Below are positions 1-64,000 of a stretch of DNA of 64,000 nucleotides, in pieces; positions within the stretch are counted from its first letter, which is position 1; every line of letters begins with the position of its first letter. The stretch is from IMG/VR virus record IMGVR_UViG_3300022231_000029, one strand, 5' to 3'. Both the position numbers and the translations under genes were made by a program. Source of the stretch: a virus. The notes under the pieces are model-generated. The model searched no databases. It was not told the origin of the DNA and saw only the letters and a program-made list of their open reading frames with translations.

Positions 1-3
1 TCT

Positions 4-276
4 TCATGCTGGCACCGCCGAATTATCCCAGCATTCTTCGAGAGCTTTTACTTTGAGAATCTTGCCCCAGAGAGTCCCACCATCAAGCTTTACCATCTGA
101 ACATAAAGCAGATATTCCTCTCCTCTCGTAAGGTCTAAATCAATCCGACCGCGCAAGATAACCTCCTTAAGAAGTTCACCAGCAAAGACTCCCTTGAAGT
201 GGAAATAGTAATTGTTCTCATCAGAGCTATAGGGACTAATGCGAACACACTTAGAAACGATGATGATGTTTTTCAT
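4..276 (-). CDS. hypothetical early protein (90 aa)
   Basis: ORF in overlapping minus-strand operon; start overlaps stop of upstream gene. Confidence 0.7.
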   Translation of the reverse strand: MKNIIIVSKCVRISPYSSDENNYYFHFKGVFAGELLKEVILRGRIDLDLTRGEEYLLYVQMVKLDGGTLWGKILKVKALEECWDNSAVPA

Positions 277-632
277 CCGAACACCACTTCCTTAAAGAGA
301 CAAAGTTGAAGAAAGACATCACCTGTGTCTGCATCCTCGTTTTCATTCATGAAGTCGGCATAGTGCTGAGGATACTTCTCTGCCATGAGCTTTAAGGCAT
401 TGTCGATTTCAGCGCGCGCGACCCGATATTCAAGTCCAGAGCCCTCCTCGACTTCTTCGTCGATATAAGCAATGAAGCCTCCACACAGCATATAGTTGTA
501 ATAGGAAAATTTCTTCTCCTCTTCAATGAGCGGACGAATTTTGTTGCACCAATAAGTTGAGCCTCCCTCAACGGCACAGATAAACAGGTCTGCAATTCTT
601 GAGTCTGGTACGTTTATATTTATAGTAGTCAT
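273..632 (-). CDS. conserved phage early protein of unknown function
   Basis: AGGAGG RBS; EGGSTYW and DADTGDVFLQLCLFKEVVFG motifs resemble a phage hypothetical family. Confidence 0.75.
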   Translation of the reverse strand: MTTININVPDSRIADLFICAVEGGSTYWCNKIRPLIEEEKKFSYYNYMLCGGFIAYIDEEVEEGSGLEYRVARAEIDNALKLMAEKYPQHYADFMNENEDADTGDVFLQLCLFKEVVFG

Positions 633-643
633 TTGAATTCCTC

Positions 644-922
644 CTACGCGAGCTTCGCGACGATTTTGTAGTTATCAACATTGGCCGCAGGAACTTCCCA
701 GCCGAAACATGAACCGGATACCATGGCCTCAATATGCGCGGCAGATACTCCCCAACTAGCATTCATCTTGTCTGCCAGTTCTTGAGAAGTAATCATCGGC
801 GCGGGATAGAATCCCATCTCTCCGGTCTTGATGATAATGAAGCTTCCGTCATACGGATGAGGGGCCACGCATTTCTGGGGAAGCTTAGCAATGTTTTGTT
901 GTGCAGTTGAGTTCGTAATCAT
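644..922 (-). CDS. hypothetical protein with EAMxxGSxFGWxxPxA motif
   Basis: start moved to ATG 922 (ATGA overlap with upstream stop); motif recalled from phage/MGE early proteins. Confidence 0.65.
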   Translation of the reverse strand: MITNSTAQQNIAKLPQKCVAPHPYDGSFIIIKTGEMGFYPAPMITSQELADKMNASWGVSAAHIEAMVSGSCFGWEVPAANVDNYKIVAKLA

Positions 923-1371
923 GATTGTTTCTCCTCTTCGTTCCAAAGTTTAAGACATTGTTCGCACTTGATAGCTCCCCACGTTTCGTCAATCCATTTA
1001 CCGGGATGCGCGGCCCTTTCTACTTTTGAGAATCGTTCGCGGTTCTTTCCGCAAAGGATAGTTCCGGCCAGTGGCCCGGTGAGTGAAATATGAGTCAGCT
1101 TCTCACGGTCTGGTGTATCGGTGACAATATTCTCAGTGTGAATAGTCAGTGTGCCATGAGTGCTATGATATCCAGTGCATTCAAAGACTACGCCGCTTTC
1201 TTTGTTCTGGAGCATGAAGATGCGGGAGCCTCCCCAGCCACCGTCACGACCATTTAAAACACGAAAAGGCGAATGCTCCTCAACGAGCTTTCGATAATCG
1301 CCTGACTTCGTTTCGATCTTCTTAGGGCCGACATACATATAATCGGCAAAGCCTGAAATCATGATTTCCAT
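919..1371 (-). CDS. hypothetical protein with C-terminal Cys motif
   Basis: AAGGAG RBS before ATG 1371; CG...CEQC. Confidence 0.65.
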   Translation of the reverse strand: MEIMISGFADYMYVGPKKIETKSGDYRKLVEEHSPFRVLNGRDGGWGGSRIFMLQNKESGVVFECTGYHSTHGTLTIHTENIVTDTPDREKLTHISLTGPLAGTILCGKNRERFSKVERAAHPGKWIDETWGAIKCEQCLKLWNEEEKQS

Positions 1372-1381
1372 TTGGTACTCC

Positions 1382-2158
1382 TTATCCGCAGTAGCCGTCT
1401 GCGATGTTGATATATTCATCTAAAAACTTAGGGTGCTTCACTTTATTGATCTGTTTTGTCCTGATGGTCTTGCCCACTTCTCTTTCGAGCTTCGCCATCT
1501 TTAAGGCGAGTTCCGGGCGCAGGATAGCGGCCTGTTGATGTTCACCGATCCGACCGTTCACACAGAACACGCATGAGAGGCGAGAGAATCCCAGACTGTA
1601 AACGTGATGGGGGACTTGTCCCGCTTCTTTGATTTCTTCAAGGACTTCCGCCGTTGAATAATCGAAGAGAGGAAGCCAATCAAAAATCATGTGATCTGGG
1701 AACTTTCTTTTTCTGGTCATCTCGGAAAGCTGAAAAGGTTCCTTTTCAGCTCTACGCTTAGACTCTTCTGCGCGCATACCTGTGGCGTTCACAGCGGTCT
1801 TTAAACCGTGTTTTGTCATGTAGTCGTGGATGAATGCTTCGATGGGTACGATCTTCAGAAAGTCAGTGCAAAACTGATTGTTACCGGACGGGATGCGCTT
1901 GTACTTTCTGACCATATCAAAGAAAGTCATTTCAGAACGGACGACATGAACGGGGAGCCCGAAGGAATTCTTTTCTATCCAGTGGTGCATAGGCTCCCAT
2001 TCCATTTCTCCAAGGTCGGAGTGAACGAGGACAATGCGCCCCTTGAATCCCAAACGGATAAGCAGGGCCAGCATGGCCTGAGAGTCTTTTCCCCCGGAGT
2101 GAGAGACAAAGATAACTTGGGCAGTTTGAATGTCGAGCGGGACAGTGATTTTTTTCAT
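1382..2158 (-). CDS. PAPS reductase-family (PP-loop) protein
   Basis: SHSGGKDS PP-loop, CTDFLK, GMRAEESKRR, GFSRLSCVFC; start moved to ATG 2158. Confidence 0.88.
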   Translation of the reverse strand: MKKITVPLDIQTAQVIFVSHSGGKDSQAMLALLIRLGFKGRIVLVHSDLGEMEWEPMHHWIEKNSFGLPVHVVRSEMTFFDMVRKYKRIPSGNNQFCTDFLKIVPIEAFIHDYMTKHGLKTAVNATGMRAEESKRRAEKEPFQLSEMTRKRKFPDHMIFDWLPLFDYSTAEVLEEIKEAGQVPHHVYSLGFSRLSCVFCVNGRIGEHQQAAILRPELALKMAKLEREVGKTIRTKQINKVKHPKFLDEYINIADGYCG

Positions 2159-2225
2159 GGTGTTTTCTCTATTCGTTGTTCTATTCAAAAGTCGGCCAGG
2201 GGAAGGCTCCCCCAGCCTAGGCCTG

Positions 2226-2768
2226 TTATCCTGTGTACTCGATATAGTAGTAAGTGCCGTTCCGGTAGAAGCTTGTGCCATCTAGTTCTTTCATCCATCT
2301 TTCAAAGTCAAAGTAGAAAGAGAGATTGTTATCCTGAAGCATCTTGTAGGTGTCCGGGTTGTAGTTCTCCATGACTTCCATTCCGAGGCAATCCATAGAG
2401 TGAGAGTCAGTGTAAATAATCATGTCTTCAAGCTTTGAATCAATATCGTAAGCGGTGGTTCCGATGTAATGCCAGCCGACTACTTCTGCGAGGAGTTCGA
2501 TTTTCTCGATCTTGTCAGAGTCCCACGTTTCTACGATTTCAAAGAAGTCTTCCAAGGAAACCCGATCTAAGAGTTCTTGATTTCCCTCTCCATCAATGAA
2601 TTGATATTCGTACTCCTCAACCGTGCCGCCCCAGCTATTCTTGTTCTTGGCGTATTTCTCTTCATATTCGGCCATGGTGGTGAAGTAGAAGCCTGTTGCC
2701 TCTATGTCATAGGGTTGAGCGTGAAGAGTGACCAGAGGGCGAGGAGCAAGGTTTTCTGCGGCTGACAT
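2226..2768 (-). CDS. ardA: ArdA-like antirestriction protein
   Basis: acidic 180 aa; TLHAQPYDI-x-A-x-GFYF, EEYEYQFIDG, C-terminal YFDFERW. Confidence 0.7.
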   Translation of the reverse strand: MSAAENLAPRPLVTLHAQPYDIEATGFYFTTMAEYEEKYAKNKNSWGGTVEEYEYQFIDGEGNQELLDRVSLEDFFEIVETWDSDKIEKIELLAEVVGWHYIGTTAYDIDSKLEDMIIYTDSHSMDCLGMEVMENYNPDTYKMLQDNNLSFYFDFERWMKELDGTSFYRNGTYYYIEYTG

Positions 2769-2869
2769 AATCTATTCCTTTTGCCGACTCTGCGGCATCT
2801 ATTCGTTAAAACACTTGGGGAACTTCCCCAGCATATCGAGAGTAAAAATCAGTTGAAAAGTATATCTTT

Positions 2870-2898
2870 ATTGTCTCAAAAGATTTTGAACCTGTCAA
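2870..2898 (-). promoter_or_regulatory. sigma70-like early promoter
   Basis: TTGACA-17 nt-GACAAT (with TGn extension) on minus strand upstream of the ArdA-like operon. Confidence 0.6.
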
Positions 2899-2910
2899 CG
2901 TAACTACCTG

Positions 2911-3183
2911 AAATACCTAGGAGCTACCCCATGGTGTACGGGTTCTAGGGGTTAACCGGGCACCCCCTTACGCAAGGGGGAATAGATCTGGTAGATGCCA
3001 GGGCAGGGTGGTACTAGGGGTAGATACCCCCTACGCCCAGGGGTTACATATAAAAGCCCCGGTATTACCTAGGGAATTGCCCTATATGTAGCTCCTAGCA
3101 TGAGGGGGTATCTGAGAGCATAGGGTCACAGTACCCCCTTATATATGGAGCTCCAGGAGTAACCCCATGGGGTATGGGGTAGC
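2911..3183. repeat. non-coding G/C-run region dense in inverted repeats (origin/terminus/packaging candidate)
   Basis: perfect IR pairs 2917-2927/3088-3098, 3022-3032/3103-3113, 2923-2932/3174-3183; hairpin 2963-2980; no ORF. Confidence 0.7.
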
Positions 3184-3351
3184 CTTTTAGACGGTCATAT
3201 GGCCAGAAATCGGGATTTTTCAAGAAATTTTTCTACAAGTTTTTCACGAATATTTGCAGAAAGAAAAATCGACCCCATCTTATCAGAGGATAGGCTTTTC
3301 ATTCATTGCCTGTCTGTATAGACTTAAATCAATCGCTAAGGAGGGTTTTTC

Positions 3352-3750
3352 ATGAGTGGGACATATTTCGTAGTTAATCACGTCTCTGATCCGCTGAAGA
3401 CAGAGGGAATTGTAGAGAGTTATCAGATGGTGATGCTTGATCGCGGTCAAGGGCCTGAGCTTACTCGCCTCAATTTTGTTCACTGGCCAGAAATTCCAGT
3501 ACCGTTCGTGCATGAAGAGTTATCAGAAAATCTCGCGTTCTCTAATCTTTACGTCTCAGCTCTCGATGCTGGACAAGATGAAGAAGAGGAAGAACTTCCG
3601 GAAGCACCAATCGGTGAAGTCGATGAAGACGGGCTTGATGATGAAGGTAACGAATGGGTGTGGATTGCTGAAGAAGAGAGATGGAATCTCGTTGCACTCG
3701 CTCCTGATCCGGAGGATGATGAAGTAGAAGAAGATCAACCGGAAACGTAA
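3352..3750 (+). CDS. highly acidic protein (132 aa)
   Basis: AAGGAGG RBS; Asp/Glu-rich C-terminal half; followed by terminator. Confidence 0.8.
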   Translation: MSGTYFVVNHVSDPLKTEGIVESYQMVMLDRGQGPELTRLNFVHWPEIPVPFVHEELSENLAFSNLYVSALDAGQDEEEEELPEAPIGEVDEDGLDDEGNEWVWIAEEERWNLVALAPDPEDDEVEEDQPET

Positions 3751-3800
3751 GGCCGGGGATACTCGGTATATGATATCTTTCCACAAGTGGGAAGAAGTAA

Positions 3801-3826
3801 GGGGGAGTTTGCAACTCCCCCTTTTT
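3801..3826. terminator. intrinsic terminator between convergent genes
   Basis: GGGGGAGTT-tgc-AACTCCCCC then TTTTT. Confidence 0.85.
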
Positions 3827-3834
3827 ATTGGTGA

Positions 3835-4728
3835 TTACTCGACAGGTTCTCTGAATGGAAGTTCCATTTCTTCCATCTCTACTTCTTCCACGACTTTTCG
3901 TTTTGAAGCAGGGCCCTTGGTCTTCGGCATACGAAGTTCAAGATTCCAAAGCTGACGAACACGACGAACGAATTCTTCGCGAGTCGGCGCTTGTCTCATG
4001 ATCTTGAATTTTGTCTTCGCTGATTTTCCTTCAACACCAAGAAGATCCTGCGCCTTCATCGTTTTGTAGAGTTCACCGGACTTGATGAGGAAGAGATCAG
4101 AAATTGTTTTAAAGAAGATCACAGCAACGAACATTCTCACATAACGATTTTCTTCAACGCCAATGAGATAGTTAAACCATTCAGTATCATCCATGCCACG
4201 AGGACGTTGCTTATAGTTAAACGATGTCACTCTTTCGCGAGCAACTTTATCCTTACGCTTTCTCTGGCCATAAGAATTTCTGTCAGTGGCGGTCATGCGA
4301 AGATCGGATTCCAGGTAAAGCTGAACCAGGTTAATGATAGCTCCCTTGAAGCGAACCATCCTGGTCTTGAAGACTTTCTCAGAACTGATGTTTGCCTTGA
4401 GCATCTTGGTAACGGAGCCATCCTTATCCGCGCCCTCTCCTTCAACACCCAGGAGATCCGAGAGCCCATCATAAAATGACTGTGCGATTCTTGGAGTCTG
4501 GGGATTGTCTTTGGTATTATGGCCATCACCGATTTCACCGGAAGGAGTGAAACTGAAAAGGAAAGCATCCTTGCCGAGTTCTTGGACGACATCAGCAACA
4601 AACTCATCTTTACTGATATCCTTTCGGTTATCTTCAACCGAGAAAGCAATCTCTCCGAGTGCTTCGAAGATTTCTTTATTACCAAGTGGAAGAGTGACGT
4701 TTGTTTTCTGTCTCATTCTTTTTTTCAT
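3835..4728 (-). CDS. hypothetical protein (297 aa)
   Basis: long ORF coupled to upstream gene. Confidence 0.8.
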   Translation of the reverse strand: MKKRMRQKTNVTLPLGNKEIFEALGEIAFSVEDNRKDISKDEFVADVVQELGKDAFLFSFTPSGEIGDGHNTKDNPQTPRIAQSFYDGLSDLLGVEGEGADKDGSVTKMLKANISSEKVFKTRMVRFKGAIINLVQLYLESDLRMTATDRNSYGQRKRKDKVARERVTSFNYKQRPRGMDDTEWFNYLIGVEENRYVRMFVAVIFFKTISDLFLIKSGELYKTMKAQDLLGVEGKSAKTKFKIMRQAPTREEFVRRVRQLWNLELRMPKTKGPASKRKVVEEVEMEEMELPFREPVE

Positions 4729-5120
4729 CAGTGCTGTCCTATTTTATCCCGGAAGACAGAGTGCTTGGCCAGGAGGGTATTGGTTTCTGCGTTCACGCGA
4801 TCAAGTTCATATTCCAGGATCTTCTTCCATTCTTCATTCATGCGGAGAATGACCTTGGAGAAAATAAACCTGGAGAGAGATTCGCCCATATTTTTATCGC
4901 TCGTAATTTCAACCAAGTCAAATCGGTGAGGAGACTTGATTGAGTCAGCGACAGAGTAGAGCTTTTCAGTGGTGGTTGGATTATCGGAGAAGCGATAAAG
5001 AAAATTCATCCGGAACTCATGAAACTCAGTTTCACGGGCCATAGAATCTTCCATCTGGGATCTGATGTAGCTCACGACCTCATCAGCGAGATTCTTAGCG
5101 ATGAGTTCGATCGGTAACAT
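4728..5120 (-). CDS. hypothetical protein (130 aa)
   Basis: ORF in operon. Confidence 0.75.
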   Translation of the reverse strand: MLPIELIAKNLADEVVSYIRSQMEDSMARETEFHEFRMNFLYRFSDNPTTTEKLYSVADSIKSPHRFDLVEITSDKNMGESLSRFIFSKVILRMNEEWKKILEYELDRVNAETNTLLAKHSVFRDKIGQH

Positions 5121-5129
5121 CCCATGCTC

Positions 5130-5360
5130 CTATTCGTGTTCGTAATAGCGTTGTATGGCCCTTGTGGCAATCTGACGAAGATTATCTTTTGCTTTCGGAG
5201 TAATGCTGGACATAGCAAGAGCGCCTTCAATAAAGCGTTCAGGATTGACGTTCACTTCGATTCCCTGGATACCGTCAGATCCTTCCTCACGAGACTTGAG
5301 ATAAAGGTAGCTCGCAGAAAATCCAAAAGCGAGTAAACCTATGATCGTGGTCTTCTTCAT
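5130..5360 (-). CDS. small membrane protein
   Basis: N-terminal hydrophobic helix IIGLLAFGFSASYLYL. Confidence 0.7.
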   Translation of the reverse strand: MKKTTIIGLLAFGFSASYLYLKSREEGSDGIQGIEVNVNPERFIEGALAMSSITPKAKDNLRQIATRAIQRYYEHE

Positions 5361-5845
5361 ATTATTTTTTTTGCCTCTGCCACTTTTTTATCTTTCCCCG
5401 ACACCATCGTAAGCGCAACACCCAGGACAAGAACACCAAGTCCAACATACGCCATCGTCTTACCGCCCATCATGTCGTAGAAGCTCTGAAGTTTCGCTGA
5501 AACGGTGCTTGTGCCGGTGGCGGTAGAGACGGCGGTGCTCGTGGATGAGGACGAAGAAGTTTTAGTAGTGGTTGTTACGACAGGTGCAACGATATCACTT
5601 GGAAAGAGGCCCAGCTTGACCGCCACAGCGTTATCGACAATCCCGTTAACTGTCATGCCTTTTTGAGACTGAAACATTTTAACGGCGTTCTGAGTGTTCG
5701 CACCGAAGATCCCGTCAGCAACAAGTTTCGGAGTTGTTCCCCAAACGACTTTCGCATTCAGAGCATTTTGAACTTTCGTAACATGGGTTCCCTTATCTCC
5801 GATTTGCATATTCAGTCCTTTGAATGAGGCAGCGAGAATATTCAT
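5357..5845 (-). CDS. peptidoglycan-binding (PG_binding_1-like) protein with Thr/Ser linker and C-terminal TM helix
   Basis: GDKGTHVTKVQNAL...ADGIFGANTQNAVKMFQ...GIVD; C-terminal YVGLGVLVLGVALTMV. Confidence 0.85.
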   Translation of the reverse strand: MNILAASFKGLNMQIGDKGTHVTKVQNALNAKVVWGTTPKLVADGIFGANTQNAVKMFQSQKGMTVNGIVDNAVAVKLGLFPSDIVAPVVTTTTKTSSSSSTSTAVSTATGTSTVSAKLQSFYDMMGGKTMAYVGLGVLVLGVALTMVSGKDKKVAEAKKII

Positions 5846-5933
5846 TCCCGCTGCCGGAGGTTATCACGGAGTGGACACGGGCAGGCATCAGAACGAAGTG
5901 GGTAGTAGTCTTCGTTCCCGCGAACACTTGACA

Positions 5934-5942
5934 ATTATATCA
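5934..5942 (-). promoter_or_regulatory. extended -10 promoter element
   Basis: TG-A-TATAAT on minus strand upstream of the PG-binding gene. Confidence 0.45.
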
Positions 5943-5949
5943 AACAAAT

Positions 5950-6519
5950 TCAATAGAGGTACTGAAACCTGATAACTTCTGCGCCAGTGAGACCGGAAAC
6001 CACAGAAGAGGCTGAGAGAAGAGTTAAGGTATTATCTGTAATCGAATAATCGTCACCCTCGACGAATATCACCGGCGCAGCTCCGGCCACAGAACAGAAC
6101 ATAGAATCGGCAAGAGGGGAGAAAGAGAGAGGGATATCAATGTCGGACACGACAGGGCCCGTAAGATCGAAGGACTCTTTCTGAGATCTCCTCACGAGTG
6201 AATTGAGTTCCTGGACGCTATTCTGAAGATCCGCAATAAAGTTATTGAGAGAATCAACCGAGCTGGCCAGGAGTCCAACGGCATCAGAAAGTGCTGCGAC
6301 TTCTGTTGAAATAGAATCGACTCCGGATTGAAGAGCAAGGCTTCCTGATCCAGACACCACGGGAAGAGACGCGAACTGAATGATATCTCCGGAAGTGACC
6401 TGGAGAATATTCACATCGCCAGTATTGGCAAAATTTCTCGCGCGAAGGTACTGAGCATTGTCCAGACGAATCTGTGTGCCACCGATGGATGAGGAATTGA
6501 TAAACTTCCCGGAGATCAT
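5950..6519 (-). CDS. spike/vertex protein (shared N-anchor, coiled coil, shared C-terminal domain)
   Basis: IRLDNAQYLRARNFANTGDVNIL matches N-terminus of ORF 22687; central heptads; C-domain like ORFs 6522 and 22104. Confidence 0.65.
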   Translation of the reverse strand: MISGKFINSSSIGGTQIRLDNAQYLRARNFANTGDVNILQVTSGDIIQFASLPVVSGSGSLALQSGVDSISTEVAALSDAVGLLASSVDSLNNFIADLQNSVQELNSLVRRSQKESFDLTGPVVSDIDIPLSFSPLADSMFCSVAGAAPVIFVEGDDYSITDNTLTLLSASSVVSGLTGAEVIRFQYLY

Positions 6520-6521
6520 GG

Positions 6522-6809
6522 TTACACCTTCTTGTAAACGAATTTGAGCTGGTCGCCGACAACAAGAGTTGCAGCATACGAGCTGGCGCTGAAGTTCACC
6601 ACGTTTCCACTCAGAGAGATGTTATCCAGGACACTTCCTCCAACAACGAGAGCAAGAATGTTCTGTACGTTGACGGGAGTTTGAGAGAGTGTCACTTCTT
6701 TATCAGCAACCTGGTCAGCATCAAGAGTGATCATCGGCTCAAAAACTGTTTTGTCTTCTGCTGGCGGTGGTGATCCGTTCTGTGGCCCAAAATAAATTCT
6801 GGAGTTCAT
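6522..6809 (-). CDS. small spike-associated protein (stand-alone C-domain paralog)
   Basis: ITLDADQVADKEVTL...GDQLKFVY resembles C-termini of ORFs 22104 and 22687. Confidence 0.6.
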   Translation of the reverse strand: MNSRIYFGPQNGSPPPAEDKTVFEPMITLDADQVADKEVTLSQTPVNVQNILALVVGGSVLDNISLSGNVVNFSASSYAATLVVGDQLKFVYKKV

Positions 6810-6812
6810 CTC

Positions 6813-7148
6813 TTACCCCACTGAATCATCCCAACTGATAACAATCGGGGTGCCATTCGGGTTATGAACGTAAACACTCTGAGGGCCATCAAGATCAATC
6901 GCTCTGTTCCCTCCGAGAGGGAATCCTTCCGTCTCGATATCCGTATCATCACCACGCTTGTAGCGAATAAGGTTTGCGAGAGTGCCATCATTATTATAAA
7001 TGGTGAGCGCAGTCCTCTCCGGAAGTTCAGGACGAAGTTCGATCGTTTCGCCAGCACCTACTTCAGTGTTATTTTCAAAGCTCACGCGAGTTGCTGGACG
7101 TGGCTTGATTCGTGAATTCGGAAAACTTGCAAGATCAACAAATGGCAT
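6813..7148 (-). CDS. small beta-rich capsid protein (penton-like single jelly roll, inferred)
   Basis: start moved to ATG 7148 (GGAGGA RBS); RTALTIYN...GFPL pattern; last of the capsid paralog cluster. Confidence 0.5.
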   Translation of the reverse strand: MPFVDLASFPNSRIKPRPATRVSFENNTEVGAGETIELRPELPERTALTIYNNDGTLANLIRYKRGDDTDIETEGFPLGGNRAIDLDGPQSVYVHNPNGTPIVISWDDSVG

Positions 7149-7149
7149 A

Positions 7150-7722
7150 TTATCCTCCGATCTTGTAGTTGTTCGCTTTGCTGATCGAGCGTAAGTATCC
7201 TTTGAAACGGACACCCATCACTTGAGGCACAATGCTTGAGTTCGTGAGATACCACTTGAGCGACTGTCCTTCCAGAATGCGAAGGTTACACTCAATCATG
7301 TTCTCGTTTGAAAGGTCTGGCCCAACACCAAGAGACATGCGGTATGGAACTTTCTGCGGATTAGCAAGATCAGTCGGTGTACCGTGATACGGAAACACGC
7401 GAATGTCATTCAGCTTTGGAATGAATTCAGTCTGGTCAGCAAACTGAGCATCAGTATAAATACCGTATGCCGTGATGATTGCTTCCCATCCTTTCGGAGG
7501 CGCGAAGTTGATGAAGAGTTCTTCTGTAGTTCCGGAAGAAGCTTCAGCGACACGTCTTACGTCGAAAGACTGCCCATTCTGAGGAATGTTGATGAAGGGA
7601 TTCGAAAGTTTCTCCCCGACCATTTCAAAAAGTTGCGAGTAATCGCCACCTTTAAAAGCGTCGAGAATTTCCTTGATCGAAAAACGTCCCTGGAGGACGT
7701 TATCGGGTCTTTGATTCTTCAT
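7150..7722 (-). CDS. single-jelly-roll capsid protein paralog
   Basis: beta-rich; PPKGWEAIITAY, ILEGQSLKWYLTN, VRFKGYLRS; AAGGAGG RBS. Confidence 0.5.
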   Translation of the reverse strand: MKNQRPDNVLQGRFSIKEILDAFKGGDYSQLFEMVGEKLSNPFINIPQNGQSFDVRRVAEASSGTTEELFINFAPPKGWEAIITAYGIYTDAQFADQTEFIPKLNDIRVFPYHGTPTDLANPQKVPYRMSLGVGPDLSNENMIECNLRILEGQSLKWYLTNSSIVPQVMGVRFKGYLRSISKANNYKIGG

Positions 7723-7732
7723 TCATTCCTCC

Positions 7733-8398
7733 TTAACCTGTTACGAGGTTAGTGAGGTCTTGCTGTCCTTCGATACGGATTCTGTAGCCTTTGAAGATCA
7801 TGAACACAACAAAGTTTCTTGCAGAGTTGTTGTTCACGAGATCAATCTGAAGCTGCTGAAGCGGCATGAACATCATCGGACGATCAGGCAGGAACGGCTG
7901 GAAAGGTGCTCCGATCTGATCGAGCGGAACATAGTTGTCCTGGTAAGCGCGAGATGAAGATCCGTCAATCAAGGCAAAGCGAAGGCCATTGGCATCACCG
8001 TTACCGCTGATGTCGCGTGGGTTAATGTATTCGATTGTTGGTGTGACAGAATCGAAGTCTACGGCGAAAACAACTTTCACCATCTCTGTCCACACGAATG
8101 CAGCTTCCTGGGTGACTTCGAAGCTGATCTGTTGTTGACCACCGTTTGCTTCGAGCACATCAGAAGTAGCACAGAAGAAGAATGGCCAGATCACGTTGTT
8201 GATCGTGAGGGCATCTCCTGATGCGAGGTTCTTCAGATACTTCGCCCCGCCCGTCGGTGCGTTCACATATTGAGAGCGAACGTCATTTGCGGCCTGAAGG
8301 CGAGTATTTCTGATTTCCATGTCACGCTTCAGTTTATTCAACTGATCAACGTCCAGGGATTGAAGATTAATTTTGTTTCCTGTTGTTTCATCGGCCAT
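7733..8398 (-). CDS. single-jelly-roll capsid protein paralog
   Basis: WPFFF...FEVTQEAAFVWT...LIDGSSSRAYQDNYVPL...FKGYRIRI; colinear with ORF 8410. Confidence 0.55.
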   Translation of the reverse strand: MADETTGNKINLQSLDVDQLNKLKRDMEIRNTRLQAANDVRSQYVNAPTGGAKYLKNLASGDALTINNVIWPFFFCATSDVLEANGGQQQISFEVTQEAAFVWTEMVKVVFAVDFDSVTPTIEYINPRDISGNGDANGLRFALIDGSSSRAYQDNYVPLDQIGAPFQPFLPDRPMMFMPLQQLQIDLVNNNSARNFVVFMIFKGYRIRIEGQQDLTNLVTG

Positions 8399-8409
8399 AA
8401 AGCCCTCCC

Positions 8410-9081
8410 TTATCCGTTATGCTTCTGGAACATAGTTTTAAGAACAACGTCTGGACGCTGAATTCTTACTCGTGCTCCGTAGAGGGTGAAGTTCTGTGTA
8501 CCAACACCTTCAGTCTCGATATTAACGCCGGTAGGAAGCCAGCATTTGAGTTCAAGCATTGCTTGTGCTGATGGGTACAGAAGATATGGAACAGGAAGGT
8601 CAAAGAAGTAACCCTTCGATGGAAACACTTGAAGAGGTACTGGTTTGTCCATGAACTGTCTTGATGATTGCATATCGCGGAGAATGAGACTCAAAGGAGC
8701 TTCAAGCCCGGCAACACCGGCATCTTCGCAATCGCGATAGATACGAGTGACAAGAAATGCTGATTCGTTTGTGACCTTGAAAGACTTCTCGGCACGGAAA
8801 TTACTATTCCATGTCGGATCTGTCCCAAGATCGAAATCCACCTCATAGAAGAATCCCCACTGAACAGCGTTGATATCGCCTACGTTCGATGGGATCAGTT
8901 CCGGTGGAAGGATGTTATTCAGGTGGCGCTCAAGAGCGTTCTGTTTAACAGATGGTTGATCAAAGAGAGTGTTCGCACCTTTCTCCGCTTTCTGGAGACG
9001 GCGCTCTACGGAACGATTTTCTTTGATAGATGAATCGAGTGAGAGGATGTCAGCAATGAGTTGCTGTTTTTGATCTGCCAT
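8410..9081 (-). CDS. single-jelly-roll capsid protein paralog
   Basis: WGFFY...FKVTNESAFLVT...LRDMQSSRQFMDKPVPL...LYGARVRI; start moved to ATG 9081. Confidence 0.55.
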   Translation of the reverse strand: MADQKQQLIADILSLDSSIKENRSVERRLQKAEKGANTLFDQPSVKQNALERHLNNILPPELIPSNVGDINAVQWGFFYEVDFDLGTDPTWNSNFRAEKSFKVTNESAFLVTRIYRDCEDAGVAGLEAPLSLILRDMQSSRQFMDKPVPLQVFPSKGYFFDLPVPYLLYPSAQAMLELKCWLPTGVNIETEGVGTQNFTLYGARVRIQRPDVVLKTMFQKHNG

Positions 9082-9143
9082 AAAATTCCCTTTCTTCAAA
9101 GCTCTCACTTTTTCCAAAGCGGGCTTTATTCAAAGAGGTTGAT

Positions 9144-9168
9144 AAAAGTAGGGGAGCCGAAGCTCCCC
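9144..9168 (-). terminator. intrinsic terminator after major capsid gene
   Basis: GGGGAGC-ttcg-GCTCCCC then TACTTTT. Confidence 0.8.
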
Positions 9169-9183
9169 CACCAGGAAAAGAGA

Positions 9184-9783
9184 TTACTGAACCGGACGAC
9201 GGAGAAGACCCTTGAGCTGCGCAACGAAGCGGAGCGGATAGTTCGCACTCGGAGTCATAGCAGTGATCTGGCCAGAAGAAGCGCCTTCTACTTTCCAGAG
9301 CATGTAGAACTGAGTGAGAGGGCCGATATCAAGAGCCTGGTTCCCTTGGAACATAACAGGGTTGATATTCGCATCACCGTACTGAACGTAAGAATCAACT
9401 GTATCAGTGTCACCAGCGAGGGCAACCTGATGGCGGATTTTCGCGTTCACGAGGCGAAGCGGAGATTCCCAGTATTGCTTCTCAGCGAGCCAGAGCTGAA
9501 CGAACGAGTAGTTCGCGTAAAGAGCGAGAGCTTCGCGCTTAGCTGGATCGTTAGAAGAAGCATCAACCTGGATGCCCATGATACGGAAAGACTTGTTACG
9601 CTCAAGCTGTCCGTTACCACGGAGGTTTGAGAGAACAAGCGACTTACCTTGTGAGTTAGAGAAGAACTGACGCTCTTCCGTAACAACAGACGCGCTTGTG
9701 ATTTCAAGCGTGTCGTAAAGTGGTTGTTTGATCTGGTCACGAAGGGCAACACCGCCAACTTCGTTCAACTGTGTAGAAGCCAT
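9184..9783 (-). CDS. major capsid protein, single-jelly-roll type (inferred)
   Basis: QPLYDT motif, beta-strand pattern, terminal LKGLLRRPVQ; own promoter, AAGGAGG RBS and terminator. Confidence 0.6.
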   Translation of the reverse strand: MASTQLNEVGGVALRDQIKQPLYDTLEITSASVVTEERQFFSNSQGKSLVLSNLRGNGQLERNKSFRIMGIQVDASSNDPAKREALALYANYSFVQLWLAEKQYWESPLRLVNAKIRHQVALAGDTDTVDSYVQYGDANINPVMFQGNQALDIGPLTQFYMLWKVEGASSGQITAMTPSANYPLRFVAQLKGLLRRPVQ

Positions 9784-9882
9784 TTTTTCCTCCTTGAAAG
9801 GGATTTGCTTCGAAATAAAAAGAAATCAGTTTCTTCTTACGCCGGGTTCTCAGTTCTAGGATTGATACGCCCAACGATTTTT

Positions 9883-9916
9883 ATTGTATGCGGTTGCAAA
9901 AAAATTGCAACCGCAT
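9883..9916 (-). promoter_or_regulatory. capsid-gene promoter embedded in a 12-bp perfect palindrome
   Basis: TTGCAA(9910-9905)-16 nt-TACAAT(9888-9883); IR ATGCGGTTGCAA/TTGCAACCGCAT. Confidence 0.6.
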
Positions 9917-9928
9917 TTTTGTCACGTC

Positions 9929-11686
9929 TTAGAAATCAGCTTCTTCTTCACCATCATCATAGCTCACCTCGAAAGCAGAACCGAGGGAATCAGGATTTCT
10001 CGGAGCTGTCGGGATAGGGCCAGCGGAATCGAAGTCAGCATCTTGCATGTACGATCCAGACATCGGAGTAGTGATGTACCCGCCGAAGTCAGCATCAGTG
10101 ATTCCTTCCGGAGCACCGAAGTCAGACGAGTGGTAAGCACCCATCTGTGGAACAGCGATGATACCGCTCATCTGTGGAACCGCGATGATTCCCGAGAGAG
10201 CAGTCTGAGAACCGGCCATCTGAGCTGCTGCGAGGTAGAGTGATGTACCGAGGTTCACCACTGAAGCACCGATCACACCTTTAGCAATCGCCTTCGCTCT
10301 CTTATTACCTACGAAGTGATGAGCAGCACCAGCGATAGCGAGTGGAAGAATCGCATCGAAGTTCTTAGAAAGGAATGCGCCGAGAACCGGGATCTTAGCA
10401 ACAGATGTTTTCACTGTTGGGAAGAATTTTGTCATGGCATGTTTGATACCTTGAATAGCAGCACCACCAGCGAGGAGCCCACCGGCTTCCGCAAGTTCAT
10501 GACCAAGGTAATCCTGTGTGAAATCTTCGATTTTCTTCATAGCTCCTCCGAAAGATGGATTTGATTTAACTTTATGTTTTTTCGATTTATAAGAACGCTT
10601 CTTCTTAGAAGCTTTCTTAGATACAGACGGATGCGAAGAAGAAGCTTTCACTTTTCTGCGCTTCGAAGACTTTCTCTTCTTCGATTTTTTCTTTGTCGGT
10701 TTCTCTTCAGCGGCCATCATAGCAGCGGCCTTCTTAGAAACTTTGCGACGGTCGCCCCCGTTAGAAGATTTTTTCTTCGAGCCTTTACGCTTAGAAGATT
10801 TACGAGCTTTCTTTTTAGAAGCTTTTTTCTTCTTACGCTTAGGATTCTCACCAACGATCACCGATGGGTTAGATGCGATGATAGGGTTTGACTTCTTCTT
10901 GTGCGAACGACGCTTAGAAGCTTTCGCCCCTTTACGCTTATGAGTACGTCTCTTCGAAGAAGACTTACGAGCTTTACGCTTGATAGACTTTTTCGGAGTT
11001 ACTTTTTTCGCGGATTTTTTTCTCTTGTGGGTTTTCATCTTTTTAGATGACTTCACCTTTCTCGTCTTCTTGGCCACTTTCGCCGCCTTTTTCTTACGTT
11101 TTTTCTCGCCAGGAAGTTTGACGGATTTTACTTTTTTCGCTGAAGAGTTGAGCTTCTTGTAAAGTGCTTTGAGTTTCTTCTCAGCGCGCTTAACATCAGA
11201 TGCTTCTTTCTTCATCTCTCTGCGAGCTTCAGCTTCAGACATATCAAGGGAACGAACGTACCCTTTGTCTTTCATCTTCGCTTCTTCTTTCTTAAGCTTT
11301 TCAATGCGCCCACGAATTGTTTTCGTGAGATGCTCTTTCACCTTCTGAGCGGCCTTGAGTTTCTTCTCAACACCCTGGACGTTCTTTGCTTTCGAAAGAT
11401 CGTTCACAGCTTTGTTGAGTGTGCTGAAAGCTTTATCGGTTTCTTTCTGAGTGAAAACTTTCACCTTACCGATAACGATGGATGGGCCCTTGTTAGGGAT
11501 CTGTTTTTTAGCTCCGACCGGAAGACCTTTTGCGAGTCTTTCTTCGAGGGTCATCAGTCTTGAGCCACCTCCCTGCTTGCGATACACAGCAGAGGTAGGG
11601 TTCTTTTTGCGTTTTCTGAGAGAGCGCATAGGTTTCTCCTTCCTTTTTTTGCGAGACGGATTATTGTAAAAAATCTGTAAGTCCAT
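9929..11686 (-). CDS. Lys/Arg-rich putative genome-condensing core protein precursor with membrane segment and acidic tail
   Basis: H1/protamine-like KKxSK tracts, seven NP motifs, hydrophobic helices, SGIIAVPQM repeat, DADFG motifs. Confidence 0.7.
   Translation of the reverse strand: MDLQIFYNNPSRKKRKEKPMRSLRKRKKNPTSAVYRKQGGGSRLMTLEERLAKGLPVGAKKQIPNKGPSIVIGKVKVFTQKETDKAFSTLNKAVNDLSKAKNVQGVEKKLKAAQKVKEHLTKTIRGRIEKLKKEEAKMKDKGYVRSLDMSEAEARREMKKEASDVKRAEKKLKALYKKLNSSAKKVKSVKLPGEKKRKKKAAKVAKKTRKVKSSKKMKTHKRKKSAKKVTPKKSIKRKARKSSSKRRTHKRKGAKASKRRSHKKKSNPIIASNPSVIVGENPKRKKKKASKKKARKSSKRKGSKKKSSNGGDRRKVSKKAAAMMAAEEKPTKKKSKKRKSSKRRKVKASSSHPSVSKKASKKKRSYKSKKHKVKSNPSFGGAMKKIEDFTQDYLGHELAEAGGLLAGGAAIQGIKHAMTKFFPTVKTSVAKIPVLGAFLSKNFDAILPLAIAGAAHHFVGNKRAKAIAKGVIGASVVNLGTSLYLAAAQMAGSQTALSGIIAVPQMSGIIAVPQMGAYHSSDFGAPEGITDADFGGYITTPMSGSYMQDADFDSAGPIPTAPRNPDSLGSAFEVSYDDGEEEADF
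10142..10195 (-). repeat. 27-bp in-frame tandem repeat (SGIIAVPQM x2)
   Basis: CATCTGTGGAAC(A/C)GCGATGAT(A/T)CC unit duplicated. Confidence 0.85.
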
Positions 11687-11702
11687 TACTTCCCCTCCAA
11701 AA

Positions 11703-12095
11703 TTAACCGATGATACCTTTCAGATTGCGTATGGCGGCGAGATCCGAGTTCTCGTCGATTTCAAGGAGCCTCGAATCATTATACGCAACATTCGGATTTA
11801 CTAAAATAAGAAAAGGTGAATCCTTCAAGTGGTAGAGAACTGTAGGGCCCGAAAACTTATGATCCCACAACACCTCAAGGTCTTCCTGATCTCTGGAGTT
11901 CACGCGAATATATGTGATGTTCGGCACGAAACCAATCAGGTCAACTTTGTTTGACCGGAGAAGCTTTTCGTATTTCACACCCTCTGGAGAAGATTTTCCT
12001 TTCTTGAAGATCCGGACAGCTTTCAGAACGGCCTCAAGAACTATCGATCTTTGCTTGCCACTTCCCCACATAAGAATGTTTGCCCACTTCATCAT
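11703..12095 (-). CDS. small virion-module protein
   Basis: ORF within late operon; ends GIIG. Confidence 0.7.
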   Translation of the reverse strand: MMKWANILMWGSGKQRSIVLEAVLKAVRIFKKGKSSPEGVKYEKLLRSNKVDLIGFVPNITYIRVNSRDQEDLEVLWDHKFSGPTVLYHLKDSPFLILVNPNVAYNDSRLLEIDENSDLAAIRNLKGIIG

Positions 12096-12098
12096 GGA

Positions 12099-12776
12099 TT
12101 ACTTCCCGAGCCCAACGGCCTTCAACGCCTTCTCATTGATTCTCTCACCAATGAGACCACGATTTTTATACGCGAGATATCCAACACCGATGGCAGCAAC
12201 ACCCAACACCAGTGGAAGATTTCCCGCCACAAATGAAATGATCTTTGCGCCACCGGATACCGTGTTTGAAACAACGGATGCGGTAGTCTGAACAACAGAG
12301 TTAACGGTCTTCGCCGTATCCTTGGCCACCAGCTTCGTAGCATCCCAATATGTCCACTTGACATTAGTAGGGTTGATGAAGGCAGACGCAATCGACTTCC
12401 TCGAAGGAAGCATATTTTTATTCGAAGAGAAAGACTTCAAAAGAGAAGCTTTCACCTTGTCAGCAATCGAAGAGTTCGTGAGATAAGAAAAACCAACATC
12501 CCGAAGAAAGTCTTGGTAGTCCTCATCTGAGATCGTAGACGTATAAGCAGCATCAAGCTTCAGAGCATCCACAAACTGAGCATACGTAGCAGAAGGCTTC
12601 AGATCATTATAAAGACTTTGAATCCAGTTCTGACCCGCGACCAGCTCCTGAGCCGGAGTAAATGTTTTCGAAGATGATGAAAACCAATCAAGAGGATTCA
12701 GTGAGAATCCCATCGTTCCGAAGTCACTATTTGTGACAGGAGCGCCGACACCACCAAAATCCATTTTCTTTGTCAT
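12099..12776 (-). CDS. tail-anchored virion membrane protein with DFG leader
   Basis: MDFGG and SDFGTMG motifs; C-terminal TM LPLVLGVAAIGVGYLAY. Confidence 0.75.
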   Translation of the reverse strand: MTKKMDFGGVGAPVTNSDFGTMGFSLNPLDWFSSSSKTFTPAQELVAGQNWIQSLYNDLKPSATYAQFVDALKLDAAYTSTISDEDYQDFLRDVGFSYLTNSSIADKVKASLLKSFSSNKNMLPSRKSIASAFINPTNVKWTYWDATKLVAKDTAKTVNSVVQTTASVVSNTVSGGAKIISFVAGNLPLVLGVAAIGVGYLAYKNRGLIGERINEKALKAVGLGK

Positions 12777-12817
12777 GAGATAATCCTTTAGCTCAAACGA
12801 TTTCTATTGTATCACCC

Positions 12818-14962
12818 TTAGTCATCGGTTGCAACGTAGGCAAGCCCAGCGATCACAGCAGCGAGCCCGACCAGCACTCCAGCACCGGCACCCTTCTTCT
12901 GTCCAAAATTCAGGTTAATTTGATCAATCATTCCATCCGTAGGAGGAAAGTCCGGATAATATCCAGGGTAACGATCGTAAAGAAATGGAATCAGTGATGG
13001 CCCAAACTTCTGGATAAGGTCATCCCAATTCGTCTTCGCAACCGCATCAGCAATGTTTCCTGGAGTTCTTCCCGCCTCATCAAGAACATTCTCCACCGCC
13101 TGGCCAGTCTCTCGAACAACATTGTCAGCGATCTCAGAAACATTCTCCGGTGTTCGCTGAATCTCATCAGCAACATTATCAACCGCCCTCACTGTCTCAC
13201 GTCCGACATTCGTTGCGACCTCCGCAGCGTTGTCCTGAGTGCGTACAGCTTCATCCACGACGTTAGAGGCACCACGCGCCGACTCGCGAGCAATGTTCGT
13301 CGCAATCTGGGCAATGTTCTCCGGAGTTCTCGCCGTCTCAGAAGCAATCGCCTTGGCAAGCTTGGCAAGGTTTTCAGGTGAACGTCCAATTTCATCCAGG
13401 ACGTTCGATCCGATATTGGCAAAGTTTCCTGGAGCGCGTCTCATCTCATCAAGAAAGTTCTGCCCCATGTTCGCGAGAAAATTTGTATCCGATGATCCAG
13501 GAACAATCGAAATCTTTGACATGGCATTTGCCACTTGCTGAGCAATCTTTGCCCAATCAGTGTTATAAAGATCGGCCAGGTGAGCGTAAGTAATCGGAAG
13601 ACCTGTCTCTTTCTTCACAAGATAATCGACATAGTTCTGAAACTCTTTATCATGAATATCACTCATGGCATCCATGAGCGTTTTATCAGATCCCGGAACC
13701 TGAGAGAGCGTAGTTCCTGCCGACATGATGAGCTTTGCGGTAAAGGCACTATCAACCCATCCCTGCTTTACAGCTTCTTTCACTGTCTCAGATTTTGCTT
13801 CCCGAATCGCGGCCTGTTTTGAAACATCCTTGGCAAGATCCGTTGTCGCTGATTCAGCAAACTTTTCCATGCTTCCATAATTAAGTGATGAAGCATAAAG
13901 AACACCAGCAGAAAGCGCCGTTCTTCCGAGAACAGTTCCATTGAGCCCCGTCTCGTCACCGATATAATTTACCGCCATACCTTTAGCAATGTTCGATATG
14001 GCCGCACTGATAGTTCCGGCCGAAACAACAGTGAGATAAATCTTAAGTCCATCAATGATCCTGGATTTCCAATCAATCTGACGATCATGGTAAATATCAT
14101 CCGGAAGCGCCATGAGATTTTGACCGGACGTAATGAGTCCTCCAGAATATTTATCAAGGGTCATAATGAATGGCCCTAGAATCGCATCCTTCTTTAAAGT
14201 GTTGATGACAGCATTATCAAACTTCCCCACTTCCTTGTATGGAATAAGGGCGATCTGGCCATAGGCCTTCATGCCTTCGAGAATTTCTTTATCAGTAAGC
14301 TTTCCCTGAAATGTCTTATCCGGAATATCCATCACCTCTTCAAGCTTCTCGCGAATTGATGCCGGAAGAATAGGCATGACAGTGACATCGACAACAACAT
14401 TGATCGGACGCCACACAACTTCATTCACAACATTGCGAGCAATCCGGAACGCAGGACGAGCGACATTCTTATATGTGTACTCAACAGCGTTCGATGTCTC
14501 TTTTACAATGTTATGAGCGATCTCACCCGCCGTCTGAGTAATCTTTGAAATCGTTGGGCCAGGCTTTGTGACAACATTCTCTAAAGTAAGGATTCCGTCA
14601 GAGACAAAGTTTCTGATATCCGGAGGAAGAACACTCAAGGCAACATTTTTCGCCGCCGAATAAACATCCTCAGTGAAAGATCCGACTCCCTTCACAACCT
14701 TAAGAGCAGGCTCAGCAATCTTCGCCACTTCTTTAGCGACCTGGGAAACAAATTTCCCAAGCGATCGAAAGGCCTTACTCACGGCCTTCTTAATACTCTT
14801 AAACCATCCACCCATCTGCTGAGAACCATCATCGACAACTTCATAGTCACTATGAAGATGATAAACGTGCATGTATCGCTTCATGGCAGTCTTCTCAGGC
14901 ATTCTGCCGAGACCATCATAAAATTTGATCTTTGAATTTCTGCTTTTAGGAACAATGATCAT
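12818..14962 (-). CDS. large amphipathic-repeat virion membrane protein (714 aa; DNA delivery/scaffold candidate)
   Basis: QMGG followed by WFKSIKKAVSKAF amphipathic helix; 11/22-aa helical repeats; C-terminal TM. Confidence 0.7.
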   Translation of the reverse strand: MIIVPKSRNSKIKFYDGLGRMPEKTAMKRYMHVYHLHSDYEVVDDGSQQMGGWFKSIKKAVSKAFRSLGKFVSQVAKEVAKIAEPALKVVKGVGSFTEDVYSAAKNVALSVLPPDIRNFVSDGILTLENVVTKPGPTISKITQTAGEIAHNIVKETSNAVEYTYKNVARPAFRIARNVVNEVVWRPINVVVDVTVMPILPASIREKLEEVMDIPDKTFQGKLTDKEILEGMKAYGQIALIPYKEVGKFDNAVINTLKKDAILGPFIMTLDKYSGGLITSGQNLMALPDDIYHDRQIDWKSRIIDGLKIYLTVVSAGTISAAISNIAKGMAVNYIGDETGLNGTVLGRTALSAGVLYASSLNYGSMEKFAESATTDLAKDVSKQAAIREAKSETVKEAVKQGWVDSAFTAKLIMSAGTTLSQVPGSDKTLMDAMSDIHDKEFQNYVDYLVKKETGLPITYAHLADLYNTDWAKIAQQVANAMSKISIVPGSSDTNFLANMGQNFLDEMRRAPGNFANIGSNVLDEIGRSPENLAKLAKAIASETARTPENIAQIATNIARESARGASNVVDEAVRTQDNAAEVATNVGRETVRAVDNVADEIQRTPENVSEIADNVVRETGQAVENVLDEAGRTPGNIADAVAKTNWDDLIQKFGPSLIPFLYDRYPGYYPDFPPTDGMIDQINLNFGQKKGAGAGVLVGLAAVIAGLAYVATDD

Positions 14963-14965
14963 GAT

Positions 14966-17137
14966 TTAAACCTTGATGTTGAAAAGTTCCAGGAGGGCGT
15001 TAGTGAATGCAATCTCAGAAACCTTGTCAGCGACAAGTGCCGTAGCGATGTTCTGCTCCATGAGAGTAACTTTTGCCAGGAGTGTTTCCACAGCAACTTT
15101 TACATCCGGTCTCAAGTACCAGTTCGGATTCTCATTCACCCATTTTTGAAGAGCATCGGAAGGAAGGCCTCCCTCCATCGTAGCTCGCTGAAGAAGATAT
15201 TCGTAAGTAGGAGTAGGAATTTTTTCAAGCTCAGTATCAGCGATTGTTTTGAGTTCGTTCTTCGCGATGAATTCCGCATCAGACATGAGAACACTATTGG
15301 CCATAATGACTTCAGCGTTCACCTGATCCTGATAAACTTTATTCTGAGCGCGGATAGCTTCGTTCTGAGCAAAGATCCCGGCACTGGACTGAGCATTCTT
15401 CTTGAAGTCTTCAACCAGCGCCATTTCAAGTGCTGTGAATGCTCTCCAATATTCGTAGCCATTCTCGTAATAGAAAATACCCGTCTTCATTTTTCTTTCA
15501 AATTCAGCGAGTGCTGCTGGCCCTGAAATAATCGCCTGGCCCTGAAGGTATCGCTGGTATGCTTGATTGAAAGCGTAGTCGTTCTTATCTTTGTATGATT
15601 TCAGGAAAGCATCAATCTCCGTCATGGCCTTTCCCCAGGCCACAACTGATTCAAGCTGAAGTTCAGCAAGATACTCATACGCACCGATAGGCCCCTGAGA
15701 AACCGGATGAAGAAAAGGGAATTCCGATCCGTCATCATCTTTAGAGAACCAGCGAGTTTCATCCACGTAAGGAGAAGTGCTGATGACGACTCTGCGGGAG
15801 TAGATGATCTTACTTCCGATGTCGGAGCGAAGAGCGGCCACTGATTCCTGGAGATAGATGAGATTTTCCAGAAGATCAATGATGGAGTCCGGGAACTGAA
15901 TGAACTGAAGCTCATAGAGGCTTGTGGCATCAGAATACAGAAGACCATTTCTTACGCGCAGATCTCCGAAAGCGATTGCATTTGGATAATAAGGAGGGAA
16001 AGAAAACTGCGCCACGTTCTTGTCGTAGAAATCTTTCTTTCGAAGATTAAAAAGATTCGACCCATCGTAAGCAGAAAGAGAGTAATATGTTTTCCCGCTC
16101 ACGACGTATGGATAGTTCTTCCACGGGTAGGTGTAACTCTTCCCATTCGGAAGTGCGACCGTTCTCAGTTGATACCACTGATAGTATCCTTCAAGAGTTT
16201 TACTAATGGCCTGAGAATATGTTCTTCCAGAAGAGTCAGCAAGAGTAATGGATGCTGGAGCAGTTCCGGAGTAATTGAGATAATAGTTTGGTTCAAAGCA
16301 TGAGACAGCAGTGGTCTTCACATCGTTAACGATCTTGGCAGAAGCGAAGAGTTCCTTCGATTCATTTGATTCGACCTTGGCATTGATGACAAAAGCCCCT
16401 ACATAACCCAGAATCGCTTCACAGCGAATGATTTCAGGGACAGTATCAACCTGGAGATCCACGCGATAAACGTAAGCGAGCATCGGTGTAAGACTTTCAA
16501 CACCTGTGTACTTCATTTTGTCTGAAAGCATTGGCACAGTTTGATAATTCACCGGAACAGAAAATTCCTTCCCGATGGATGTCTCATAATCAGTGGCGAG
16601 GAGCTGTGGGCGCTTAGGAGTTACGAATGGTGTATTGAAGCCGTTCGTTTGAGTAGGGAGGACATTGATGATACAGTACCCCACCGAGTCTGGGCCTGCG
16701 CTGGGATACTTTGATGGATTTCTTGTGATATAAGAAACCCAATTCTTATTTTCAATCTCATCGAAAACAACTTTCAGAGCATCTTGCTGAATGCTGTTTT
16801 GCCAGTTGAAGGCAAGAGAATTTCTTTTGCAATACGCCCAGAGTTCTTCGGCCGCGGTGATATACCATGATGCCGGAAGATCGAAGACTTCAACAATTCT
16901 GTCGTAGCTTGTGACTTTGCCCGCAGTAGAGAAAACGGGATTGAGAAGAGAAAAGAGTTTCAACTTCTTCAGCTTAATCATCGCTTCGGCGGTGAGGTCG
17001 ATGTTTCCATAAAACATGGCGCTGAAGCGAACGTCATCAATCTCTTTTAAAATACGAACCCGGTGCCAATCAGCTACATGCTGAGCAACACCGAGTTCTT
17101 GAATCTTTGATTGATTGAGGTCAAAAGGAACGAGCAT
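14966..17137 (-). CDS. large virion protein of unknown function (723 aa)
   Basis: long ORF in late operon, Tyr/Pro-rich beta core and helical C-terminus. Confidence 0.75.
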   Translation of the reverse strand: MLVPFDLNQSKIQELGVAQHVADWHRVRILKEIDDVRFSAMFYGNIDLTAEAMIKLKKLKLFSLLNPVFSTAGKVTSYDRIVEVFDLPASWYITAAEELWAYCKRNSLAFNWQNSIQQDALKVVFDEIENKNWVSYITRNPSKYPSAGPDSVGYCIINVLPTQTNGFNTPFVTPKRPQLLATDYETSIGKEFSVPVNYQTVPMLSDKMKYTGVESLTPMLAYVYRVDLQVDTVPEIIRCEAILGYVGAFVINAKVESNESKELFASAKIVNDVKTTAVSCFEPNYYLNYSGTAPASITLADSSGRTYSQAISKTLEGYYQWYQLRTVALPNGKSYTYPWKNYPYVVSGKTYYSLSAYDGSNLFNLRKKDFYDKNVAQFSFPPYYPNAIAFGDLRVRNGLLYSDATSLYELQFIQFPDSIIDLLENLIYLQESVAALRSDIGSKIIYSRRVVISTSPYVDETRWFSKDDDGSEFPFLHPVSQGPIGAYEYLAELQLESVVAWGKAMTEIDAFLKSYKDKNDYAFNQAYQRYLQGQAIISGPAALAEFERKMKTGIFYYENGYEYWRAFTALEMALVEDFKKNAQSSAGIFAQNEAIRAQNKVYQDQVNAEVIMANSVLMSDAEFIAKNELKTIADTELEKIPTPTYEYLLQRATMEGGLPSDALQKWVNENPNWYLRPDVKVAVETLLAKVTLMEQNIATALVADKVSEIAFTNALLELFNIKV

Positions 17138-17154
17138 GAGAAGTGCTCCTGAAG

Positions 17155-17562
17155 TTAGTAGTCATCACCACGTTTCAGGAAAAAGAATACACCAAGAGCA
17201 AGTGCGCCGCCAATAGCGAGTTTCTTTTTGCCAGAAACAGCAGTAGTGGAGCTTGTTGCTTTCGCCACATCATCTGATGTCACAGGAGCGGAAGAAACGG
17301 TTTGCGTAGAGCTTGCTGTCGTCGCATCTTTTTGCATCATGAGAGTTTCAGAGAGAGCTTGCTTCTGATCATCATCAAGGTCATGCACCGATACCGGATC
17401 TTGTGAGTAAAATTCCATATCATCGGAATACTCCATTCCCATTCCGCCAAGAGGAGCACCGGGCTCCATCATTCCAGGCTCGCGATTGGCAATCCGGTAT
17501 TTCGTAAGTTCTTTCAGCTTGTCAGTGGGCGCTTGAAAGTCGCCCATGGTATATTTTCTCAT
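17155..17562 (-). CDS. tail-anchored virion membrane protein
   Basis: MGDF and LGGMG motifs; C-terminal TM LAIGGALALGVFFFL. Confidence 0.75.
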   Translation of the reverse strand: MRKYTMGDFQAPTDKLKELTKYRIANREPGMMEPGAPLGGMGMEYSDDMEFYSQDPVSVHDLDDDQKQALSETLMMQKDATTASSTQTVSSAPVTSDDVAKATSSTTAVSGKKKLAIGGALALGVFFFLKRGDDY

Positions 17563-17572
17563 TCAGAACTCC

Positions 17573-17989
17573 TTATTTTTTGATTACCTTGTAGATAACT
17601 GCCAGAGCAAGGAGTCCTCCGAGGACAGACGCGCCGATGATGATAGGGCCCTGATACTGAGTCCAGAATGATGGCCCTGTCGCCACGTAGCCAGCAGGAA
17701 GAACACCGGTAGGAAGAGTTCCTGTGGCCTGATATTGTGCTGCCTGCTCCGGAGTGAGTGTCACTTGAGATGTTTTTCCGTCTGCACCAGCGATATTGAG
17801 AACGAATTTCTCAACGGCCTTTGTAACAGCTTTCGTTGCTGACTTCTGAGCAGAGTCAACAGTCTTACTCACAAGATCAGACCAGAAATCACCCATGCCA
17901 CCAAAGTCACTTGAAACAACATTCGTGCCAATGCCCGCCATTGTGTATTTTTTCACAAGCGAGGGTTTTACCAATCTTGGTGATTTCAT
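17573..17989 (-). CDS. tail-anchored virion membrane protein
   Basis: SDFGGMGDFW motif; C-terminal TM followed by basic residues. Confidence 0.75.
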   Translation of the reverse strand: MKSPRLVKPSLVKKYTMAGIGTNVVSSDFGGMGDFWSDLVSKTVDSAQKSATKAVTKAVEKFVLNIAGADGKTSQVTLTPEQAAQYQATGTLPTGVLPAGYVATGPSFWTQYQGPIIIGASVLGGLLALAVIYKVIKK

Positions 17990-18436
17990 TTAGACCTTCT
18001 TTTTAAATGTGTTGAAAAGCCCAAGCGCCGTGAGAATTGTCAGTCCTGCTGCAACCGGGATAATGACGATTTTGTACTTAGAAAAAATTTCTGCTACTGA
18101 TGCCATAACAGTATCAGTGACTGCCTTCTGAGCATTCGGATCAGTACCAAGCTTCGATCCAACAACATTCGTGAGAGCAGTCGTAGCACCAGACTGAAGA
18201 GTTGTCTTTACTGTCTCAGCACCTTTGTCACCAAAGATAGCGGAGAAGATATCGTTGGCAGACGTTCCCATGCCCGATGTTCCTGGAGTATAAAAATCAC
18301 CAGACGTATAGGAGATCCCGCCAAAGTCAGCATCACCCATCCCTTTTTTCTTCACTGGAAAATAAGGCATAGGCTTTGGCATTGGTCTTGGCATACCTCT
18401 TGGAACTGCACCGAAATCACCTGAGTTACATTTCAT
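17990..18436 (-). CDS. tail-anchored virion membrane protein
   Basis: SGDFGA, GMGDADFGG, SGMG motifs; C-terminal TM. Confidence 0.75.
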   Translation of the reverse strand: MKCNSGDFGAVPRGMPRPMPKPMPYFPVKKKGMGDADFGGISYTSGDFYTPGTSGMGTSANDIFSAIFGDKGAETVKTTLQSGATTALTNVVGSKLGTDPNAQKAVTDTVMASVAEIFSKYKIVIIPVAAGLTILTALGLFNTFKKKV

Positions 18437-18448
18437 ATTTTGTCTCCT

Positions 18449-19042
18449 TTAGACTGCGAATTCTTGGCCAGAAGCTGACTTCATTTCAAACCCGATGGGA
18501 CGATCCTTGACGATAGCATCCAGGACAAGACGTTTCACCGGGCCCGGATTCATTGTATCAGTAATGTTGCGTTCATAGACGACAACATAGATGTGATTGA
18601 AAGATTGAGACTTATCGGAGTATCGAACACAACAAAAGACCGGCCGGATGCCAATACTCATGAGAAGAGTCGCGATGAGAAGAGACATGTCATCACAGTC
18701 ACCCATGGCATACCCAACATCGGCCATCATCTTGATCATCATATCCGGAGTCTGAAGCGACTCCGTGCCGACAGGATCTTTTACATAACGAATGTTTTTT
18801 TGAACAAATGTACCAATCGCTCTTGCCTCATCAAGATAGTGATGAGAAGGAATTTTTTCGTAGTTCAGGATATTGGTAGCAAGACGCTTAACGAGAGCAC
18901 TTTGAGAATACTCCTGAGCAAGCTTTTTCATGACAGCGACAGTATCAAGGTTGCCCTTGATACCGTCACCGACTTTACTTATTGTTTGATCAGGAAGTTT
19001 ACCGAGATTCTGGAGAGGTCGCTTTCTGGGAAAGATAATCAT
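18449..19042 (-). CDS. transglutaminase-like cysteine protease (putative maturation protease)
   Basis: catalytic triad pattern GDCDD...FNHIYV...VLDA; IRYVKDP motif. Confidence 0.85.
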   Translation of the reverse strand: MIIFPRKRPLQNLGKLPDQTISKVGDGIKGNLDTVAVMKKLAQEYSQSALVKRLATNILNYEKIPSHHYLDEARAIGTFVQKNIRYVKDPVGTESLQTPDMMIKMMADVGYAMGDCDDMSLLIATLLMSIGIRPVFCCVRYSDKSQSFNHIYVVVYERNITDTMNPGPVKRLVLDAIVKDRPIGFEMKSASGQEFAV

Positions 19043-20849
19043 GGTAGTCCTTCAGGTAGTTTCGGAGCTCCGGAACATCTGGAAGGCTGTACTGTCTGAA
19101 TGCGATGTCGTAGATTTCGTCCACGGTCAACACAGTCAGAGCAGATTTCAGATCAATCCCTGTCGCACTGAAGGCATTGATCGTTGCATCACCAAGATTC
19201 CCGGAAGTGAATTGATTCTGAAGAGCATGAGCGATCAATGGAACACATGTATCGACCACTTTTTTCTTCAGCTCAAGGTCATTCCCGATTTTACCAGTTT
19301 CCGGACTTGACGCAACCGAAGTTTGAGTAGTTGTCTTCTTAGCTCCGGTCTTCACACCAGAAGCAGCGGGTTTCGGAGTCGCAACAACTTGTTTTGCCGG
19401 AGTTGCTGGTGTGACGGTTGATTTCGATTCAACTGGTCTTGCTGGTGCCGGACGCACAGTTGTCGGATTCGCCGACTGCGCTGGTCGTGGAGTTTCTTTG
19501 CGGTATGAAGGCTGCGCCGGAGCTGCCGGAAGTGCCTGACGTGCTGGTTGCGGTGTCGGTGGAGCGAAATGTTGAGCGGCACCACCGCCTCCCTGGCCAG
19601 CAGCGAACATAAGTGGCGCGATTTTGCCGAGATTATCCAGGACAGATTCGACAACACCACGAGGACGTTGCTCACCAGCGCCTTCATCAGCAAGTTCTTT
19701 CGCCATAGTTTGAAGCTTCAGACCAAAATCAAGTCCATCCTGGCGAGTCTTGTTGAGCATTTCAAACATTTTCACAGCATCGAACTCATTATCGTTCTTT
19801 TTGTTACTCATCTCATGGAGCTGTTGACGGAAATCTCTCGCCTGTTCTTGAGTCATGGTCGTGATCTTTTCAAGCATCCGATCGGTATCACGTCTCATAT
19901 CTTGCATCATCGTGGCGAAGTTCTTATTAGACTCCATGATGAGAGTCATTGTTTGCTGACTCTGTTGTTGCATCATCTGAAGAATTCCGTTCATTCCGCC
20001 ATCGTTTTTAGGAGCAAGTGCGGCCTGAAGGACGGTAGCGAGAACATTCATGTTACCTTTTTCAGCTTCTTTCATAAGTTCTCTCTCTTCCTTTCTTCTT
20101 TCGCGATCTTGTTCTTCACGGATACGATTTTCTTCCATGAGACGTTCGATCATGAGATTTGTTGATTCTTGTGTTTGCTGTGACATAGTTGAGAAGGTTG
20201 AAAACATCTTCTCAAAGCGAACATCTTCTTGTTGTTGCTTTTGCTGCTCGACTTTTGCCACTTCTTCCGGTCTTGGTGCTGAAGGTGCAGCAACAGACAT
20301 GGATTGCTGCTTAAGAAATGTTCCTTTGATGTCGTCACGAAGAACAATCTGATAATGTCCTTCGCCGTGATCTTTCTGAAGCTTTTCTTCGGAGTATGGT
20401 GTGCGAATAGTGGCCACAAAGTGCCCATTCTTCTTGATTTGGAATCGAATAGGGACTCCGGCCTTAATTTTCTCATCAGCAAACGAGAAAATATCCTTCT
20501 GGCGCGGAGAATAGGTAAGATCAGATGTATCTTCCTCTTCTTCCTCCTCTTCTTCCTCATCGAATCCGAAGCCGCCTACGGATTCTTCCTCTTCGTCGTC
20601 TTCGCCGCCAAAAGCGCCGAAAACTGCACCAGATTCTTCATCTTCATCGAGTTCAAGATCCTCGGAAGGGTCATAATCCGGATTTAATGACGTTTCCTGG
20701 GCCACTTTCGCAGCAACTCGCGTGGAAACCTTGCGAGCTTCCTTTTCTACGGTCTTCTTCACCGCTTTTTTTGCCGCACGGGCCGCAATTTGCGCGATCT
20801 GCTCGTTCTTTTTTGACTTCGACCGCTCTGACACTGCCGTTCTTCCCAT
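18999..20849 (-). CDS. large low-complexity late protein (basic, acidic, coiled-coil and Pro-rich blocks)
   Basis: first ORF of late operon; AGGAGG RBS. Confidence 0.8.
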   Translation of the reverse strand: MGRTAVSERSKSKKNEQIAQIAARAAKKAVKKTVEKEARKVSTRVAAKVAQETSLNPDYDPSEDLELDEDEESGAVFGAFGGEDDEEEESVGGFGFDEEEEEEEEEDTSDLTYSPRQKDIFSFADEKIKAGVPIRFQIKKNGHFVATIRTPYSEEKLQKDHGEGHYQIVLRDDIKGTFLKQQSMSVAAPSAPRPEEVAKVEQQKQQQEDVRFEKMFSTFSTMSQQTQESTNLMIERLMEENRIREEQDRERRKEERELMKEAEKGNMNVLATVLQAALAPKNDGGMNGILQMMQQQSQQTMTLIMESNKNFATMMQDMRRDTDRMLEKITTMTQEQARDFRQQLHEMSNKKNDNEFDAVKMFEMLNKTRQDGLDFGLKLQTMAKELADEGAGEQRPRGVVESVLDNLGKIAPLMFAAGQGGGGAAQHFAPPTPQPARQALPAAPAQPSYRKETPRPAQSANPTTVRPAPARPVESKSTVTPATPAKQVVATPKPAASGVKTGAKKTTTQTSVASSPETGKIGNDLELKKKVVDTCVPLIAHALQNQFTSGNLGDATINAFSATGIDLKSALTVLTVDEIYDIAFRQYSLPDVPELRNYLKDYHDYLSQKATSPESR

Positions 20850-20886
20850 ATATCCTCCTTGATGGTGACGTATTGCCTATAAAGTA

Positions 20887-20915
20887 ATAATGGGGATACC
20901 TTAAGAAGGTGTCAA
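20887..20915 (-). promoter_or_regulatory. late-operon promoter
   Basis: TTGACA-17 nt-CATTAT on minus strand. Confidence 0.5.
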
Positions 20916-20941
20916 TGGGATGACATAAATAAACCGTCTTT

Positions 20942-21002
20942 AACGCCACTTCAACGCCATTTAACTGCCATTTAAACAATTTTAAACGCCAGAAAAACGC
21001 CA
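20942..21002. repeat. helically phased AACGCCA repeat array
   Basis: AACGCCA at 20942, 20953, 20985, 20996; AACTGCCA at 20963; spacing about 11 bp. Confidence 0.7.
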
Positions 21003-21235
21003 GAGGTGGAGTAATTCGTTTCAAATTTATATCTATGTATGTCTTGGCATAAATTTGTGATAGGCTTTTCTTGAAAAACCGCGAGGGGTGCTTGTTTTGC
21101 GAAAGTGAATCAGGCTTAACCTAGATCGGATGAGTGGGCGACGGCCCGTGCGACGGCAAACTCATTCGTGCCAAGGGGATACCTACAGAGAGACCCGACG
21201 AAGTTACCGATTGAATGGCATGGTGATGGAGGGTG

Positions 21236-21269
21236 AAAAAAGGAGACAGCGGGATGTTCACTGTCTCCT
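21236..21269 (-). terminator. intrinsic terminator
   Basis: AGGAGACAG/CTGTCTCCT stem followed by T-run on minus strand. Confidence 0.8.
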
Positions 21270-21274
21270 CTCGA

Positions 21275-21538
21275 TTACTGAGCTGCGGGTGGCGCTGTAA
21301 CAGCGGCCATAATGCGATCGACTTCTTTCTGGCCTACGTGATTGATGAGAAGAAGATCACCGTGGGATCTCGCTCCGGCAAATGTGCTGATTGAGCCTTC
21401 AGCATCTGCAACAGCGATTACGTACCCAGCAGACTTCGACTCTTCAAGTACGGCCTTCAATTTGTCTACGATCTGAACCGACTTCACCACTTCTGGTGCT
21501 TTCGCTGCAGGCGAAGACTTGTCTTTTTTCTTTGCCAT
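21275..21538 (-). CDS. hypothetical protein (87 aa)
   Basis: GGAGG RBS, terminator downstream. Confidence 0.75.
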   Translation of the reverse strand: MAKKKDKSSPAAKAPEVVKSVQIVDKLKAVLEESKSAGYVIAVADAEGSISTFAGARSHGDLLLINHVGQKEVDRIMAAVTAPPAAQ

Positions 21539-21547
21539 AAATCCTCC

Positions 21548-21964
21548 TTAAAGATTGGCGATATTGCCTTTCGTATCGACCTTGATAATTGAGAAATTCG
21601 AGAGAAGCTTTACTTGCAAAGACATGAACTCGATAGCGCCCATGTTGAGAAAGAAAAAGTTCTTATCTGCACAGTCTATCCGAGTCTTGCCGTTTTCGCA
21701 TTCAGAAAACTTCAAAACTGAGAGAGCAGAAATAGTGTGATAGATGATGGACTCTTTGCCGCCGATCATGACGGGTTCTTCAATGATGTAAACGCCGCAT
21801 TTAATATCGACAGGGACAAAGCTCTGGGTCTTTTCGCCAGAGAGCCCCACTGTAGGAACATTTTCCCATTTGACCTGTGGATCACGTTTACCAGGATCTT
21901 TAAAGGTCAAGAGTTGCTGAAGAAAAACCTTACCCGTCTTATCGACATTCATCCGGATATACAT
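21548..21964 (-). CDS. hypothetical protein (138 aa)
   Basis: AAGGAG RBS. Confidence 0.7.
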   Translation of the reverse strand: MYIRMNVDKTGKVFLQQLLTFKDPGKRDPQVKWENVPTVGLSGEKTQSFVPVDIKCGVYIIEEPVMIGGKESIIYHTISALSVLKFSECENGKTRIDCADKNFFFLNMGAIEFMSLQVKLLSNFSIIKVDTKGNIANL

Positions 21965-22036
21965 ATCTACTCCTTTTTCTATTCCCTCCAGATCGTATCT
22001 ATCAGGGTTTCAGGTTGACAAGAATAATTTAGCAAT

Positions 22037-22064
22037 TTGCCACAAGGAGAGGACGTGATAACAT
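22037..22064 (+). promoter_or_regulatory. promoter of spike/fibre operon
   Basis: TTGCCA-16 nt-TAACAT with TGn extension. Confidence 0.45.
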
Positions 22065-22103
22065 TTTGACAGCTATTCATTTTGAACCAAAGGACGGTCA
22101 TAT

Positions 22104-22583
22104 ATGGGTTTTTCCGAAAGAATTGGTGCCACAGGTGACTCGCTCCGGATCAAGAACAATGAATGGTATATCGCGAGAAGCTTCAATCAGCAGACGGACA
22201 TCAAGGTTTTCCGGGTAAATGAATCAGATGAAATCGAGTTCTTTTCTGTTCCTGGCATTGCTGGAGATAAATTTGTTCTCATGTCTCAGTTCGAAGAACT
22301 TGAGGAAAGAGTTGCGATTCTCGAAGCAATCGTTGAATCGATAACCGCCGGGAATATCAACATTGTGCCATTCACTCTGTCTCCGGTTGAGATTTCTGCG
22401 AAATCTGTTACACTACCTCAAGCTCCCCTTCCCGGCACTGCTCTTATCATGCCAGCCTCAGGTATCCCACAGCTTCAGAATGTTAATTTCCAGGTAACAG
22501 GCACAACTGTAAGCTGGAGTGGGTATGAATTAGAAAACCAGTTTGCTGACGGCGACAAAATCAAAATCATTTATATGTTCTAA
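22104..22583 (+). CDS. short spike protein (shared N-anchor, coiled coil, shared C-domain)
   Basis: LRIKNNEWYIARS...DEIEF aligns with N-terminus of ORF 22687; C-terminal GDKIKIIY. Confidence 0.65.
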   Translation: MGFSERIGATGDSLRIKNNEWYIARSFNQQTDIKVFRVNESDEIEFFSVPGIAGDKFVLMSQFEELEERVAILEAIVESITAGNINIVPFTLSPVEISAKSVTLPQAPLPGTALIMPASGIPQLQNVNFQVTGTTVSWSGYELENQFADGDKIKIIYMF

Positions 22584-22686
22584 GGTCTTCCGGGTATAAT
22601 AGACGCATGACAAAGATCACTCTCATGATGGGGTGATCTTGAAATTTTTCTTCTCACTGTCCTATGTCATTCCAAAGGAGGGAATA

Positions 22687-24585
22687 ATGGGATTTATCGA
22701 AAAAAAGTATATTGGCTCAAACCAGGTTGGTACGAGTCAGATCAGACTTGAAAACAACTCTGCACTTCGCGCTCGCAATGCTGCGAACACTGCTGATGTT
22801 GACTTAATGGAGCTTGATCCATCGGATCTTCTCCAATTTCTCTCGCATCCATATCTTCCAGGAAACGCTAGTCAGCCGCTCCAAGCAACGGCCATGCAAC
22901 AAGTTCTCCTGCTTGATGGCTCACAGCCGATGGAAGCTGTTCTTGATATGGGCGGAAATCAGATCAAGGAAGTTGCAAACCCTACTGATCCATTCGATGC
23001 TGTAACACTCGATTACCTTCAAACGGTGACAAGTGATTTTGCTCACACGAATCTTGATAACCTTGTTGGCCCTACGCAGATTCCTGCGGGTGTGATCCTC
23101 GGCTCACTTGAGACGAACTCAACTTTCGGCGAAGGTTTCATTATCTCAACTTCGCCGCAAACTTCATCGGCATCAGGTTCTATTTCGCTGTACTCCGGTA
23201 CTGTTGAAGGGAACTTTATCTCCGGGGGCGCGGTTCTTTCATCAGGTGCTAACACTAATGCTTCGATGGCCTCTGCGACCACAGCGGCAACAGGTACAGC
23301 AGGTGTTACATCCGGTGATGTGGCCGGTACTCAAGGTGCTTCTGGTACAGTGATTGTCCTCTCGGGTGCAATCGCATCTGGCGTAACAGGTCGCTCAGGA
23401 GCTGTGACAGTTGGATCTGGTAACAACTCCGGTACAGGTGTTTCTGGAGCAGTCTCTGTGTCGTCAGGGTTTGCAAGCTCAACAACATCAGGAAACGTCT
23501 CGGTCAACACAGGGAAGTCAGTCACTGCTGCTTCTGGTATCATCAACGTATCTTCTGGTGGTATCAGTAACGTCGGCGTAAACAACACGGCAAACAACAC
23601 TGCGACAGGTGCTCTGAATATCTTCTCTGGAGATATCGGTACAGGTGCTGCTGCCTCTACAGCAGTAACAGGTGTTGTAACACTGAGATCAGGTTCGTCC
23701 CTGGGTCTTGGTAACACAGGTAACGTGACTGTTGTATCGGGTCTTATCTCGAACGCAACATCATCTGCAGTTACCGGAAACCTGAATCTCAACACAGGAT
23801 CACATGCGGGTCTTGGAGCTACAGGTAACGTAAATGCTGGTTCAGGTAGTATCTCAAATACTTCTTCAACAGCATTCACTGGTACAGCAAACCTCTTCTC
23901 TGGATCTCATGCTGGTGATGGTTCATCTGGATCTGTGAACGTCAGCTCTGGTTCTGTGACAAAAGCGACCAACACAAGCGCGTCTGGATATATCCTCATC
24001 AACTCCGGAAACTCTTTGGGCCTTGGTGCAACCGGATCTGTGAGCATGCAGTCTGGTCAGGTGTCGAACGCTTCTTCATCTGCTGCAACAGGTAATGCAA
24101 ACATCTTTACTGGTAACAACTCTGGTACTGGTAACTCTGGTAGCATTACAATCAGCACAGGTACAGTAACATCAGGAACAAGAGGTAGTATCACTCTCTC
24201 CGGTTCTTCGATGGACGTAAGCGGAATGCAGATCCACAATCTTGCTGATCCTTCATCAGCTCAAGATGCTGCGACGAAGGCGTATGTTGATGCCCAGATT
24301 ACATCAGGTGTTGACTTTGAAGTTCAGAAAATCACACTTAGCCCAACTGACATCACGAACCAATACGTTGATCTCGCGTTCAAAGCGATTCCAAGCTCTG
24401 TTCTCATCAACTCTGATCGCGTGGCACTGAACGTATCGCAATCTGCTGATGCAGACTTCGATTTCTTACAGAACAACGGTGGTTCAGTAACTCGCCTCGT
24501 GTTCCAAGGGCCATCAGCAACTGGCGGTGGCCAGGATCTCGTAAGCGGCCAGATTCTTTTTGTTAGCTATGTGAAATTGATCTAA
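22687..24585 (+). CDS. long trimeric beta-helical spike/fibre protein
   Basis: start moved to ATG 22687 (AAGGAGGG RBS); trimeric neck motifs NPTDPFDAVTLDY and DPSSAQDAATKAYVD; many (S/T)GxVxLxSG repeats. Confidence 0.8.
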   Translation: MGFIEKKYIGSNQVGTSQIRLENNSALRARNAANTADVDLMELDPSDLLQFLSHPYLPGNASQPLQATAMQQVLLLDGSQPMEAVLDMGGNQIKEVANPTDPFDAVTLDYLQTVTSDFAHTNLDNLVGPTQIPAGVILGSLETNSTFGEGFIISTSPQTSSASGSISLYSGTVEGNFISGGAVLSSGANTNASMASATTAATGTAGVTSGDVAGTQGASGTVIVLSGAIASGVTGRSGAVTVGSGNNSGTGVSGAVSVSSGFASSTTSGNVSVNTGKSVTAASGIINVSSGGISNVGVNNTANNTATGALNIFSGDIGTGAAASTAVTGVVTLRSGSSLGLGNTGNVTVVSGLISNATSSAVTGNLNLNTGSHAGLGATGNVNAGSGSISNTSSTAFTGTANLFSGSHAGDGSSGSVNVSSGSVTKATNTSASGYILINSGNSLGLGATGSVSMQSGQVSNASSSAATGNANIFTGNNSGTGNSGSITISTGTVTSGTRGSITLSGSSMDVSGMQIHNLADPSSAQDAATKAYVDAQITSGVDFEVQKITLSPTDITNQYVDLAFKAIPSSVLINSDRVALNVSQSADADFDFLQNNGGSVTRLVFQGPSATGGGQDLVSGQILFVSYVKLI

Positions 24586-24593
24586 GTCTTCGA

Positions 24594-24622
24594 GGGGAGG
24601 AGGAGACTCCTCCCCTTTTTTT
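24594..24622 (+). terminator. intrinsic terminator
   Basis: GGGGAGGA/TCCTCCCC stem then T7. Confidence 0.85.
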
Positions 24623-24653
24623 GCCTTTTTGACTTTATGTTAGGAGGTTCTTC

Positions 24654-24911
24654 ATGACAGTAAACAAGGTACAACCTCAATATATCTCTGATGAAATAGC
24701 CAGAGATAACGAAGTCCCCGCCTTTGCTCGTGCCACAGTTCTTACGGGGCTTTCACTCGCAACAGGGGGCACGATTTCTGCTGCGAACACGATGCTCGAA
24801 GCATTCGGAAAACTTCAATATCAAATCACAAATTTCTCATACAATATCGACGGCGGTACTCCAAGTAGTACATTCGTCGTCGGAGCATCTATTAATGGAG
24901 GGACACCGTAA
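24654..24911 (+). CDS. small fibre-associated protein
   Basis: AGGAGG RBS; TAATG coupling to next gene. Confidence 0.7.
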   Translation: MTVNKVQPQYISDEIARDNEVPAFARATVLTGLSLATGGTISAANTMLEAFGKLQYQITNFSYNIDGGTPSSTFVVGASINGGTP

Positions 24912-26110
24912 TGGCACAAACAATTCAATTACGAGGTGGTACAGCAGCGGAGTGGTCACTGGCCAATCCGGTTCTGGCCTCACGAGAGATGGGAGTTGAG
25001 ACTGATACAGGTCAATTCAAAATCGGGAACGGGGTTTTGGCCTGGAGTGCTCTTCCTTACGGAGGTCTTGAAGGGCCAGCACAAACTGATGCTATTCAAG
25101 ATTTTGGTGATGGGAATGATGCCAACTTAACAATTTCATCCGGAGTCGTTACTCTCACCCAAGATACTTATTATCAGAATCTTACTATTAGTGGCACGGG
25201 CCAGCTAATCACAAACGGATTCAGAGTATTTGTAAAAGGGAATCTTGACCTGAGTAATGCTCCTCAATTCGCTATCGTGGCAAGAGCATCAGCAAACGGA
25301 AACAATGCTACTAACCAAACGGCCGGAGCTGGTGGAGCTGCAGTTACTGCAGGAACACTTGGAGGGACAGGTGCCGGAGGAGCAGGAGCAACGGGTGTTG
25401 TAGGGGCCGGAGCGCAAGCAGCAGCACCTACCGCTGTCTCTCCTTCAAATGGAGGATCTGGTGGCGCAGGAGGAGCAGGCGGGCTAGGCTCAGGCGGGGC
25501 CGGTGGTGCATTAAGGGCCGGAGCGGCAGCTTCTCTTCCTCTTGAATTTGCGCGCTTCACTTATGACCTGATAAGAGGTGTTACTCTTGTTCAAGGCGGA
25601 GCTGGAGGCGCTGGCGGATCATCAGGCGGTGGTGACGGTACTAACCTTGGTCGCGGCGGAGGCGGCGGAGGAGCTGGCGGAGGGATTCTCGCTATCTGGG
25701 CGAAGACAATCACAACTTCCGTTTCAACTCCTTCAAGCGTTATTGCAGCGATAGGAGGAAATGGCGGTAACGGTGGCGCAGCAGTCGCAGGAAACGCCGG
25801 AGGCGGCGGTGGCGGCGGTGGCGGCGGTGGCGGATACTGTCTCATCTACTATCAAACTCGCGTAGGGCCCACAGTTACGAACGGTATCAACGCAAGCGGT
25901 GGTACTGGAGGTAACGGTTCAAACGGAGCAGGAACAGGAGTCGGAGGAGTTGGAGGAACAGGAGGAACAGGTGGAAGGATTAGGCTCTACCTCACACTCA
26001 CTCAGTCCTCATCCTCTATTGTTGGATCAACAGGTACGGCCGGAAACGCAGCTTCTGGTAATACTGGTGGTGTAGGAGGCGCTGGCGGATCAGCGTTATT
26101 AAATTTATGA
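24911..26110 (+). CDS. glycine-rich fibre with Mtd-N/hyaluronidase-N-like anchor domain
   Basis: IQLRGGTAAEW...NPVLASREMGVETDTGQFKIGNG...W..LPY; GGxGG-rich body. Confidence 0.8.
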   Translation: MAQTIQLRGGTAAEWSLANPVLASREMGVETDTGQFKIGNGVLAWSALPYGGLEGPAQTDAIQDFGDGNDANLTISSGVVTLTQDTYYQNLTISGTGQLITNGFRVFVKGNLDLSNAPQFAIVARASANGNNATNQTAGAGGAAVTAGTLGGTGAGGAGATGVVGAGAQAAAPTAVSPSNGGSGGAGGAGGLGSGGAGGALRAGAAASLPLEFARFTYDLIRGVTLVQGGAGGAGGSSGGGDGTNLGRGGGGGGAGGGILAIWAKTITTSVSTPSSVIAAIGGNGGNGGAAVAGNAGGGGGGGGGGGGYCLIYYQTRVGPTVTNGINASGGTGGNGSNGAGTGVGGVGGTGGTGGRIRLYLTLTQSSSSIVGSTGTAGNAASGNTGGVGGAGGSALLNL

Positions 26111-26493
26111 TTATCACAATTCTCGACAGTAATCAGAATGAAGTAGCTGTCATCACCGTTGATGACGATACAACGCCAGAACAAGTAGAAAAAATCAAAG
26201 CGTTGTATGCTCCTCGACCAAAAACAATGAGCGATATTGTTTCAGAGAAGATCAAACACTTTAGGTCTCTTGCTCCTGAACTCCTCGTTGCTGTTTACAC
26301 GCAAAATACTCTTTCAGGGATGTCGACTGCACAATCAGACGCGCTCTTTGAGTATCTTGCCGATGTTATTCTTCGAGTATCTGAAGGGGCCTGGCCATCG
26401 GCACTCTATCGTCTGAACCAAAAAGCTCCGACAGCAGATTGTCCCCAGGAAATGATTGATCGTTGGAAACAAATGATCGTTGAACGACTTTAA
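26107..26493 (+). CDS. fibre assembly/chaperone-like protein (tentative)
   Basis: ATGA-coupled to fibre gene. Confidence 0.55.
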   Translation: MIITILDSNQNEVAVITVDDDTTPEQVEKIKALYAPRPKTMSDIVSEKIKHFRSLAPELLVAVYTQNTLSGMSTAQSDALFEYLADVILRVSEGAWPSALYRLNQKAPTADCPQEMIDRWKQMIVERL

Positions 26494-26498
26494 ACGAG

Positions 26499-27092
26499 GT
26501 GATGATTATGAAGGATTTCGTTCAAAGAATTTTTTTCAAGACTGTTTCTTTCTGCTCGTATCACATTGGTCGAATCTATGCGCCATACGCACGAAAGCTG
26601 ATCACAGGATCAGATCTTCGTGCGATGCTGGCGGTGGGAATCCAGGATGGAGACATCCTGGTTTCTCGCACCAATGGAGAACTCGCGAATGTCGCTATTC
26701 CTGGAGTGATGTCTCATCTTGGAGTCATTGAGGGCCAGACTGTTTACGAAGCATCAACAACAGGTGTCCGAAACGTAGATATTATTGATTTCTTCATCAA
26801 TAAGGATGTCATTGCTGTTCTTCGTCCGAACTTCATGACTCCGGAGCAGATTGCTCTCCAGATGTCGTACCTGAAAGCTCAGATCGGCAAGCCTTATAAC
26901 TATGATTTCAAGTTCTCAGAAAGCGATGACAAGTTCTATTGCACGGAACTCGGATATAAATCCATTGTTTTCGGGAATAAAGAATCTCCCTTCACCCTGA
27001 GACGCCGCCTCGGCGTCTTAACTGTTTCACCAGACGACTTCTATAAAGCGCAAAAGAAGTTTATAATGGTCTGGAAATCAAAATCCCTCTAG
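26499..27092 (+). CDS. permuted papain-like NlpC/P60 (YiiX/YebB-like) hydrolase
   Basis: GDILVSR...MSHLGV...VYEA...IGKPYNYDF...FYCTELG (His before Cys). Confidence 0.85.
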   Translation: MMIMKDFVQRIFFKTVSFCSYHIGRIYAPYARKLITGSDLRAMLAVGIQDGDILVSRTNGELANVAIPGVMSHLGVIEGQTVYEASTTGVRNVDIIDFFINKDVIAVLRPNFMTPEQIALQMSYLKAQIGKPYNYDFKFSESDDKFYCTELGYKSIVFGNKESPFTLRRRLGVLTVSPDDFYKAQKKFIMVWKSKSL

Positions 27093-27104
27093 TAAGGAGA
27101 AGAT

Positions 27105-29708
27105 ATGGCCCTTTTAACAATCCCTTCTGAACCAATCAAGGGAGAAGAACTCTCATTCGCTCTTGATGTCAGTGATCTCTCTGCCCTCATCCCACAATCC
27201 TACTATGCAGCTCAAAATAACTGGTCAAAAGTTCTTGTGCTCTACAAGGCATATTTCGGAAATCAATTGATCGGGCTGAGTTTTTATCCAAACAACACCG
27301 ACTCAATTCCTGCGACTACAACAGTGGCAGAAAATGCGAGAAGCCTTTTTAGAGTTAACTCGATCATTGTTTATGACAAGCAAAATGGCTACTACATCCT
27401 GGAGTCTTCTGACATTCCTGGAGTGGATGCTTATAACATCGTATTCCCTTCCAGTGGAGCGGCGTTCTTTCCTTTCTCCGGAAGCCAGACTTACGAGAAG
27501 ATGGGACAGGACGAAGACTACCTCTACACAACATCAGACGATGTTATCTCGTATGATTCAATCGCAATGTTTCATGCACCTTTCACCGATGATACAGGTG
27601 TCATTGTAAACGCACTTCAGAATATCGTGAATCAGTTTGAGACACTGACTTATAAGTTCAGTGCTGACATGACGAAGATGTATGCCATCGGAAGATACGG
27701 AACGACGTTTGCTGGTAAGGCACTTCCTCCTGTGACGACAGGGCCTAACTATACAGCGAACCCTCCGCGATTTATTGAAGTGGACGTGGGCACAAAAAAT
27801 GTGACATGGCTTTGTGACATCCAGGACACAGCGATCCCAAATACTGTGAATGATTTTTTCATCGACTTCAATCACAACATTGCTGTCTTCTTCTTTGTGA
27901 ATGGCGCTTCTGCGATTGCTTCGTACAATCTCGCAAACAACACAAGACTCTGGCAGAATGCTACAAACAATGAATCGTGGCTGAAGGGCTTTGATATCTA
28001 TCCGGATCACTTCCTCACTTATGTGGCGACTTATCCAGGAACTTCTTACTCACAGAGAACACTCACGAAGATTCACAAGCTCACCGGAGCTGTGGCATCT
28101 ATCGCTACTCAGCCGAATGCGCCAGTAGGAGCGTTTTTTTCTACACCAGCATGGGATATGACTCCTGATAGAGCGAAGGCGTATATCAGCTATTACGATG
28201 GCTCAAACTATGCTGCCATTTACGATGTCGCTTCAGATACATGGCAAGGAAATGCCACCATCAGTCTGTCTGAAGGTGGAAACAGCATGAGTCAGATGAC
28301 GATCACGGAAGATTTCGTATTTTTTCAGAAAGGGACTTCTTCTCCTTATCTTATTAAGTATGATCTCGCACTCGTGAAAGATCCTTCGTTTCCGGGCCAC
28401 GCTTCTCAGATGTCTTCACCGATCTTTGCTGATGATGAAAATATCTATTTCAGATCCAATACCAGCTATGTGAAAAAAGCAAATGTTCTGACAGGGGTGA
28501 TTGATACATCATACCTGGGCTTTGTTGGCGCTGGTGCTGAAATGTGCCAGCTCATTGATGGGAAGCTCATGGTGAGATCCCTCGCTTATTTCGGTGTGAT
28601 AAACTGTCTCTACACCAATCCACCAGCAGCGAATACGAAAGCGCAAGTTCTCGCCAAGGTCGATAAGGCCACAAGAGAAATCGTAAACCTCATTCAACCA
28701 GGAATCGACTTCTTCCGAAGCGACTATAATGAAGTGGGACTTCTCACGAGTCCTATCATTAACGGAAAAGTTCTGAGTCAGAGCTTGAGTGGACAATTTC
28801 TTTGTTACAACACTGTTACTCAGGCAGCGGATTCGGGCTGGCCACTGTTTAATGCTTTTGCTGACGGAGTGAATGCTCTCGTTGATGGCGATTGGGTTTA
28901 TTTTGCGATTCCAGGAACTCCCGCCACAACGATGAACGTAACTGACGGAAGTGGAACATTTGCGATGACAACACTTCTGGCGAGATTCAGTCTTTCCACA
29001 AAACTCGTGGATCAATCTTTTGAGCCGGTGTTCGCATCAAATCTAAACACTGGAAGAATCTCTATTTCGACCACTGATGAATACATTTATCTTTCAACCA
29101 CGGGAAGCCCGTCTCTCATTGCACGAGTGAAAAAATCTGATCAGTCGGTTCAATACATCACTGCCGGGGATCTCGGGCTCACTGGAACTTTGCGCGGGAG
29201 ATTCCGTTTCTATCAGTATGATACGAATAAAATCTCATTGGTTCTCGATAGAGTTCCAGGAGCGGGTGGCGGTGGTTCAGGCCCGGCGTTTGTTCTGGCG
29301 GGAAATAAGCCGTATATGAATTATGTCGAATCGACACTGGCACTTGATCCAGTTCAGCCGACAGGTATGGCACTCTTTTCTGAAGCGGTTTTCAATCCGA
29401 CAAATAAAGAGTTTGCTGGCCGGATGCAAACTTATACAGGAGTGTCCTGGAGTACGGAATATCTCGCTTATTATGGAATTCCTACAAACACTCAAAATCT
29501 TGTCCAGGATGTATCGAGCCCGACTCTCACAACCGGAAATAGTTTCCCTCTTTTATGGCCCAATCAGAACCCGACATTGAGATATATGCAGCCGGATGGC
29601 GCGGGTTATATGGTTTACATCTTCGGGACCGTCATGCTTGATTATCAGCTTTATAATGGTGTGATGAGAATGGAGCCCTTCGGGATTTCCAACAACGGTG
29701 ACACATAA
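27105..29708 (+). CDS. large beta-propeller-like protein (receptor binding candidate, 867 aa)
   Basis: AAGGAG RBS; repeating short beta-strand pattern with aromatic residues. Confidence 0.65.
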   Translation: MALLTIPSEPIKGEELSFALDVSDLSALIPQSYYAAQNNWSKVLVLYKAYFGNQLIGLSFYPNNTDSIPATTTVAENARSLFRVNSIIVYDKQNGYYILESSDIPGVDAYNIVFPSSGAAFFPFSGSQTYEKMGQDEDYLYTTSDDVISYDSIAMFHAPFTDDTGVIVNALQNIVNQFETLTYKFSADMTKMYAIGRYGTTFAGKALPPVTTGPNYTANPPRFIEVDVGTKNVTWLCDIQDTAIPNTVNDFFIDFNHNIAVFFFVNGASAIASYNLANNTRLWQNATNNESWLKGFDIYPDHFLTYVATYPGTSYSQRTLTKIHKLTGAVASIATQPNAPVGAFFSTPAWDMTPDRAKAYISYYDGSNYAAIYDVASDTWQGNATISLSEGGNSMSQMTITEDFVFFQKGTSSPYLIKYDLALVKDPSFPGHASQMSSPIFADDENIYFRSNTSYVKKANVLTGVIDTSYLGFVGAGAEMCQLIDGKLMVRSLAYFGVINCLYTNPPAANTKAQVLAKVDKATREIVNLIQPGIDFFRSDYNEVGLLTSPIINGKVLSQSLSGQFLCYNTVTQAADSGWPLFNAFADGVNALVDGDWVYFAIPGTPATTMNVTDGSGTFAMTTLLARFSLSTKLVDQSFEPVFASNLNTGRISISTTDEYIYLSTTGSPSLIARVKKSDQSVQYITAGDLGLTGTLRGRFRFYQYDTNKISLVLDRVPGAGGGGSGPAFVLAGNKPYMNYVESTLALDPVQPTGMALFSEAVFNPTNKEFAGRMQTYTGVSWSTEYLAYYGIPTNTQNLVQDVSSPTLTTGNSFPLLWPNQNPTLRYMQPDGAGYMVYIFGTVMLDYQLYNGVMRMEPFGISNNGDT

Positions 29709-29739
29709 AAAAGAAAGGGCCTCATTCGAGGCCCTTTTT
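29707..29739. terminator. bidirectional terminator
   Basis: AAAGGGCCTC-attc-GAGGCCCTTT flanked by A- and T-runs. Confidence 0.85.
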
Positions 29740-29777
29740 ATTACATGCAGGTCAAACACTTTGCCGAGTAGAGAGAC

Positions 29778-30194
29778 TTATTTATTAATACATTCTTTTA
29801 CGTAATCTTCAAGAACTTCTGTGGCCCTTGTCCCGAGTGTTCTTTTTTTCGAACCATCCTGCTCAAAGAAATTAAAGCCTTTCTGATCTTCATAAAACTT
29901 CAGGCCCTTGACGAGCTTCTTGAACATTCTGTCATGTTTTGAACTCATCTCTTCTTTTTCTTGCTGGAGGATCAGAATTTCTGTATCTCGCTTTGCAGTT
30001 TCAATTTTCTGTGCTTTAACCTCTTCATCCTTCACAACACAGGCCCCCCGAAATCCGGCGCGAAGAATCTCTTTCATCTTCTGGATATTCGGATGAGTCA
30101 TATCGACTCCGGCGAATTTTTCCTCAACATATCTTTTAAAGAACTCATCAAACAATTCAGCATTTGTCATACGGTAAACTCCTTGCTCTGACAT
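29778..30194 (-). CDS. hypothetical coiled-coil protein
   Basis: ORF at end of early operon. Confidence 0.7.
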   Translation of the reverse strand: MSEQGVYRMTNAELFDEFFKRYVEEKFAGVDMTHPNIQKMKEILRAGFRGACVVKDEEVKAQKIETAKRDTEILILQQEKEEMSSKHDRMFKKLVKGLKFYEDQKGFNFFEQDGSKKRTLGTRATEVLEDYVKECINK

Positions 30195-30204
30195 TGATTA
30201 TACC

Positions 30205-30504
30205 CTACCCCAGCTCGCCGAGCCATGCCCATTCACGCTCGATGCGATCCTTATAGCGGCTGTATGGCCAGATGAATGAGATAATGGCCGGATCACCGCT
30301 GTTTTTGGGGTTTAAATGAATTAATTCCTCATAAGGCTTCTGATAGATGGCCTCAACAGCATCCCTCTTTAAACAGCGAACAAAGCGTTTCTTCTTAACC
30401 TGGATGATGGTGAGAACCCGATAGTATCCGTCTTCAGTTAGGAAGACTTGTGGATGGCCATACCGAAATGAACGGGAATTTACGACATAGCGTTGAGAGG
30501 GCAT
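30205..30504 (-). CDS. hypothetical protein (99 aa)
   Basis: GAGGAG RBS lies inside the terminal hairpin of element A. Confidence 0.65.
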   Translation of the reverse strand: MPSQRYVVNSRSFRYGHPQVFLTEDGYYRVLTIIQVKKKRFVRCLKRDAVEAIYQKPYEELIHLNPKNSGDPAIISFIWPYSRYKDRIEREWAWLGELG

Positions 30505-30509
30505 TAGAG

Positions 30510-30629
30510 GCTCCTCTGGAGCATCGTCGCCTTCGGCTCCATCGCGCTTCGCTTATCATCGGCTTCGCCTCCATGATGCGCCTTTGGCGCTGATAAGCCT
30601 CGGAGAGGCGCGATAAGGAACGCAGTTCC
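30510..30629. mobile_element. hairpin-arm element A (empty cassette)
   Basis: ATCGC-hp-TTATCA (30541-30558) and TGATAA-hp-GCGAT (30591-30614) arms with the same spacers as element B; no cargo ORF. Confidence 0.7.
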
Positions 30630-30639
30630 GCCATTTTTT

Positions 30640-31071
30640 TCATTCATCTTCTCTCTCCTTTCTCACATTGTTGGCCTCGCGAAGAATGCTCATAACTTCT
30701 CCCGGAAGAACATCCAGGTCGCGAGCTATATAATTAAGCATCAGGGAATAGTCATTCTCAGCAACAAGCACGAGAGCGTTTCCGTTTTTATCCTCAAACG
30801 GCGGCATCTTATCAAATGTCACAACGATCTTCTCAGGGATCTGGTGAAAGACCTGGATGGGCGCATTCAGAATGATTGTCCCATTATGAGGAAGATCCGG
30901 ATTCTTGAAGTCTGTAACGATTCTCCCATTCGGAAGCCTGACTTCCCAATCATCGGCGTTGTTGTCAACAGTCGTGAAGGTGAGATTGTAGGTAGAAGTG
31001 ATCCAGCCACTTCCCGGCCAGGACTTTCTCCGGAGAGGAAGAAAGGTTGATTCTGCTTCAGTCTTTGTCAT
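30640..31071 (-). CDS. hypothetical protein (143 aa)
   Basis: overlapping operon ORF. Confidence 0.7.
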   Translation of the reverse strand: MTKTEAESTFLPLRRKSWPGSGWITSTYNLTFTTVDNNADDWEVRLPNGRIVTDFKNPDLPHNGTIILNAPIQVFHQIPEKIVVTFDKMPPFEDKNGNALVLVAENDYSLMLNYIARDLDVLPGEVMSILREANNVRKEREDE

Positions 31072-31295
31072 ACGCCCGCCTTATTTAAAAGAGCATCAAT
31101 CGTTCTTTGTAATCGTTTATTCTCTGATACCAAACTTGCAAGGGCCGAACTCGGATTATGAGGATAAAAGATAAAATTATCGAGTTGAATTTCTCTAACA
31201 TTGTCATATCTCCAAACGATCTGCTCAATCACTGGAGGCACCTGAATAGATGTTTGGTGACGTTCACCATCTTTAGTAACAACAATGAGATACAT
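31068..31295 (-). CDS. hypothetical protein
   Basis: overlapping operon ORF. Confidence 0.65.
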   Translation of the reverse strand: MYLIVVTKDGERHQTSIQVPPVIEQIVWRYDNVREIQLDNFIFYPHNPSSALASLVSENKRLQRTIDALLNKAGV

Positions 31296-31556
31296 TTAAA
31301 CCTCACCGTTATCAAAGATGAAATTCGTGCGAACATACGTCTCTTTGAAATCTGTGATTTTCACTGTTGATTCGACCGGATTATATTTCCCGCTAAAAAG
31401 ATCTTCAACGTCGCAATAATAATCATAGACCACATACTCGCTTCCGATGTATTTCAGAATGCAGAATCCGGTGGAATCTCTCCGTTGATACACTCGCCCG
31501 ACTGTAAGAATTTCGATTGATAAATCAAGATCACCCGCTCTTCCTGTAGGATTCAT
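31296..31556 (-). CDS. hypothetical protein
   Basis: overlapping operon ORF. Confidence 0.65.
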   Translation of the reverse strand: MNPTGRAGDLDLSIEILTVGRVYQRRDSTGFCILKYIGSEYVVYDYYCDVEDLFSGKYNPVESTVKITDFKETYVRTNFIFDNGEV

Positions 31557-32149
31557 TAGAAACCTCTCTCTTTTCGTGCTTCAGCATAAGCACCGTTGAT
31601 TTTCACAGCGTCCTCAGTCTTTCCACCGCGATCAGGATGGTGTTCTTTAAGTTTGTCTTTCCACGCATCCATGATTTTAGCTACAGGAGCATTTCTGAAT
31701 ACTCCGAGAACGTCCCACCAGTTTTCTTGTCCTGGTTCTTTCGGCGCTTCAAGCTGCGCAAACCCTGAGAACGCTTGTTCAAGCATATCCGAAGACCCCC
31801 AGCGTTCAATGCCACGAATAGCATCAATGGTCTTTGAGATGGCGTGAAGGTTATCTTCAACCTTTCTCCACCTGTCACAGGCAAAGACCATTTGCTTTTC
31901 CTTATATGTGAAATACACGGCAGCACCGTGATCATGGAGCCCGGAGTAGTTCGCATACGGAAGATTATCCGCTTTGAGCGGGACGTTTGTGGAAATGACG
32001 ATGTTCTTTGCACCCATAAGACGCAGTTGTTTTACGAGTGAATCCCGGACAGCACCAAACTTCACGGAGAAGCGGGAATCCTTGGGGTACTTCGTCCGGT
32101 TCTGGCCCAATGGCCATTTTAGGGGGAAGTTTTCTGTTGATGCGATCAT
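31556..32149 (-). CDS. phage J-domain (DnaJ-type) protein
   Basis: C-terminal WWDVLGV...HHPDRGG...INGAY; N-terminal PLKWP...AVYF...ACDRW. Confidence 0.9.
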   Translation of the reverse strand: MIASTENFPLKWPLGQNRTKYPKDSRFSVKFGAVRDSLVKQLRLMGAKNIVISTNVPLKADNLPYANYSGLHDHGAAVYFTYKEKQMVFACDRWRKVEDNLHAISKTIDAIRGIERWGSSDMLEQAFSGFAQLEAPKEPGQENWWDVLGVFRNAPVAKIMDAWKDKLKEHHPDRGGKTEDAVKINGAYAEARKERGF

Positions 32150-32448
32150 AATTTTACCTCTGCGATAATAAATGGTGAATCTTCATATTTATGTCCAGCA
32201 AGCTCGATAATGCGAGTAAGTGTCAAGGTATTGTTATAAGTCATGTACTCAGACGGAACACGATTACAGACAAAGCTCAAGACGCTTTCTGTGCTGTAGG
32301 TCTTTTTCTTATCCGGAAACTGCTCAATCGCCGGGAAATCTGATTTCTGGTACTGAGGAGAATATTCAAATGCAAGGTCATCATCCCAGCGTTGAATGGT
32401 TCCGACATGGAGTTTGTCATTTAGAACAAGATAAGTTTGTTCATTCAT
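32146..32448 (-). CDS. stand-alone HipA N-terminal subdomain (HipS-like) protein
   Basis: HVGTI...FEYSPQY...FP...SFVCNRVPS pattern; no kinase domain attached. Confidence 0.6.
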   Translation of the reverse strand: MNEQTYLVLNDKLHVGTIQRWDDDLAFEYSPQYQKSDFPAIEQFPDKKKTYSTESVLSFVCNRVPSEYMTYNNTLTLTRIIELAGHKYEDSPFIIAEVKL

Positions 32449-32729
32449 ACGATGTAACTCTCCATACGACTAAGCTTCTGCATTTGTCTTAGTCTTGATG
32501 GCTCAACAAAAGTAGGAACAGGTTTTCCGTTGATGATTTCATGAATTTGTTTCCCAGCAATATCAAACTTGGTGAGACACCCATGAATAGAAATGATATA
32601 CATCCCTTCTTCTTTGGTATCGAGAATATTTCTCACTTCGTTTTCTACCATCAGAGCGGCGTATGCCATTCGGTTAACCGGGGCATGGCAAACGTCTTCT
32701 TTCGTCAGCATTCTTGATTCTTCGCTCAT
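32445..32729 (-). CDS. hypothetical protein
   Basis: ATGA-coupled ORF. Confidence 0.65.
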   Translation of the reverse strand: MSEESRMLTKEDVCHAPVNRMAYAALMVENEVRNILDTKEEGMYIISIHGCLTKFDIAGKQIHEIINGKPVPTFVEPSRLRQMQKLSRMESYIV

Positions 32730-32935
32730 TGTTTTTCCTTCAGATCCTCAATAAGTGAATCAATGCTTTCCTTGCACTTCTCCAGAAATTCCACGTCGTG
32801 AGTTCCATCAACGTAGTTAATGGGTTTATTGTTCCCCGTGCGGCAGATCACGAGATACTTTCTTTTGTTTCTCCTCAGAGCACCCGTGATGTGATTCATG
32901 ATGACTTCAGTTTTGTTGTTTGCGATGTCGAGCAT
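32726..32935 (-). CDS. hypothetical protein
   Basis: start moved to ATG 32935 (AAGGAG RBS). Confidence 0.6.
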   Translation of the reverse strand: MLDIANNKTEVIMNHITGALRRNKRKYLVICRTGNNKPINYVDGTHDVEFLEKCKESIDSLIEDLKEKQ

Positions 32936-32936
32936 T

Positions 32937-33341
32937 TTATTTCTCCTTGATGCGATAACGAACGTGACACAGCTTAGAAACGACTTCCGGAAGTGAGCGA
33001 TAAATGCGATGAGCTTCACGAGCGGTCATCCACATATCGCTTTTAAAGATTGATCCTGGTTGATCACCCATGACTCCGTATTGAGCATTGAAGAAGATGG
33101 AATACTCCATCCCGTCAACTTCATCCTCTGAAGCATCAAAGGATTCAAAATTGAATCCGGCACAGAACCCCGCTACGAAAGCAATGATCTCGTCCTGGGT
33201 GAGACCGCGCTCGTAGTTTTTACCTATGGACAAGTTGTAGACCCAGACAGGAATTTCCTTCCGGGTCTTTGTGTAGTTATCCAGGTGATCAGACGCGAGC
33301 TTTTTCAGCGCCGCATTTTTGCAGACTTCTTCTTTTGACAT
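32937..33341 (-). CDS. hypothetical protein
   Basis: operon ORF. Confidence 0.65.
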   Translation of the reverse strand: MSKEEVCKNAALKKLASDHLDNYTKTRKEIPVWVYNLSIGKNYERGLTQDEIIAFVAGFCAGFNFESFDASEDEVDGMEYSIFFNAQYGVMGDQPGSIFKSDMWMTAREAHRIYRSLPEVVSKLCHVRYRIKEK

Positions 33342-33568
33342 TTTCTATTCCTTTGTCTTTTCGTTTTCTTCATCTTCAACCGTCTTCGAAATTCAAGCTT
33401 CAACCAGTTCTTCAGTCTTTTCTCAATCCACTGCCGAGATTCTGTCCTATGGGACTTCCCGGAGTCAAGAACATAGTTACCCATGAACTTATAAGAAAGA
33501 CCCTCGCGGATCTTTCTGATTTCTACAATGACCTTACCGCTTGGAGAAATATAATGTCCACCCTTCAT
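33305..33568 (-). CDS. basic hypothetical protein
   Basis: ATGA-coupled ORF. Confidence 0.5.
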   Translation of the reverse strand: MKGGHYISPSGKVIVEIRKIREGLSYKFMGNYVLDSGKSHRTESRQWIEKRLKNWLKLEFRRRLKMKKTKRQRNRKCQKKKSAKMRR

Positions 33569-34041
33569 TTGCCCTCCAATCTTAATTCTGTTCCAGAATC
33601 CTTCTCTCCCTTGGAAGTCTTTTCGGGCAAGCCCGAAGACTTCGCTCGTCCGAGACGGCTTTGTGCTTGCTCTTCCGTCTCCAGAGCATAGGTGTGGGGT
33701 GCCACTTTTCTGACGATACGATCGCCATGAGGACGTTTGCCAGTGAGTTTTATCGTGATCTCAATCTCTTCCCCGTCCATATCCCAGCCGGTTTTATCGA
33801 GGAGGTCACGGAGGGTGACATTTCCTTTTACCGGACAATCTTCTGGCCAGGAGACATTGTTGGGATAAGGGATATAGCTTTTGGCATCCGTCTCCCCCGC
33901 GAAATAGTGATGGATCACAACATTGAAGGACTGCTGCTTGGTGAACTCGTACTCCGGAATGATCAACCCGCACAAGTTGCAGTGACGAAATCCCTTCTTC
34001 TGAGAGTCCAGGTGAGTGTTTCCGCATTTAGGACATTTCAT
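33565..34041 (-). CDS. Zn-ribbon-containing protein
   Basis: CPKC...CNLC. Confidence 0.7.
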   Translation of the reverse strand: MKCPKCGNTHLDSQKKGFRHCNLCGLIIPEYEFTKQQSFNVVIHHYFAGETDAKSYIPYPNNVSWPEDCPVKGNVTLRDLLDKTGWDMDGEEIEITIKLTGKRPHGDRIVRKVAPHTYALETEEQAQSRLGRAKSSGLPEKTSKGEKDSGTELRLEGK

Positions 34042-34412
34042 GTTAAATCCTTTGGATCAATTCCATATTTTTCGCAAATCGCATTAATTCTGCCCCAGAG
34101 ATGTTTGGGTGCCCATTCCGCAAGACCCAGGATTTCTGTGAGGTCTTTTTTAAACTCTGACATATCCGTAACCATTTCAGAGCCCATGATGCCCTTGATG
34201 TCTTCTTCATGGCGAATCTTTCTTCTGATCTCATCCATGCTCATGGTGTGAACAAAGATCCGCTGATATTCATGGGGATGATCCGGGCAAAAGTCCAGAA
34301 ACTTCCACTCATAGCCGCCATTGGAGCCATAGGTGTTTTCGTTAATGAACATGGAGAAATCATCCTCTCCAGGAATTGCTTTCATATAACCAATTACTTC
34401 AAAGTCTCTCAT
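34038..34412 (-). CDS. hypothetical protein
   Basis: ATGA-coupled ORF. Confidence 0.7.
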   Translation of the reverse strand: MRDFEVIGYMKAIPGEDDFSMFINENTYGSNGGYEWKFLDFCPDHPHEYQRIFVHTMSMDEIRRKIRHEEDIKGIMGSEMVTDMSEFKKDLTEILGLAEWAPKHLWGRINAICEKYGIDPKDLT

Positions 34413-35059
34413 AGAAGCCTTCTTTGTTTCTTGATCTCGGCAATGCCATCTTCCAGGAAGTCTTTCATTCCAGGTTCCATAGAGGTGACAGCAGCTTCCT
34501 GCATTTTCGTGATGACATAATCCAAGAGCTCATCCATCTGATCACTCCAGAACTTCTTCGTAGGATCGAACACTCGGCTGACTTCTTTTTCAAGGTAAGC
34601 GATTCGTTCGTCTTTCCTTGCAAGCTCCTGGCGACATTCGCTAATCAAATGCTCTCGCTCTGTCGTGTGATGCTTTTCCATCGTCCTGGTGGTCTGATAC
34701 ATGTTCCCGTGATCATCCTGGAGAATTTCGATTTTCTTCTCCAGGTTTTCAATCTTTGCTGCCTGTGCATTCCAGATAGCATCGGCCTTGCGAAGCTTCT
34801 CTTCCGTTTCCTGGAGCTTGATCTGTTTTTGATAAAGAGCTTCCTTGAAGTCTTCACAGAGCTTTTCAAGGGCCTTCACAGAGTGCTCCCCCTTGCCTTT
34901 ATAGAAAGGCTCCGGCACACGATTTCTCCAATCCGGAACTACCGATGCGCATTCGTCACACATACAGCCTTGTGGATGACTACTTCCTGAAGTTGATACA
35001 TAACCACAATGCTCACATCCTCCATCGGGAGTGTAAGCACCACATTTAGAACAAGTCAT
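34409..35059 (-). CDS. Zn-finger plus coiled-coil protein
   Basis: CSKC..CEHC..CMCDEC then heptad region. Confidence 0.7.
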   Translation of the reverse strand: MTCSKCGAYTPDGGCEHCGYVSTSGSSHPQGCMCDECASVVPDWRNRVPEPFYKGKGEHSVKALEKLCEDFKEALYQKQIKLQETEEKLRKADAIWNAQAAKIENLEKKIEILQDDHGNMYQTTRTMEKHHTTEREHLISECRQELARKDERIAYLEKEVSRVFDPTKKFWSDQMDELLDYVITKMQEAAVTSMEPGMKDFLEDGIAEIKKQRRLL

Positions 35060-35361
35060 TACTCTCTCCTCTTTGAAAGTTCACTGTTTCCGAAATCTAT
35101 CGCGATATCATGCTCTATGGCCGTAACCATTTCCTTGAGCTTTCTCAGCTCTTCCCCATGTTCATGAAACTTTGTGAACACAGTCTGGTAAGGGTTATTC
35201 ATGAAGTAGCAAAGGTTTCCGTAGCCGCTTCCTGGCCAGTATTTGCAGTAAGCATCAATCATTGCTACAGCATCATCAAGTGATTCACAGGCATGGATAC
35301 CCTTAACGACTTCCATGATGGTGAAATACTCAACGTCTTTATATTTCCAAGGGTTTTTCAT
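35059..35361 (-). CDS. hypothetical protein
   Basis: start moved to ATG 35361 (ATGA overlap, GGAGG RBS). Confidence 0.65.
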   Translation of the reverse strand: MKNPWKYKDVEYFTIMEVVKGIHACESLDDAVAMIDAYCKYWPGSGYGNLCYFMNNPYQTVFTKFHEHGEELRKLKEMVTAIEHDIAIDFGNSELSKRRE

Positions 35362-35714
35362 TTGATTGCCTCCGCTTTCTTCAGTTGTTCGCTCGCAAAG
35401 TGAGCATATTCTCCCCGCGACCAATGGCCAGCAGAGATTTTCTGCATTCCATCCTTCAGGGTAAGGTAACGATCCGCCCAGACGTTCCTTTCCTTCCTCA
35501 TGTCATCGTGCATTCCGAAGAGTTCGATGTTTTTTCGGTTTGCTTTTACGAGGTCGAGGCGAGTGTCCTCCGCCATTTGTTTCAGCTTCGAAATCTCGTC
35601 ATCCTGGTCTTCGATGAGCTTAATCAGCTCTGGGAGCATGGCAATGTCTTCACCTGCAAGAGATCTGATATTTAATTCCATCTTGAGCCCATCAAGAATT
35701 GTAGTCTTGTTCAT
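35358..35714 (-). CDS. coiled-coil hypothetical protein
   Basis: ATGA-coupled ORF. Confidence 0.7.
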   Translation of the reverse strand: MNKTTILDGLKMELNIRSLAGEDIAMLPELIKLIEDQDDEISKLKQMAEDTRLDLVKANRKNIELFGMHDDMRKERNVWADRYLTLKDGMQKISAGHWSRGEYAHFASEQLKKAEAIK

Positions 35715-35977
35715 CTTCTTTTCCTCACTTCCTCAAGGATCGTATCCGCCATAGCGGTACAGTCTTTATTTCCGTACTTCCGGAGGATTTCGATTTCTTC
35801 TCTCAGCATTCCGAGTTGCGCTTTAAAAGAGATGGCCTGGCGAACCCAATACGCTTTACAGAAGCAGTCTGAATGAAATTCTCCGCAACTGTTACAGAAA
35901 CCATCCTCTGAAAGTTGCATCTCCTTGTTCTCGCCAGACATATACCAGCGAACGTCTTCCTCTACTCGTAAGCTCAT
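35711..35977 (-). CDS. hypothetical protein with Cys/His cluster
   Basis: start moved to ATG 35977 (GGAGGAG RBS); CNSCGEFHSDCFC. Confidence 0.65.
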   Translation of the reverse strand: MSLRVEEDVRWYMSGENKEMQLSEDGFCNSCGEFHSDCFCKAYWVRQAISFKAQLGMLREEIEILRKYGNKDCTAMADTILEEVRKRR

Positions 35978-36180
35978 TGCTCCTCCGAAGTTTTGAGATT
36001 GATGTACCCAATCACCATGTTCATCTTCTCGACACTTTCCATCACACATTGAGCGACGGAGTACCCCATGAAGTTTTCCGAAGTCTTTGCTGATTCCGCT
36101 GATGCGATCAGCTTGTCGCGTTTCTCTTCCAGGGCCTCCTGGATCATGATGAGGGTAGCTTTGTCGAAATTAACGAGCAT
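35974..36180 (-). CDS. hypothetical protein
   Basis: start moved to ATG 36180. Confidence 0.55.
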   Translation of the reverse strand: MLVNFDKATLIMIQEALEEKRDKLIASAESAKTSENFMGYSVAQCVMESVEKMNMVIGYINLKTSEEQ

Positions 36181-36838
36181 AATCTTTCTCCTGTCTTGAA
36201 CCAACACAATATTCATGAACTTCAGCTTCCCGGCGATATACGGTGTAGCCCATCCCATCAGTCGGGCGTTTCACCATGTATGCGCCGTTAGCATCCATAT
36301 ATTTCACTTCGACGATCGTTCCTCGGTGCATTTCCCAGAGAGCGAGCCCAGGAAGTGTTACGTCGATACGAATCTTTAAGAGAGAAATGAGTTCAGCATC
36401 TTCAAGATCAATCCATACCAACTGGTTGTGGTAGTCGCTAATGTAATAACCTCCAACACAGACCTCTTCGAGATTGTAGAAGAGACCGTTGCCTTTATCG
36501 CGAATAAGGCGATGGCCATTGCTCCGTTGAGGGGCCTGTGGATAGAAGGCCTCTACTTTCCGCTTTGATTCTTTATTCGCAAAAGGCTTCCATTTGAGAA
36601 ACTGCTCAACCCGGGAAGATTCAATGAGCCATACCAAGGCGTTCACGAATGCCTCAAGCCCCTTCTCAGCGAGAATTGCGGGGGAAAGTGCCGCTGTTGC
36701 GAGAAGATCACCCATCGTTGCATCCTCGATTGAAACGATTTTTATTTTAGCTATGTCTTTGTCCATCAACCGGAGCCACCAGACTGCGAGATTGAACACA
36801 AGCCATACGCTGATAACGATTGTTATGACTAAGCTCAT
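36170..36838 (-). CDS. membrane protein with soluble C-terminal region
   Basis: start moved to ATG 36838; N-terminal TM helices paralogous to ORF 36835. Confidence 0.65.
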   Translation of the reverse strand: MSLVITIVISVWLVFNLAVWWLRLMDKDIAKIKIVSIEDATMGDLLATAALSPAILAEKGLEAFVNALVWLIESSRVEQFLKWKPFANKESKRKVEAFYPQAPQRSNGHRLIRDKGNGLFYNLEEVCVGGYYISDYHNQLVWIDLEDAELISLLKIRIDVTLPGLALWEMHRGTIVEVKYMDANGAYMVKRPTDGMGYTVYRREAEVHEYCVGSRQEKDYAR

Positions 36839-37110
36839 TTCTCTTTCCTTTTCATGAAAGGTCTCCACTGGAGAACCCTTGATTCTGAGATCCATTTGAA
36901 TAAGTACATCAGGAGAATGCAGACGAACCAGACAATGCTCACAGGTATCGAAACGATGATGAAAGCAGAGTGGCCAAGGATCTGTCCCAGAGTTTTTTCT
37001 CTCCAATGGGAATAGACAGTATAAATGTCTATCGAGTCAGTGGCGACGATGATGGCGCACACTGAAACAGAGATGACGAGACTGAAAAAGATAATATTCC
37101 CGATAATCAT
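36835..37110 (-). CDS. small membrane protein
   Basis: two TM helices; ends SRVLQWRPF. Confidence 0.7.
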   Translation of the reverse strand: MIIGNIIFFSLVISVSVCAIIVATDSIDIYTVYSHWREKTLGQILGHSAFIIVSIPVSIVWFVCILLMYLFKWISESRVLQWRPFMKRKEK

Positions 37111-37412
37111 AAATCTCCTTTTAAGACGAAATGACGATCACTTTGATAATGAGTTGTGATGAGTGCTTTGTTTTGCATACGGCGAAGAATTGTTCCGGCC
37201 TTCATGAGAAGCACCGACCATCCAGGAAGAGATTTATTTCTTCCCACGCGACGACCGGGCTCCCAGAGCTTATTGTCTGGCCAGAGATGACGAGCTACTT
37301 CCCACGCAGATACGCCGGAATAACCCTGATGGTTAATTTCTTTGTGATACTTCTTTTTCTCTTTGATGAATGCGAGAACTTTTTCCTGAGTCGGAGTAAT
37401 TTGTCTTTTCAT
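37107..37412 (-). CDS. winged-helix-like DNA-binding protein
   Basis: ITPTQEKVLAFI...VSAWEVARHLW...ILRRMQNKALI. Confidence 0.55.
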   Translation of the reverse strand: MKRQITPTQEKVLAFIKEKKKYHKEINHQGYSGVSAWEVARHLWPDNKLWEPGRRVGRNKSLPGWSVLLMKAGTILRRMQNKALITTHYQSDRHFVLKGDL

Positions 37413-37585
37413 TTGTCTATTCCTGTTAAATACGAGACTGAACCTTTGTTCAGCGGGATCAACTTCATTCGAAGGCGGTTTTGATCCACTTAAGGGATTA
37501 CAAGTTCCTCTATCCCGAAATCAACGATAAAAAATTCAACCTGATTTGAAAACTTAATTATTATGTCTAAGTGGCAGAAATCGGG

Positions 37586-37849
37586 TCAAATATAAATTAT
37601 CTTTTCGTTCTCATCATCTCTTATTTGAACTTTGGGCCAGTAGTTCCATCCGCATTCGCATTGAAACATGAGATTATTTACTTCTGATACAAACATACGC
37701 TTGAGAGCATAGGTATGCAGTTCTCGGGAAATATCATCCGGGGAATCAAGACGAAATTCGCCGAAGCCGTAAACAATCTGGGAAATCTGTTTTGTTAATT
37801 GAACCCCGCAGCTCTCACACTCTTTATGAACTTCATTATACATCCCCAT
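37586..37849 (-). CDS. Zn-binding hypothetical protein
   Basis: start moved to ATG 37849 (GGAGG RBS); CESC...CECG. Confidence 0.65.
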   Translation of the reverse strand: MGMYNEVHKECESCGVQLTKQISQIVYGFGEFRLDSPDDISRELHTYALKRMFVSEVNNLMFQCECGWNYWPKVQIRDDENEKIIYI

Positions 37850-38225
37850 CTTTATCCTCCCACTTTTCAAAATATTCATGAGCGCGTTCTGAGAGACAGT
37901 AAAGCCGGAGCTGTGGATCTTCGTGCTTATGAGGCATCTTCGTATTGTCTTCCACCATCTGAAGCACTCTCTCCGCTTCTGAGAGACGATATTTGAGCTG
38001 ATCAAGCTCCACTGCCTGATCCACTGAGAGTTGAATGAACTCTCTTGTATCGGGAGATATGGCCTCTACAAGTTGTTTCAGCTCTCCACTCTCCAGGACT
38101 CCGACCTCATGATACCCGATAACACACCCAAGGCAGTACGTCCCGAAAACGTAATCAGGGCCCTCAACGATGGTTGCGGAAATCCCATGCTTCACTTCAT
38201 GGCCACAAGTTGCGATTATTGTCAT
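37836..38225 (-). CDS. hypothetical protein
   Basis: start moved to ATG 38225 (ATGA overlap). Confidence 0.65.
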   Translation of the reverse strand: MTIIATCGHEVKHGISATIVEGPDYVFGTYCLGCVIGYHEVGVLESGELKQLVEAISPDTREFIQLSVDQAVELDQLKYRLSEAERVLQMVEDNTKMPHKHEDPQLRLYCLSERAHEYFEKWEDKDGDV

Positions 38226-38515
38226 TCGACACTCCATTTTTCTGTGTAAGCTTTCGCACGTTCGATGTTCTTTTTGTCATTGTAGTACCCGATGTTCATA
38301 CATGTGCAATAAACAGTCTTTCCGGATATCTTAGCAGGACAAAAATCTGCATGGTCATGAGTGAGAAGAAAGTCAGTGATGACAGCATTGGCCTCTTCTA
38401 CTTGTCTTGTCATATCGAGAAGACACTGAACGTATTTCTTTTCAATCTCCCAGAAATTGTTCGAGACTTCTTCCAGCTCATTGATGATCTTCTGGGTCTT
38501 TTCCTGAATACTCAT
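38222..38515 (-). CDS. hypothetical protein
   Basis: ATGA-coupled ORF. Confidence 0.65.
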   Translation of the reverse strand: MSIQEKTQKIINELEEVSNNFWEIEKKYVQCLLDMTRQVEEANAVITDFLLTHDHADFCPAKISGKTVYCTCMNIGYYNDKKNIERAKAYTEKWSVE

Positions 38516-38829
38516 CTCTCCTCCTTCCGGACATACCCAACAGCAGGATCATAATAATGAAGCCCGCCATCTTGCTCGCTGAGCATATCTTCAGAGAAGA
38601 GGAGACCTACGATCCTGGATAATTGTTTTGCTTTACAGGCGATGGTAGCGGCCTCTTGTCGCTTCACAAAGCGATTATGGCTCGTGAGAAACCCTTGACT
38701 ATCAGCTTTCTGGCAAAACAGCTTATCCTGATCCGTGATCTGTCTAATGCAGTCGGCATGACGGGCCCCAAGATAGATTGTTCCTTCTTTGTCCTTCACA
38801 GCGGCGTGAGTGATGTATTCGAGAGTCAT
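38512..38829 (-). CDS. conserved phage hypothetical protein
   Basis: ITHAAV...GARHADC...QGFLTS..RFV.RQEA...LFSED pattern. Confidence 0.7.
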   Translation of the reverse strand: MTLEYITHAAVKDKEGTIYLGARHADCIRQITDQDKLFCQKADSQGFLTSHNRFVKRQEAATIACKAKQLSRIVGLLFSEDMLSEQDGGLHYYDPAVGYVRKEER

Positions 38830-39146
38830 GTGTACCTCCCGTCATTTGGGATTTCTCGAAAATATTTGTTATAATGTCCTCGCCCGGCATAACCCGCCAT
38901 CTGCCCAGGAAATACTACTGTACCGCCGCACCAGTTGTTTTGACAGTTGCAATCAATCCAGGCCAGTCTTAAAGCACCATGGCCAGGACTTCCTTTTTCT
39001 TTGTCGTCAGGGTCGTGAACAAAGATAGATCCTTTCGGATGATCAGGAAGATCGAAGAGAGTTTCGAAGGCACGAAAGTATTTATGCTTAATCTCGGGAA
39101 TAACCAGTTCGCCGACATAGTTTCCTTTCTCGTCGTAGACTTTCAT
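38826..39146 (-). CDS. hypothetical protein
   Basis: ATGA-coupled ORF. Confidence 0.65.
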   Translation of the reverse strand: MKVYDEKGNYVGELVIPEIKHKYFRAFETLFDLPDHPKGSIFVHDPDDKEKGSPGHGALRLAWIDCNCQNNWCGGTVVFPGQMAGYAGRGHYNKYFREIPNDGRYT

Positions 39147-39319
39147 TCTTCCTCCAGCGTAATAGTTACGTTTTTATGAATGCACACTTCGCCGTTTCTG
39201 CCCTGGACAGGAATCCCGTCCCGGTTTCCGCAAGCGGAAAGGTGGTCGCTGCGCACTTTCGCGAGATAGCTCACCAGGATGACGAGCAAAGTTCCAAGAA
39301 TGATTAACACATATCTCAT
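39143..39319 (-). CDS. small membrane protein (58 aa, not in ORF track)
   Basis: translated by hand: MRYVLIILGTLLVILVSYLAK...; ATGA overlaps at both ends; GGAG RBS. Confidence 0.6.
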   Translation of the reverse strand: MRYVLIILGTLLVILVSYLAKVRSDHLSACGNRDGIPVQGRNGEVCIHKNVTITLEEE

Positions 39320-39618
39320 ACAGGCTCTCCTTTGATTGCTGGTTGAGTAGGATCAACTCGACCCTCAAAGCTTCCTTCATAAGGGCATTTCCCGTGACTG
39401 GTGATGACGATTTCGCCGAGACCCTGTTTGATGAACGTCTCATGCTCATCAACCTTCACTTCCCAGACATCAATAGTGATTTCTGTTGCTAGGTGTTGGT
39501 ATTTCACAAAGTCCTTCACCCACTTCGCATCATCCGGAACGGGTCGGCCGCGCTGGATTTCAATTAACTTTTTCAATCTGATCTCCTGTGTATGAAAGAA
39601 GTGGTCTTCCACTTTCAA
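39316..39618 (-). CDS. hypothetical protein
   Basis: operon ORF. Confidence 0.6.
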   Translation of the reverse strand: MKVEDHFFHTQEIRLKKLIEIQRGRPVPDDAKWVKDFVKYQHLATEITIDVWEVKVDEHETFIKQGLGEIVITSHGKCPYEGSFEGRVDPTQPAIKGEPV

Positions 39619-40372
39619 TGAGTTTTAAAACATTATCATGATCTTCGAGAGCTTTGAACTTGTGAGCGAGCTTGCACATACCGATCAGCAGATCATGAAA
39701 GAACTGTGCTGACTTATGTGAGTAAGGCATTTCAACAGTGCCATAATCCGGCTTACTAAGCTTGAATCCGTTAAGTTTCACCATGATTCCGAACTCGTGA
39801 TCCGTGCGAAGATGACTGTAGTCATCACACAGAAGTTCTTTGTGGCCACATGGAGATTCATATTTAATTTCAGTGCTACCGTCTTGAGTGATCTTACAAA
39901 AGACTTCTGCGTAAACATTTACCGAATAAGACTCAGTAGTGCTGAGAGCATGATTGTCGCCATACCACTCACCCATTTTCTTTTTGTTGTAATCTTCATC
40001 ACTAATGGCCGTAGATTCAAATCTCCCATCGTTGTAACGATAGTAGGAGACATTTGAATGAACCTTATAGAGGATGACCAATTCTTTATGAACACCGGAT
40101 GCTCCAATGCGATTACAAATAATCTTAAGTGTTCCTTCCAGATCGTGAAGAGTGCTAGTTGTCAGGTTGTTATGGTTCCGTCCAGACAGGCTAACTTTAT
40201 AGCGATCTTTCGCGTCCAATTCTTTCAGATATGATTCAGCGAATGGCATGAACTCGTCAGGAATTTTGAAGTAAAACTTTCCGGCGGCATCAATATTGAT
40301 ATCCCCTTTCAAGGTTACTCTTCCTCCAGCAGCTTTGTTTGCGCCTGTAGCAAATGACTTTAATCTTGGCAT
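39560..40372 (-). CDS. hypothetical protein (270 aa)
   Basis: start moved to ATG 40372 (AAGGA RBS). Confidence 0.7.
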   Translation of the reverse strand: MPRLKSFATGANKAAGGRVTLKGDINIDAAGKFYFKIPDEFMPFAESYLKELDAKDRYKVSLSGRNHNNLTTSTLHDLEGTLKIICNRIGASGVHKELVILYKVHSNVSYYRYNDGRFESTAISDEDYNKKKMGEWYGDNHALSTTESYSVNVYAEVFCKITQDGSTEIKYESPCGHKELLCDDYSHLRTDHEFGIMVKLNGFKLSKPDYGTVEMPYSHKSAQFFHDLLIGMCKLAHKFKALEDHDNVLKLIESGRPLLSYTGDQIEKVN

Positions 40373-40400
40373 TTCTATTCCTTTGTCTTTTCGTTTTCTG

Positions 40401-40715
40401 TTACTTGCTCGCGAGACAGTCCCCACCCGTGTTGTAAGCGTCCCATGCAAGCTCACAAGTATTTTTATCGCTACAGTTGAAGCAAGTAAACTCTTTCTTT
40501 GCTTCTTCAACGTCAGCACTTCTTGTCACACCTTCTCCGATAGCGAGGGCCACCCAATTATTAACTTGCTCTTCCGTTGGCGGTGTTTTAAGAACCCATT
40601 CCGTGTAACGATTGCACACCGGGCATTTCACCTGTTTATGAGTCTTGCTCTTTTCCTTTGCCCACTCGTGCCAATCGGCATATCCCTTTGGCCCTTGGGG
40701 AGTGCAGCAGCTCAT
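40401..40715 (-). CDS. Cys-rich hypothetical protein
   Basis: CPVC and CFNC...C...C. Confidence 0.65.
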   Translation of the reverse strand: MSCCTPQGPKGYADWHEWAKEKSKTHKQVKCPVCNRYTEWVLKTPPTEEQVNNWVALAIGEGVTRSADVEEAKKEFTCFNCSDKNTCELAWDAYNTGGDCLASK

Positions 40716-41089
40716 ACTTGCTCCTCGCGAGGAAATTTGTTCTTATCAAAACGATTCAAAAGAAAGTCGATCTTCTCCACCATACTCTTTCTTCCGTTTT
40801 TGGAAGACCAGTCGAAACGATCCTGGATGTAATCCATGACTCGCGGAAGATCGAACTCTTTACAAACCTTGCAATCATTTAAGATCTTTGTGATCTCGCT
40901 GATTACCCGAACTTCCTCATCCATCGGAAGTCCCTGAATGATTCCTTTCTGAATGCGGATTTCAATATCCCATGTTTTCAGAAAGACACTGGCCATACCA
41001 CGAAACTTTGCGACTTCATCTTTGTCGCTAGACTTGTGAAGCCCTTCCATGATTTCCATCATGTGTTTGAACATTTGATTATTGATCAT
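40712..41089 (-). CDS. hypothetical protein
   Basis: GGAGG RBS. Confidence 0.7.
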   Translation of the reverse strand: MINNQMFKHMMEIMEGLHKSSDKDEVAKFRGMASVFLKTWDIEIRIQKGIIQGLPMDEEVRVISEITKILNDCKVCKEFDLPRVMDYIQDRFDWSSKNGRKSMVEKIDFLLNRFDKNKFPREEQV

Positions 41090-41299
41090 TTAATCCTCCG
41101 TTACAGCAGAAATGTCAGGACAACGATTGTATCCGCAAGTACACCACCATTCGCGATGTACCGGATAGATCGGAATATGCCACTTCCAGATTTTTCGACA
41201 TTCGATTATTTCAAAGCATGAGATATGGTGATACTCACCGCGAAGGTTCGCTTCGGTCTTCAGAAGGCAATGCCACCAGACCTTTATCCAGGAAATCAT
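41090..41299 (-). CDS. small Cys/Trp-rich protein
   Basis: start moved to ATG 41299 (ATGA overlap). Confidence 0.55.
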   Translation of the reverse strand: MISWIKVWWHCLLKTEANLRGEYHHISCFEIIECRKIWKWHIPIYPVHREWWCTCGYNRCPDISAVTED

Positions 41300-41616
41300 T
41301 TTTTCTCCAGGTCTGCCCAATCAGGGCCAAAGAGTTTGTACTTCAAGCACTTCACCCAGGCCGCATCCGCAACCTGTGTGTTGTGATAAGTCTTGTCAGC
41401 GAAGTCGATAGCATTCTGAAGAGTCTTGATCGAAATGAAAATCTCGCCATCTCTCGCCATCATCTCTTCGCAATTTGAAAGAAGACGCGAGAGACGATAA
41501 TCCGGAAGATGAAACTGCGTGTGATCGTCTGAGATATAATCAAAGACAAACTCGCTGTTGAGCTTCCCAAGACGCTCTTTCAGATTTTTTGTGTACTCAC
41601 CCATTTCTGTTTTCAT
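41296..41616 (-). CDS. hypothetical protein
   Basis: ATGA-coupled ORF. Confidence 0.65.
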   Translation of the reverse strand: MKTEMGEYTKNLKERLGKLNSEFVFDYISDDHTQFHLPDYRLSRLLSNCEEMMARDGEIFISIKTLQNAIDFADKTYHNTQVADAAWVKCLKYKLFGPDWADLEKK

Positions 41617-42203
41617 GCGCCTCCTAAGATTTCATTGAGCTTAAGCTCGCCGAGAGCGCGACGGAGCTTCCCCATGTCAGCTTCGTAAAGACGTTGCTTC
41701 TCACGCAGATCAATCACGTTCTGTTCTGTTGCCTGACGAGCGGATTGAAGCCTTTGAATCGTGTCGTTCTTTTCAGTGACCGTTTTCTGAAGATCCTTGA
41801 TGATCTCTTCGTCCTTAGAGCATTTCTCTTCGATGTCAGACTTTTCCTTTGCGATACGATGGATGGAAATCGCCATGTCGCTGATCACATCAGAGGCCAT
41901 ACGTCCGACTAGGGCGAAAGTTCTTTTCTGAACAGTCGAAACAGACTTGTTGTGATACTGCATTCCGTAACTGGAATTATTCTCCGTCCAGTTTTCAGTA
42001 TGAGTTTTCGTCGTGTCTTCCTGGAAGCACTGGAGAATTTTCACATTGTGAAGCTCATGCTTTCCTTCCTGGAGTTCAACATAATTGAAATCCACAAAGT
42101 CTGAAGGAGAGACACGTCCCTCCTCCTTCAGTTTTTCGTTATATTGCTTGATCACTTCATCCGGAGTAGGAAGTTTCAATGCGTCGTTGAGTAACCCGTG
42201 CAT
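41613..42203 (-). CDS. coiled-coil hypothetical protein
   Basis: GGAG RBS; long C-terminal heptads. Confidence 0.7.
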   Translation of the reverse strand: MHGLLNDALKLPTPDEVIKQYNEKLKEEGRVSPSDFVDFNYVELQEGKHELHNVKILQCFQEDTTKTHTENWTENNSSYGMQYHNKSVSTVQKRTFALVGRMASDVISDMAISIHRIAKEKSDIEEKCSKDEEIIKDLQKTVTEKNDTIQRLQSARQATEQNVIDLREKQRLYEADMGKLRRALGELKLNEILGGA

Positions 42204-42213
42204 AACTTCTCCC

Positions 42214-42570
42214 TTATTCCGTGATGACAGAAAGAATTTCGTCTTCTTTCATGATCACATACGTTTCATCGCCAAACTTTACATCCGTTCCCGACCACTG
42301 TCCGAATACCACCGTGTCTCCCGGATTCACCGTGAGAGGGATCACTGATCCGTCCTTCTGGCGATGCCCAGGCCCCACCGCGATCACTTTCCCACGGCCC
42401 GGCTTGTCCTTGTGACTATCCGGAATGATAATCCCTCCAGGAGTTTTTGTTTCTGACTTCTCACGCTGAATAAGAACACGATCTGCTACTGGTTTGAAGT
42501 GGCAATCAGGAGTCTTCGACTCCATCGCGCTTCGCTTATCAGTGGCTTCGCCACAAATTGTGTTTTCCAT
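42214..42570 (-). CDS. groES: co-chaperonin GroES (Cpn10) with N-terminal extension encoded by a hairpin arm
   Basis: KPVADRVLI...TPGGIIIPD...GKVIAVGPG...V.PGDTVVFGQWSGT...MKEDEILSVI. Confidence 0.95.
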   Translation of the reverse strand: MENTICGEATDKRSAMESKTPDCHFKPVADRVLIQREKSETKTPGGIIIPDSHKDKPGRGKVIAVGPGHRQKDGSVIPLTVNPGDTVVFGQWSGTDVKFGDETYVIMKEDEILSVITE

Positions 42571-42990
42571 AATTACTTGCTCCTTTCAATGAATGATGAA
42601 AATTTGATTAATCCTGATTCCACAGATGGAATCATTTCCTGAATTGATTTGTAAAGAGGATCAGAAGAGAACTCTTCTTCCATTATTTCCATCTGAGTTT
42701 TAAATTCATACAGCGAACCTTTTGCATATCCCAGATAAACCAACAATGCTTTAAAAGAAGAATCTCTCCCCACTCCTTCAGAAATGTTGGAAGAAATGGA
42801 AACGGATGATCTCAGCATTTGCTGCCCGATTGAAAACTGATCTGCTCTATCCATCGTCTTGAAAAGTTTTCGAAAGGCTTTTGCTAAATTTACCGAATCT
42901 GCATATACCGACATTTCCGAAAGTTTCATAAATCCTCTATGCGCCTTGGCGCTGATAAGCGAAGCGCGATGGCAACGCAGTTGCCTGATC
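42504..42990. mobile_element. hairpin-arm cassette B carrying a four-helix-bundle gene
   Basis: 18-bp perfect IR 42524-42541/42953-42970; each end reads hp-TGATAA-GCGAAGC-GCGAT-hp-TGAT outward. Confidence 0.75.
42573..42929 (-). CDS. four-helix-bundle protein (23S rRNA IVP / Avd-like family)
   Basis: DQFSIGQQMLRSSVSISSNISEG...AKGSLYEFKTQ. Confidence 0.88.
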   Translation of the reverse strand: MKLSEMSVYADSVNLAKAFRKLFKTMDRADQFSIGQQMLRSSVSISSNISEGVGRDSSFKALLVYLGYAKGSLYEFKTQMEIMEEEFSSDPLYKSIQEMIPSVESGLIKFSSFIERSK

Positions 42991-42995
42991 CCCGG

Positions 42996-43355
42996 CTAAT
43001 CGAACAATAATTTTGATGCTGCTTTAGCTGCCACTCCACCCACTGCCGTACCCACAGCAATATCCATCGCCGTAGGGCCTCCAGCAACTTGCCTAGGGCC
43101 CGATGGTCTCTCCGGAGGAAGCGTAGGGGGTTTTGCTCCGAACTCGTCTCGGGTGTTTCTCATGCAGTATGCGAAAGCTGAACTCGGGTTATGAAAGTCG
43201 CCAATGCAACTCTCAAAATAAGCTTTCTCTACCACAGACAGCGCGCTGAAATATTGCATCTGATTCACCGTCATGCGATCTCTCCACGTAAGCTCAGGGC
43301 CATCATTCCCGCAGCTCACCAATACGATAAGCATCATCCAGATAATCGGCTTCAT
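42996..43355 (-). CDS. lipoprotein
   Basis: signal peptide with lipobox LVSC. Confidence 0.75.
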   Translation of the reverse strand: MKPIIWMMLIVLVSCGNDGPELTWRDRMTVNQMQYFSALSVVEKAYFESCIGDFHNPSSAFAYCMRNTRDEFGAKPPTLPPERPSGPRQVAGGPTAMDIAVGTAVGGVAAKAASKLLFD

Positions 43356-43669
43356 TCTCCGTCCTCCATTGTGTTATGAATAAATTGTCGTGAAAGCTTC
43401 ACGAGCGAAAATACTTTTTTGTTTTCTTTGAACTGAATGCCCATCTTGCATGGTGAAGACTGATACAAACGAACTTCAGCGAGCTGGGCAACAATCGCCT
43501 CCAGGTCTTGATTTCGTTGTTCGAGCTTTCTGATGTGATCGTACACCCGAGGAAGGATCTCAGTCGCCGGTGCCGAAAGCTTTTGAAGAAACTCTTCCTT
43601 TTTCACGAAAAGAGGGATCATGTTTCTCTCAAAGAGCCAGTCGAAAAATTTGCGCCAATCGAATCCCAT
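43352..43669 (-). CDS. hypothetical protein
   Basis: GGAG RBS; ATGA-coupled to lipoprotein gene. Confidence 0.65.
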   Translation of the reverse strand: MGFDWRKFFDWLFERNMIPLFVKKEEFLQKLSAPATEILPRVYDHIRKLEQRNQDLEAIVAQLAEVRLYQSSPCKMGIQFKENKKVFSLVKLSRQFIHNTMEDGE

Positions 43670-43809
43670 GTCTATTCTCCTTGTCTATTCTCGAAAAGCT
43701 TATCGAGACGGTCTCTCACCCGTCAAATAAAAAGTAGAGTGAGCGAAATCTTTTGAGCTTGCTCAATAAGATTTCCGAGCGAGACTTTGATAGCGGCGTA
43801 GCCGAAACG

Positions 43810-43840
43810 AAAAAAGGGGCGCATGGCCCCTTTTCTTTTT
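43810..43840. terminator. intrinsic terminator
   Basis: GGGGC-gcatg-GCCCC flanked by A- and T-runs. Confidence 0.75.
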
Positions 43841-43858
43841 CATCAATGTGAAGAGTGT

Positions 43859-44209
43859 TTAGATTTTGACAGATGAACCGAAAACATCATCCGGTGAAAA
43901 TTGCCCAAGTGTGCATGACGCGAGATCAACCTTCCAAGTCATGACCATCGGGATCTTGTCTTCCTTCTTGCCCTTGAGCTTCAAGCTGACATTGAAAAAG
44001 ACCGGGATAAAGCTCTGGCCATCAACCACAAAAACATTCTCCGGATATTTGATATCTGTCGCGACCGCTGTCCCGTTACCGCCAGATACCTCCATAGGAC
44101 TCTGGACGACCTTTAAAATGCCTTCCCGAAATACCTCAATGTCACACGAGGCCCGCGCCATGGAAAGAGTCATAACGATAAATGTGAATGCAATAAGGAT
44201 AAGTTTCAT
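43859..44209 (-). CDS. secreted/periplasmic protein
   Basis: start ATG 44209; signal peptide MKLILIAFTFIVMTLSMARA; RBS in terminal hairpin of cassette C. Confidence 0.7.
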   Translation of the reverse strand: MKLILIAFTFIVMTLSMARASCDIEVFREGILKVVQSPMEVSGGNGTAVATDIKYPENVFVVDGQSFIPVFFNVSLKLKGKKEDKIPMVMTWKVDLASCTLGQFSPDDVFGSSVKI

Positions 44210-44213
44210 GGGA

Positions 44214-44684
44214 CTCCTTTGGAGAAAAGCCTTCGGCAACAGTGGCTTCGCCACAAAAGCCTTCGGCAATAAGTTATTTATTATTGTAGGACTCGATGAT
44301 TTTGTATAGTTGCACTTTTATCGCATTGGTTTCACTGATTAATTCCTTCGCGTTGACCCCAGCATCTTCATCCAGAATCATTAATTGAGAAATAACCTCA
44401 CATGATGAGCTGTAAGCATAATTCAAGAAGGTGAGCGTTTGAGCTTTTGAATTTCTCCCAAACCCTTCAGCAATATTTGACGAGATAGAAATCGCAGCAC
44501 GAATTATCTGTGAACCGATGGTAAACTAATCGAGCTTATCCATCGACTTCACCATCGCACGAATCTTCTTTGCGTTTCGAATCGCATCTTTAAATACTGG
44601 TGAGTTCAATTCCTTTGCCATAATTATTCCTAGATTGCCGAAGGCTTTTGTAGCGAAGCTACTTTTGCGCCAATGGCGCTTTTT
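44214..44684. mobile_element. hairpin-arm cassette C carrying an interrupted four-helix-bundle gene
   Basis: arms ATT-GCCgaaGGC-TTTT-GT(A/G)GCgaaGC(T/C)AC-T(T/G)TT-hp-TTTT in inverted orientation; compensatory stem changes. Confidence 0.75.
44274..44621 (-). pseudogene. four-helix-bundle gene with one in-frame TAG (44526-44528)
   Basis: translated by hand: MAKELNS...MDKLD*FTIGSQIIRAAISISSNIAEGFGRNS...YNNK; frame intact across the stop. Confidence 0.8.
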
Positions 44685-44890
44685 GCCTTCTGATCCATCT
44701 TCCCCCAACTCTTTCTGCCAATCATCACTTCCAGACAGTTATTCATGATTTCCGAAGAGTGCTGTACCTGAGCAGAAGTCTTTTCTTGAATCGTCGTCGA
44801 TCCGACGTAGATTCCGAAGAGAAAAGACAGAACCATCAAAAAGCAACACAGTCTGTGCCCCTTTGGGATCGGATTGCAGTGCTGGCTCAT
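44630..44890 (-). CDS. small membrane protein whose C-terminus is encoded by the cassette C arm
   Basis: start 44890 (ATGA overlap); TM LCCFLMVLSFLFGIYVG; ends KSAIGAKVASLQKPSAI. Confidence 0.55.
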   Translation of the reverse strand: MSQHCNPIPKGHRLCCFLMVLSFLFGIYVGSTTIQEKTSAQVQHSSEIMNNCLEVMIGRKSWGKMDQKAKSAIGAKVASLQKPSAI

Positions 44891-45078
44891 AAGTGTGCTC
44901 CGATCACTTGAAGGATAACCGCGAGTGCGAGCATGAAACCGCAAACGCGGGCCTCTGCATCCGTAGTCAATCCATGATCTTTACCCGTCATGATCCCGGC
45001 CGTGATGTAGCAACTAGCCGCTACAAAGTGGCAGATGAATTCAATGAATCCCCTGTCGATCGTAAACTCAATGTGCAT
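44887..45078 (-). CDS. two-TM membrane protein
   Basis: hydrophobic helices; AGGA RBS. Confidence 0.6.
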   Translation of the reverse strand: MHIEFTIDRGFIEFICHFVAASCYITAGIMTGKDHGLTTDAEARVCGFMLALAVILQVIGAHL

Positions 45079-45457
45079 ACTGACCTCTTATTCCTCTCAA
45101 CGTCACAAGAAGCTGTTTGCGAGAAGTGACTGCTTTCTTCTTGATGAGCTTTATAAAATGATCTTGAAACATGGGTGGCATGACTGTGATCTCATAGGCC
45201 ATATTGAAGTCTGATTTCGCGTCCTGGAGAATTTTTCTCCATGTTCCGCCGATCGTTGCTACTTTCTTTAAGCGGTGAACCTGTGACTTGCTGATACTAA
45301 GATAGGCAGCAATTTTTCTTTCCGAAAATTCTTTCGAGAGCTTCAGCACTTTATCTGCCGTCTCGAAGTAATCTTCAGGAAGTCTGGTCGTGCAAACTTT
45401 GTTTTTTACTTTTACAGTTTCGAACTTTTCTCTGAGTTCTGTGATAATAGCTTCCAT
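45068..45457 (-). CDS. HTH DNA-binding protein (ParB/KorB DNA-binding-domain-like)
   Basis: SERKIAAYLSISKSQVHRLKK followed by short helices. Confidence 0.6.
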   Translation of the reverse strand: MEAIITELREKFETVKVKNKVCTTRLPEDYFETADKVLKLSKEFSERKIAAYLSISKSQVHRLKKVATIGGTWRKILQDAKSDFNMAYEITVMPPMFQDHFIKLIKKKAVTSRKQLLVTLRGIRGQYAH

Positions 45458-45468
45458 TCATTTGTCCT

Positions 45469-45494
45469 TAAAAAAGAAAGGGCACAAGGCCCTT
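45469..45494 (-). terminator. intrinsic terminator
   Basis: AAGGGC/GCCCTT stem followed by T-run on minus strand. Confidence 0.6.
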
Positions 45495-45497
45495 ACT

Positions 45498-45665
45498 TTA
45501 TTTTGTTGAGATCATTTTCTTGAAGACTGAGAGTGCTTCCGGAAGAGTGAGAGTTTTCAGAACCAGCCCCAAACAGCGGATCACTTGCTTGATCTCACCA
45601 ATGTTCAGATTCTTTTTCCCGCCTTCAATTGCCGCTACCTTCTTCGCCAGTTCGTTCAGATTCAT
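45498..45665 (-). CDS. HU-like small protein, helical dimerisation part only (55 aa, not in ORF track)
   Basis: translated by hand: MNLNELAKKVAAIEGGKKNLNIGEIKQVIRCLGLVLKTL...; AAGGAGG RBS; terminator downstream. Confidence 0.55.
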   Translation of the reverse strand: MNLNELAKKVAAIEGGKKNLNIGEIKQVIRCLGLVLKTLTLPEALSVFKKMISTK

Positions 45666-45999
45666 TTGTGCCTCCTTCGGCGTTAGTCTGACATTTCGTA
45701 TTCTTTAAAACTTCTTCTGTTAAAATACTTGGATGAAATTCACTCGCTGTAAAGCCGCACTTTCCACATCTAAAGTTAGGATTCATAAACCCTTGATTGT
45801 GGTCATAAGGACAACAAAGGTAGCGAGTGAGACGTTCCAGCCGCAGATATTGATTCTCGTTTCTTCCCTCAAGGTTGCCGATCTCAGTTAATTTTAACCA
45901 GATCACGCCTTTCAGATGTTCAATCGTTTTATCTTTCTGCCAATTTTCCCAGACCTCATAGATCATAAATCCGACGATGATAATTTCAAACATTCCCAT
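45625..45999 (-). CDS. membrane-anchored protein with Cys cluster
   Basis: N-terminal TM; CCPYDH...CGKC. Confidence 0.6.
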   Translation of the reverse strand: MGMFEIIIVGFMIYEVWENWQKDKTIEHLKGVIWLKLTEIGNLEGRNENQYLRLERLTRYLCCPYDHNQGFMNPNFRCGKCGFTASEFHPSILTEEVLKNTKCQTNAEGGTNESERTGEEGSGN

Positions 46000-46195
46000 T
46001 TTTATCTCCTGGAAGCGGAAGCTTCACTCTTTGAATTTCTTCCCATTTCAGATTTCTCTCAACACCATGATATCGAAATCCATAATACATTCCATCAGTC
46101 TCCGGAATGCTATCAAGCTCAATTTTTTGAGCGAAAAGAATGATCTCCCCATTCTTCACTTCGATCTTAATGTCGCTGATCATTTCATGAGACAT
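45986..46195 (-). CDS. hypothetical protein
   Basis: operon ORF. Confidence 0.55.
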   Translation of the reverse strand: MSHEMISDIKIEVKNGEIILFAQKIELDSIPETDGMYYGFRYHGVERNLKWEEIQRVKLPLPGDKNGNV

Positions 46196-46319
46196 AACTA
46201 CTTCCAGGAAGCGATAGCTACCGCGATTGCTTTACAAACTCCCACGACCGTATCACCCACAATCAGGAAAAGAAAAAACGTCAAAAATGGGTGCTCTCCG
46301 GCAAAGTCAAAAAAGTCTT

Positions 46320-46514
46320 TCATACTTCTTCTCCTGGAATAGGTGCTGCTTCAGCAATAGCGTGAAGCTGTTTTGTGACTTCTCGGAGAACCTGAATCCC
46401 CTCAAGACACTGATCGACTTCTTCCTGCGGAAGAGCGCCATCATTCACAGATAAGTCTCTTTCAGCAGCGTCGAGAATTTTAAAAACGATATCACTTGAT
46501 AATGCTGGCATCAT
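46320..46514 (-). CDS. hypothetical protein
   Basis: GGAGG RBS. Confidence 0.55.
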   Translation of the reverse strand: MMPALSSDIVFKILDAAERDLSVNDGALPQEEVDQCLEGIQVLREVTKQLHAIAEAAPIPGEEV

Positions 46515-46523
46515 GTCGCCCTC

Positions 46524-46724
46524 CTATTCGTTTGCACCACGGATAATTCTAAATCCTGTTTTACTTAATTTCTTCCGGAAGTCCTTATCCTCCAGACGGC
46601 GAGAAACTTCTTCGATCATCAGATCCTCGTCGGCATGTTTCAAAACTTCAGCTTCTTTTTCGCGTCTTTGTCTTCGCTCCAGGGCGATAACAAAAGATCG
46701 TTCTCCATCGTATTGCTGACACAT
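46524..46724 (-). CDS. hypothetical protein
   Basis: AGGAG RBS. Confidence 0.55.
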   Translation of the reverse strand: MCQQYDGERSFVIALERRQRREKEAEVLKHADEDLMIEEVSRRLEDKDFRKKLSKTGFRIIRGANE

Positions 46725-47010
46725 AATTTCTCCTATGGAAGCTTCATGTTCTTTTTCAAGTTTTCGAAAAGTTCATTGTCGTTCAGTTCATCACATTTGG
46801 TTTTGACTGTTCTGATTCTTGTATTCATGTTGTAGGCCCTCCGCAAATCATCTCAAGGTAAAATCCTCTGAGATATGTCATGATCTCAGCGATAGTGGGA
46901 AGAGTCTTCTTCACGCGCCGATATTTTTCTTCGCCAGTTCTAATGAGAATGCAAATGGAGTAATGTCCATTCCATCTTCCCGGACTGTGTATCCGTGGAA
47001 GTCAACGTAA

Positions 47011-47292
47011 TCAAGATTCTTGTCTTTCATTCTTTGCGCGAGCATATCCGGCCTGGTAGAAGTCGTAGTTTGTCCATCCCTCGGAGAACTGCGTGTCCTC
47101 CAGGAATTTGTCTGCTGTCGTGAGGAAAGGTGTCGGGTTAAAGTAACATGTCCCCACCTTCACCGGATCACATCTCCAGAGATAGTCCTGATAATGATCA
47201 AGATAATACTTGTAGCATTCACCCCATACGGGAAATGTCACCATCCGGGTATTTCTTCCTTTGATGACCACCGATAAAGTCCAGAGAATCAC
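47011..47292 (-). CDS. hypothetical protein
   Basis: operon ORF. Confidence 0.55.
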   Translation of the reverse strand: MILWTLSVVIKGRNTRMVTFPVWGECYKYYLDHYQDYLWRCDPVKVGTCYFNPTPFLTTADKFLEDTQFSEGWTNYDFYQAGYARAKNERQES

Positions 47293-47295
47293 TTC

Positions 47296-47523
47296 CTACC
47301 TCTCATTCCACCATGTCAATAAAGCGATCACCAAAATGTTAAAAAGGAAGATACCGCTGGAGACTCCCATCCATATTGAAAACCATGAAAAAATCTCGCC
47401 ACCAAAAATCATCCAAAAAGATGGGACGACGAAAGAGAGTGCAGCATTCAGCATGATTCCTGGAGTTACCCAATCATGCCAAAATTGTCCTAGCCAGAAA
47501 TTCCAATAATATTTTCTTCCCAT
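47296..47523 (-). CDS. two-TM membrane protein
   Basis: start moved to ATG 47523 (TAATG overlap); Trp/Phe-rich. Confidence 0.6.
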   Translation of the reverse strand: MGRKYYWNFWLGQFWHDWVTPGIMLNAALSFVVPSFWMIFGGEIFSWFSIWMGVSSGIFLFNILVIALLTWWNER

Positions 47524-47696
47524 TAATTCCCCCTCACTGGTTTTGTAATCCACATTAGAAATTCCCGATCCGACATATTCCAGAGGCAATCCTCATTGAG
47601 CGCATCCATAGTGAAGCGATTGATGAGAAACTGCCCCACACGCTCATGCTTTGACAGGCGAAAGATTGTCCACGCTATTTTTAGTCTTAGTAACAT
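47523..47696 (-). CDS. small hypothetical protein
   Basis: start moved to ATG 47696. Confidence 0.45.
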   Translation of the reverse strand: MLLRLKIAWTIFRLSKHERVGQFLINRFTMDALNEDCLWNMSDREFLMWITKPVRGN

Positions 47697-47916
47697 TTTT
47701 CTTCTCCTGACGTTGTTCGAGCTCGAAAACCATCTTGTTGGCACATGCCTGAAGAGCCTTCGCCACTTCCAGATCGGTCGTAACCATTCCTCTAAAGTCG
47801 CAGCGTTCACCTTGTTTCCCAAAGTAGAATCCGACAGCGTTTCCGGACTTCACTGTTCTCAAAACCCCGTCAGCTTCATAAACATAGTCCAGAGAGATAC
47901 CTCTACTCTTACTCAT
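47644..47916 (-). CDS. hypothetical protein
   Basis: ATGA-coupled ORF. Confidence 0.6.
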   Translation of the reverse strand: MSKSRGISLDYVYEADGVLRTVKSGNAVGFYFGKQGERCDFRGMVTTDLEVAKALQACANKMVFELEQRQEKKNVTKTKNSVDNLSPVKA

Positions 47917-48581
47917 TTCAATCCCCTTTTAATGATCGTATCAACGTAAGTGAGAATTTGTTCCTTCGAAGACTTATCCTTTTCAAGACTCTCTTCTGAC
48001 ATGTATCCCGGAGGAAGAACATCCCAGATTTCAAACCCGACATGCTGGTTCTTCGAGTTGCCGAGCTGGCCCGAGCCCCACATCTTGATGTAATGGCTTC
48101 CAATGAAAGCTCTCCATCTCATCGCATCTCGCCGAAGATCATCAAGTGACTGGCCATCAAGATTTTGCCGGTCAACCGCCAGCTCAGCAAAACCACCAGC
48201 ACCATTCGACGCTGATTTGATTTCGATGCCTTTTTCTTTCTCAAGCTTGCGGATATCACCCGAAGCCGCTTCAAGTGCTGGAGTCAACTTGACCATGTCT
48301 TCATGCCTGATGACTTTCTCACCCGGTTTTACAAAAAGAATCTCAAATGAAGCATGCTCTCCACTCATCGCCATCAGTTCGCTGATGCGTTCAGAAGCGG
48401 CCTTCTTCGCCGCGATTTCCGATGATGCTCTCACGGTGATGGAATCCGATGCCGCATATCCATTCACCTGATAAGTCACCGACCAATCCTTCGTGAAGAT
48501 ATCTTCGAAGTTGGAGTCATACTTTTCAATATCCGTTCTGAGAGACGCAACCTCAGTCACTCCATTTCGATTTGTTCTCAT
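47913..48581 (-). CDS. hypothetical protein (222 aa)
   Basis: ATGA-coupled ORF. Confidence 0.7.
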   Translation of the reverse strand: MRTNRNGVTEVASLRTDIEKYDSNFEDIFTKDWSVTYQVNGYAASDSITVRASSEIAAKKAASERISELMAMSGEHASFEILFVKPGEKVIRHEDMVKLTPALEAASGDIRKLEKEKGIEIKSASNGAGGFAELAVDRQNLDGQSLDDLRRDAMRWRAFIGSHYIKMWGSGQLGNSKNQHVGFEIWDVLPPGYMSEESLEKDKSSKEQILTYVDTIIKRGLK

Positions 48582-48766
48582 TGGTAATACCCAAACATCG
48601 CCACGCCAGCACAGATTGTTGCGATTGCCGCAACAAAATGAAACACCACTTTACCAAGCCCTTCCGATGTACTGAGAGTCATGAATGACCATCCATGATA
48701 AGCACCGTTAAGAAGCAATACCACCTGAAACCAAACCAACGCGATAATACTCATTTGAAACGTCAT
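48578..48766 (-). CDS. two-TM membrane protein
   Basis: hydrophobic helices. Confidence 0.55.
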   Translation of the reverse strand: MTFQMSIIALVWFQVVLLLNGAYHGWSFMTLSTSEGLGKVVFHFVAAIATICAGVAMFGYYQ

Positions 48767-48774
48767 AAAATCTC

Positions 48775-48963
48775 CTATTTTCCAAGGTTATCTGAAATCA
48801 TTTGTAAAAAAATCACCAGGCCAACAAGAATCGCCACCAGGTATTGCCCCTTCACCCAATTATTAATAAAGCTGATGATGGCCACAATCGCAATCACCGC
48901 CATAAGAGCAAGAGACATCGCAAAGATTCCGTATTGTAAAATAGCTCCCACCTCGTATGACAT
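48775..48963 (-). CDS. two-TM membrane protein
   Basis: hydrophobic helices. Confidence 0.6.
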   Translation of the reverse strand: MSYEVGAILQYGIFAMSLALMAVIAIVAIISFINNWVKGQYLVAILVGLVIFLQMISDNLGK

Positions 48964-48966
48964 CGC

Positions 48967-49410
48967 TTATCCCTGGATATTATTTTGTTCAAAGTAAGCA
49001 AGCATCTCTTCTTCATTGGCACCATTCTCCACCATCTTGATGCCATTGATGACTTCCTGGTATCGCTTTTCCATCGCCTGAAGAAACGCCTCAGTCAGTG
49101 CTGAATTTTTATGCAGATTTTTTCTGGCACTCGTTGTCCCGTCCAGCATATTCACCATGAGCATCTTGTACGCCTCACGCACGTTGGCGCGAAGGCGAGC
49201 ACCCTCTCTATAGCTCTTACTCATCACTTTATACGAGCCAAGCTGAGCGACACTCCAGTTCATCACCATCATCACAAGAAAGGCCGTAACCGGGTTCTTT
49301 GTCTCAGCAAGAATCAGAACACCCACGATCAGCATTGCCACAAGTTCCGGGATCACGGACTTCATTCCGTCGATCGCGTCCATAAAGAGTTCTTTCTGGG
49401 TTCTTTTCAT
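48967..49410 (-). CDS. membrane protein (147 aa)
   Basis: two TM helices then soluble helix; TAATG overlap. Confidence 0.7.
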   Translation of the reverse strand: MKRTQKELFMDAIDGMKSVIPELVAMLIVGVLILAETKNPVTAFLVMMVMNWSVAQLGSYKVMSKSYREGARLRANVREAYKMLMVNMLDGTTSARKNLHKNSALTEAFLQAMEKRYQEVINGIKMVENGANEEEMLAYFEQNNIQG

Positions 49411-49919
49411 TATCTGTTCTCCAGGTCGGTGAGTTGCTTTTGAAGCGACTCATTTAAGTTTTGTGCATGTTCCACTTTCGCCTTCCCTACGATCACATGA
49501 TCCTTTGGAATCGGCGGTGGTTCCGTCATGGAAATCTTTTCCCGATGAAGGCGAAGCTCCCATGATTGCCCAATGTCATACAAGGCATTGTCATCATGCT
49601 TTCTCGTCGGAAGATGACTCCCGAGATATGCCGTAAGACCCTTGATCCCCCGAATCGTTGGCCAGTTAAGTTGTGGCCAGGACTTGAAGATGATCTTCTG
49701 CTGTCTGATGATTTCATCGACAGTGAAAAGCATTGTGATCATTGAAAGCCCGGAAACGCGATTGCCAATTTCATTCAGGCGAACCGTCCAGCAAACTTTC
49801 TTGTCTTCAATGTAATAAGAAATCCACACCTTGTTGTCGGTGCTGAAGTTCTCAGTGCCAGACTTCAAGATTGAAAATCGGCGCTCACCCCTCGCCCGCT
49901 CAAGCTCCATCTTTTCCAT
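49410..49919 (-). CDS. hypothetical protein (169 aa)
   Basis: GGAG RBS. Confidence 0.7.
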   Translation of the reverse strand: MEKMELERARGERRFSILKSGTENFSTDNKVWISYYIEDKKVCWTVRLNEIGNRVSGLSMITMLFTVDEIIRQQKIIFKSWPQLNWPTIRGIKGLTAYLGSHLPTRKHDDNALYDIGQSWELRLHREKISMTEPPPIPKDHVIVGKAKVEHAQNLNESLQKQLTDLENR

Positions 49920-49920
49920 A

Positions 49921-50151
49921 TCAGCTCTCCCCTTTTTCCAGAATTTCCCGGACGATTCTATTTACTGCAATAACGTATTCTTCATGAAGCGGATCAATGC
50001 GCCCGCCTCTCTCCCAAGTGAGATCATATAAAATGTCGTGACACAATTCCAAGGCCGAAAGTGTCGTGAACATAAATGAATATGCGGTAAGTGGATTCTC
50101 AGCTAACTTTCGAAGAAGAACTTCTCTATTCTTTTCTTGTGTCTTTTCCAT
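49921..50151 (-). CDS. hypothetical protein
   Basis: operon ORF. Confidence 0.6.
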   Translation of the reverse strand: MEKTQEKNREVLLRKLAENPLTAYSFMFTTLSALELCHDILYDLTWERGGRIDPLHEEYVIAVNRIVREILEKGES

Positions 50152-50327
50152 ATCACTACCGGCACGTCCTTTATCGGAAACAAAATACCAAAATCGTGGA
50201 GATCGTCATCACTCAAGAATGCTGACATTTGTTCCTCTCCATCTAACCGATAGATCAGAATGGATTTCTCGTTTCGGATAACTATTTCGCCGGTCAAGGC
50301 AAGATAAACCTGGATCGCGTCCTTCAT
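50103..50327 (-). CDS. hypothetical protein
   Basis: first ORF after intergenic AT-rich region. Confidence 0.5.
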   Translation of the reverse strand: MKDAIQVYLALTGEIVIRNEKSILIYRLDGEEQMSAFLSDDDLHDFGILFPIKDVPVVIWKRHKKRIEKFFFES

Positions 50328-50400
50328 AAGGTTCAGTATATGCGAAAAAGGTCTTCAGAAATAAAACGTCGAAATTAAAATCTATTCTGGTCTATCGTTT

Positions 50401-50428
50401 AGAAAGAGAGGAGGGCGAACCCTCCTCC
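50401..50428 (-). terminator. intrinsic terminator
   Basis: GAGGAGGG-ttcg-CCCTCCTC then TCTTTCT. Confidence 0.75.
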
Positions 50429-50437
50429 CGGAATCAA

Positions 50438-51250
50438 TTACTGAGCGAGAAGACCAGCAACATCACCCTGGCCGCGGTCAGCTTCGAGGGCCATAAGGCG
50501 CTCGTAGTTTGAACGAGTAGCTTCTTCTTTTGATACAGAAGTAGCATCGCTAGACTCGTGCGGAGTCGGAGCGTTGAGAGAGTTGATACAACCCTTGATG
50601 AAAGAGTTGAAACGAACTGAATCAGCAGTCTTCACCTGGAAGACGTGAGCAGCGTTACCCTTCGTGATCTCAAGGTTGAACTCTTGCTTAAGACGCTCTT
50701 TACCTTCGATTTTCCCAACGTAGCTGATACGAACCATTGGATCAGCTTTCACAAGCGATGGAGTCGCAGCATTCGTAGGAATTTTCTCAAGGATACGAAG
50801 AGTCGGAGATGCCCAGATACCGAACTCTTTTCCGTTGAGGTCGCGGAACTTGTAGTAAGAGTTGTAGTAGTAGAGATTCTTCTCTGTACGGAACTCTTTC
50901 CAGTTTTCTTTCTGCTCTTTAGCGAAGATGTGAACTGTACCGAGGAGGTACGCTGTGATCACAGTTCCAGCGCGAAGACCCATACCGCCAGCTACGAGAA
51001 GCGGAAGGTTTTGCTGTTCTGGTTTTGCGTCAACGAAGTTAACGTCACCAGCAGCAGACGCAGAAGACGCGAGTGAAGCGAGGATGTCGAGATTTCCCTG
51101 AACTTCTTCAGTTGTCATCGTCGAAAGTTCAGCAACTTCTTCTGCCGAGAGAGAACCGAGAACTGCCGCCTGTGCTGGTGTCAGTGCTGCGAGAACTTCT
51201 GCTGCGAGAGCTGGAGTGCCTGCTTGTTGATCTTGTTGTTTCTTACCCAT
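50438..51250 (-). CDS. OB-fold single-stranded DNA-binding protein (tentative)
   Basis: start moved to ATG 51250 (AGGAG RBS); FGIWASPTLRIL...VRISYVGKIEG...HVFQV; own terminator. Confidence 0.45.
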   Translation of the reverse strand: MGKKQQDQQAGTPALAAEVLAALTPAQAAVLGSLSAEEVAELSTMTTEEVQGNLDILASLASSASAAGDVNFVDAKPEQQNLPLLVAGGMGLRAGTVITAYLLGTVHIFAKEQKENWKEFRTEKNLYYYNSYYKFRDLNGKEFGIWASPTLRILEKIPTNAATPSLVKADPMVRISYVGKIEGKERLKQEFNLEITKGNAAHVFQVKTADSVRFNSFIKGCINSLNAPTPHESSDATSVSKEEATRSNYERLMALEADRGQGDVAGLLAQ

Positions 51251-51300
51251 GTGATATCTCCTAAAAAATCTCCTCAGAACCATTCCGGGAGCGTTGTTGA

Positions 51301-51603
51301 TTATTTCTTCTTCCAATCACCAAGTAACATTGCTGGTACGAGAATGACAAGAATCGGTAATGTGACTTCTATAAAATCTAAAATACTTTCGTGATACTTC
51401 TTTTCGATGTTCCATTCAGTCATCTTTCTGAGAGAAATAATTTCCCAAGCAGGTCGGTTTGACAATGGGGTGTAATCAAAAAGTTCAAACTTTTTTCCAC
51501 AATACTTTGTTTCTCGATAGATACACGGGGTTTCTGGAGCGAGAAATCCGCTCACGGCTTCGCCGTTGCTCGCATCTTCGATGCTGCTTTTACATGTGCT
51601 CAT
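51301..51603 (-). CDS. membrane protein whose N-terminus is encoded by the cassette D arm
   Basis: ATG 51603 overlaps TGA of four-helix gene; MSTCKSSIEDASNGEAVSGF from arm; C-terminal TM. Confidence 0.6.
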   Translation of the reverse strand: MSTCKSSIEDASNGEAVSGFLAPETPCIYRETKYCGKKFELFDYTPLSNRPAWEIISLRKMTEWNIEKKYHESILDFIEVTLPILVILVPAMLLGDWKKK

Positions 51604-52001
51604 CTCTTTAATGTCTTGTGAAATGTTTTCAGTTTCATGCTCAGATCTTCGATCTTTGCGAGCAAGCCTTCGCATTCTGCTTTAAAGGAAGGATACAGAA
51701 GAATCGTTGCTTCGATCTGGCAATATAGTTCAGAACATGATCCGTTTGCGATAGATATAAACCTTGCAAAATCAAGATCAGAATTCTTTCCGCTTCCTTC
51801 TGCTATATTGGAAGGAATCGACAATGCTGCGCGATTCATTTGAGAGCAAAGATTATAAACTTCCTCCCTCGGAAGACCTCTTGATAATTTATAAATCTCT
51901 GTCAGGAGACTCATGCTTTCTTCATAAATTTTTAATTTTTTAAATCTCATCATTTGTCCATTCGTAGCAGCGCCGGAGGCGCAAGCAGCAGCGATAGCTG
52001 C
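51537..52001. mobile_element. hairpin-arm cassette D carrying a four-helix-bundle gene
   Basis: both ends read AGCA-hp-(A/G)AGCA-hp outward; loops GAA/GAA and GGA/GATA. Confidence 0.65.
51600..51953 (-). CDS. four-helix-bundle protein (23S rRNA IVP / Avd-like family)
   Basis: FKKLKIYEES...LPREEVYNLCSQMNRAALSIPSNIAEGSGKNSDLDFARFISIANGSCSEL. Confidence 0.92.
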   Translation of the reverse strand: MMRFKKLKIYEESMSLLTEIYKLSRGLPREEVYNLCSQMNRAALSIPSNIAEGSGKNSDLDFARFISIANGSCSELYCQIEATILLYPSFKAECEGLLAKIEDLSMKLKTFHKTLKR

Positions 52002-52022
52002 AAGCTGCCTCCCCTGCTGTTT

Positions 52023-52418
52023 TCAGATTACATTTTCCATTTTCACTTCAGCAAGACACTTCGTGATCTCTTCATGAAGCCCGCTTCGAAGAGAAGTGAT
52101 TGAAATGGCCGCATGATTATCAGTGGCATTCTCTAGCTGGCAAAGAGTCTCATACATTCTCTTTGCTTTCATAAGAAGATCGAAATTGAAAGTTCTTCGA
52201 TCATCACTCATGAGAAAACTTTGATAGTCACCAAAGCTTGCCATGAGTTTGTTTTCGAAATTTTCAACTCCTTCCTTTCCTCCGGAAATATATTTGATGA
52301 GTCTCATGTTGATGAGTTCATCCTGAATTCCCAGATCTGTGCCGTTCGTAGAAATCTTTCTCCGAAACTCTTCTTGAGACTTTTCAAATTCTTCTTTTGT
52401 GTAATCCGTGACTGCCAT
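52023..52418 (-). CDS. hypothetical protein
   Basis: GGAGAGG RBS. Confidence 0.7.
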   Translation of the reverse strand: MAVTDYTKEEFEKSQEEFRRKISTNGTDLGIQDELINMRLIKYISGGKEGVENFENKLMASFGDYQSFLMSDDRRTFNFDLLMKAKRMYETLCQLENATDNHAAISITSLRSGLHEEITKCLAEVKMENVI

Positions 52419-52442
52419 AACCTCTCCGTGGTTGATTGATAA

Positions 52443-52898
52443 TTAAATGCGTACCGTAGTGTCTGAGAGCCCGAGTGAATCCGCTCTGTCGTAAGGGAAG
52501 ACTCTGATCTCGATCTCCTGAATTTCCTTGTAGCTGTTGAGAAGATTTTCCATCGCAAAGCTCATCACCATCAGATGCGGGTGATGATAGATTTGATTCG
52601 GCCAGGACAAACGAACAAGGGCCGGCATCGAACAGGGAGAACCGACGAATGCCGGAAGTTCTACCATGGATGACTTCTGTCCTTCTCCGCACACCTTTGG
52701 TTCAGCATCAGCATAGTAAGCTGTCATGAACATGTCTCGCTCCGTGCCCTCGTTCGGGATCAGAACAACGAGATCCGCATGGGAGTTCCCATCGTAGGCG
52801 CTGTCTTGATAAGACACGGACTTTCTTACAACTTTACAGCGAAAGTTATATTCCCGTTTCTTTAACTCTTCTTTGTAATCATAGAATTCCACGCTCAT
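52443..52898 (-). CDS. hypothetical protein
   Basis: GGAGG RBS; first gene of leftward operon. Confidence 0.7.
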   Translation of the reverse strand: MSVEFYDYKEELKKREYNFRCKVVRKSVSYQDSAYDGNSHADLVVLIPNEGTERDMFMTAYYADAEPKVCGEGQKSSMVELPAFVGSPCSMPALVRLSWPNQIYHHPHLMVMSFAMENLLNSYKEIQEIEIRVFPYDRADSLGLSDTTVRI

Positions 52899-53012
52899 GT
52901 TACCCTCCGTGAATAAACATTATTTGAATTGCGTTAAATGTGCTAAAATATCATTCCCACATGGCAAGCGTCCCAAAGTGGCCAAGCACTTGTCAATAAG
53001 GAGTATTCCGTC

Positions 53013-53261
53013 ATGAAGATCGAACTCGCTTCACTCACCCCCTACATTCTTTTCATCTTCGGGCTCATCATTACCTACATAGGATGGACAACGAAGAAGA
53101 TCCTGGAAAATATCGAAGCCGCCATCAAGGCGACCGCCAAAAAAGTTGACTATCACGATCGGCACATCACTGAAATCTTTGGAACCCTCAAACTTCATGA
53201 AAACAAATTCGATACCCTCAACGATCGAATTGATGAACTCAGGAAATCTGATAAGATTTAA
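53013..53261 (+). CDS. holin-like protein (one TM plus coiled coil)
   Basis: AAGGAG RBS; directly upstream of lysozyme. Confidence 0.5.
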   Translation: MKIELASLTPYILFIFGLIITYIGWTTKKILENIEAAIKATAKKVDYHDRHITEIFGTLKLHENKFDTLNDRIDELRKSDKI

Positions 53262-53287
53262 AGAGAATTGAAGATCAAGGTGGATCG

Positions 53288-53983
53288 GTGAATTACAAGG
53301 ACGCAATCAATAAGGTTCTGGAGCATGAAGGTGGGTTTGTAAATAACCCGCTCGATAAAGGCGGCGCTACCAATTGGGGTGTCACTCAAGAGACCTACAA
53401 CAACTACATGACCTATATCACCGGGAAGCCTTATGTTTCCACGGTTGCTGAAATTCAGGCCATGCCTCTTGATACCGCCATCAAAATCTACAAGCTCTTT
53501 TATTGGGATGTCATCTGGGGCGATAAAATCAAAAAGTATTCTGTCGCTGCTGCCATCTTCGATCAAGCTATCAACCGTGGCCCTGATGCCGCTTTGAAAC
53601 AAGCGCAGAGAGTTCTGGGGATCACCCAGGATGGACTGATGGGTAACAATACCCTTACAGCTCTCAACAATGCTACCGCCACCACGGACTCAGAAGCAAA
53701 ATTTCTCAGTAGCTACCTCCAGGAATCAATTCTGGCCTACAATACAATCGTCAAAAATAACCCATCTCAGTCTGTGTTCTTGAATGGCTGGCTGAAGAGA
53801 GTTGAATCTCTCCGAAGCTATGTGAATTCATACATAGGCTCCATTAACGCCACCACTGTCGGAATCGGTCTTGGGGTTGTCATTCTCCTGGCAGGTAGCT
53901 TTTTACTTTACTCAAAACGTGACGTGATTGCTGGCTACTTTAATAAGACCAGTGCTCCGGCACAAGTAACGAAGGCCGCATAA
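53288..53983 (+). CDS. glycoside hydrolase family 108 lysozyme with PG-binding domain and C-terminal TM helix
   Basis: LEHEGGFVNNPLDKGGATNWGVTQ; FDQAINRG; QSVFLNGWLKRV; TM VGIGLGVVILLAGSFLLY. Confidence 0.9.
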   Translation: MNYKDAINKVLEHEGGFVNNPLDKGGATNWGVTQETYNNYMTYITGKPYVSTVAEIQAMPLDTAIKIYKLFYWDVIWGDKIKKYSVAAAIFDQAINRGPDAALKQAQRVLGITQDGLMGNNTLTALNNATATTDSEAKFLSSYLQESILAYNTIVKNNPSQSVFLNGWLKRVESLRSYVNSYIGSINATTVGIGLGVVILLAGSFLLYSKRDVIAGYFNKTSAPAQVTKAA

Positions 53984-54336
53984 TGGAAACAAGACTCGCC
54001 GTAAAAGTGAAATCCGTCGTCGCTGTCATGAAAGTGAAAATTTTCAGCAAGACCGGATCTCGCGTCTTCACCGTTGATGATATTGATTTTCCATCAATGA
54101 TCTATTTCAAGGTTCCAGTGTACTTTGACTTCGACAACTATCTTCACGAGTATGAAGACTCTATCAATACAATCATCGCTCGTAACATCGAGGCGATGAC
54201 CGGCGAAATCAAGAGACGCGCCAAGAAAGCGAAAGTCATGGTTCCAGATGGAGTTGAATTCACCCTCATGAATATCTACTCCGAGAAAGAAGCTAAGAAA
54301 GAAGGAATCGCTCAGTGGAAAACAGTGGAGGAGTAA
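53983..54336 (+). CDS. hypothetical protein
   Basis: TAATG-coupled ORF. Confidence 0.7.
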   Translation: METRLAVKVKSVVAVMKVKIFSKTGSRVFTVDDIDFPSMIYFKVPVYFDFDNYLHEYEDSINTIIARNIEAMTGEIKRRAKKAKVMVPDGVEFTLMNIYSEKEAKKEGIAQWKTVEE

Positions 54337-54503
54337 CCGTGGACTACGAAGCTGAAAAGCTCAAGATCCAGAGGATGCAGATGTATCTTCAGTTCGTGAG
54401 CGTTCTCTCAAGCTGTGTTCTTCTCTACGTCCTCATTTCCGGGCGCGCGAAGACCAATCCTTATACTATCGAAGATGATCAAGATTTTTCAGGAGACGAG
54501 TAA
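54315..54503 (+). CDS. small membrane protein
   Basis: single TM; true start may be GTG 54339 (GGAGGAG RBS). Confidence 0.55.
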   Translation: MENSGGVTVDYEAEKLKIQRMQMYLQFVSVLSSCVLLYVLISGRAKTNPYTIEDDQDFSGDE

Positions 54504-54947
54504 ATGAAAGCGACCATGGGCCATTTCGGAGAAGCAACCGACCCTTCTACCCTTTCCCCGAACATCGTCTCTGCTGCTACCAACCTGGCCGATCAATCTA
54601 TTGATCGTTCCCTGGCCCAGGCAGAGTCTCTTTTGAAGTCTCAGGAAGTTCAGGCCTTCATTGAACAGAATGGACTTGCTCCTTATATCCAGGATCTCAC
54701 CAAAGAACGTGTGAAAACATTCCTGGCGCTCTTTGGCTTGTGGTCTGTGTATAAGTTCATCAAGTCACCCATCGGGCTCGCTTGCGTAGGCGGTGCCGCT
54801 CTTTACGTCATGACCGGCAATAAAGATAAGGTCGTCGCTAAAGTCGCTGATAAAGTCGGTACGGCCACAGTAAACGCCAATATTGCGTCTACCGCTACCA
54901 CCATCACGTCAACAGGGGAGTCGTCCAGTGAAGTCAGTAAAGCTTGA
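54504..54947 (+). CDS. membrane protein with MGHFG leader
   Basis: MKATMGHFGE; two hydrophobic helices. Confidence 0.7.
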   Translation: MKATMGHFGEATDPSTLSPNIVSAATNLADQSIDRSLAQAESLLKSQEVQAFIEQNGLAPYIQDLTKERVKTFLALFGLWSVYKFIKSPIGLACVGGAALYVMTGNKDKVVAKVADKVGTATVNANIASTATTITSTGESSSEVSKA

Positions 54948-55071
54948 TCTCACGTTCTACTTCATCGCCTTGGGGATATTCGGTGTTTACTATTATAATC
55001 GGAAAAAGAGTACCCCATCATCTACTTCTCAGGTCGCCGGGGAGTATTCCAGCTTCGGTGTTCGGGGATAG
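54928..55071 (+). CDS. small membrane protein
   Basis: GTG 54928 with GGGGAG RBS; TM FYFIALGIFGVYYY then NRKK. Confidence 0.55.
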   Translation: MKSVKLDLTFYFIALGIFGVYYYNRKKSTPSSTSQVAGEYSSFGVRG

Positions 55072-55232
55072 CACAAATGGCCCATCCTTGGGCCTCACTC
55101 ATCCATAAGCGACAATCTTCCTTGATTATTCCCTCATTATAACTCATATCATCCATCACATTCTTACAAATTATCTCCGGTGAGTATCTTTGTCGTATAA
55201 TAGAACGAGAAATTATATCCCCGGAGGGACGT

Positions 55233-56894
55233 GTGAACTCATCTGATCTTTTCTTCAAAACCATTCGATCAAACCCCACTGATGACGAATTCGAAAGAGA
55301 AACGATTCGAGAAGGAACCACAAAAATTTCAGACCCGGAATCAGGATCTTTCGTCCTGGTAAAAAAAGTGAAAGGAAAATATGAGTGCTGGCCAGAAGGC
55401 GATCAATTCAAGATCACCAAGCACCCCAATCGCAGTCAGGCCTTTTCATGGTCAAACGCCTATCTCCGGAAAGTAAAAAGAAATCCCGTCAAGAAAATCA
55501 AATCGAAAAAAAGAATTTTAAAAAAGAATAATCCTAGCACATGGAAGGAAGAAGGATTCATTCTTCAATCACAAGGCATATCCGCTGGCACATCCTATCG
55601 CAAGCTAACCATCATCGCTCTCACTCCCGACGATGGCGACAAAAGAGAAATGGCCGGCCAGTATCGGTTTATATCTAAAGACGGAGAAGATCACATCTCT
55701 GTTCAGGATTCTTTTACGATTGATAAATTTCAACGTAAAGGCCTTGCGAGTGCCGCCTATTCAATGGCCGAAAAAATTTTCGGTAAAAAAATAGAGCCCT
55801 CAGACTCTTTCGGCGCTCAAACCGAAGATGCAAAAAAATTGTGGAATCGCCCGAACAGGCCATTTGGAAAATCAAACCCTAAGAAATTATCTTTATCCGA
55901 GAAAGAATTTTCTGATCTTTACGACAAACATGACGGCTACTACCCCGCCATGGCAAAAGACCTGGGCTGGTGGGACAAGAAAGAATCTACCCACCTCACC
56001 CAGCTCGCCGAAAGAAGAAACTGGCTTGAGAAGTATCCACCAAAGAAAGTCGATAAGAACCATGACGAGTATTCCGATGATGTCATCACTCTTTATGGAC
56101 AGGACTGGTCAATCGAAAAAATTGCCAAAAAGATCCGCATCCCGATTGCTGACGTGAAAGAAGTTTTGATTAAAAATAAAATAAAGATTCGTGATCAATT
56201 CAAGAAAAGAAGTAACCCAAGACTCATCAGCGTTCGTGCCACTGCTCTGAAATATATTCCTGCTCTCGCTGATTGGTACTCAAAGCTTCTCGCTACGAAA
56301 AACAAAGAAGACTCCATCAAGTTCATTCAGCAGATCATCTGGCTCCAGGGACTCTTTTTCTATGCGCCATCGAATGCCCTGATGACTGCACTTATGTTCA
56401 ATCACCTTTTTGATACGCCATCGAAAATGGACATGAAGCTCATGGTTGAATCGACAATGAAGTATTGTAATGATTCCGTTGATGACGTGATCTTCTTTCT
56501 TCAGGCAGTTTCTGAAAAGCCTGACACGTATGCCTCAAAAGTTCTTTCCATCTTTTCCGGGAAAGAATCTCGCATTCCTGGTGTGTCTTATGAAGAGATT
56601 CTGAAGATGATGACTCGTGACTATGTTATCAATTTCCTCGACCTGTCTCCTTCTGCAGCTCTCATCTACTGCACAAACTTTATTCGCTCAACCGAGATGG
56701 CGGGAGAAAGTGTAGGGCCTCTGAAAAATTCAATTCTTGAAAGACTCCTTGAGCGCATGAAGCTTTCCGGCGACGATCCTATGAGCGAAGAAATTAAAAC
56801 CATGATCAATGACCAGTTCATTGGTGCGGAAAGAATGATTGCTGAATCAACTGAAATTATCTCATCAATAGGAGTATCAAATGAGCGAAATTAA
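55233..56894 (+). CDS. multidomain NP-delimited protein with GNAT-like and HTH-like modules
   Basis: five basic-x-NP motifs at domain borders; FQRKGLASAAY...QTEDAKKLW (GNAT); WSIEKIAKKIRIPIADVKEVL (HTH). Confidence 0.75.
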   Translation: MNSSDLFFKTIRSNPTDDEFERETIREGTTKISDPESGSFVLVKKVKGKYECWPEGDQFKITKHPNRSQAFSWSNAYLRKVKRNPVKKIKSKKRILKKNNPSTWKEEGFILQSQGISAGTSYRKLTIIALTPDDGDKREMAGQYRFISKDGEDHISVQDSFTIDKFQRKGLASAAYSMAEKIFGKKIEPSDSFGAQTEDAKKLWNRPNRPFGKSNPKKLSLSEKEFSDLYDKHDGYYPAMAKDLGWWDKKESTHLTQLAERRNWLEKYPPKKVDKNHDEYSDDVITLYGQDWSIEKIAKKIRIPIADVKEVLIKNKIKIRDQFKKRSNPRLISVRATALKYIPALADWYSKLLATKNKEDSIKFIQQIIWLQGLFFYAPSNALMTALMFNHLFDTPSKMDMKLMVESTMKYCNDSVDDVIFFLQAVSEKPDTYASKVLSIFSGKESRIPGVSYEEILKMMTRDYVINFLDLSPSAALIYCTNFIRSTEMAGESVGPLKNSILERLLERMKLSGDDPMSEEIKTMINDQFIGAERMIAESTEIISSIGVSNERN

Positions 56895-57258
56895 TCCCGA
56901 CTCTAAAGAATCTGAAATTGCTCAAAATCTTTTTGCTGGTGGAGTAAACGCCAGCGCAAAACTTTTGATTGCCTTGGGAGAGATGAAGCTGCCCTTCCTG
57001 AAACTCCCCATCATCAATCAACTCTTCTGTTATGTGATCAATAAAATGGCCGGCAAGGTGAGCGGCGAGGGTGAACTTCATATCAGCTTCAAGTTTATTG
57101 ACGATGATGGAGCCGAGAGAAATGGACAGTACAAAGATTCTTTGGAAAGATTGAACCAGGTCGAAGCCGATCCAACTGCTACACAGGAGCAAAAAGATGA
57201 AGCACTCAATGAAACAATTCAGCACATGGGTAATGCTATTCGTTTCCCTCGCCGTTAG
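56881..57258 (+). CDS. hypothetical protein (i-spanin-like position)
   Basis: AGGAG RBS; overlaps lipoprotein gene; C-terminal coiled coil. Confidence 0.55.
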   Translation: MSEINPDSKESEIAQNLFAGGVNASAKLLIALGEMKLPFLKLPIINQLFCYVINKMAGKVSGEGELHISFKFIDDDGAERNGQYKDSLERLNQVEADPTATQEQKDEALNETIQHMGNAIRFPRR

Positions 57259-57661
57259 TTGTGCAAGGGTTCCGGTTAAAGATACTGAGTGGTGCGGGGA
57301 TCTCGCCGAACAAGGTGCCGCTTGTTTTCATACTCACAATGAATCACAGAGACGTGTTCCGAAAGCTGAGTGGGATAAAGAAAGAAAAGGAATGTTCTGC
57401 ACGAAGTCTGATAACTTCATTGAATGGCAGGCCATCATTCTGAAGCTTTGTCGTGCTTCCGGAAATCGCTGTACGTTTGAAGATAAGAAAAAGATCGTTG
57501 CCTTCTTCGGAAGAGTGAAGGATTTCTCCGGTGAGCAGTACGCATTCTCTCTTGAGCTGATGGAAAAAAATATTCAGCTTGATCAGGATCTCAACGAGAT
57601 AGAAAGGGATATTGAAGATGTTGAGCAGCAACTTGACAGGGATGGTGTCTCTTTGATGTGA
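57197..57661 (+). CDS. Cys-rich lipoprotein (o-spanin-like)
   Basis: lipobox LAVSC; multiple Cys; overlaps upstream gene. Confidence 0.65.
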   Translation: MKHSMKQFSTWVMLFVSLAVSCARVPVKDTEWCGDLAEQGAACFHTHNESQRRVPKAEWDKERKGMFCTKSDNFIEWQAIILKLCRASGNRCTFEDKKKIVAFFGRVKDFSGEQYAFSLELMEKNIQLDQDLNEIERDIEDVEQQLDRDGVSLM

Positions 57662-57686
57662 TACTCCCGTAACAAGGAGTAGACAC

Positions 57687-57926
57687 ATGCTTGAGCTTCA
57701 AAATTCTGAAATCGAACTTGCGCGAATTTTTATTCTTGGATTATTTCTCGGATGGATCTCGCGCAAGTATCTCAAGGGCCATGGCCGCCACACACCATGG
57801 ACAATCATCACCAACATGAAATATCCGTTCATGAACATCAGTCGAAAAGAATTGAAGGTTGAAATGCTGACCAAGCGAACGGAACTTTCATGCTTGCATG
57901 AAAAAGTTTCTGAGCGCGGGAAGTAA
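57687..57926 (+). CDS. small membrane protein
   Basis: AAGGAG RBS; TM IFILGLFLGWI. Confidence 0.6.
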   Translation: MLELQNSEIELARIFILGLFLGWISRKYLKGHGRHTPWTIITNMKYPFMNISRKELKVEMLTKRTELSCLHEKVSERGK

Positions 57927-58219
57927 TTCTGGAACAGAATTTTGGAAAAAGGATAAAAAGTAAGAGACTTTTTAGGGCCCCTTACTTTTTGCCGAACGAC
58001 GGAGATAGCCGCACGGGTTACGCAAGTATTATTGCACCATGCGTTCATTTGGAGTGTCAATATGAATTTTATTTCACAGGAATGGGGAAACCTGACTACT
58101 GGTGGCAAGATTTACATTGCCTTCCAGACGCTCTATTTGGTCGCAGGAGCGTTTTTCCTGTACGTCCAGTGGCAGATTCTCAAAGAGCTTAAAAATCGCC
58201 GATAGGCTATAATAAAGGA

Positions 58220-58444
58220 ATGAAGGCGCTGGTAATCTCACTTGCCCTAATCACACTCTATGATCCGAACACCATCATTTGTTCAATCTCTGAAAACTCG
58301 TATCACTGTGAAGAATATCGTGAATCTCTTCCTGATTCTTATGGTTATGATACCGAGTATCTTGAAGATGTTATCCACGTTCATTTCCCTCTTGATCCTG
58401 GGGACGATCGGCACGGTGCTTTACCTTATGATTCTGGAGAATAA
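58220..58444 (+). CDS. small secreted acidic protein
   Basis: TATAAT at 58208-58213 and AAGGA immediately upstream; hydrophobic N-terminus. Confidence 0.55.
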   Translation: MKALVISLALITLYDPNTIICSISENSYHCEEYRESLPDSYGYDTEYLEDVIHVHFPLDPGDDRHGALPYDSGE

Positions 58445-58453
58445 ACCGGACTG

Positions 58454-58491
58454 AAATAAAAAAGGGAGTCATTCGACTCCCTTTCTTTTTT
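58454..58491. terminator. bidirectional terminator
   Basis: AAAGGGAGTC-attc-GACTCCCTTT flanked by A- and T-runs. Confidence 0.85.
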
Positions 58492-58517
58492 CTCAAACGT
58501 ACTAGTGGCTCACATCA

Positions 58518-58967
58518 CTATTTCGTCGGACGCTTAAGAACTGCACCTACAATGTCGATGATAGATACCACAACTTTCCCGATTCCTGGAAGCTTTTTTA
58601 CCAGGTCGAGTAAGTTGGCCGCTGCACCAGCAGCATATCCGGTTGCAATCGCCGCGAGGAACGTCTCAAGCGTGAACGGCTTCACCATAACAAGGGATGC
58701 GACCAAACAAAGAATAGGCGCGATCCAAGGCTTATATTCTTTCGCCACCTTGTCCCAATACGGAGCAAGGGCCGAATTCTTCACTGTACCAACAATCAAG
58801 AAAAGAACGCTGGCAATTCGCGCCTGTGATGAGAGCCCTTTCCAATCATGGAAAAGCGCCACGGCATACCCGAAGATATCTGAGATGGTCTCAGTCTGCG
58901 GAGGCTCGGTCTGCCCGAATGTCAGACCAGAAACGAGAAGCAAGAAACCTGTAACGAAAAAGAGCAT
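58518..58967 (-). CDS. multi-TM membrane protein (holin-like)
   Basis: start ATG 58967 (GGAGGA RBS); signal-like N-terminus plus three or four hydrophobic helices. Confidence 0.65.
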   Translation of the reverse strand: MLFFVTGFLLLVSGLTFGQTEPPQTETISDIFGYAVALFHDWKGLSSQARIASVLFLIVGTVKNSALAPYWDKVAKEYKPWIAPILCLVASLVMVKPFTLETFLAAIATGYAAGAAANLLDLVKKLPGIGKVVVSIIDIVGAVLKRPTK

Positions 58968-58986
58968 ATTTCCTCCTTGAAAGGTT

Positions 58987-61284
58987 TTACTCATTGAGAC
59001 GGAGCGGAACAGTGTCGAAGCCGCCCTTCACGATCTTTCTCTTGGTATAATAACCCTGAAGCTTCTTTATCGAAACATTATACTCGCTTTTCAAATACTT
59101 CTTCTTCTTTCCTGTCTTTTTAAGGTGCTCTGCTTCTCTGCGTTCGTCAACCTTTCGTTTTATCGTAGGGTCGTTTTTCATAGTAACAAACTCACCCATT
59201 CTGAGGGCCGTCTTGAATGTCGCAAATTTCGGCTTCTCCACCACCGAGATATTTCCGTTGTCTCCCTGGAGGTATTCCATGAAGTCCTCCATCGTAAAAG
59301 CATTTCGAATACTCTTGTAATCGAATCCCTTCATCGTGAGCTTCATCGGTTTTGCTTTCCCGTCTTCATCAATGATCCCTTCATTCACATACGTCTTAGG
59401 AAGAAGGAAACACGCTGATCGACACTTATATTCAAGCTTCATGGCACCCAGCTCTTTACCCGTATCCATCGGCTTATTCGTAAAACATGAATCCGTATCC
59501 GCATAATATATGTGCTCGTATCCCGTTAACACAAATTGCTTGTGAAGATGGATACGAGAATAACTTGTCACAAAACACGCGATAGCCGGATTTGAGAACA
59601 TCGTCTTCGACTTCTCTGGCTTATCCGCCAGACGTAAGTATCCATGAGGAGTTTCGATCTCAGCAATCAAAATAACTTTACTATCTTTGCCGTCATCAAT
59701 CACAAGTTTCGATCGGTCTTTATTAATTCCCATTCTTCCGTAACAAGAATTCATAATGAGCTTCATCACCATCTGAGTCACGTTATCTCCGCGCTCTTTG
59801 GCCTCTAGCCTCATTTGATAAACTGTCTCAACGAACTTTTTAAACATGAAGCCCGCATTCTCGAAAGCAGCACCTTCATAATACTCCAGGATCTCACATC
59901 CCAAAGTCTTCGCATATTCAAGCTCTGCCTTTGTCCAATGACCAGAGAACACTCCGACCGGGAAGATAAGACGTTCCTCTCTCTTCACAGGAAGAGGAGG
60001 AGCATAGATGTTCTCAGGCACTCTCACTTTACAATGCCAGATGGCCATATCGTGTGAGTCGTATTCTTTCTTCCCCTTCATCCAACCCAGGAACTTATTC
60101 GGAAACTCATGGTTTGCCATGGCCCAAGGAAAGAGACTATTCACATCGTAGTAATAAAGCCAATCACTCTCATCTATGTCGCTATCAAAGATCGGTTTAA
60201 AGACTTCCGTTCTTCCGCCGAAATATGCCTGGCGAACAAAGCCATCGACGTTTCCTTCATGAAGAAAAATATCATCATCCGGAAGTGACTCAAGATCGTG
60301 ATCCATGAACAATCGAAACACTTCCACGGCTTGAGAAGCTGTCGTCCACTTTTTCTTGCAGGATGAAATGAGAGGAGCATTAAAGAACGCTGTAATACAT
60401 TGATGCAAGCTTTTACAGTCATGGTGAAGATAAGTAAGAAGATCTTTCTTCTTGAAGATCGGATAAGTCATCTCCTCAAACCAATCGTTGTAAACCACTT
60501 CTTTCTTCTTATTGAGCTTCTGCATATACGGAGCAACATAGGACAGTTTTCCTACATGCGGGAACAGTGCAAACCTTTCGGTGTTCCAATACCTTAACCT
60601 GTCAGATCTACCTCTTATGGACTTCGTTAATCTGGTTACTTGTTTTTTCGAATAAAAGACCACACATCTTTCATCTTTCATCATGTCATCAAGATAATCA
60701 ATTTCATTATAAACTTGCTTGATGAAAAGGAAGTCCATCTCTCCCTTGAGAGTTTCAACATTGAAAGCTTTCGTGAGATTGGCCAGGCCAAATGGAAGAA
60801 GAGCTGCTGAATCACGGAAGGTAATCTTAATCGGCAACTCCAGGCCATACTGCTCTTGCTTGTCTACAGTGAGAGTCGCATCGAATGAAAGAAGTGAGGG
60901 CCCTCTGGGAATGATATTCTCAATCAGGACTTCTCCTGAGAGGAATAAAGACTGAAGGAAGAATAGAAAGTCAAACTTACCTCCGAAGTGAGCAACAAAG
61001 TTTTTAATCCCTTTCTCAGATGCAAGCCTAAAACATCGAATCATCAATGCCTTGATGTCATTCGTTTCGAGCCAGTCTTCTTTCATCTCTTCATCAACCC
61101 AATAAAGCTCCCCGCAAATGTATTCAATCCAATCCTGTGTCTCAATATCAATCGTCGCAAAATCAGGAACAGATGTTTTCTGTGAAGATGACTCTGGTTT
61201 AAAAGGACGCAACTTTACTGGCGAGTACCATTCTCGAAATCGCGTAAAAAATGTTTTCTTCCTTCCGGAGCGTGTTCTTTTCAT
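58987..61284 (-). CDS. polB: protein-primed family B DNA polymerase (pPolB)
   Basis: Exo I DIET, Exo II AHFGGKFD, Exo III YLHHD; YFGGRTE; DVNSLFP; TPR1-like insert; KLIMNSCYG; YADTDS; PKTY. Confidence 0.93.
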   Translation of the reverse strand: MKRTRSGRKKTFFTRFREWYSPVKLRPFKPESSSQKTSVPDFATIDIETQDWIEYICGELYWVDEEMKEDWLETNDIKALMIRCFRLASEKGIKNFVAHFGGKFDFLFFLQSLFLSGEVLIENIIPRGPSLLSFDATLTVDKQEQYGLELPIKITFRDSAALLPFGLANLTKAFNVETLKGEMDFLFIKQVYNEIDYLDDMMKDERCVVFYSKKQVTRLTKSIRGRSDRLRYWNTERFALFPHVGKLSYVAPYMQKLNKKKEVVYNDWFEEMTYPIFKKKDLLTYLHHDCKSLHQCITAFFNAPLISSCKKKWTTASQAVEVFRLFMDHDLESLPDDDIFLHEGNVDGFVRQAYFGGRTEVFKPIFDSDIDESDWLYYYDVNSLFPWAMANHEFPNKFLGWMKGKKEYDSHDMAIWHCKVRVPENIYAPPLPVKREERLIFPVGVFSGHWTKAELEYAKTLGCEILEYYEGAAFENAGFMFKKFVETVYQMRLEAKERGDNVTQMVMKLIMNSCYGRMGINKDRSKLVIDDGKDSKVILIAEIETPHGYLRLADKPEKSKTMFSNPAIACFVTSYSRIHLHKQFVLTGYEHIYYADTDSCFTNKPMDTGKELGAMKLEYKCRSACFLLPKTYVNEGIIDEDGKAKPMKLTMKGFDYKSIRNAFTMEDFMEYLQGDNGNISVVEKPKFATFKTALRMGEFVTMKNDPTIKRKVDERREAEHLKKTGKKKKYLKSEYNVSIKKLQGYYTKRKIVKGGFDTVPLRLNE

Positions 61285-61305
61285 TTGTCCATTCAGTTTA
61301 AAAAA

Positions 61306-62568
61306 TTACTTCAGGAGACGTTCTATCATAAACCCTGCGATCATGTAACCAGCAGAATGATTCAGTCTCACATATCGTGCCATGGCCGGAATCAATCCGG
61401 ATACCAATTCATTCACAAGCATATCCAGGTCGCGCTTTGTTTTTACTTTTCTTCTTACCGTCGAATAGCCATGACCCGTTCTTTTTTCTTTTCTCTTGTC
61501 ATGATACTCTGTCGGGATAACCCCTCTGCGACTAACCAGTGGCACCACTACACGGATCGCGTATTCAGGATCTTCTCCAGGTTTGAAAACGCCCTTTCGA
61601 ATAGCTTCATTAAAGACTGATTCAATATCGTTCCTAAGTTTAGAGAAAGCCTTTTCAGAATTCTCCTTGTTTCCTAGTGCCTCATTAGCTTTAATCATGA
61701 TGTTCTTATCATAATCAACTGTGATCTGAGCAAAGGCCGTCTGGCGATCCTTTTCAACAATTAATCCATTCTCAATAACCGCGATAGTCGGCTCATTCTT
61801 TCTTCTTTCTCTCTGATGATTGAAAACCTCTTTATACTTGATTTCGACATCGCCCTCGACATCAGAATCAATGCTCACTTCTTTTTCCTGGAGCATACGA
61901 CGATACTTTTCATCTTCGCCTATTCTCGCTCTCTTCCCTTTCTTTTTTTTCACCAGCTCAAGAGAAACTAACTTTCTTTTAAAGTCCTCGTTTGCAATCA
62001 AGTGAGGAGCATGTTTATAACCTCTCCACATTTTTTGCAAAAAACGATTAATACGACTATCCGACCACTTCTGGTTTTCATAATCAAGTTCATCCACCAA
62101 GACTCGCGCCAACTGAGCTTCAAACTGCTTCTTCGTTAAAGTAACTCTCGGAGGCTTCGGAACATCAGGAAGTTTTAATTCCTTGACCTCTTCCTCAACT
62201 TCAACCTTCTCTTCAACAACCTCGACAGGCTTCTTTGATTTTTTCTTCGAAACTTTTTTTGAAACTTTCTTCGCTTTCTTTTCAGGCTTCTTTTCTTTGA
62301 CAACTTTCTTCGGCTGGATTTCCTGCGCGAGGATGTCAGTGTACGTCTCGATGAACATTTCTTTTGCTGACTGCGAGCGAACGCCGCCAGGAAAGAATTC
62401 TGGTTCATCGGTAAATCTCTTCCAGGAAGATCGAGGAGACTTCCTGTAGAAGATATGAAATGCCTTGGCGTTCTTGAAATCATCAGAACCAAGGCGAACT
62501 AATTTTTTGGATGTTTTGGTACTACCGGAGCGTAACCCGTATAACCAAAAGCTAAATTCTATGTGCAT
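61306..62568 (-). CDS. basic 420-aa protein (terminal protein candidate)
   Basis: immediately upstream of and co-oriented with pPolB; Lys-rich. Confidence 0.45.
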   Translation of the reverse strand: MHIEFSFWLYGLRSGSTKTSKKLVRLGSDDFKNAKAFHIFYRKSPRSSWKRFTDEPEFFPGGVRSQSAKEMFIETYTDILAQEIQPKKVVKEKKPEKKAKKVSKKVSKKKSKKPVEVVEEKVEVEEEVKELKLPDVPKPPRVTLTKKQFEAQLARVLVDELDYENQKWSDSRINRFLQKMWRGYKHAPHLIANEDFKRKLVSLELVKKKKGKRARIGEDEKYRRMLQEKEVSIDSDVEGDVEIKYKEVFNHQRERRKNEPTIAVIENGLIVEKDRQTAFAQITVDYDKNIMIKANEALGNKENSEKAFSKLRNDIESVFNEAIRKGVFKPGEDPEYAIRVVVPLVSRRGVIPTEYHDKRKEKRTGHGYSTVRRKVKTKRDLDMLVNELVSGLIPAMARYVRLNHSAGYMIAGFMIERLLK

Positions 62569-62590
62569 TCAATCCCGTCTATTCAGTCTG

Positions 62591-62621
62591 AAAAAAGACT
62601 CCGGGGTTTGCCCGGAGTCTT
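62591..62621 (-). terminator. intrinsic terminator
   Basis: AAGACTCCGGG/CCCGGAGTCTT stem followed by T-run on minus strand. Confidence 0.8.
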
Positions 62622-62655
62622 AGTATATCTCTGGCCCTAGAAGGGCCGTCAAGGC

Positions 62656-63135
62656 TTACCACTCGTCGTCGTCTTCCTCTTCTTCTTCCTCTTCCTCGTC
62701 CTCGTCGTAATAATCATCATCTTGGTCGTCGTCATCGTAATCGTCGTCATCACCGTCATCATCGTAACCATAATCGTCAATTTCTTCTTCCTCTTCTTCC
62801 TCGTAACGGGAAGAAGGATTTACCTTGACATTCGCGGATGCAATGTGCTTGTTGAGCTGTTTTGTCATATCCATCATGAAGATCGAGCCAGCGGGAACCT
62901 TCAGGGTCTTGCTCCCCATTTTCGCTGTCTTCGAAGGCTTCAAGATCGTCTTCAGAGTAGCATCAAGCTTGATGAACCGGGCATTACCTGGAACCTGAAG
63001 CTTTTTCTTCTTGATGTATGCCCAGATTTTTTTAGTGACATCAGTTCTCGGCATAGGGCCCTTACCGATGACTGCGGCCAGAGCGGTGGAAATTTTCACC
63101 GGCTTCTTCAACGCACTCCCTTTCTTCTTGCTCAT
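62656..63135 (-). CDS. SWIB/MDM2-domain protein with very acidic C-terminal tail
   Basis: LKKPVKISTALAAVIG...MPRTDVTKKIWAYIKKKKLQ...IKLDATLKTI...IFMMDMTKQLNKHI; poly-D/E tail. Confidence 0.88.
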   Translation of the reverse strand: MSKKKGSALKKPVKISTALAAVIGKGPMPRTDVTKKIWAYIKKKKLQVPGNARFIKLDATLKTILKPSKTAKMGSKTLKVPAGSIFMMDMTKQLNKHIASANVKVNPSSRYEEEEEEEIDDYGYDDDGDDDDYDDDDQDDDYYDEDEEEEEEEEDDDEW

Positions 63136-63419
63136 AAACTCTCCTTGAGTTTTCGATATTCCGCCAGGTCAACTACTGACCCTTTGTTCGTTTCGTAAAG
63201 TTGATCGACTCCGTGAATCTTGAAAACTTTAATCGCCTCACGAATGAGAAAATTAAACTCTCCCGTCTGGTTCACATTCCCCAGCGCCATGATCGCAGAG
63301 TAAAGTTTTTTAACGGCCGCTTTTTTTCTTGATCGCGACCCGTGCCCCTTTGATTTCATTTCCCGCCTCATCAATGATAGTCGCCGTGAAAGGCGCAGAA
63401 TTTTTAGATAACCAATCAT
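63132..63419 (-). CDS. hypothetical protein (start uncertain)
   Basis: ATGA-coupled to SWIB gene. Confidence 0.5.
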   Translation of the reverse strand: MIGYLKILRLSRRLSLMRREMKSKGHGSRSRKKAAVKKLYSAIMALGNVNQTGEFNFLIREAIKVFKIHGVDQLYETNKGSVVDLAEYRKLKESL

Positions 63420-63516
63420 TCACCCATGATGGTGTAACCTTGGCCACTCCTCCCTGCTCGTCGATATATTTTGCGAGCTTGGTTGTGAGGTCTTTCATAA
63501 TCATCGCGAACATCAT
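63310..63516 (-). CDS. hypothetical protein
   Basis: ATGA-coupled ORF. Confidence 0.55.
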   Translation of the reverse strand: MMFAMIMKDLTTKLAKYIDEQGGVAKVTPSWVNDWLSKNSAPFTATIIDEAGNEIKGARVAIKKKSGR

Positions 63517-63818
63517 TTCAATAACTCCTTGTTCTCGTCGAATGTCTTTAATGCTGACATTTTTACTAACTTCATGTCGATAGTAAAAATAAGAAATGCG
63601 ATCATCCCCAGATCTTTTTCAGCAGTCGTTTTTGAAACGAAATGGATGATGTTTTCGCCGAATTCTTTTTCGAGGTTGAACACCTTGATCTGATCGACGA
63701 TCGTGTAGAGGAAAAGTTCTTTGTCTGACAGGTTCAACTTTTCTCGTTTCTTCGGATGAAACGATAAGAGGAGAAGGCCGTCGAGTTCTGAATCTGTCAT
63801 TTTTTGATAACTTCTCAT
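63513..63818 (-). CDS. hypothetical protein
   Basis: operon ORF. Confidence 0.6.
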   Translation of the reverse strand: MRSYQKMTDSELDGLLLLSFHPKKREKLNLSDKELFLYTIVDQIKVFNLEKEFGENIIHFVSKTTAEKDLGMIAFLIFTIDMKLVKMSALKTFDENKELLK

Positions 63819-63843
63819 GTATCAATTATGGTCAGATGTTTAT

Positions 63844-64000
63844 TTAGAAGTCTATATCATCCGGTGCAAAAGGTAAGTTTGGCTGAAAATGTGCCTTCCC
63901 CTCAGTCTTCGGTTTCTCTTTTTCCTTCCTGGTTCCAATATAATGAATCACTTCATCCTTATCGAGTTCTACGACTCTATCACTCAGGATTACAAAGTAT
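63844..64000 (-). CDS. partial ORF (3' end) with SSB-like acidic tip
   Basis: translated by hand: ...HFQPNLPFAPDDIDF-stop; 5' end lies outside window. Confidence 0.6.
   Translation of the reverse strand, partial: YFVILSDRVVELDKDEVIHYIGTRKEKEKPKTEGKAHFQPNLPFAPDDIDF

Follow-up and report, generated by a model that had tools for sequence, protein, structure and literature searches.

We found that P0001, the protein encoded by a plus-strand open reading frame of a 64,000-nucleotide stretch of viral DNA (hereafter the window), is very likely a modular protein of the polyvalent type, whose modules are divided by conserved seams with the short motif Lys/Arg-x-Asn-Pro. Judged by sequence comparison with its positional orthologues, the gene occupies a hypervariable slot, while the seam is a linear motif common to the whole lineage.

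The open reading frame is a real gene of 553 codons, with a GTG start 4 nt downstream of a GGAGGG sequence, and its product is rich in lysine (64 K). The window carries an endolysin and a protein-primed PolB, i.e. a phage context, and the gene is flanked by the lysis cassette on one side and by the protein-primed replication module on the other, in a phage lineage of ~60–74 kb. The closest cultured relatives of the window's polymerase are tectiviruses (28% identity), and the host virus is of a protein-primed, probably membrane-containing type, neither a tailed phage nor a plasmid. Polymerase-based scans of viral contigs and genome contigs returned no relatives. The initial annotation had assigned the gene to a late plus-strand operon. 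The strand stands, and a strong terminator-like hairpin at 58461 closes the plus-strand unit, everything else in the promoter and terminator scan being at chance level. The operon itself is weaker than stated, as the lysis genes are 286 bp distant from the gene and the intervening space contains, in relatives, a DUF6321 gene in the opposite orientation, so that the P0001 gene would probably head its own transcription unit.

Table 1. Features of the P0001 gene and of three other genes in the window
Feature	Coordinates	Strand	Basis or remark
Whole P0001 open reading frame	55233..56894	+	very likely modular polyvalent-type protein, 553 aa
N-terminal leader D-L-F-F...R-S-N-P, residues 1-15, ending in seam 1 (N14-P15)	55233..55277	+	pLDDT <50
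Small beta domain, residues 20-83, five strands and one helix	55290..55481	+	AlphaFold2, pLDDT 82-93
Seam 2, K-R-N-P, residues 82-85, right behind the beta-domain helix	55476..55487	+	NP invariant in alignment A3, conserved in A2
Seam 3, K-N-N-P, residues 98-101, end of basic linker, ahead of GNAT	55524..55535	+	sequence, AlphaFold2
Minimal GNAT module (predicted acetyltransferase), residues 103-210	55539..55862	+	homologues, structural matches
Seam 4, K-S-N-P, residues 213-216, between GNAT and helical repeat module	55869..55880	+	sequence, AlphaFold2
Helical module of ~55 aa, one copy, residues 219-272	55887..56048	+	low AlphaFold2 confidence
Three-helix HTH-like module, residues 279-318	56067..56186	+	AlphaFold2, pLDDT >90
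Seam 5, R-S-N-P, residues 326-329, between HTH and C-terminal helical domain	56208..56219	+	alignments A5, A3
C-terminal all-helical domain, residues 333-546, ten helices, conserved family anchor	56229..56870	+	AlphaFold2
Lys/Arg-rich core-like protein	9929..11686	-	7 NP, including KKNP, KSNP, KSNP
Transglutaminase-fold open reading frame, sole protease-like candidate seen	18449..19042	-	Pfam Transglut_core E 0.006, under the curated cut-off
K-V-N-P seam in SWIB protein (open reading frame 62656..63135), between SWIB domain (10-84) and acidic tail	62815..62826	-	Pfam SWIB E 1.5e-19

The layout first read from the sequence alone, namely a beta domain, a basic linker, a GNAT, an HTH and a helical C-terminus, was reproduced by an AlphaFold2 model and by independent homology boundaries. 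In the model, P0001 consists of five separately folding modules: a small beta module, a minimal GNAT, a 55-aa helical module, a three-helix HTH and a 215-aa all-helical module. Searches including a local jackhmmer matched segments of P0001 to independent proteins with boundaries at ~19–87, 92–218, 218–275 and 273–545, and every module was found separately in other proteins. The alignment given to AlphaFold2 was shallow (12–14 rows). A composite alignment (A1, 70 rows) was discarded on account of misplaced fragments, and in MAFFT trials at most ~6 GNAT fragments could be added safely.

At the N-terminus, P0001 has a leader in common with P0002, P0119, P0152, P0153 and the 456-aa orthologue of L007, following the pattern [F/L]-D-x-F-F-x-A-[V/I]-x-x-V-K-x-N-P. 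The small beta domain recurs as an independent module in P0037, P0045, P0046, P0059, P0074 and P0093, and the ~55-aa helical module is repeated in tandem, up to 7 times, in relatives. Both the HTH-like and the all-helical domain proposed initially are present in the AlphaFold2 model, the former as three short predicted helices at 281–314. P0001 itself has no Pfam HTH match; the homologous segments of its relatives P0045, P0074 and P0154 show sub-threshold matches to HTH_7, HTH_23, HTH_28 and HTH_SB. Modelled alone, the C-terminal helical domain reached a pLDDT of 89.6 and a pTM of 0.87. Fold comparison gave no convincing match for it: E was at least 0.12 in Foldseek, TM at most 0.38 in the ESM Atlas and the best Z in VIA-align 5.7, to TetR-family regulators, which is under the noise level for helical bundles. 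The lack of a match is no proof of a new fold. The fold search with the full-length model was uninformative except for weak GNAT rows. At the sequence level, nothing rose over noise when P0001 was compared with Pfam, PHROGs and PDB sequences, tblastn against 50,697 phage records gave no match, and a word-index search with residues 277–553 returned the query as its sole match.

The GNAT-like acetyltransferase call holds, through PF00583 in homologues and structural matches to solved GNATs: on the basis of the model, the module has a GNAT fold and is a predicted acetyltransferase. It has more than 100 homologous modules, with 260 copies counted in 140 proteins, and is present in more than 100 giant phage 'polyvalent' proteins. 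Its homologues (E 5e-42 to 1e-27) sit in proteins of 1000–2470 aa together with NUDIX, ART-PolyVal (PF18760) and RNase_T domains. Neither P0001 nor its residues 88–222 matched a Pfam GNAT model even at E 0.05–0.1. Homologues P0004–P0008 exceed the PF00583 threshold, and P0001 thus connects to the Pfam GNAT profile only transitively, through P0003–P0008. Motif A is intact (Q166-R-K-G-L-A171, family consensus x-R-K-G-L-A), as are the consensus residues of the family, and it fits Q/R-x-x-G-x-G/A; the C-terminal end of the module carries the family signature R-P-F-G-K-S. When the model of residues 103–209 was compared with known structures, 48 of the 50 matches listed were GNAT or MYST enzymes at modest Z scores of 7.7–5.0, the top three being 7.7 (rmsd 2.4 Å over 77 residues), 7.4 and 7.2; YjdJ, RibT, ribosomal-protein-alanine N-acetyltransferase and AAC(6')-Iy fall at Z 7.7–7.0. 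In structure and in the presence of motif A, the module is thus likest to E. coli YjdJ, B. subtilis RibT and RimI/RimJ-type enzymes. It differs from them in an identity of only ~10–15% and in not being reached by Pfam GNAT models itself. The canonical beta1-alpha1-alpha2 N-terminal part of the fold is not evident in the AlphaFold2 model.

P0001 contains exactly five NP dipeptides (N14, N84, N100, N215 and N328), all of the form [K/R]-x-N-P, which read, in order, RSNP, KRNP, KNNP, KSNP and RSNP. The initial annotation had placed five such basic-x-NP motifs at segment borders. Indeed, all five lie within or at the edge of segments with an AlphaFold2 pLDDT below 50 (1–16, 86–98, 210–255, 270–273 and 323–329) and none in a folded block, and the next secondary-structure element begins 5–25 residues past the seam proline. 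Had the motifs been buried in folded domains or poorly conserved, the proposal would have suffered; they are neither. Across 16 orthologues, 85 of 85 motifs fall outside recognised domains, with 40% of residues inside such domains (binomial p 1.5e-19), but as the seam family is small (~16 sequences) and several members are closely related, these counts are not independent events. The N and P of seam 5 are invariant in 12/12 aligned family members (A5) and also in A3, where NP pairs make up four of the nine invariant columns.

The motif [KR]xNP is observed 5 times in P0001 against 0.17 expected by composition, and 64 times in 12 family proteins against 3.8 expected (17-fold enrichment), with K at −2 in 57 of 79 sites and a lineage consensus of [V/K/R/I]-K-[S/N/P]-N-P. 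The remaining window proteome (18,344 aa) holds 5 against 4.0 expected. An asparagine stands before 98 of 417 prolines (3.8-fold), and both D-P (0.46-fold) and S-P (0.63-fold) are depleted. A generic helix N-cap is ruled out by this depletion together with the distance to the next helix. The seam codons vary synonymously (AAC/AAT, all four CCN, TCA/AGT), which rules out a repeat or recombination joint at the DNA level. Copies of the motif persist 2–5 residues into the chain, at a point that has no upstream segment to be joined (MKKNP, MKSNP, MKIKSNP, MKHKKQNP), and others lie 9–12 residues from C-termini. Between the units of a tandem array, all of one repeat type, the motif is missing. Residues following the proline are not consistently basic, being acidic in the SWIB protein and at seam 1, and several seams read N-P-T. 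Full-text literature searches found no published description of the motif.

Is the seam a property of the GNAT module or of the virus group? Among relatives of the module in the wider polyvalent family, NP occurs in 27 of 206 GNAT flanks, which equals background. Since NP is not enriched at these borders, the seam belongs to the virus group and not to the module. Within the group, the 16 positional orthologues differ in their modules (GNAT, zinc ribbons, ART, repeats or nothing), and the seams persist. PolB is 63–78% identical among these phages and the synteny around the slot is conserved, whereas the P0001 orthologues are 20–40% identical and range from 430 to 1450(+1231) aa. The comparison of homologues, as the initial annotation had anticipated, revealed modules gained and lost exactly at NP: P0002 carries CxxC zinc ribbons in place of the GNAT and helical modules of P0001, P0059 and P0154 have ART-PolyVal in the slot (23.9 and 30.9 bits, the cut-off being 31.2), and P0046 and P0093 have nothing at the variable position. 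The seam also marks conserved domain borders in SWIB, DUF6321 and histone-like core proteins, which are unrelated to P0001. In the SWIB protein it stands at the same place in the orthologues of L001, L004 and L007, and the core protein, in which the motif had been noticed earlier, contains three [KR]xNP (0.19 expected).

Which process maintains the seams? Chance or a Lys/Asn/Pro-rich composition has practically no claim on the pattern. Although P0001 is rich in lysine and proteins in general show a mild excess of NP (2.1-fold for the motif in 139 matched unrelated proteins), residue shuffles of P0001 gave at least five [KR]xNP in 0 of 100,000 trials (at least five NP in 0.25–0.3%), and the motif keeps its position in orthologues of low identity. 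This reading is effectively refuted by the family enrichment, the invariant columns and the complete exclusion of motifs from domains. It is also highly improbable that the seams cut themselves, with Asn cyclisation breaking the Asn-Pro bond without a protease. Asparagine peptide lyases use an Asn nucleophile in ten families, five of them viral coat proteins; FlhB/YscU (N6) is cut at Asn|Pro-Thr-His and reovirus mu1 (N7) at Asn-42 (PMC3207474). The seams resemble these systems in the candidate Asn-Pro bond, which FlhB uses, in the N-P-T reading of several seams and in the viral setting. However, sequence searches with P0001 found no similarity to lyase families, nor is there any likeness in fold, and the linkers that contain the seams are of low confidence, apparently disordered and devoid of conserved catalytic neighbours, whereas the known lyases hold their Asn in the active site of a folded, self-cleaving domain. 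Uncatalysed Asn-Pro cleavage in peptides, moreover, takes weeks to months. We regard as rather unlikely, too, a passive joint: flexible, basic and with a turn at Asx-Pro, such a linker would accompany modules as they are duplicated and shuffled and would be retained for insulating folding units, but would not be read. The modules are clearly shuffled, the seams sit in linkers modelled as disordered, and in polymorphic toxins, variable modules are bordered by short joints that are conserved. Such a joint fits poorly with an Asn and a Pro that are invariant where folded-domain residues vary, with the depletion of other cap residues ahead of proline, with the lack of nucleotide-level conservation favouring recombination, and with motifs at conserved positions in the non-homologous, unshuffled SWIB and DUF6321 proteins and at N-termini with nothing upstream.

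The occurrence of the motif at domain borders that are conserved in the SWIB, DUF6321 and core proteins and at extreme termini, and its absence between tandem repeats, point to a reader acting in trans. Of the possible modes of reading we tentatively favour proteolytic processing at or next to the Asn-Pro bond, a step that we rate as likelier than its rivals though somewhat less than probable. Alternatively, the seam might be a docking or targeting motif of an uncut protein: one partner shared by the motif-bearing proteins, perhaps a component of the particle interior, the membrane or the packaging machinery, or else DNA itself in the manner of SPKK or AT-hook turns, would load them into the particle or onto the genome, and multiple copies would raise avidity. 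We consider docking possible but on the whole unlikely. All the evidence for seam conservation fits it equally well, the motifs at extreme termini included, three of the four motif-bearing proteins are of DNA-associated types (SWIB, HTH and Lys/Arg-rich core), and the seam flanks are often basic. Yet the acidic residues after the proline in the SWIB protein and at seam 1 argue against a simple DNA hook, and the selective positions are those ahead of the Asn (K at −2, a hydrophobic or basic residue at −3), which is the pattern of protease subsites. Against cleavage, in turn, most proteases disfavour proline at P1', and the P0001 gene adjoins lysis and replication genes rather than recognisable particle genes. 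No peptidase domain was found in P0001 or its immediate neighbours and no protease could be tied to the motif, the distant transglutaminase-fold open reading frame being only a weak candidate.

Under the proteolytic reading, processing at the seams would free the effector modules and trim short leader and tail peptides; SWIB would lose its acidic tail and the DUF6321 domain its membrane anchor, and the core protein would be broken into basic peptides. This could take place during particle maturation or after delivery, in the host, where the freed GNAT may acetylate a host or phage protein. We speculate, as a possibility that we rate as rather less than probable, that K-x-Asn|Pro is where a hitherto unknown maturation system cuts, one that operates in a large, uncultured group of bacterial viruses that are protein-primed and probably membrane-containing, with the effector polyprotein and the histone-like core, SWIB and membrane-anchored DUF6321 proteins as precursors. 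The agent might be a protease of new specificity, possibly the transglutaminase-fold enzyme, or assisted Asn-lyase chemistry.

Precedents for such a system exist. The internal proteins and Alt of T4 carry a capsid-targeting sequence that is cut by the gp21 prohead protease at L/I-x-E, and the adenovirus precursors pVII, pTP and pVI are cut by adenain at (M/L/I)-x-G-G/x. In these systems one short peptide occurs near the N-termini of, and inside, several otherwise unrelated particle-interior or DNA-bound proteins of one virus, and the seam proteins resemble them in sharing one peptide in this way. They differ in the motif, K-x-N-P, and in that protease, cleavage and location in the particle are all putative here. 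In the polyvalent proteins of phages and conjugative elements, which unite two or more unrelated domains of disparate activity, RimI-like GNATs occur beside ART domains, and processing and delivery with the DNA have been proposed (Iyer, Burroughs, Anand, de Souza and Aravind 2017, PMC5512222). Like these, P0001 combines several unrelated, swappable domains in one phage chain with a fast turnover of architecture, and has a domain of their repertoire, the GNAT, with relatives beside ART-PolyVal, NUDIX and nuclease domains. In contrast to them, it has only 553 residues, lacks a zincin-like or other peptidase domain and a MuF/portal-type anchor, and has an undescribed helical domain as its conserved anchor. 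The setting differs too, the host virus of P0001 being protein-primed and probably membrane-containing and not a tailed phage or a plasmid. As far as we found, the strict K-x-N-P between modules is not described in that work (PMC5512222).

In summary, the analysis defines four undescribed modules, and even if the seams are uncut, the polyvalent-protein strategy extends to protein-primed phages of a non-tailed type. If the seams are read, by cutting or by docking, they would provide a sequence handle for proteins that are carried in particles and injected, with no need for effector homology, and the hypervariable slot would become an inventory of modules directed against the host, with acetyltransferase, ADP-ribosyltransferase, zinc ribbons and PcfJ-like/LRR among its entries. 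Any protease or lyase that acts ahead of a proline following Lys-x-Asn would represent a new specificity and a possible reagent. If the maturation system proposed above is real, it would parallel, in bacterial viruses, the maturation of the adenovirus core and would release a ready-made acetyltransferase into the host.

The 553-aa slot protein (P0001) contains exactly five Asn-Pro (NP) pairs, with Asn at residues 14, 84, 100, 215 and 328, and all five carry Lys or Arg two places ahead of the Asn, as the initial annotation had stated. This [K/R]-x-N-P motif, here called the seam, is expected 0.17 times from the composition of the protein. Shuffling of its residues produced five or more NP in 0.25-0.3% of trials, and five or more [KR]xNP in 0 of 100,000. 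The remaining window proteome (18,344 aa) holds 5 motifs vs 4.0 expected, which equals expectation; the core-like protein at 9929 holds 3 vs 0.19 and the SWIB protein 1 vs 0.03. In an AlphaFold2 model based on a checked 14-row alignment, every NP lies within, or at the edge of, a segment with pLDDT <50 (residues 1-16, 86-98, 210-255, 270-273 and 323-329), so that the earlier description of motifs at the borders between distinct segments was accurate.

Features of the window and predicted folded parts of the slot protein
Feature	Location	Strand or block	Details
Core-like protein	9929..11686	(-)	Lys/Arg-rich
Transglutaminase-fold candidate ORF	18449..19042		weak Transglut_core match, E 0.006
Lysis cassette		opens plus-strand block holding the slot-protein gene	small membrane protein, endolysin, small membrane ORFs
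Endolysin	53288..53983	plus-strand block	GH108 + PG_binding_3
Non-coding gap	54948..55232	just upstream of slot-protein gene	286 bp
Slot-protein gene	55233..56894	(+)	sole long frame of its span; GTG start 4 nt downstream of GGAGGG ribosome-binding site
~57-aa repeat	55887..56048		within slot-protein gene
ORF, two genes 3' of slot-protein gene	57197..57661	(+)	154 aa; signal peptide ending lipobox-like L-A-V-S-C; may be a lipoprotein, e.g. spanin or exclusion protein
Strong terminator-like hairpin	58461	closes plus-strand block	
Protein-primed family B DNA polymerase (PolB)	58987..61284	minus-strand block	PF03175, E 1e-56
SWIB-domain protein	62656..63135	(-)	PF02201, E 1.5e-19
Folded block	residues 20-83		five strands + one helix
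Folded block	residues 110-205		four long strands + two helices
Low-confidence piece	residues 223-267		helical
Folded block	residues 281-314		three short helices
Folded block	residues 334-544		ten helices

A HMMER search of 1.84 billion representatives with the slot protein yielded 223 matches. Residues ~92-218 matched more than 100 proteins, from stand-alone forms of 114-135 aa up to giants of 1000-2470 aa with three or four copies of this module, while residues 19-87 occur singly in relatives and residues 218-275 are repeated in tandem, as many as seven times in P0050. Residues 273-545 set apart a small family comprising P0002, P0037, P0046, P0059, P0093, P0119 and P0122, to which P0152-P0154 and an ORF of the related contig L007 were later added. 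Judging from sequence, each segment is an independent module. The middle one is a GNAT module, as proposed, and a predicted acetyltransferase. No Pfam match reached this module itself; its homologues P0004-P0008 (E 5e-42 to 1e-27) match PF00583 above threshold and carry NUDIX, ART-PolyVal and RNase_T as further domains. Motif A (Q-R-K-G-L-A) is intact, as is the family consensus ending R-P-F-G-K-S, and in a structural comparison of residues 103-209, GNAT or MYST acetyltransferases made up 48 of the 50 matches listed, the best among these being YjdJ (Z 7.7, rmsd 2.4 A over 77 residues), followed by RibT (Z 7.4) and a ribosomal-protein-alanine acetyltransferase (Z 7.2). The C-terminal helical domain, or anchor, modelled separately at pLDDT 89.6, gave no convincing match in structural searches; a TetR-like identity was discarded, as matches of Z 5.7 or less are noise for helical bundles.

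The mini-GNAT module (P0004-P0014 and about 100 other matches; L010, 8001..14690) is widespread, starts G-D-W-x-K-E-G-Y and ends R-P-F-G-K-S-E. It is often present in 3-4 copies per protein in giants that reach 2470 aa and bear NUDIX, ART-PolyVal and RNase_T as well; on a 179-kb contig, the P0004 gene closes an operon of the plus strand. A previously undescribed ~57-aa repeat (K-R-K-Y-F-F-T-E ... H-K-Y-P), without Pfam match, occurs in P0050, P0045, P0074, P0146 and P0154, in tandem with up to seven copies.

Is the seam conserved across the family? Twelve family proteins (8,660 aa) contain 80 NP vs 22 expected and 64 [KR]xNP vs 3.8 expected, with the consensus [V/K/R/I]-K-[S/N/P]-N-P; 57 of 79 sites have Lys at -2. 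When five module HMMs were mapped onto 16 proteins, all 85 motifs fell outside the recognised domains, which cover 40% of residues (p 1.5e-19, which overstates independence because some of the 16 proteins are close relatives); nine non-motif NP fell inside. Two NP pairs account for four of the nine invariant columns in an alignment of eight sequences, and a twelve-sequence alignment of the C-terminal domain is invariant at N3, P4, Q47 and F116. The initial annotation's concern that NP might lie inside folded domains or be poorly conserved is thereby answered. The seam flanks blocks of modules and is absent between tandem copies of one repeat.

The gene occupies the same locus in every related contig recovered. 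It follows a minus-strand HTH_3 gene, the lysis cassette and, in the majority of contigs, a DUF6321 gene of opposite orientation, and precedes a few small ORFs and a minus-strand group (150-aa ORF, PolB, ~400-aa ORF, SWIB, Dam, PIF1 helicase). In the window, which derives from a 72,763-bp contig, PolB, a ~420-aa ORF and SWIB likewise converge on the slot block, and the closest cultured relatives of this PolB are tectiviruses (28% identity). The DUF6321 gene (membrane anchor, seam, domain) is the counterpart of the 286-bp gap in L003, L004, L006, L007, L011 and L012, and is absent from the window and L001. Polymerases of the related viruses are 63-78% identical, whereas slot proteins share merely 20-40%, in their common parts only, and range from 430 aa to 1450 aa plus a following 1231-aa ORF. 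Between these common parts, the window has GNAT and one helical unit, P0002 has CxxC zinc ribbons over about 190 aa, P0059 and P0154 have ART-PolyVal, and P0045, P0050 and P0074 have the helical unit in arrays. A module that is PcfJ-like and contains leucine-rich repeats is fused into P0146 and forms a separate ORF in L007, while P0046 and P0093 have nothing there. Comparison of homologues for gain and loss, as had been suggested, placed module exchange exactly at the NP motifs. In the P0045 contig the overlapping slot ORFs (9719..14071, 1450 aa; 14043..17738, 1231 aa) may represent a single giant protein that is split or frameshifted, since P0045 lacks the C-terminal anchor. Two polymerases are long, at 1150-1166 aa vs the usual ~765 aa: that of L004 (13563..17063, (-)) has a Pfam intein-splicing match, and for that of L011 (13536..16988, (-)) DNA_pol_B_2 alone is listed.

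The seam also occurs in unrelated proteins. In the SWIB protein, K-V-N-P joins the domain to an acidic tail of ~50 residues, nearly all Asp, Glu and Tyr, a layout repeated in the orthologues of L001, L004 and L007. A basic-x-N-P seam separates N-terminal hydrophobic anchor and domain in four of four DUF6321 sequences compared (KRKSNP, KRRSNP, VKSNP, and KILPNP in L006, with Lys three places ahead of Asn), a count that leaves out the L012 and L011 genes. The core-like protein, said earlier to share the motif, has the full motif three times, besides four NP in other contexts. Several family members have a seam 2-5 residues behind the initiator Met (MKKNP, MKSNP, MKIKSNP, MKHKKQNP), with nothing upstream to join, and upstream of P0154 no ORF that might be a split-off part was found; in others it lies 9-12 residues short of the C-terminus. 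A leader D-x-F-F ... V-K-x-N-P precedes the first seam in P0001, P0002, P0119, P0152, P0153 and the L007 orthologue. The core-like N-terminus (M-D-L-Q-I-F-Y-N-N-P) resembles it (D-L-F-F ... S-N-P), and a common leader peptide may be suggested from these very few residues.

What could the seam be? A nucleotide feature was rejected, as codons differ at equivalent sites (Asn AAC and AAT, Pro all four, Ser TCA and AGT). So was a generic helix cap: Asn precedes 98 of 417 family prolines, 3.8-fold over composition, with Asp-Pro (0.46) and Ser-Pro (0.63) depleted, whereas in 139 unrelated matches all four cap residues are mildly favoured, as is usual. In the model, 5-25 residues separate the seam Pro from the start of the next structural element. 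A property of the GNAT module was dismissed too, NP occurring at background in the wider family (27 of 206 C-terminal flanks). Chance, against the counts vs expectation, is negligible. The placing of the motif at chain ends, and at borders in proteins that are not homologous, suggests a reader acting in trans.

Proteolytic processing at or beside Asn-Pro ranks first of five readings, tentatively held. It would yield free effector modules, release the DUF6321 domain from its membrane anchor, free SWIB of its acidic tail and cut the core-like protein into peptides, which would explain the trimmed-end pattern with a sensible product in each case. Yet the motif comes without a linked protease, the neighbours are lysis and replication genes, and a gap, or in relatives a divergent gene, lies ahead of the slot gene. 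Most proteases also disfavour Pro after the scissile bond, retroviral proteases being the exception. Alternatively, the motif might serve uncut for docking, packaging or binding to nucleic acid or membrane, which is possible though rather unlikely; a passive inherited joint is unlikely. Uncatalysed or self-catalysed Asn-Pro lysis has precedents: FlhB-type self-cleavage cuts Asn-Pro, and Asn is the nucleophile in five viral coat-protein lyase families (PMC3207474). There, however, Asn sits in a folded site, whereas in the model the seams lie outside folded blocks, and we consider such lysis very improbable. The proposed NP-delimited cargo polyprotein is partly supported: modular layout and swaps at NP stand, and cleavage remains a candidate.

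We conclude that the slot protein belongs, as a small representative, to the polyvalent proteins. In the parts of the polyvalent-protein paper covered here (PMC5512222), phage GNAT domains adjoin ART and are placed in a RimI-like clade, a pattern shared by homologues of the slot-protein GNAT; the paper already sets out the strategy in general, the association of GNAT with ART and the idea of processing, and these parts do not mention an Asn-Pro seam. Nor did full-text literature searches find a published description of the motif. The seams are a lineage-wide linear motif, strongly constrained at the peptide level, and their mechanism, for which processing is a candidate, is of real interest.
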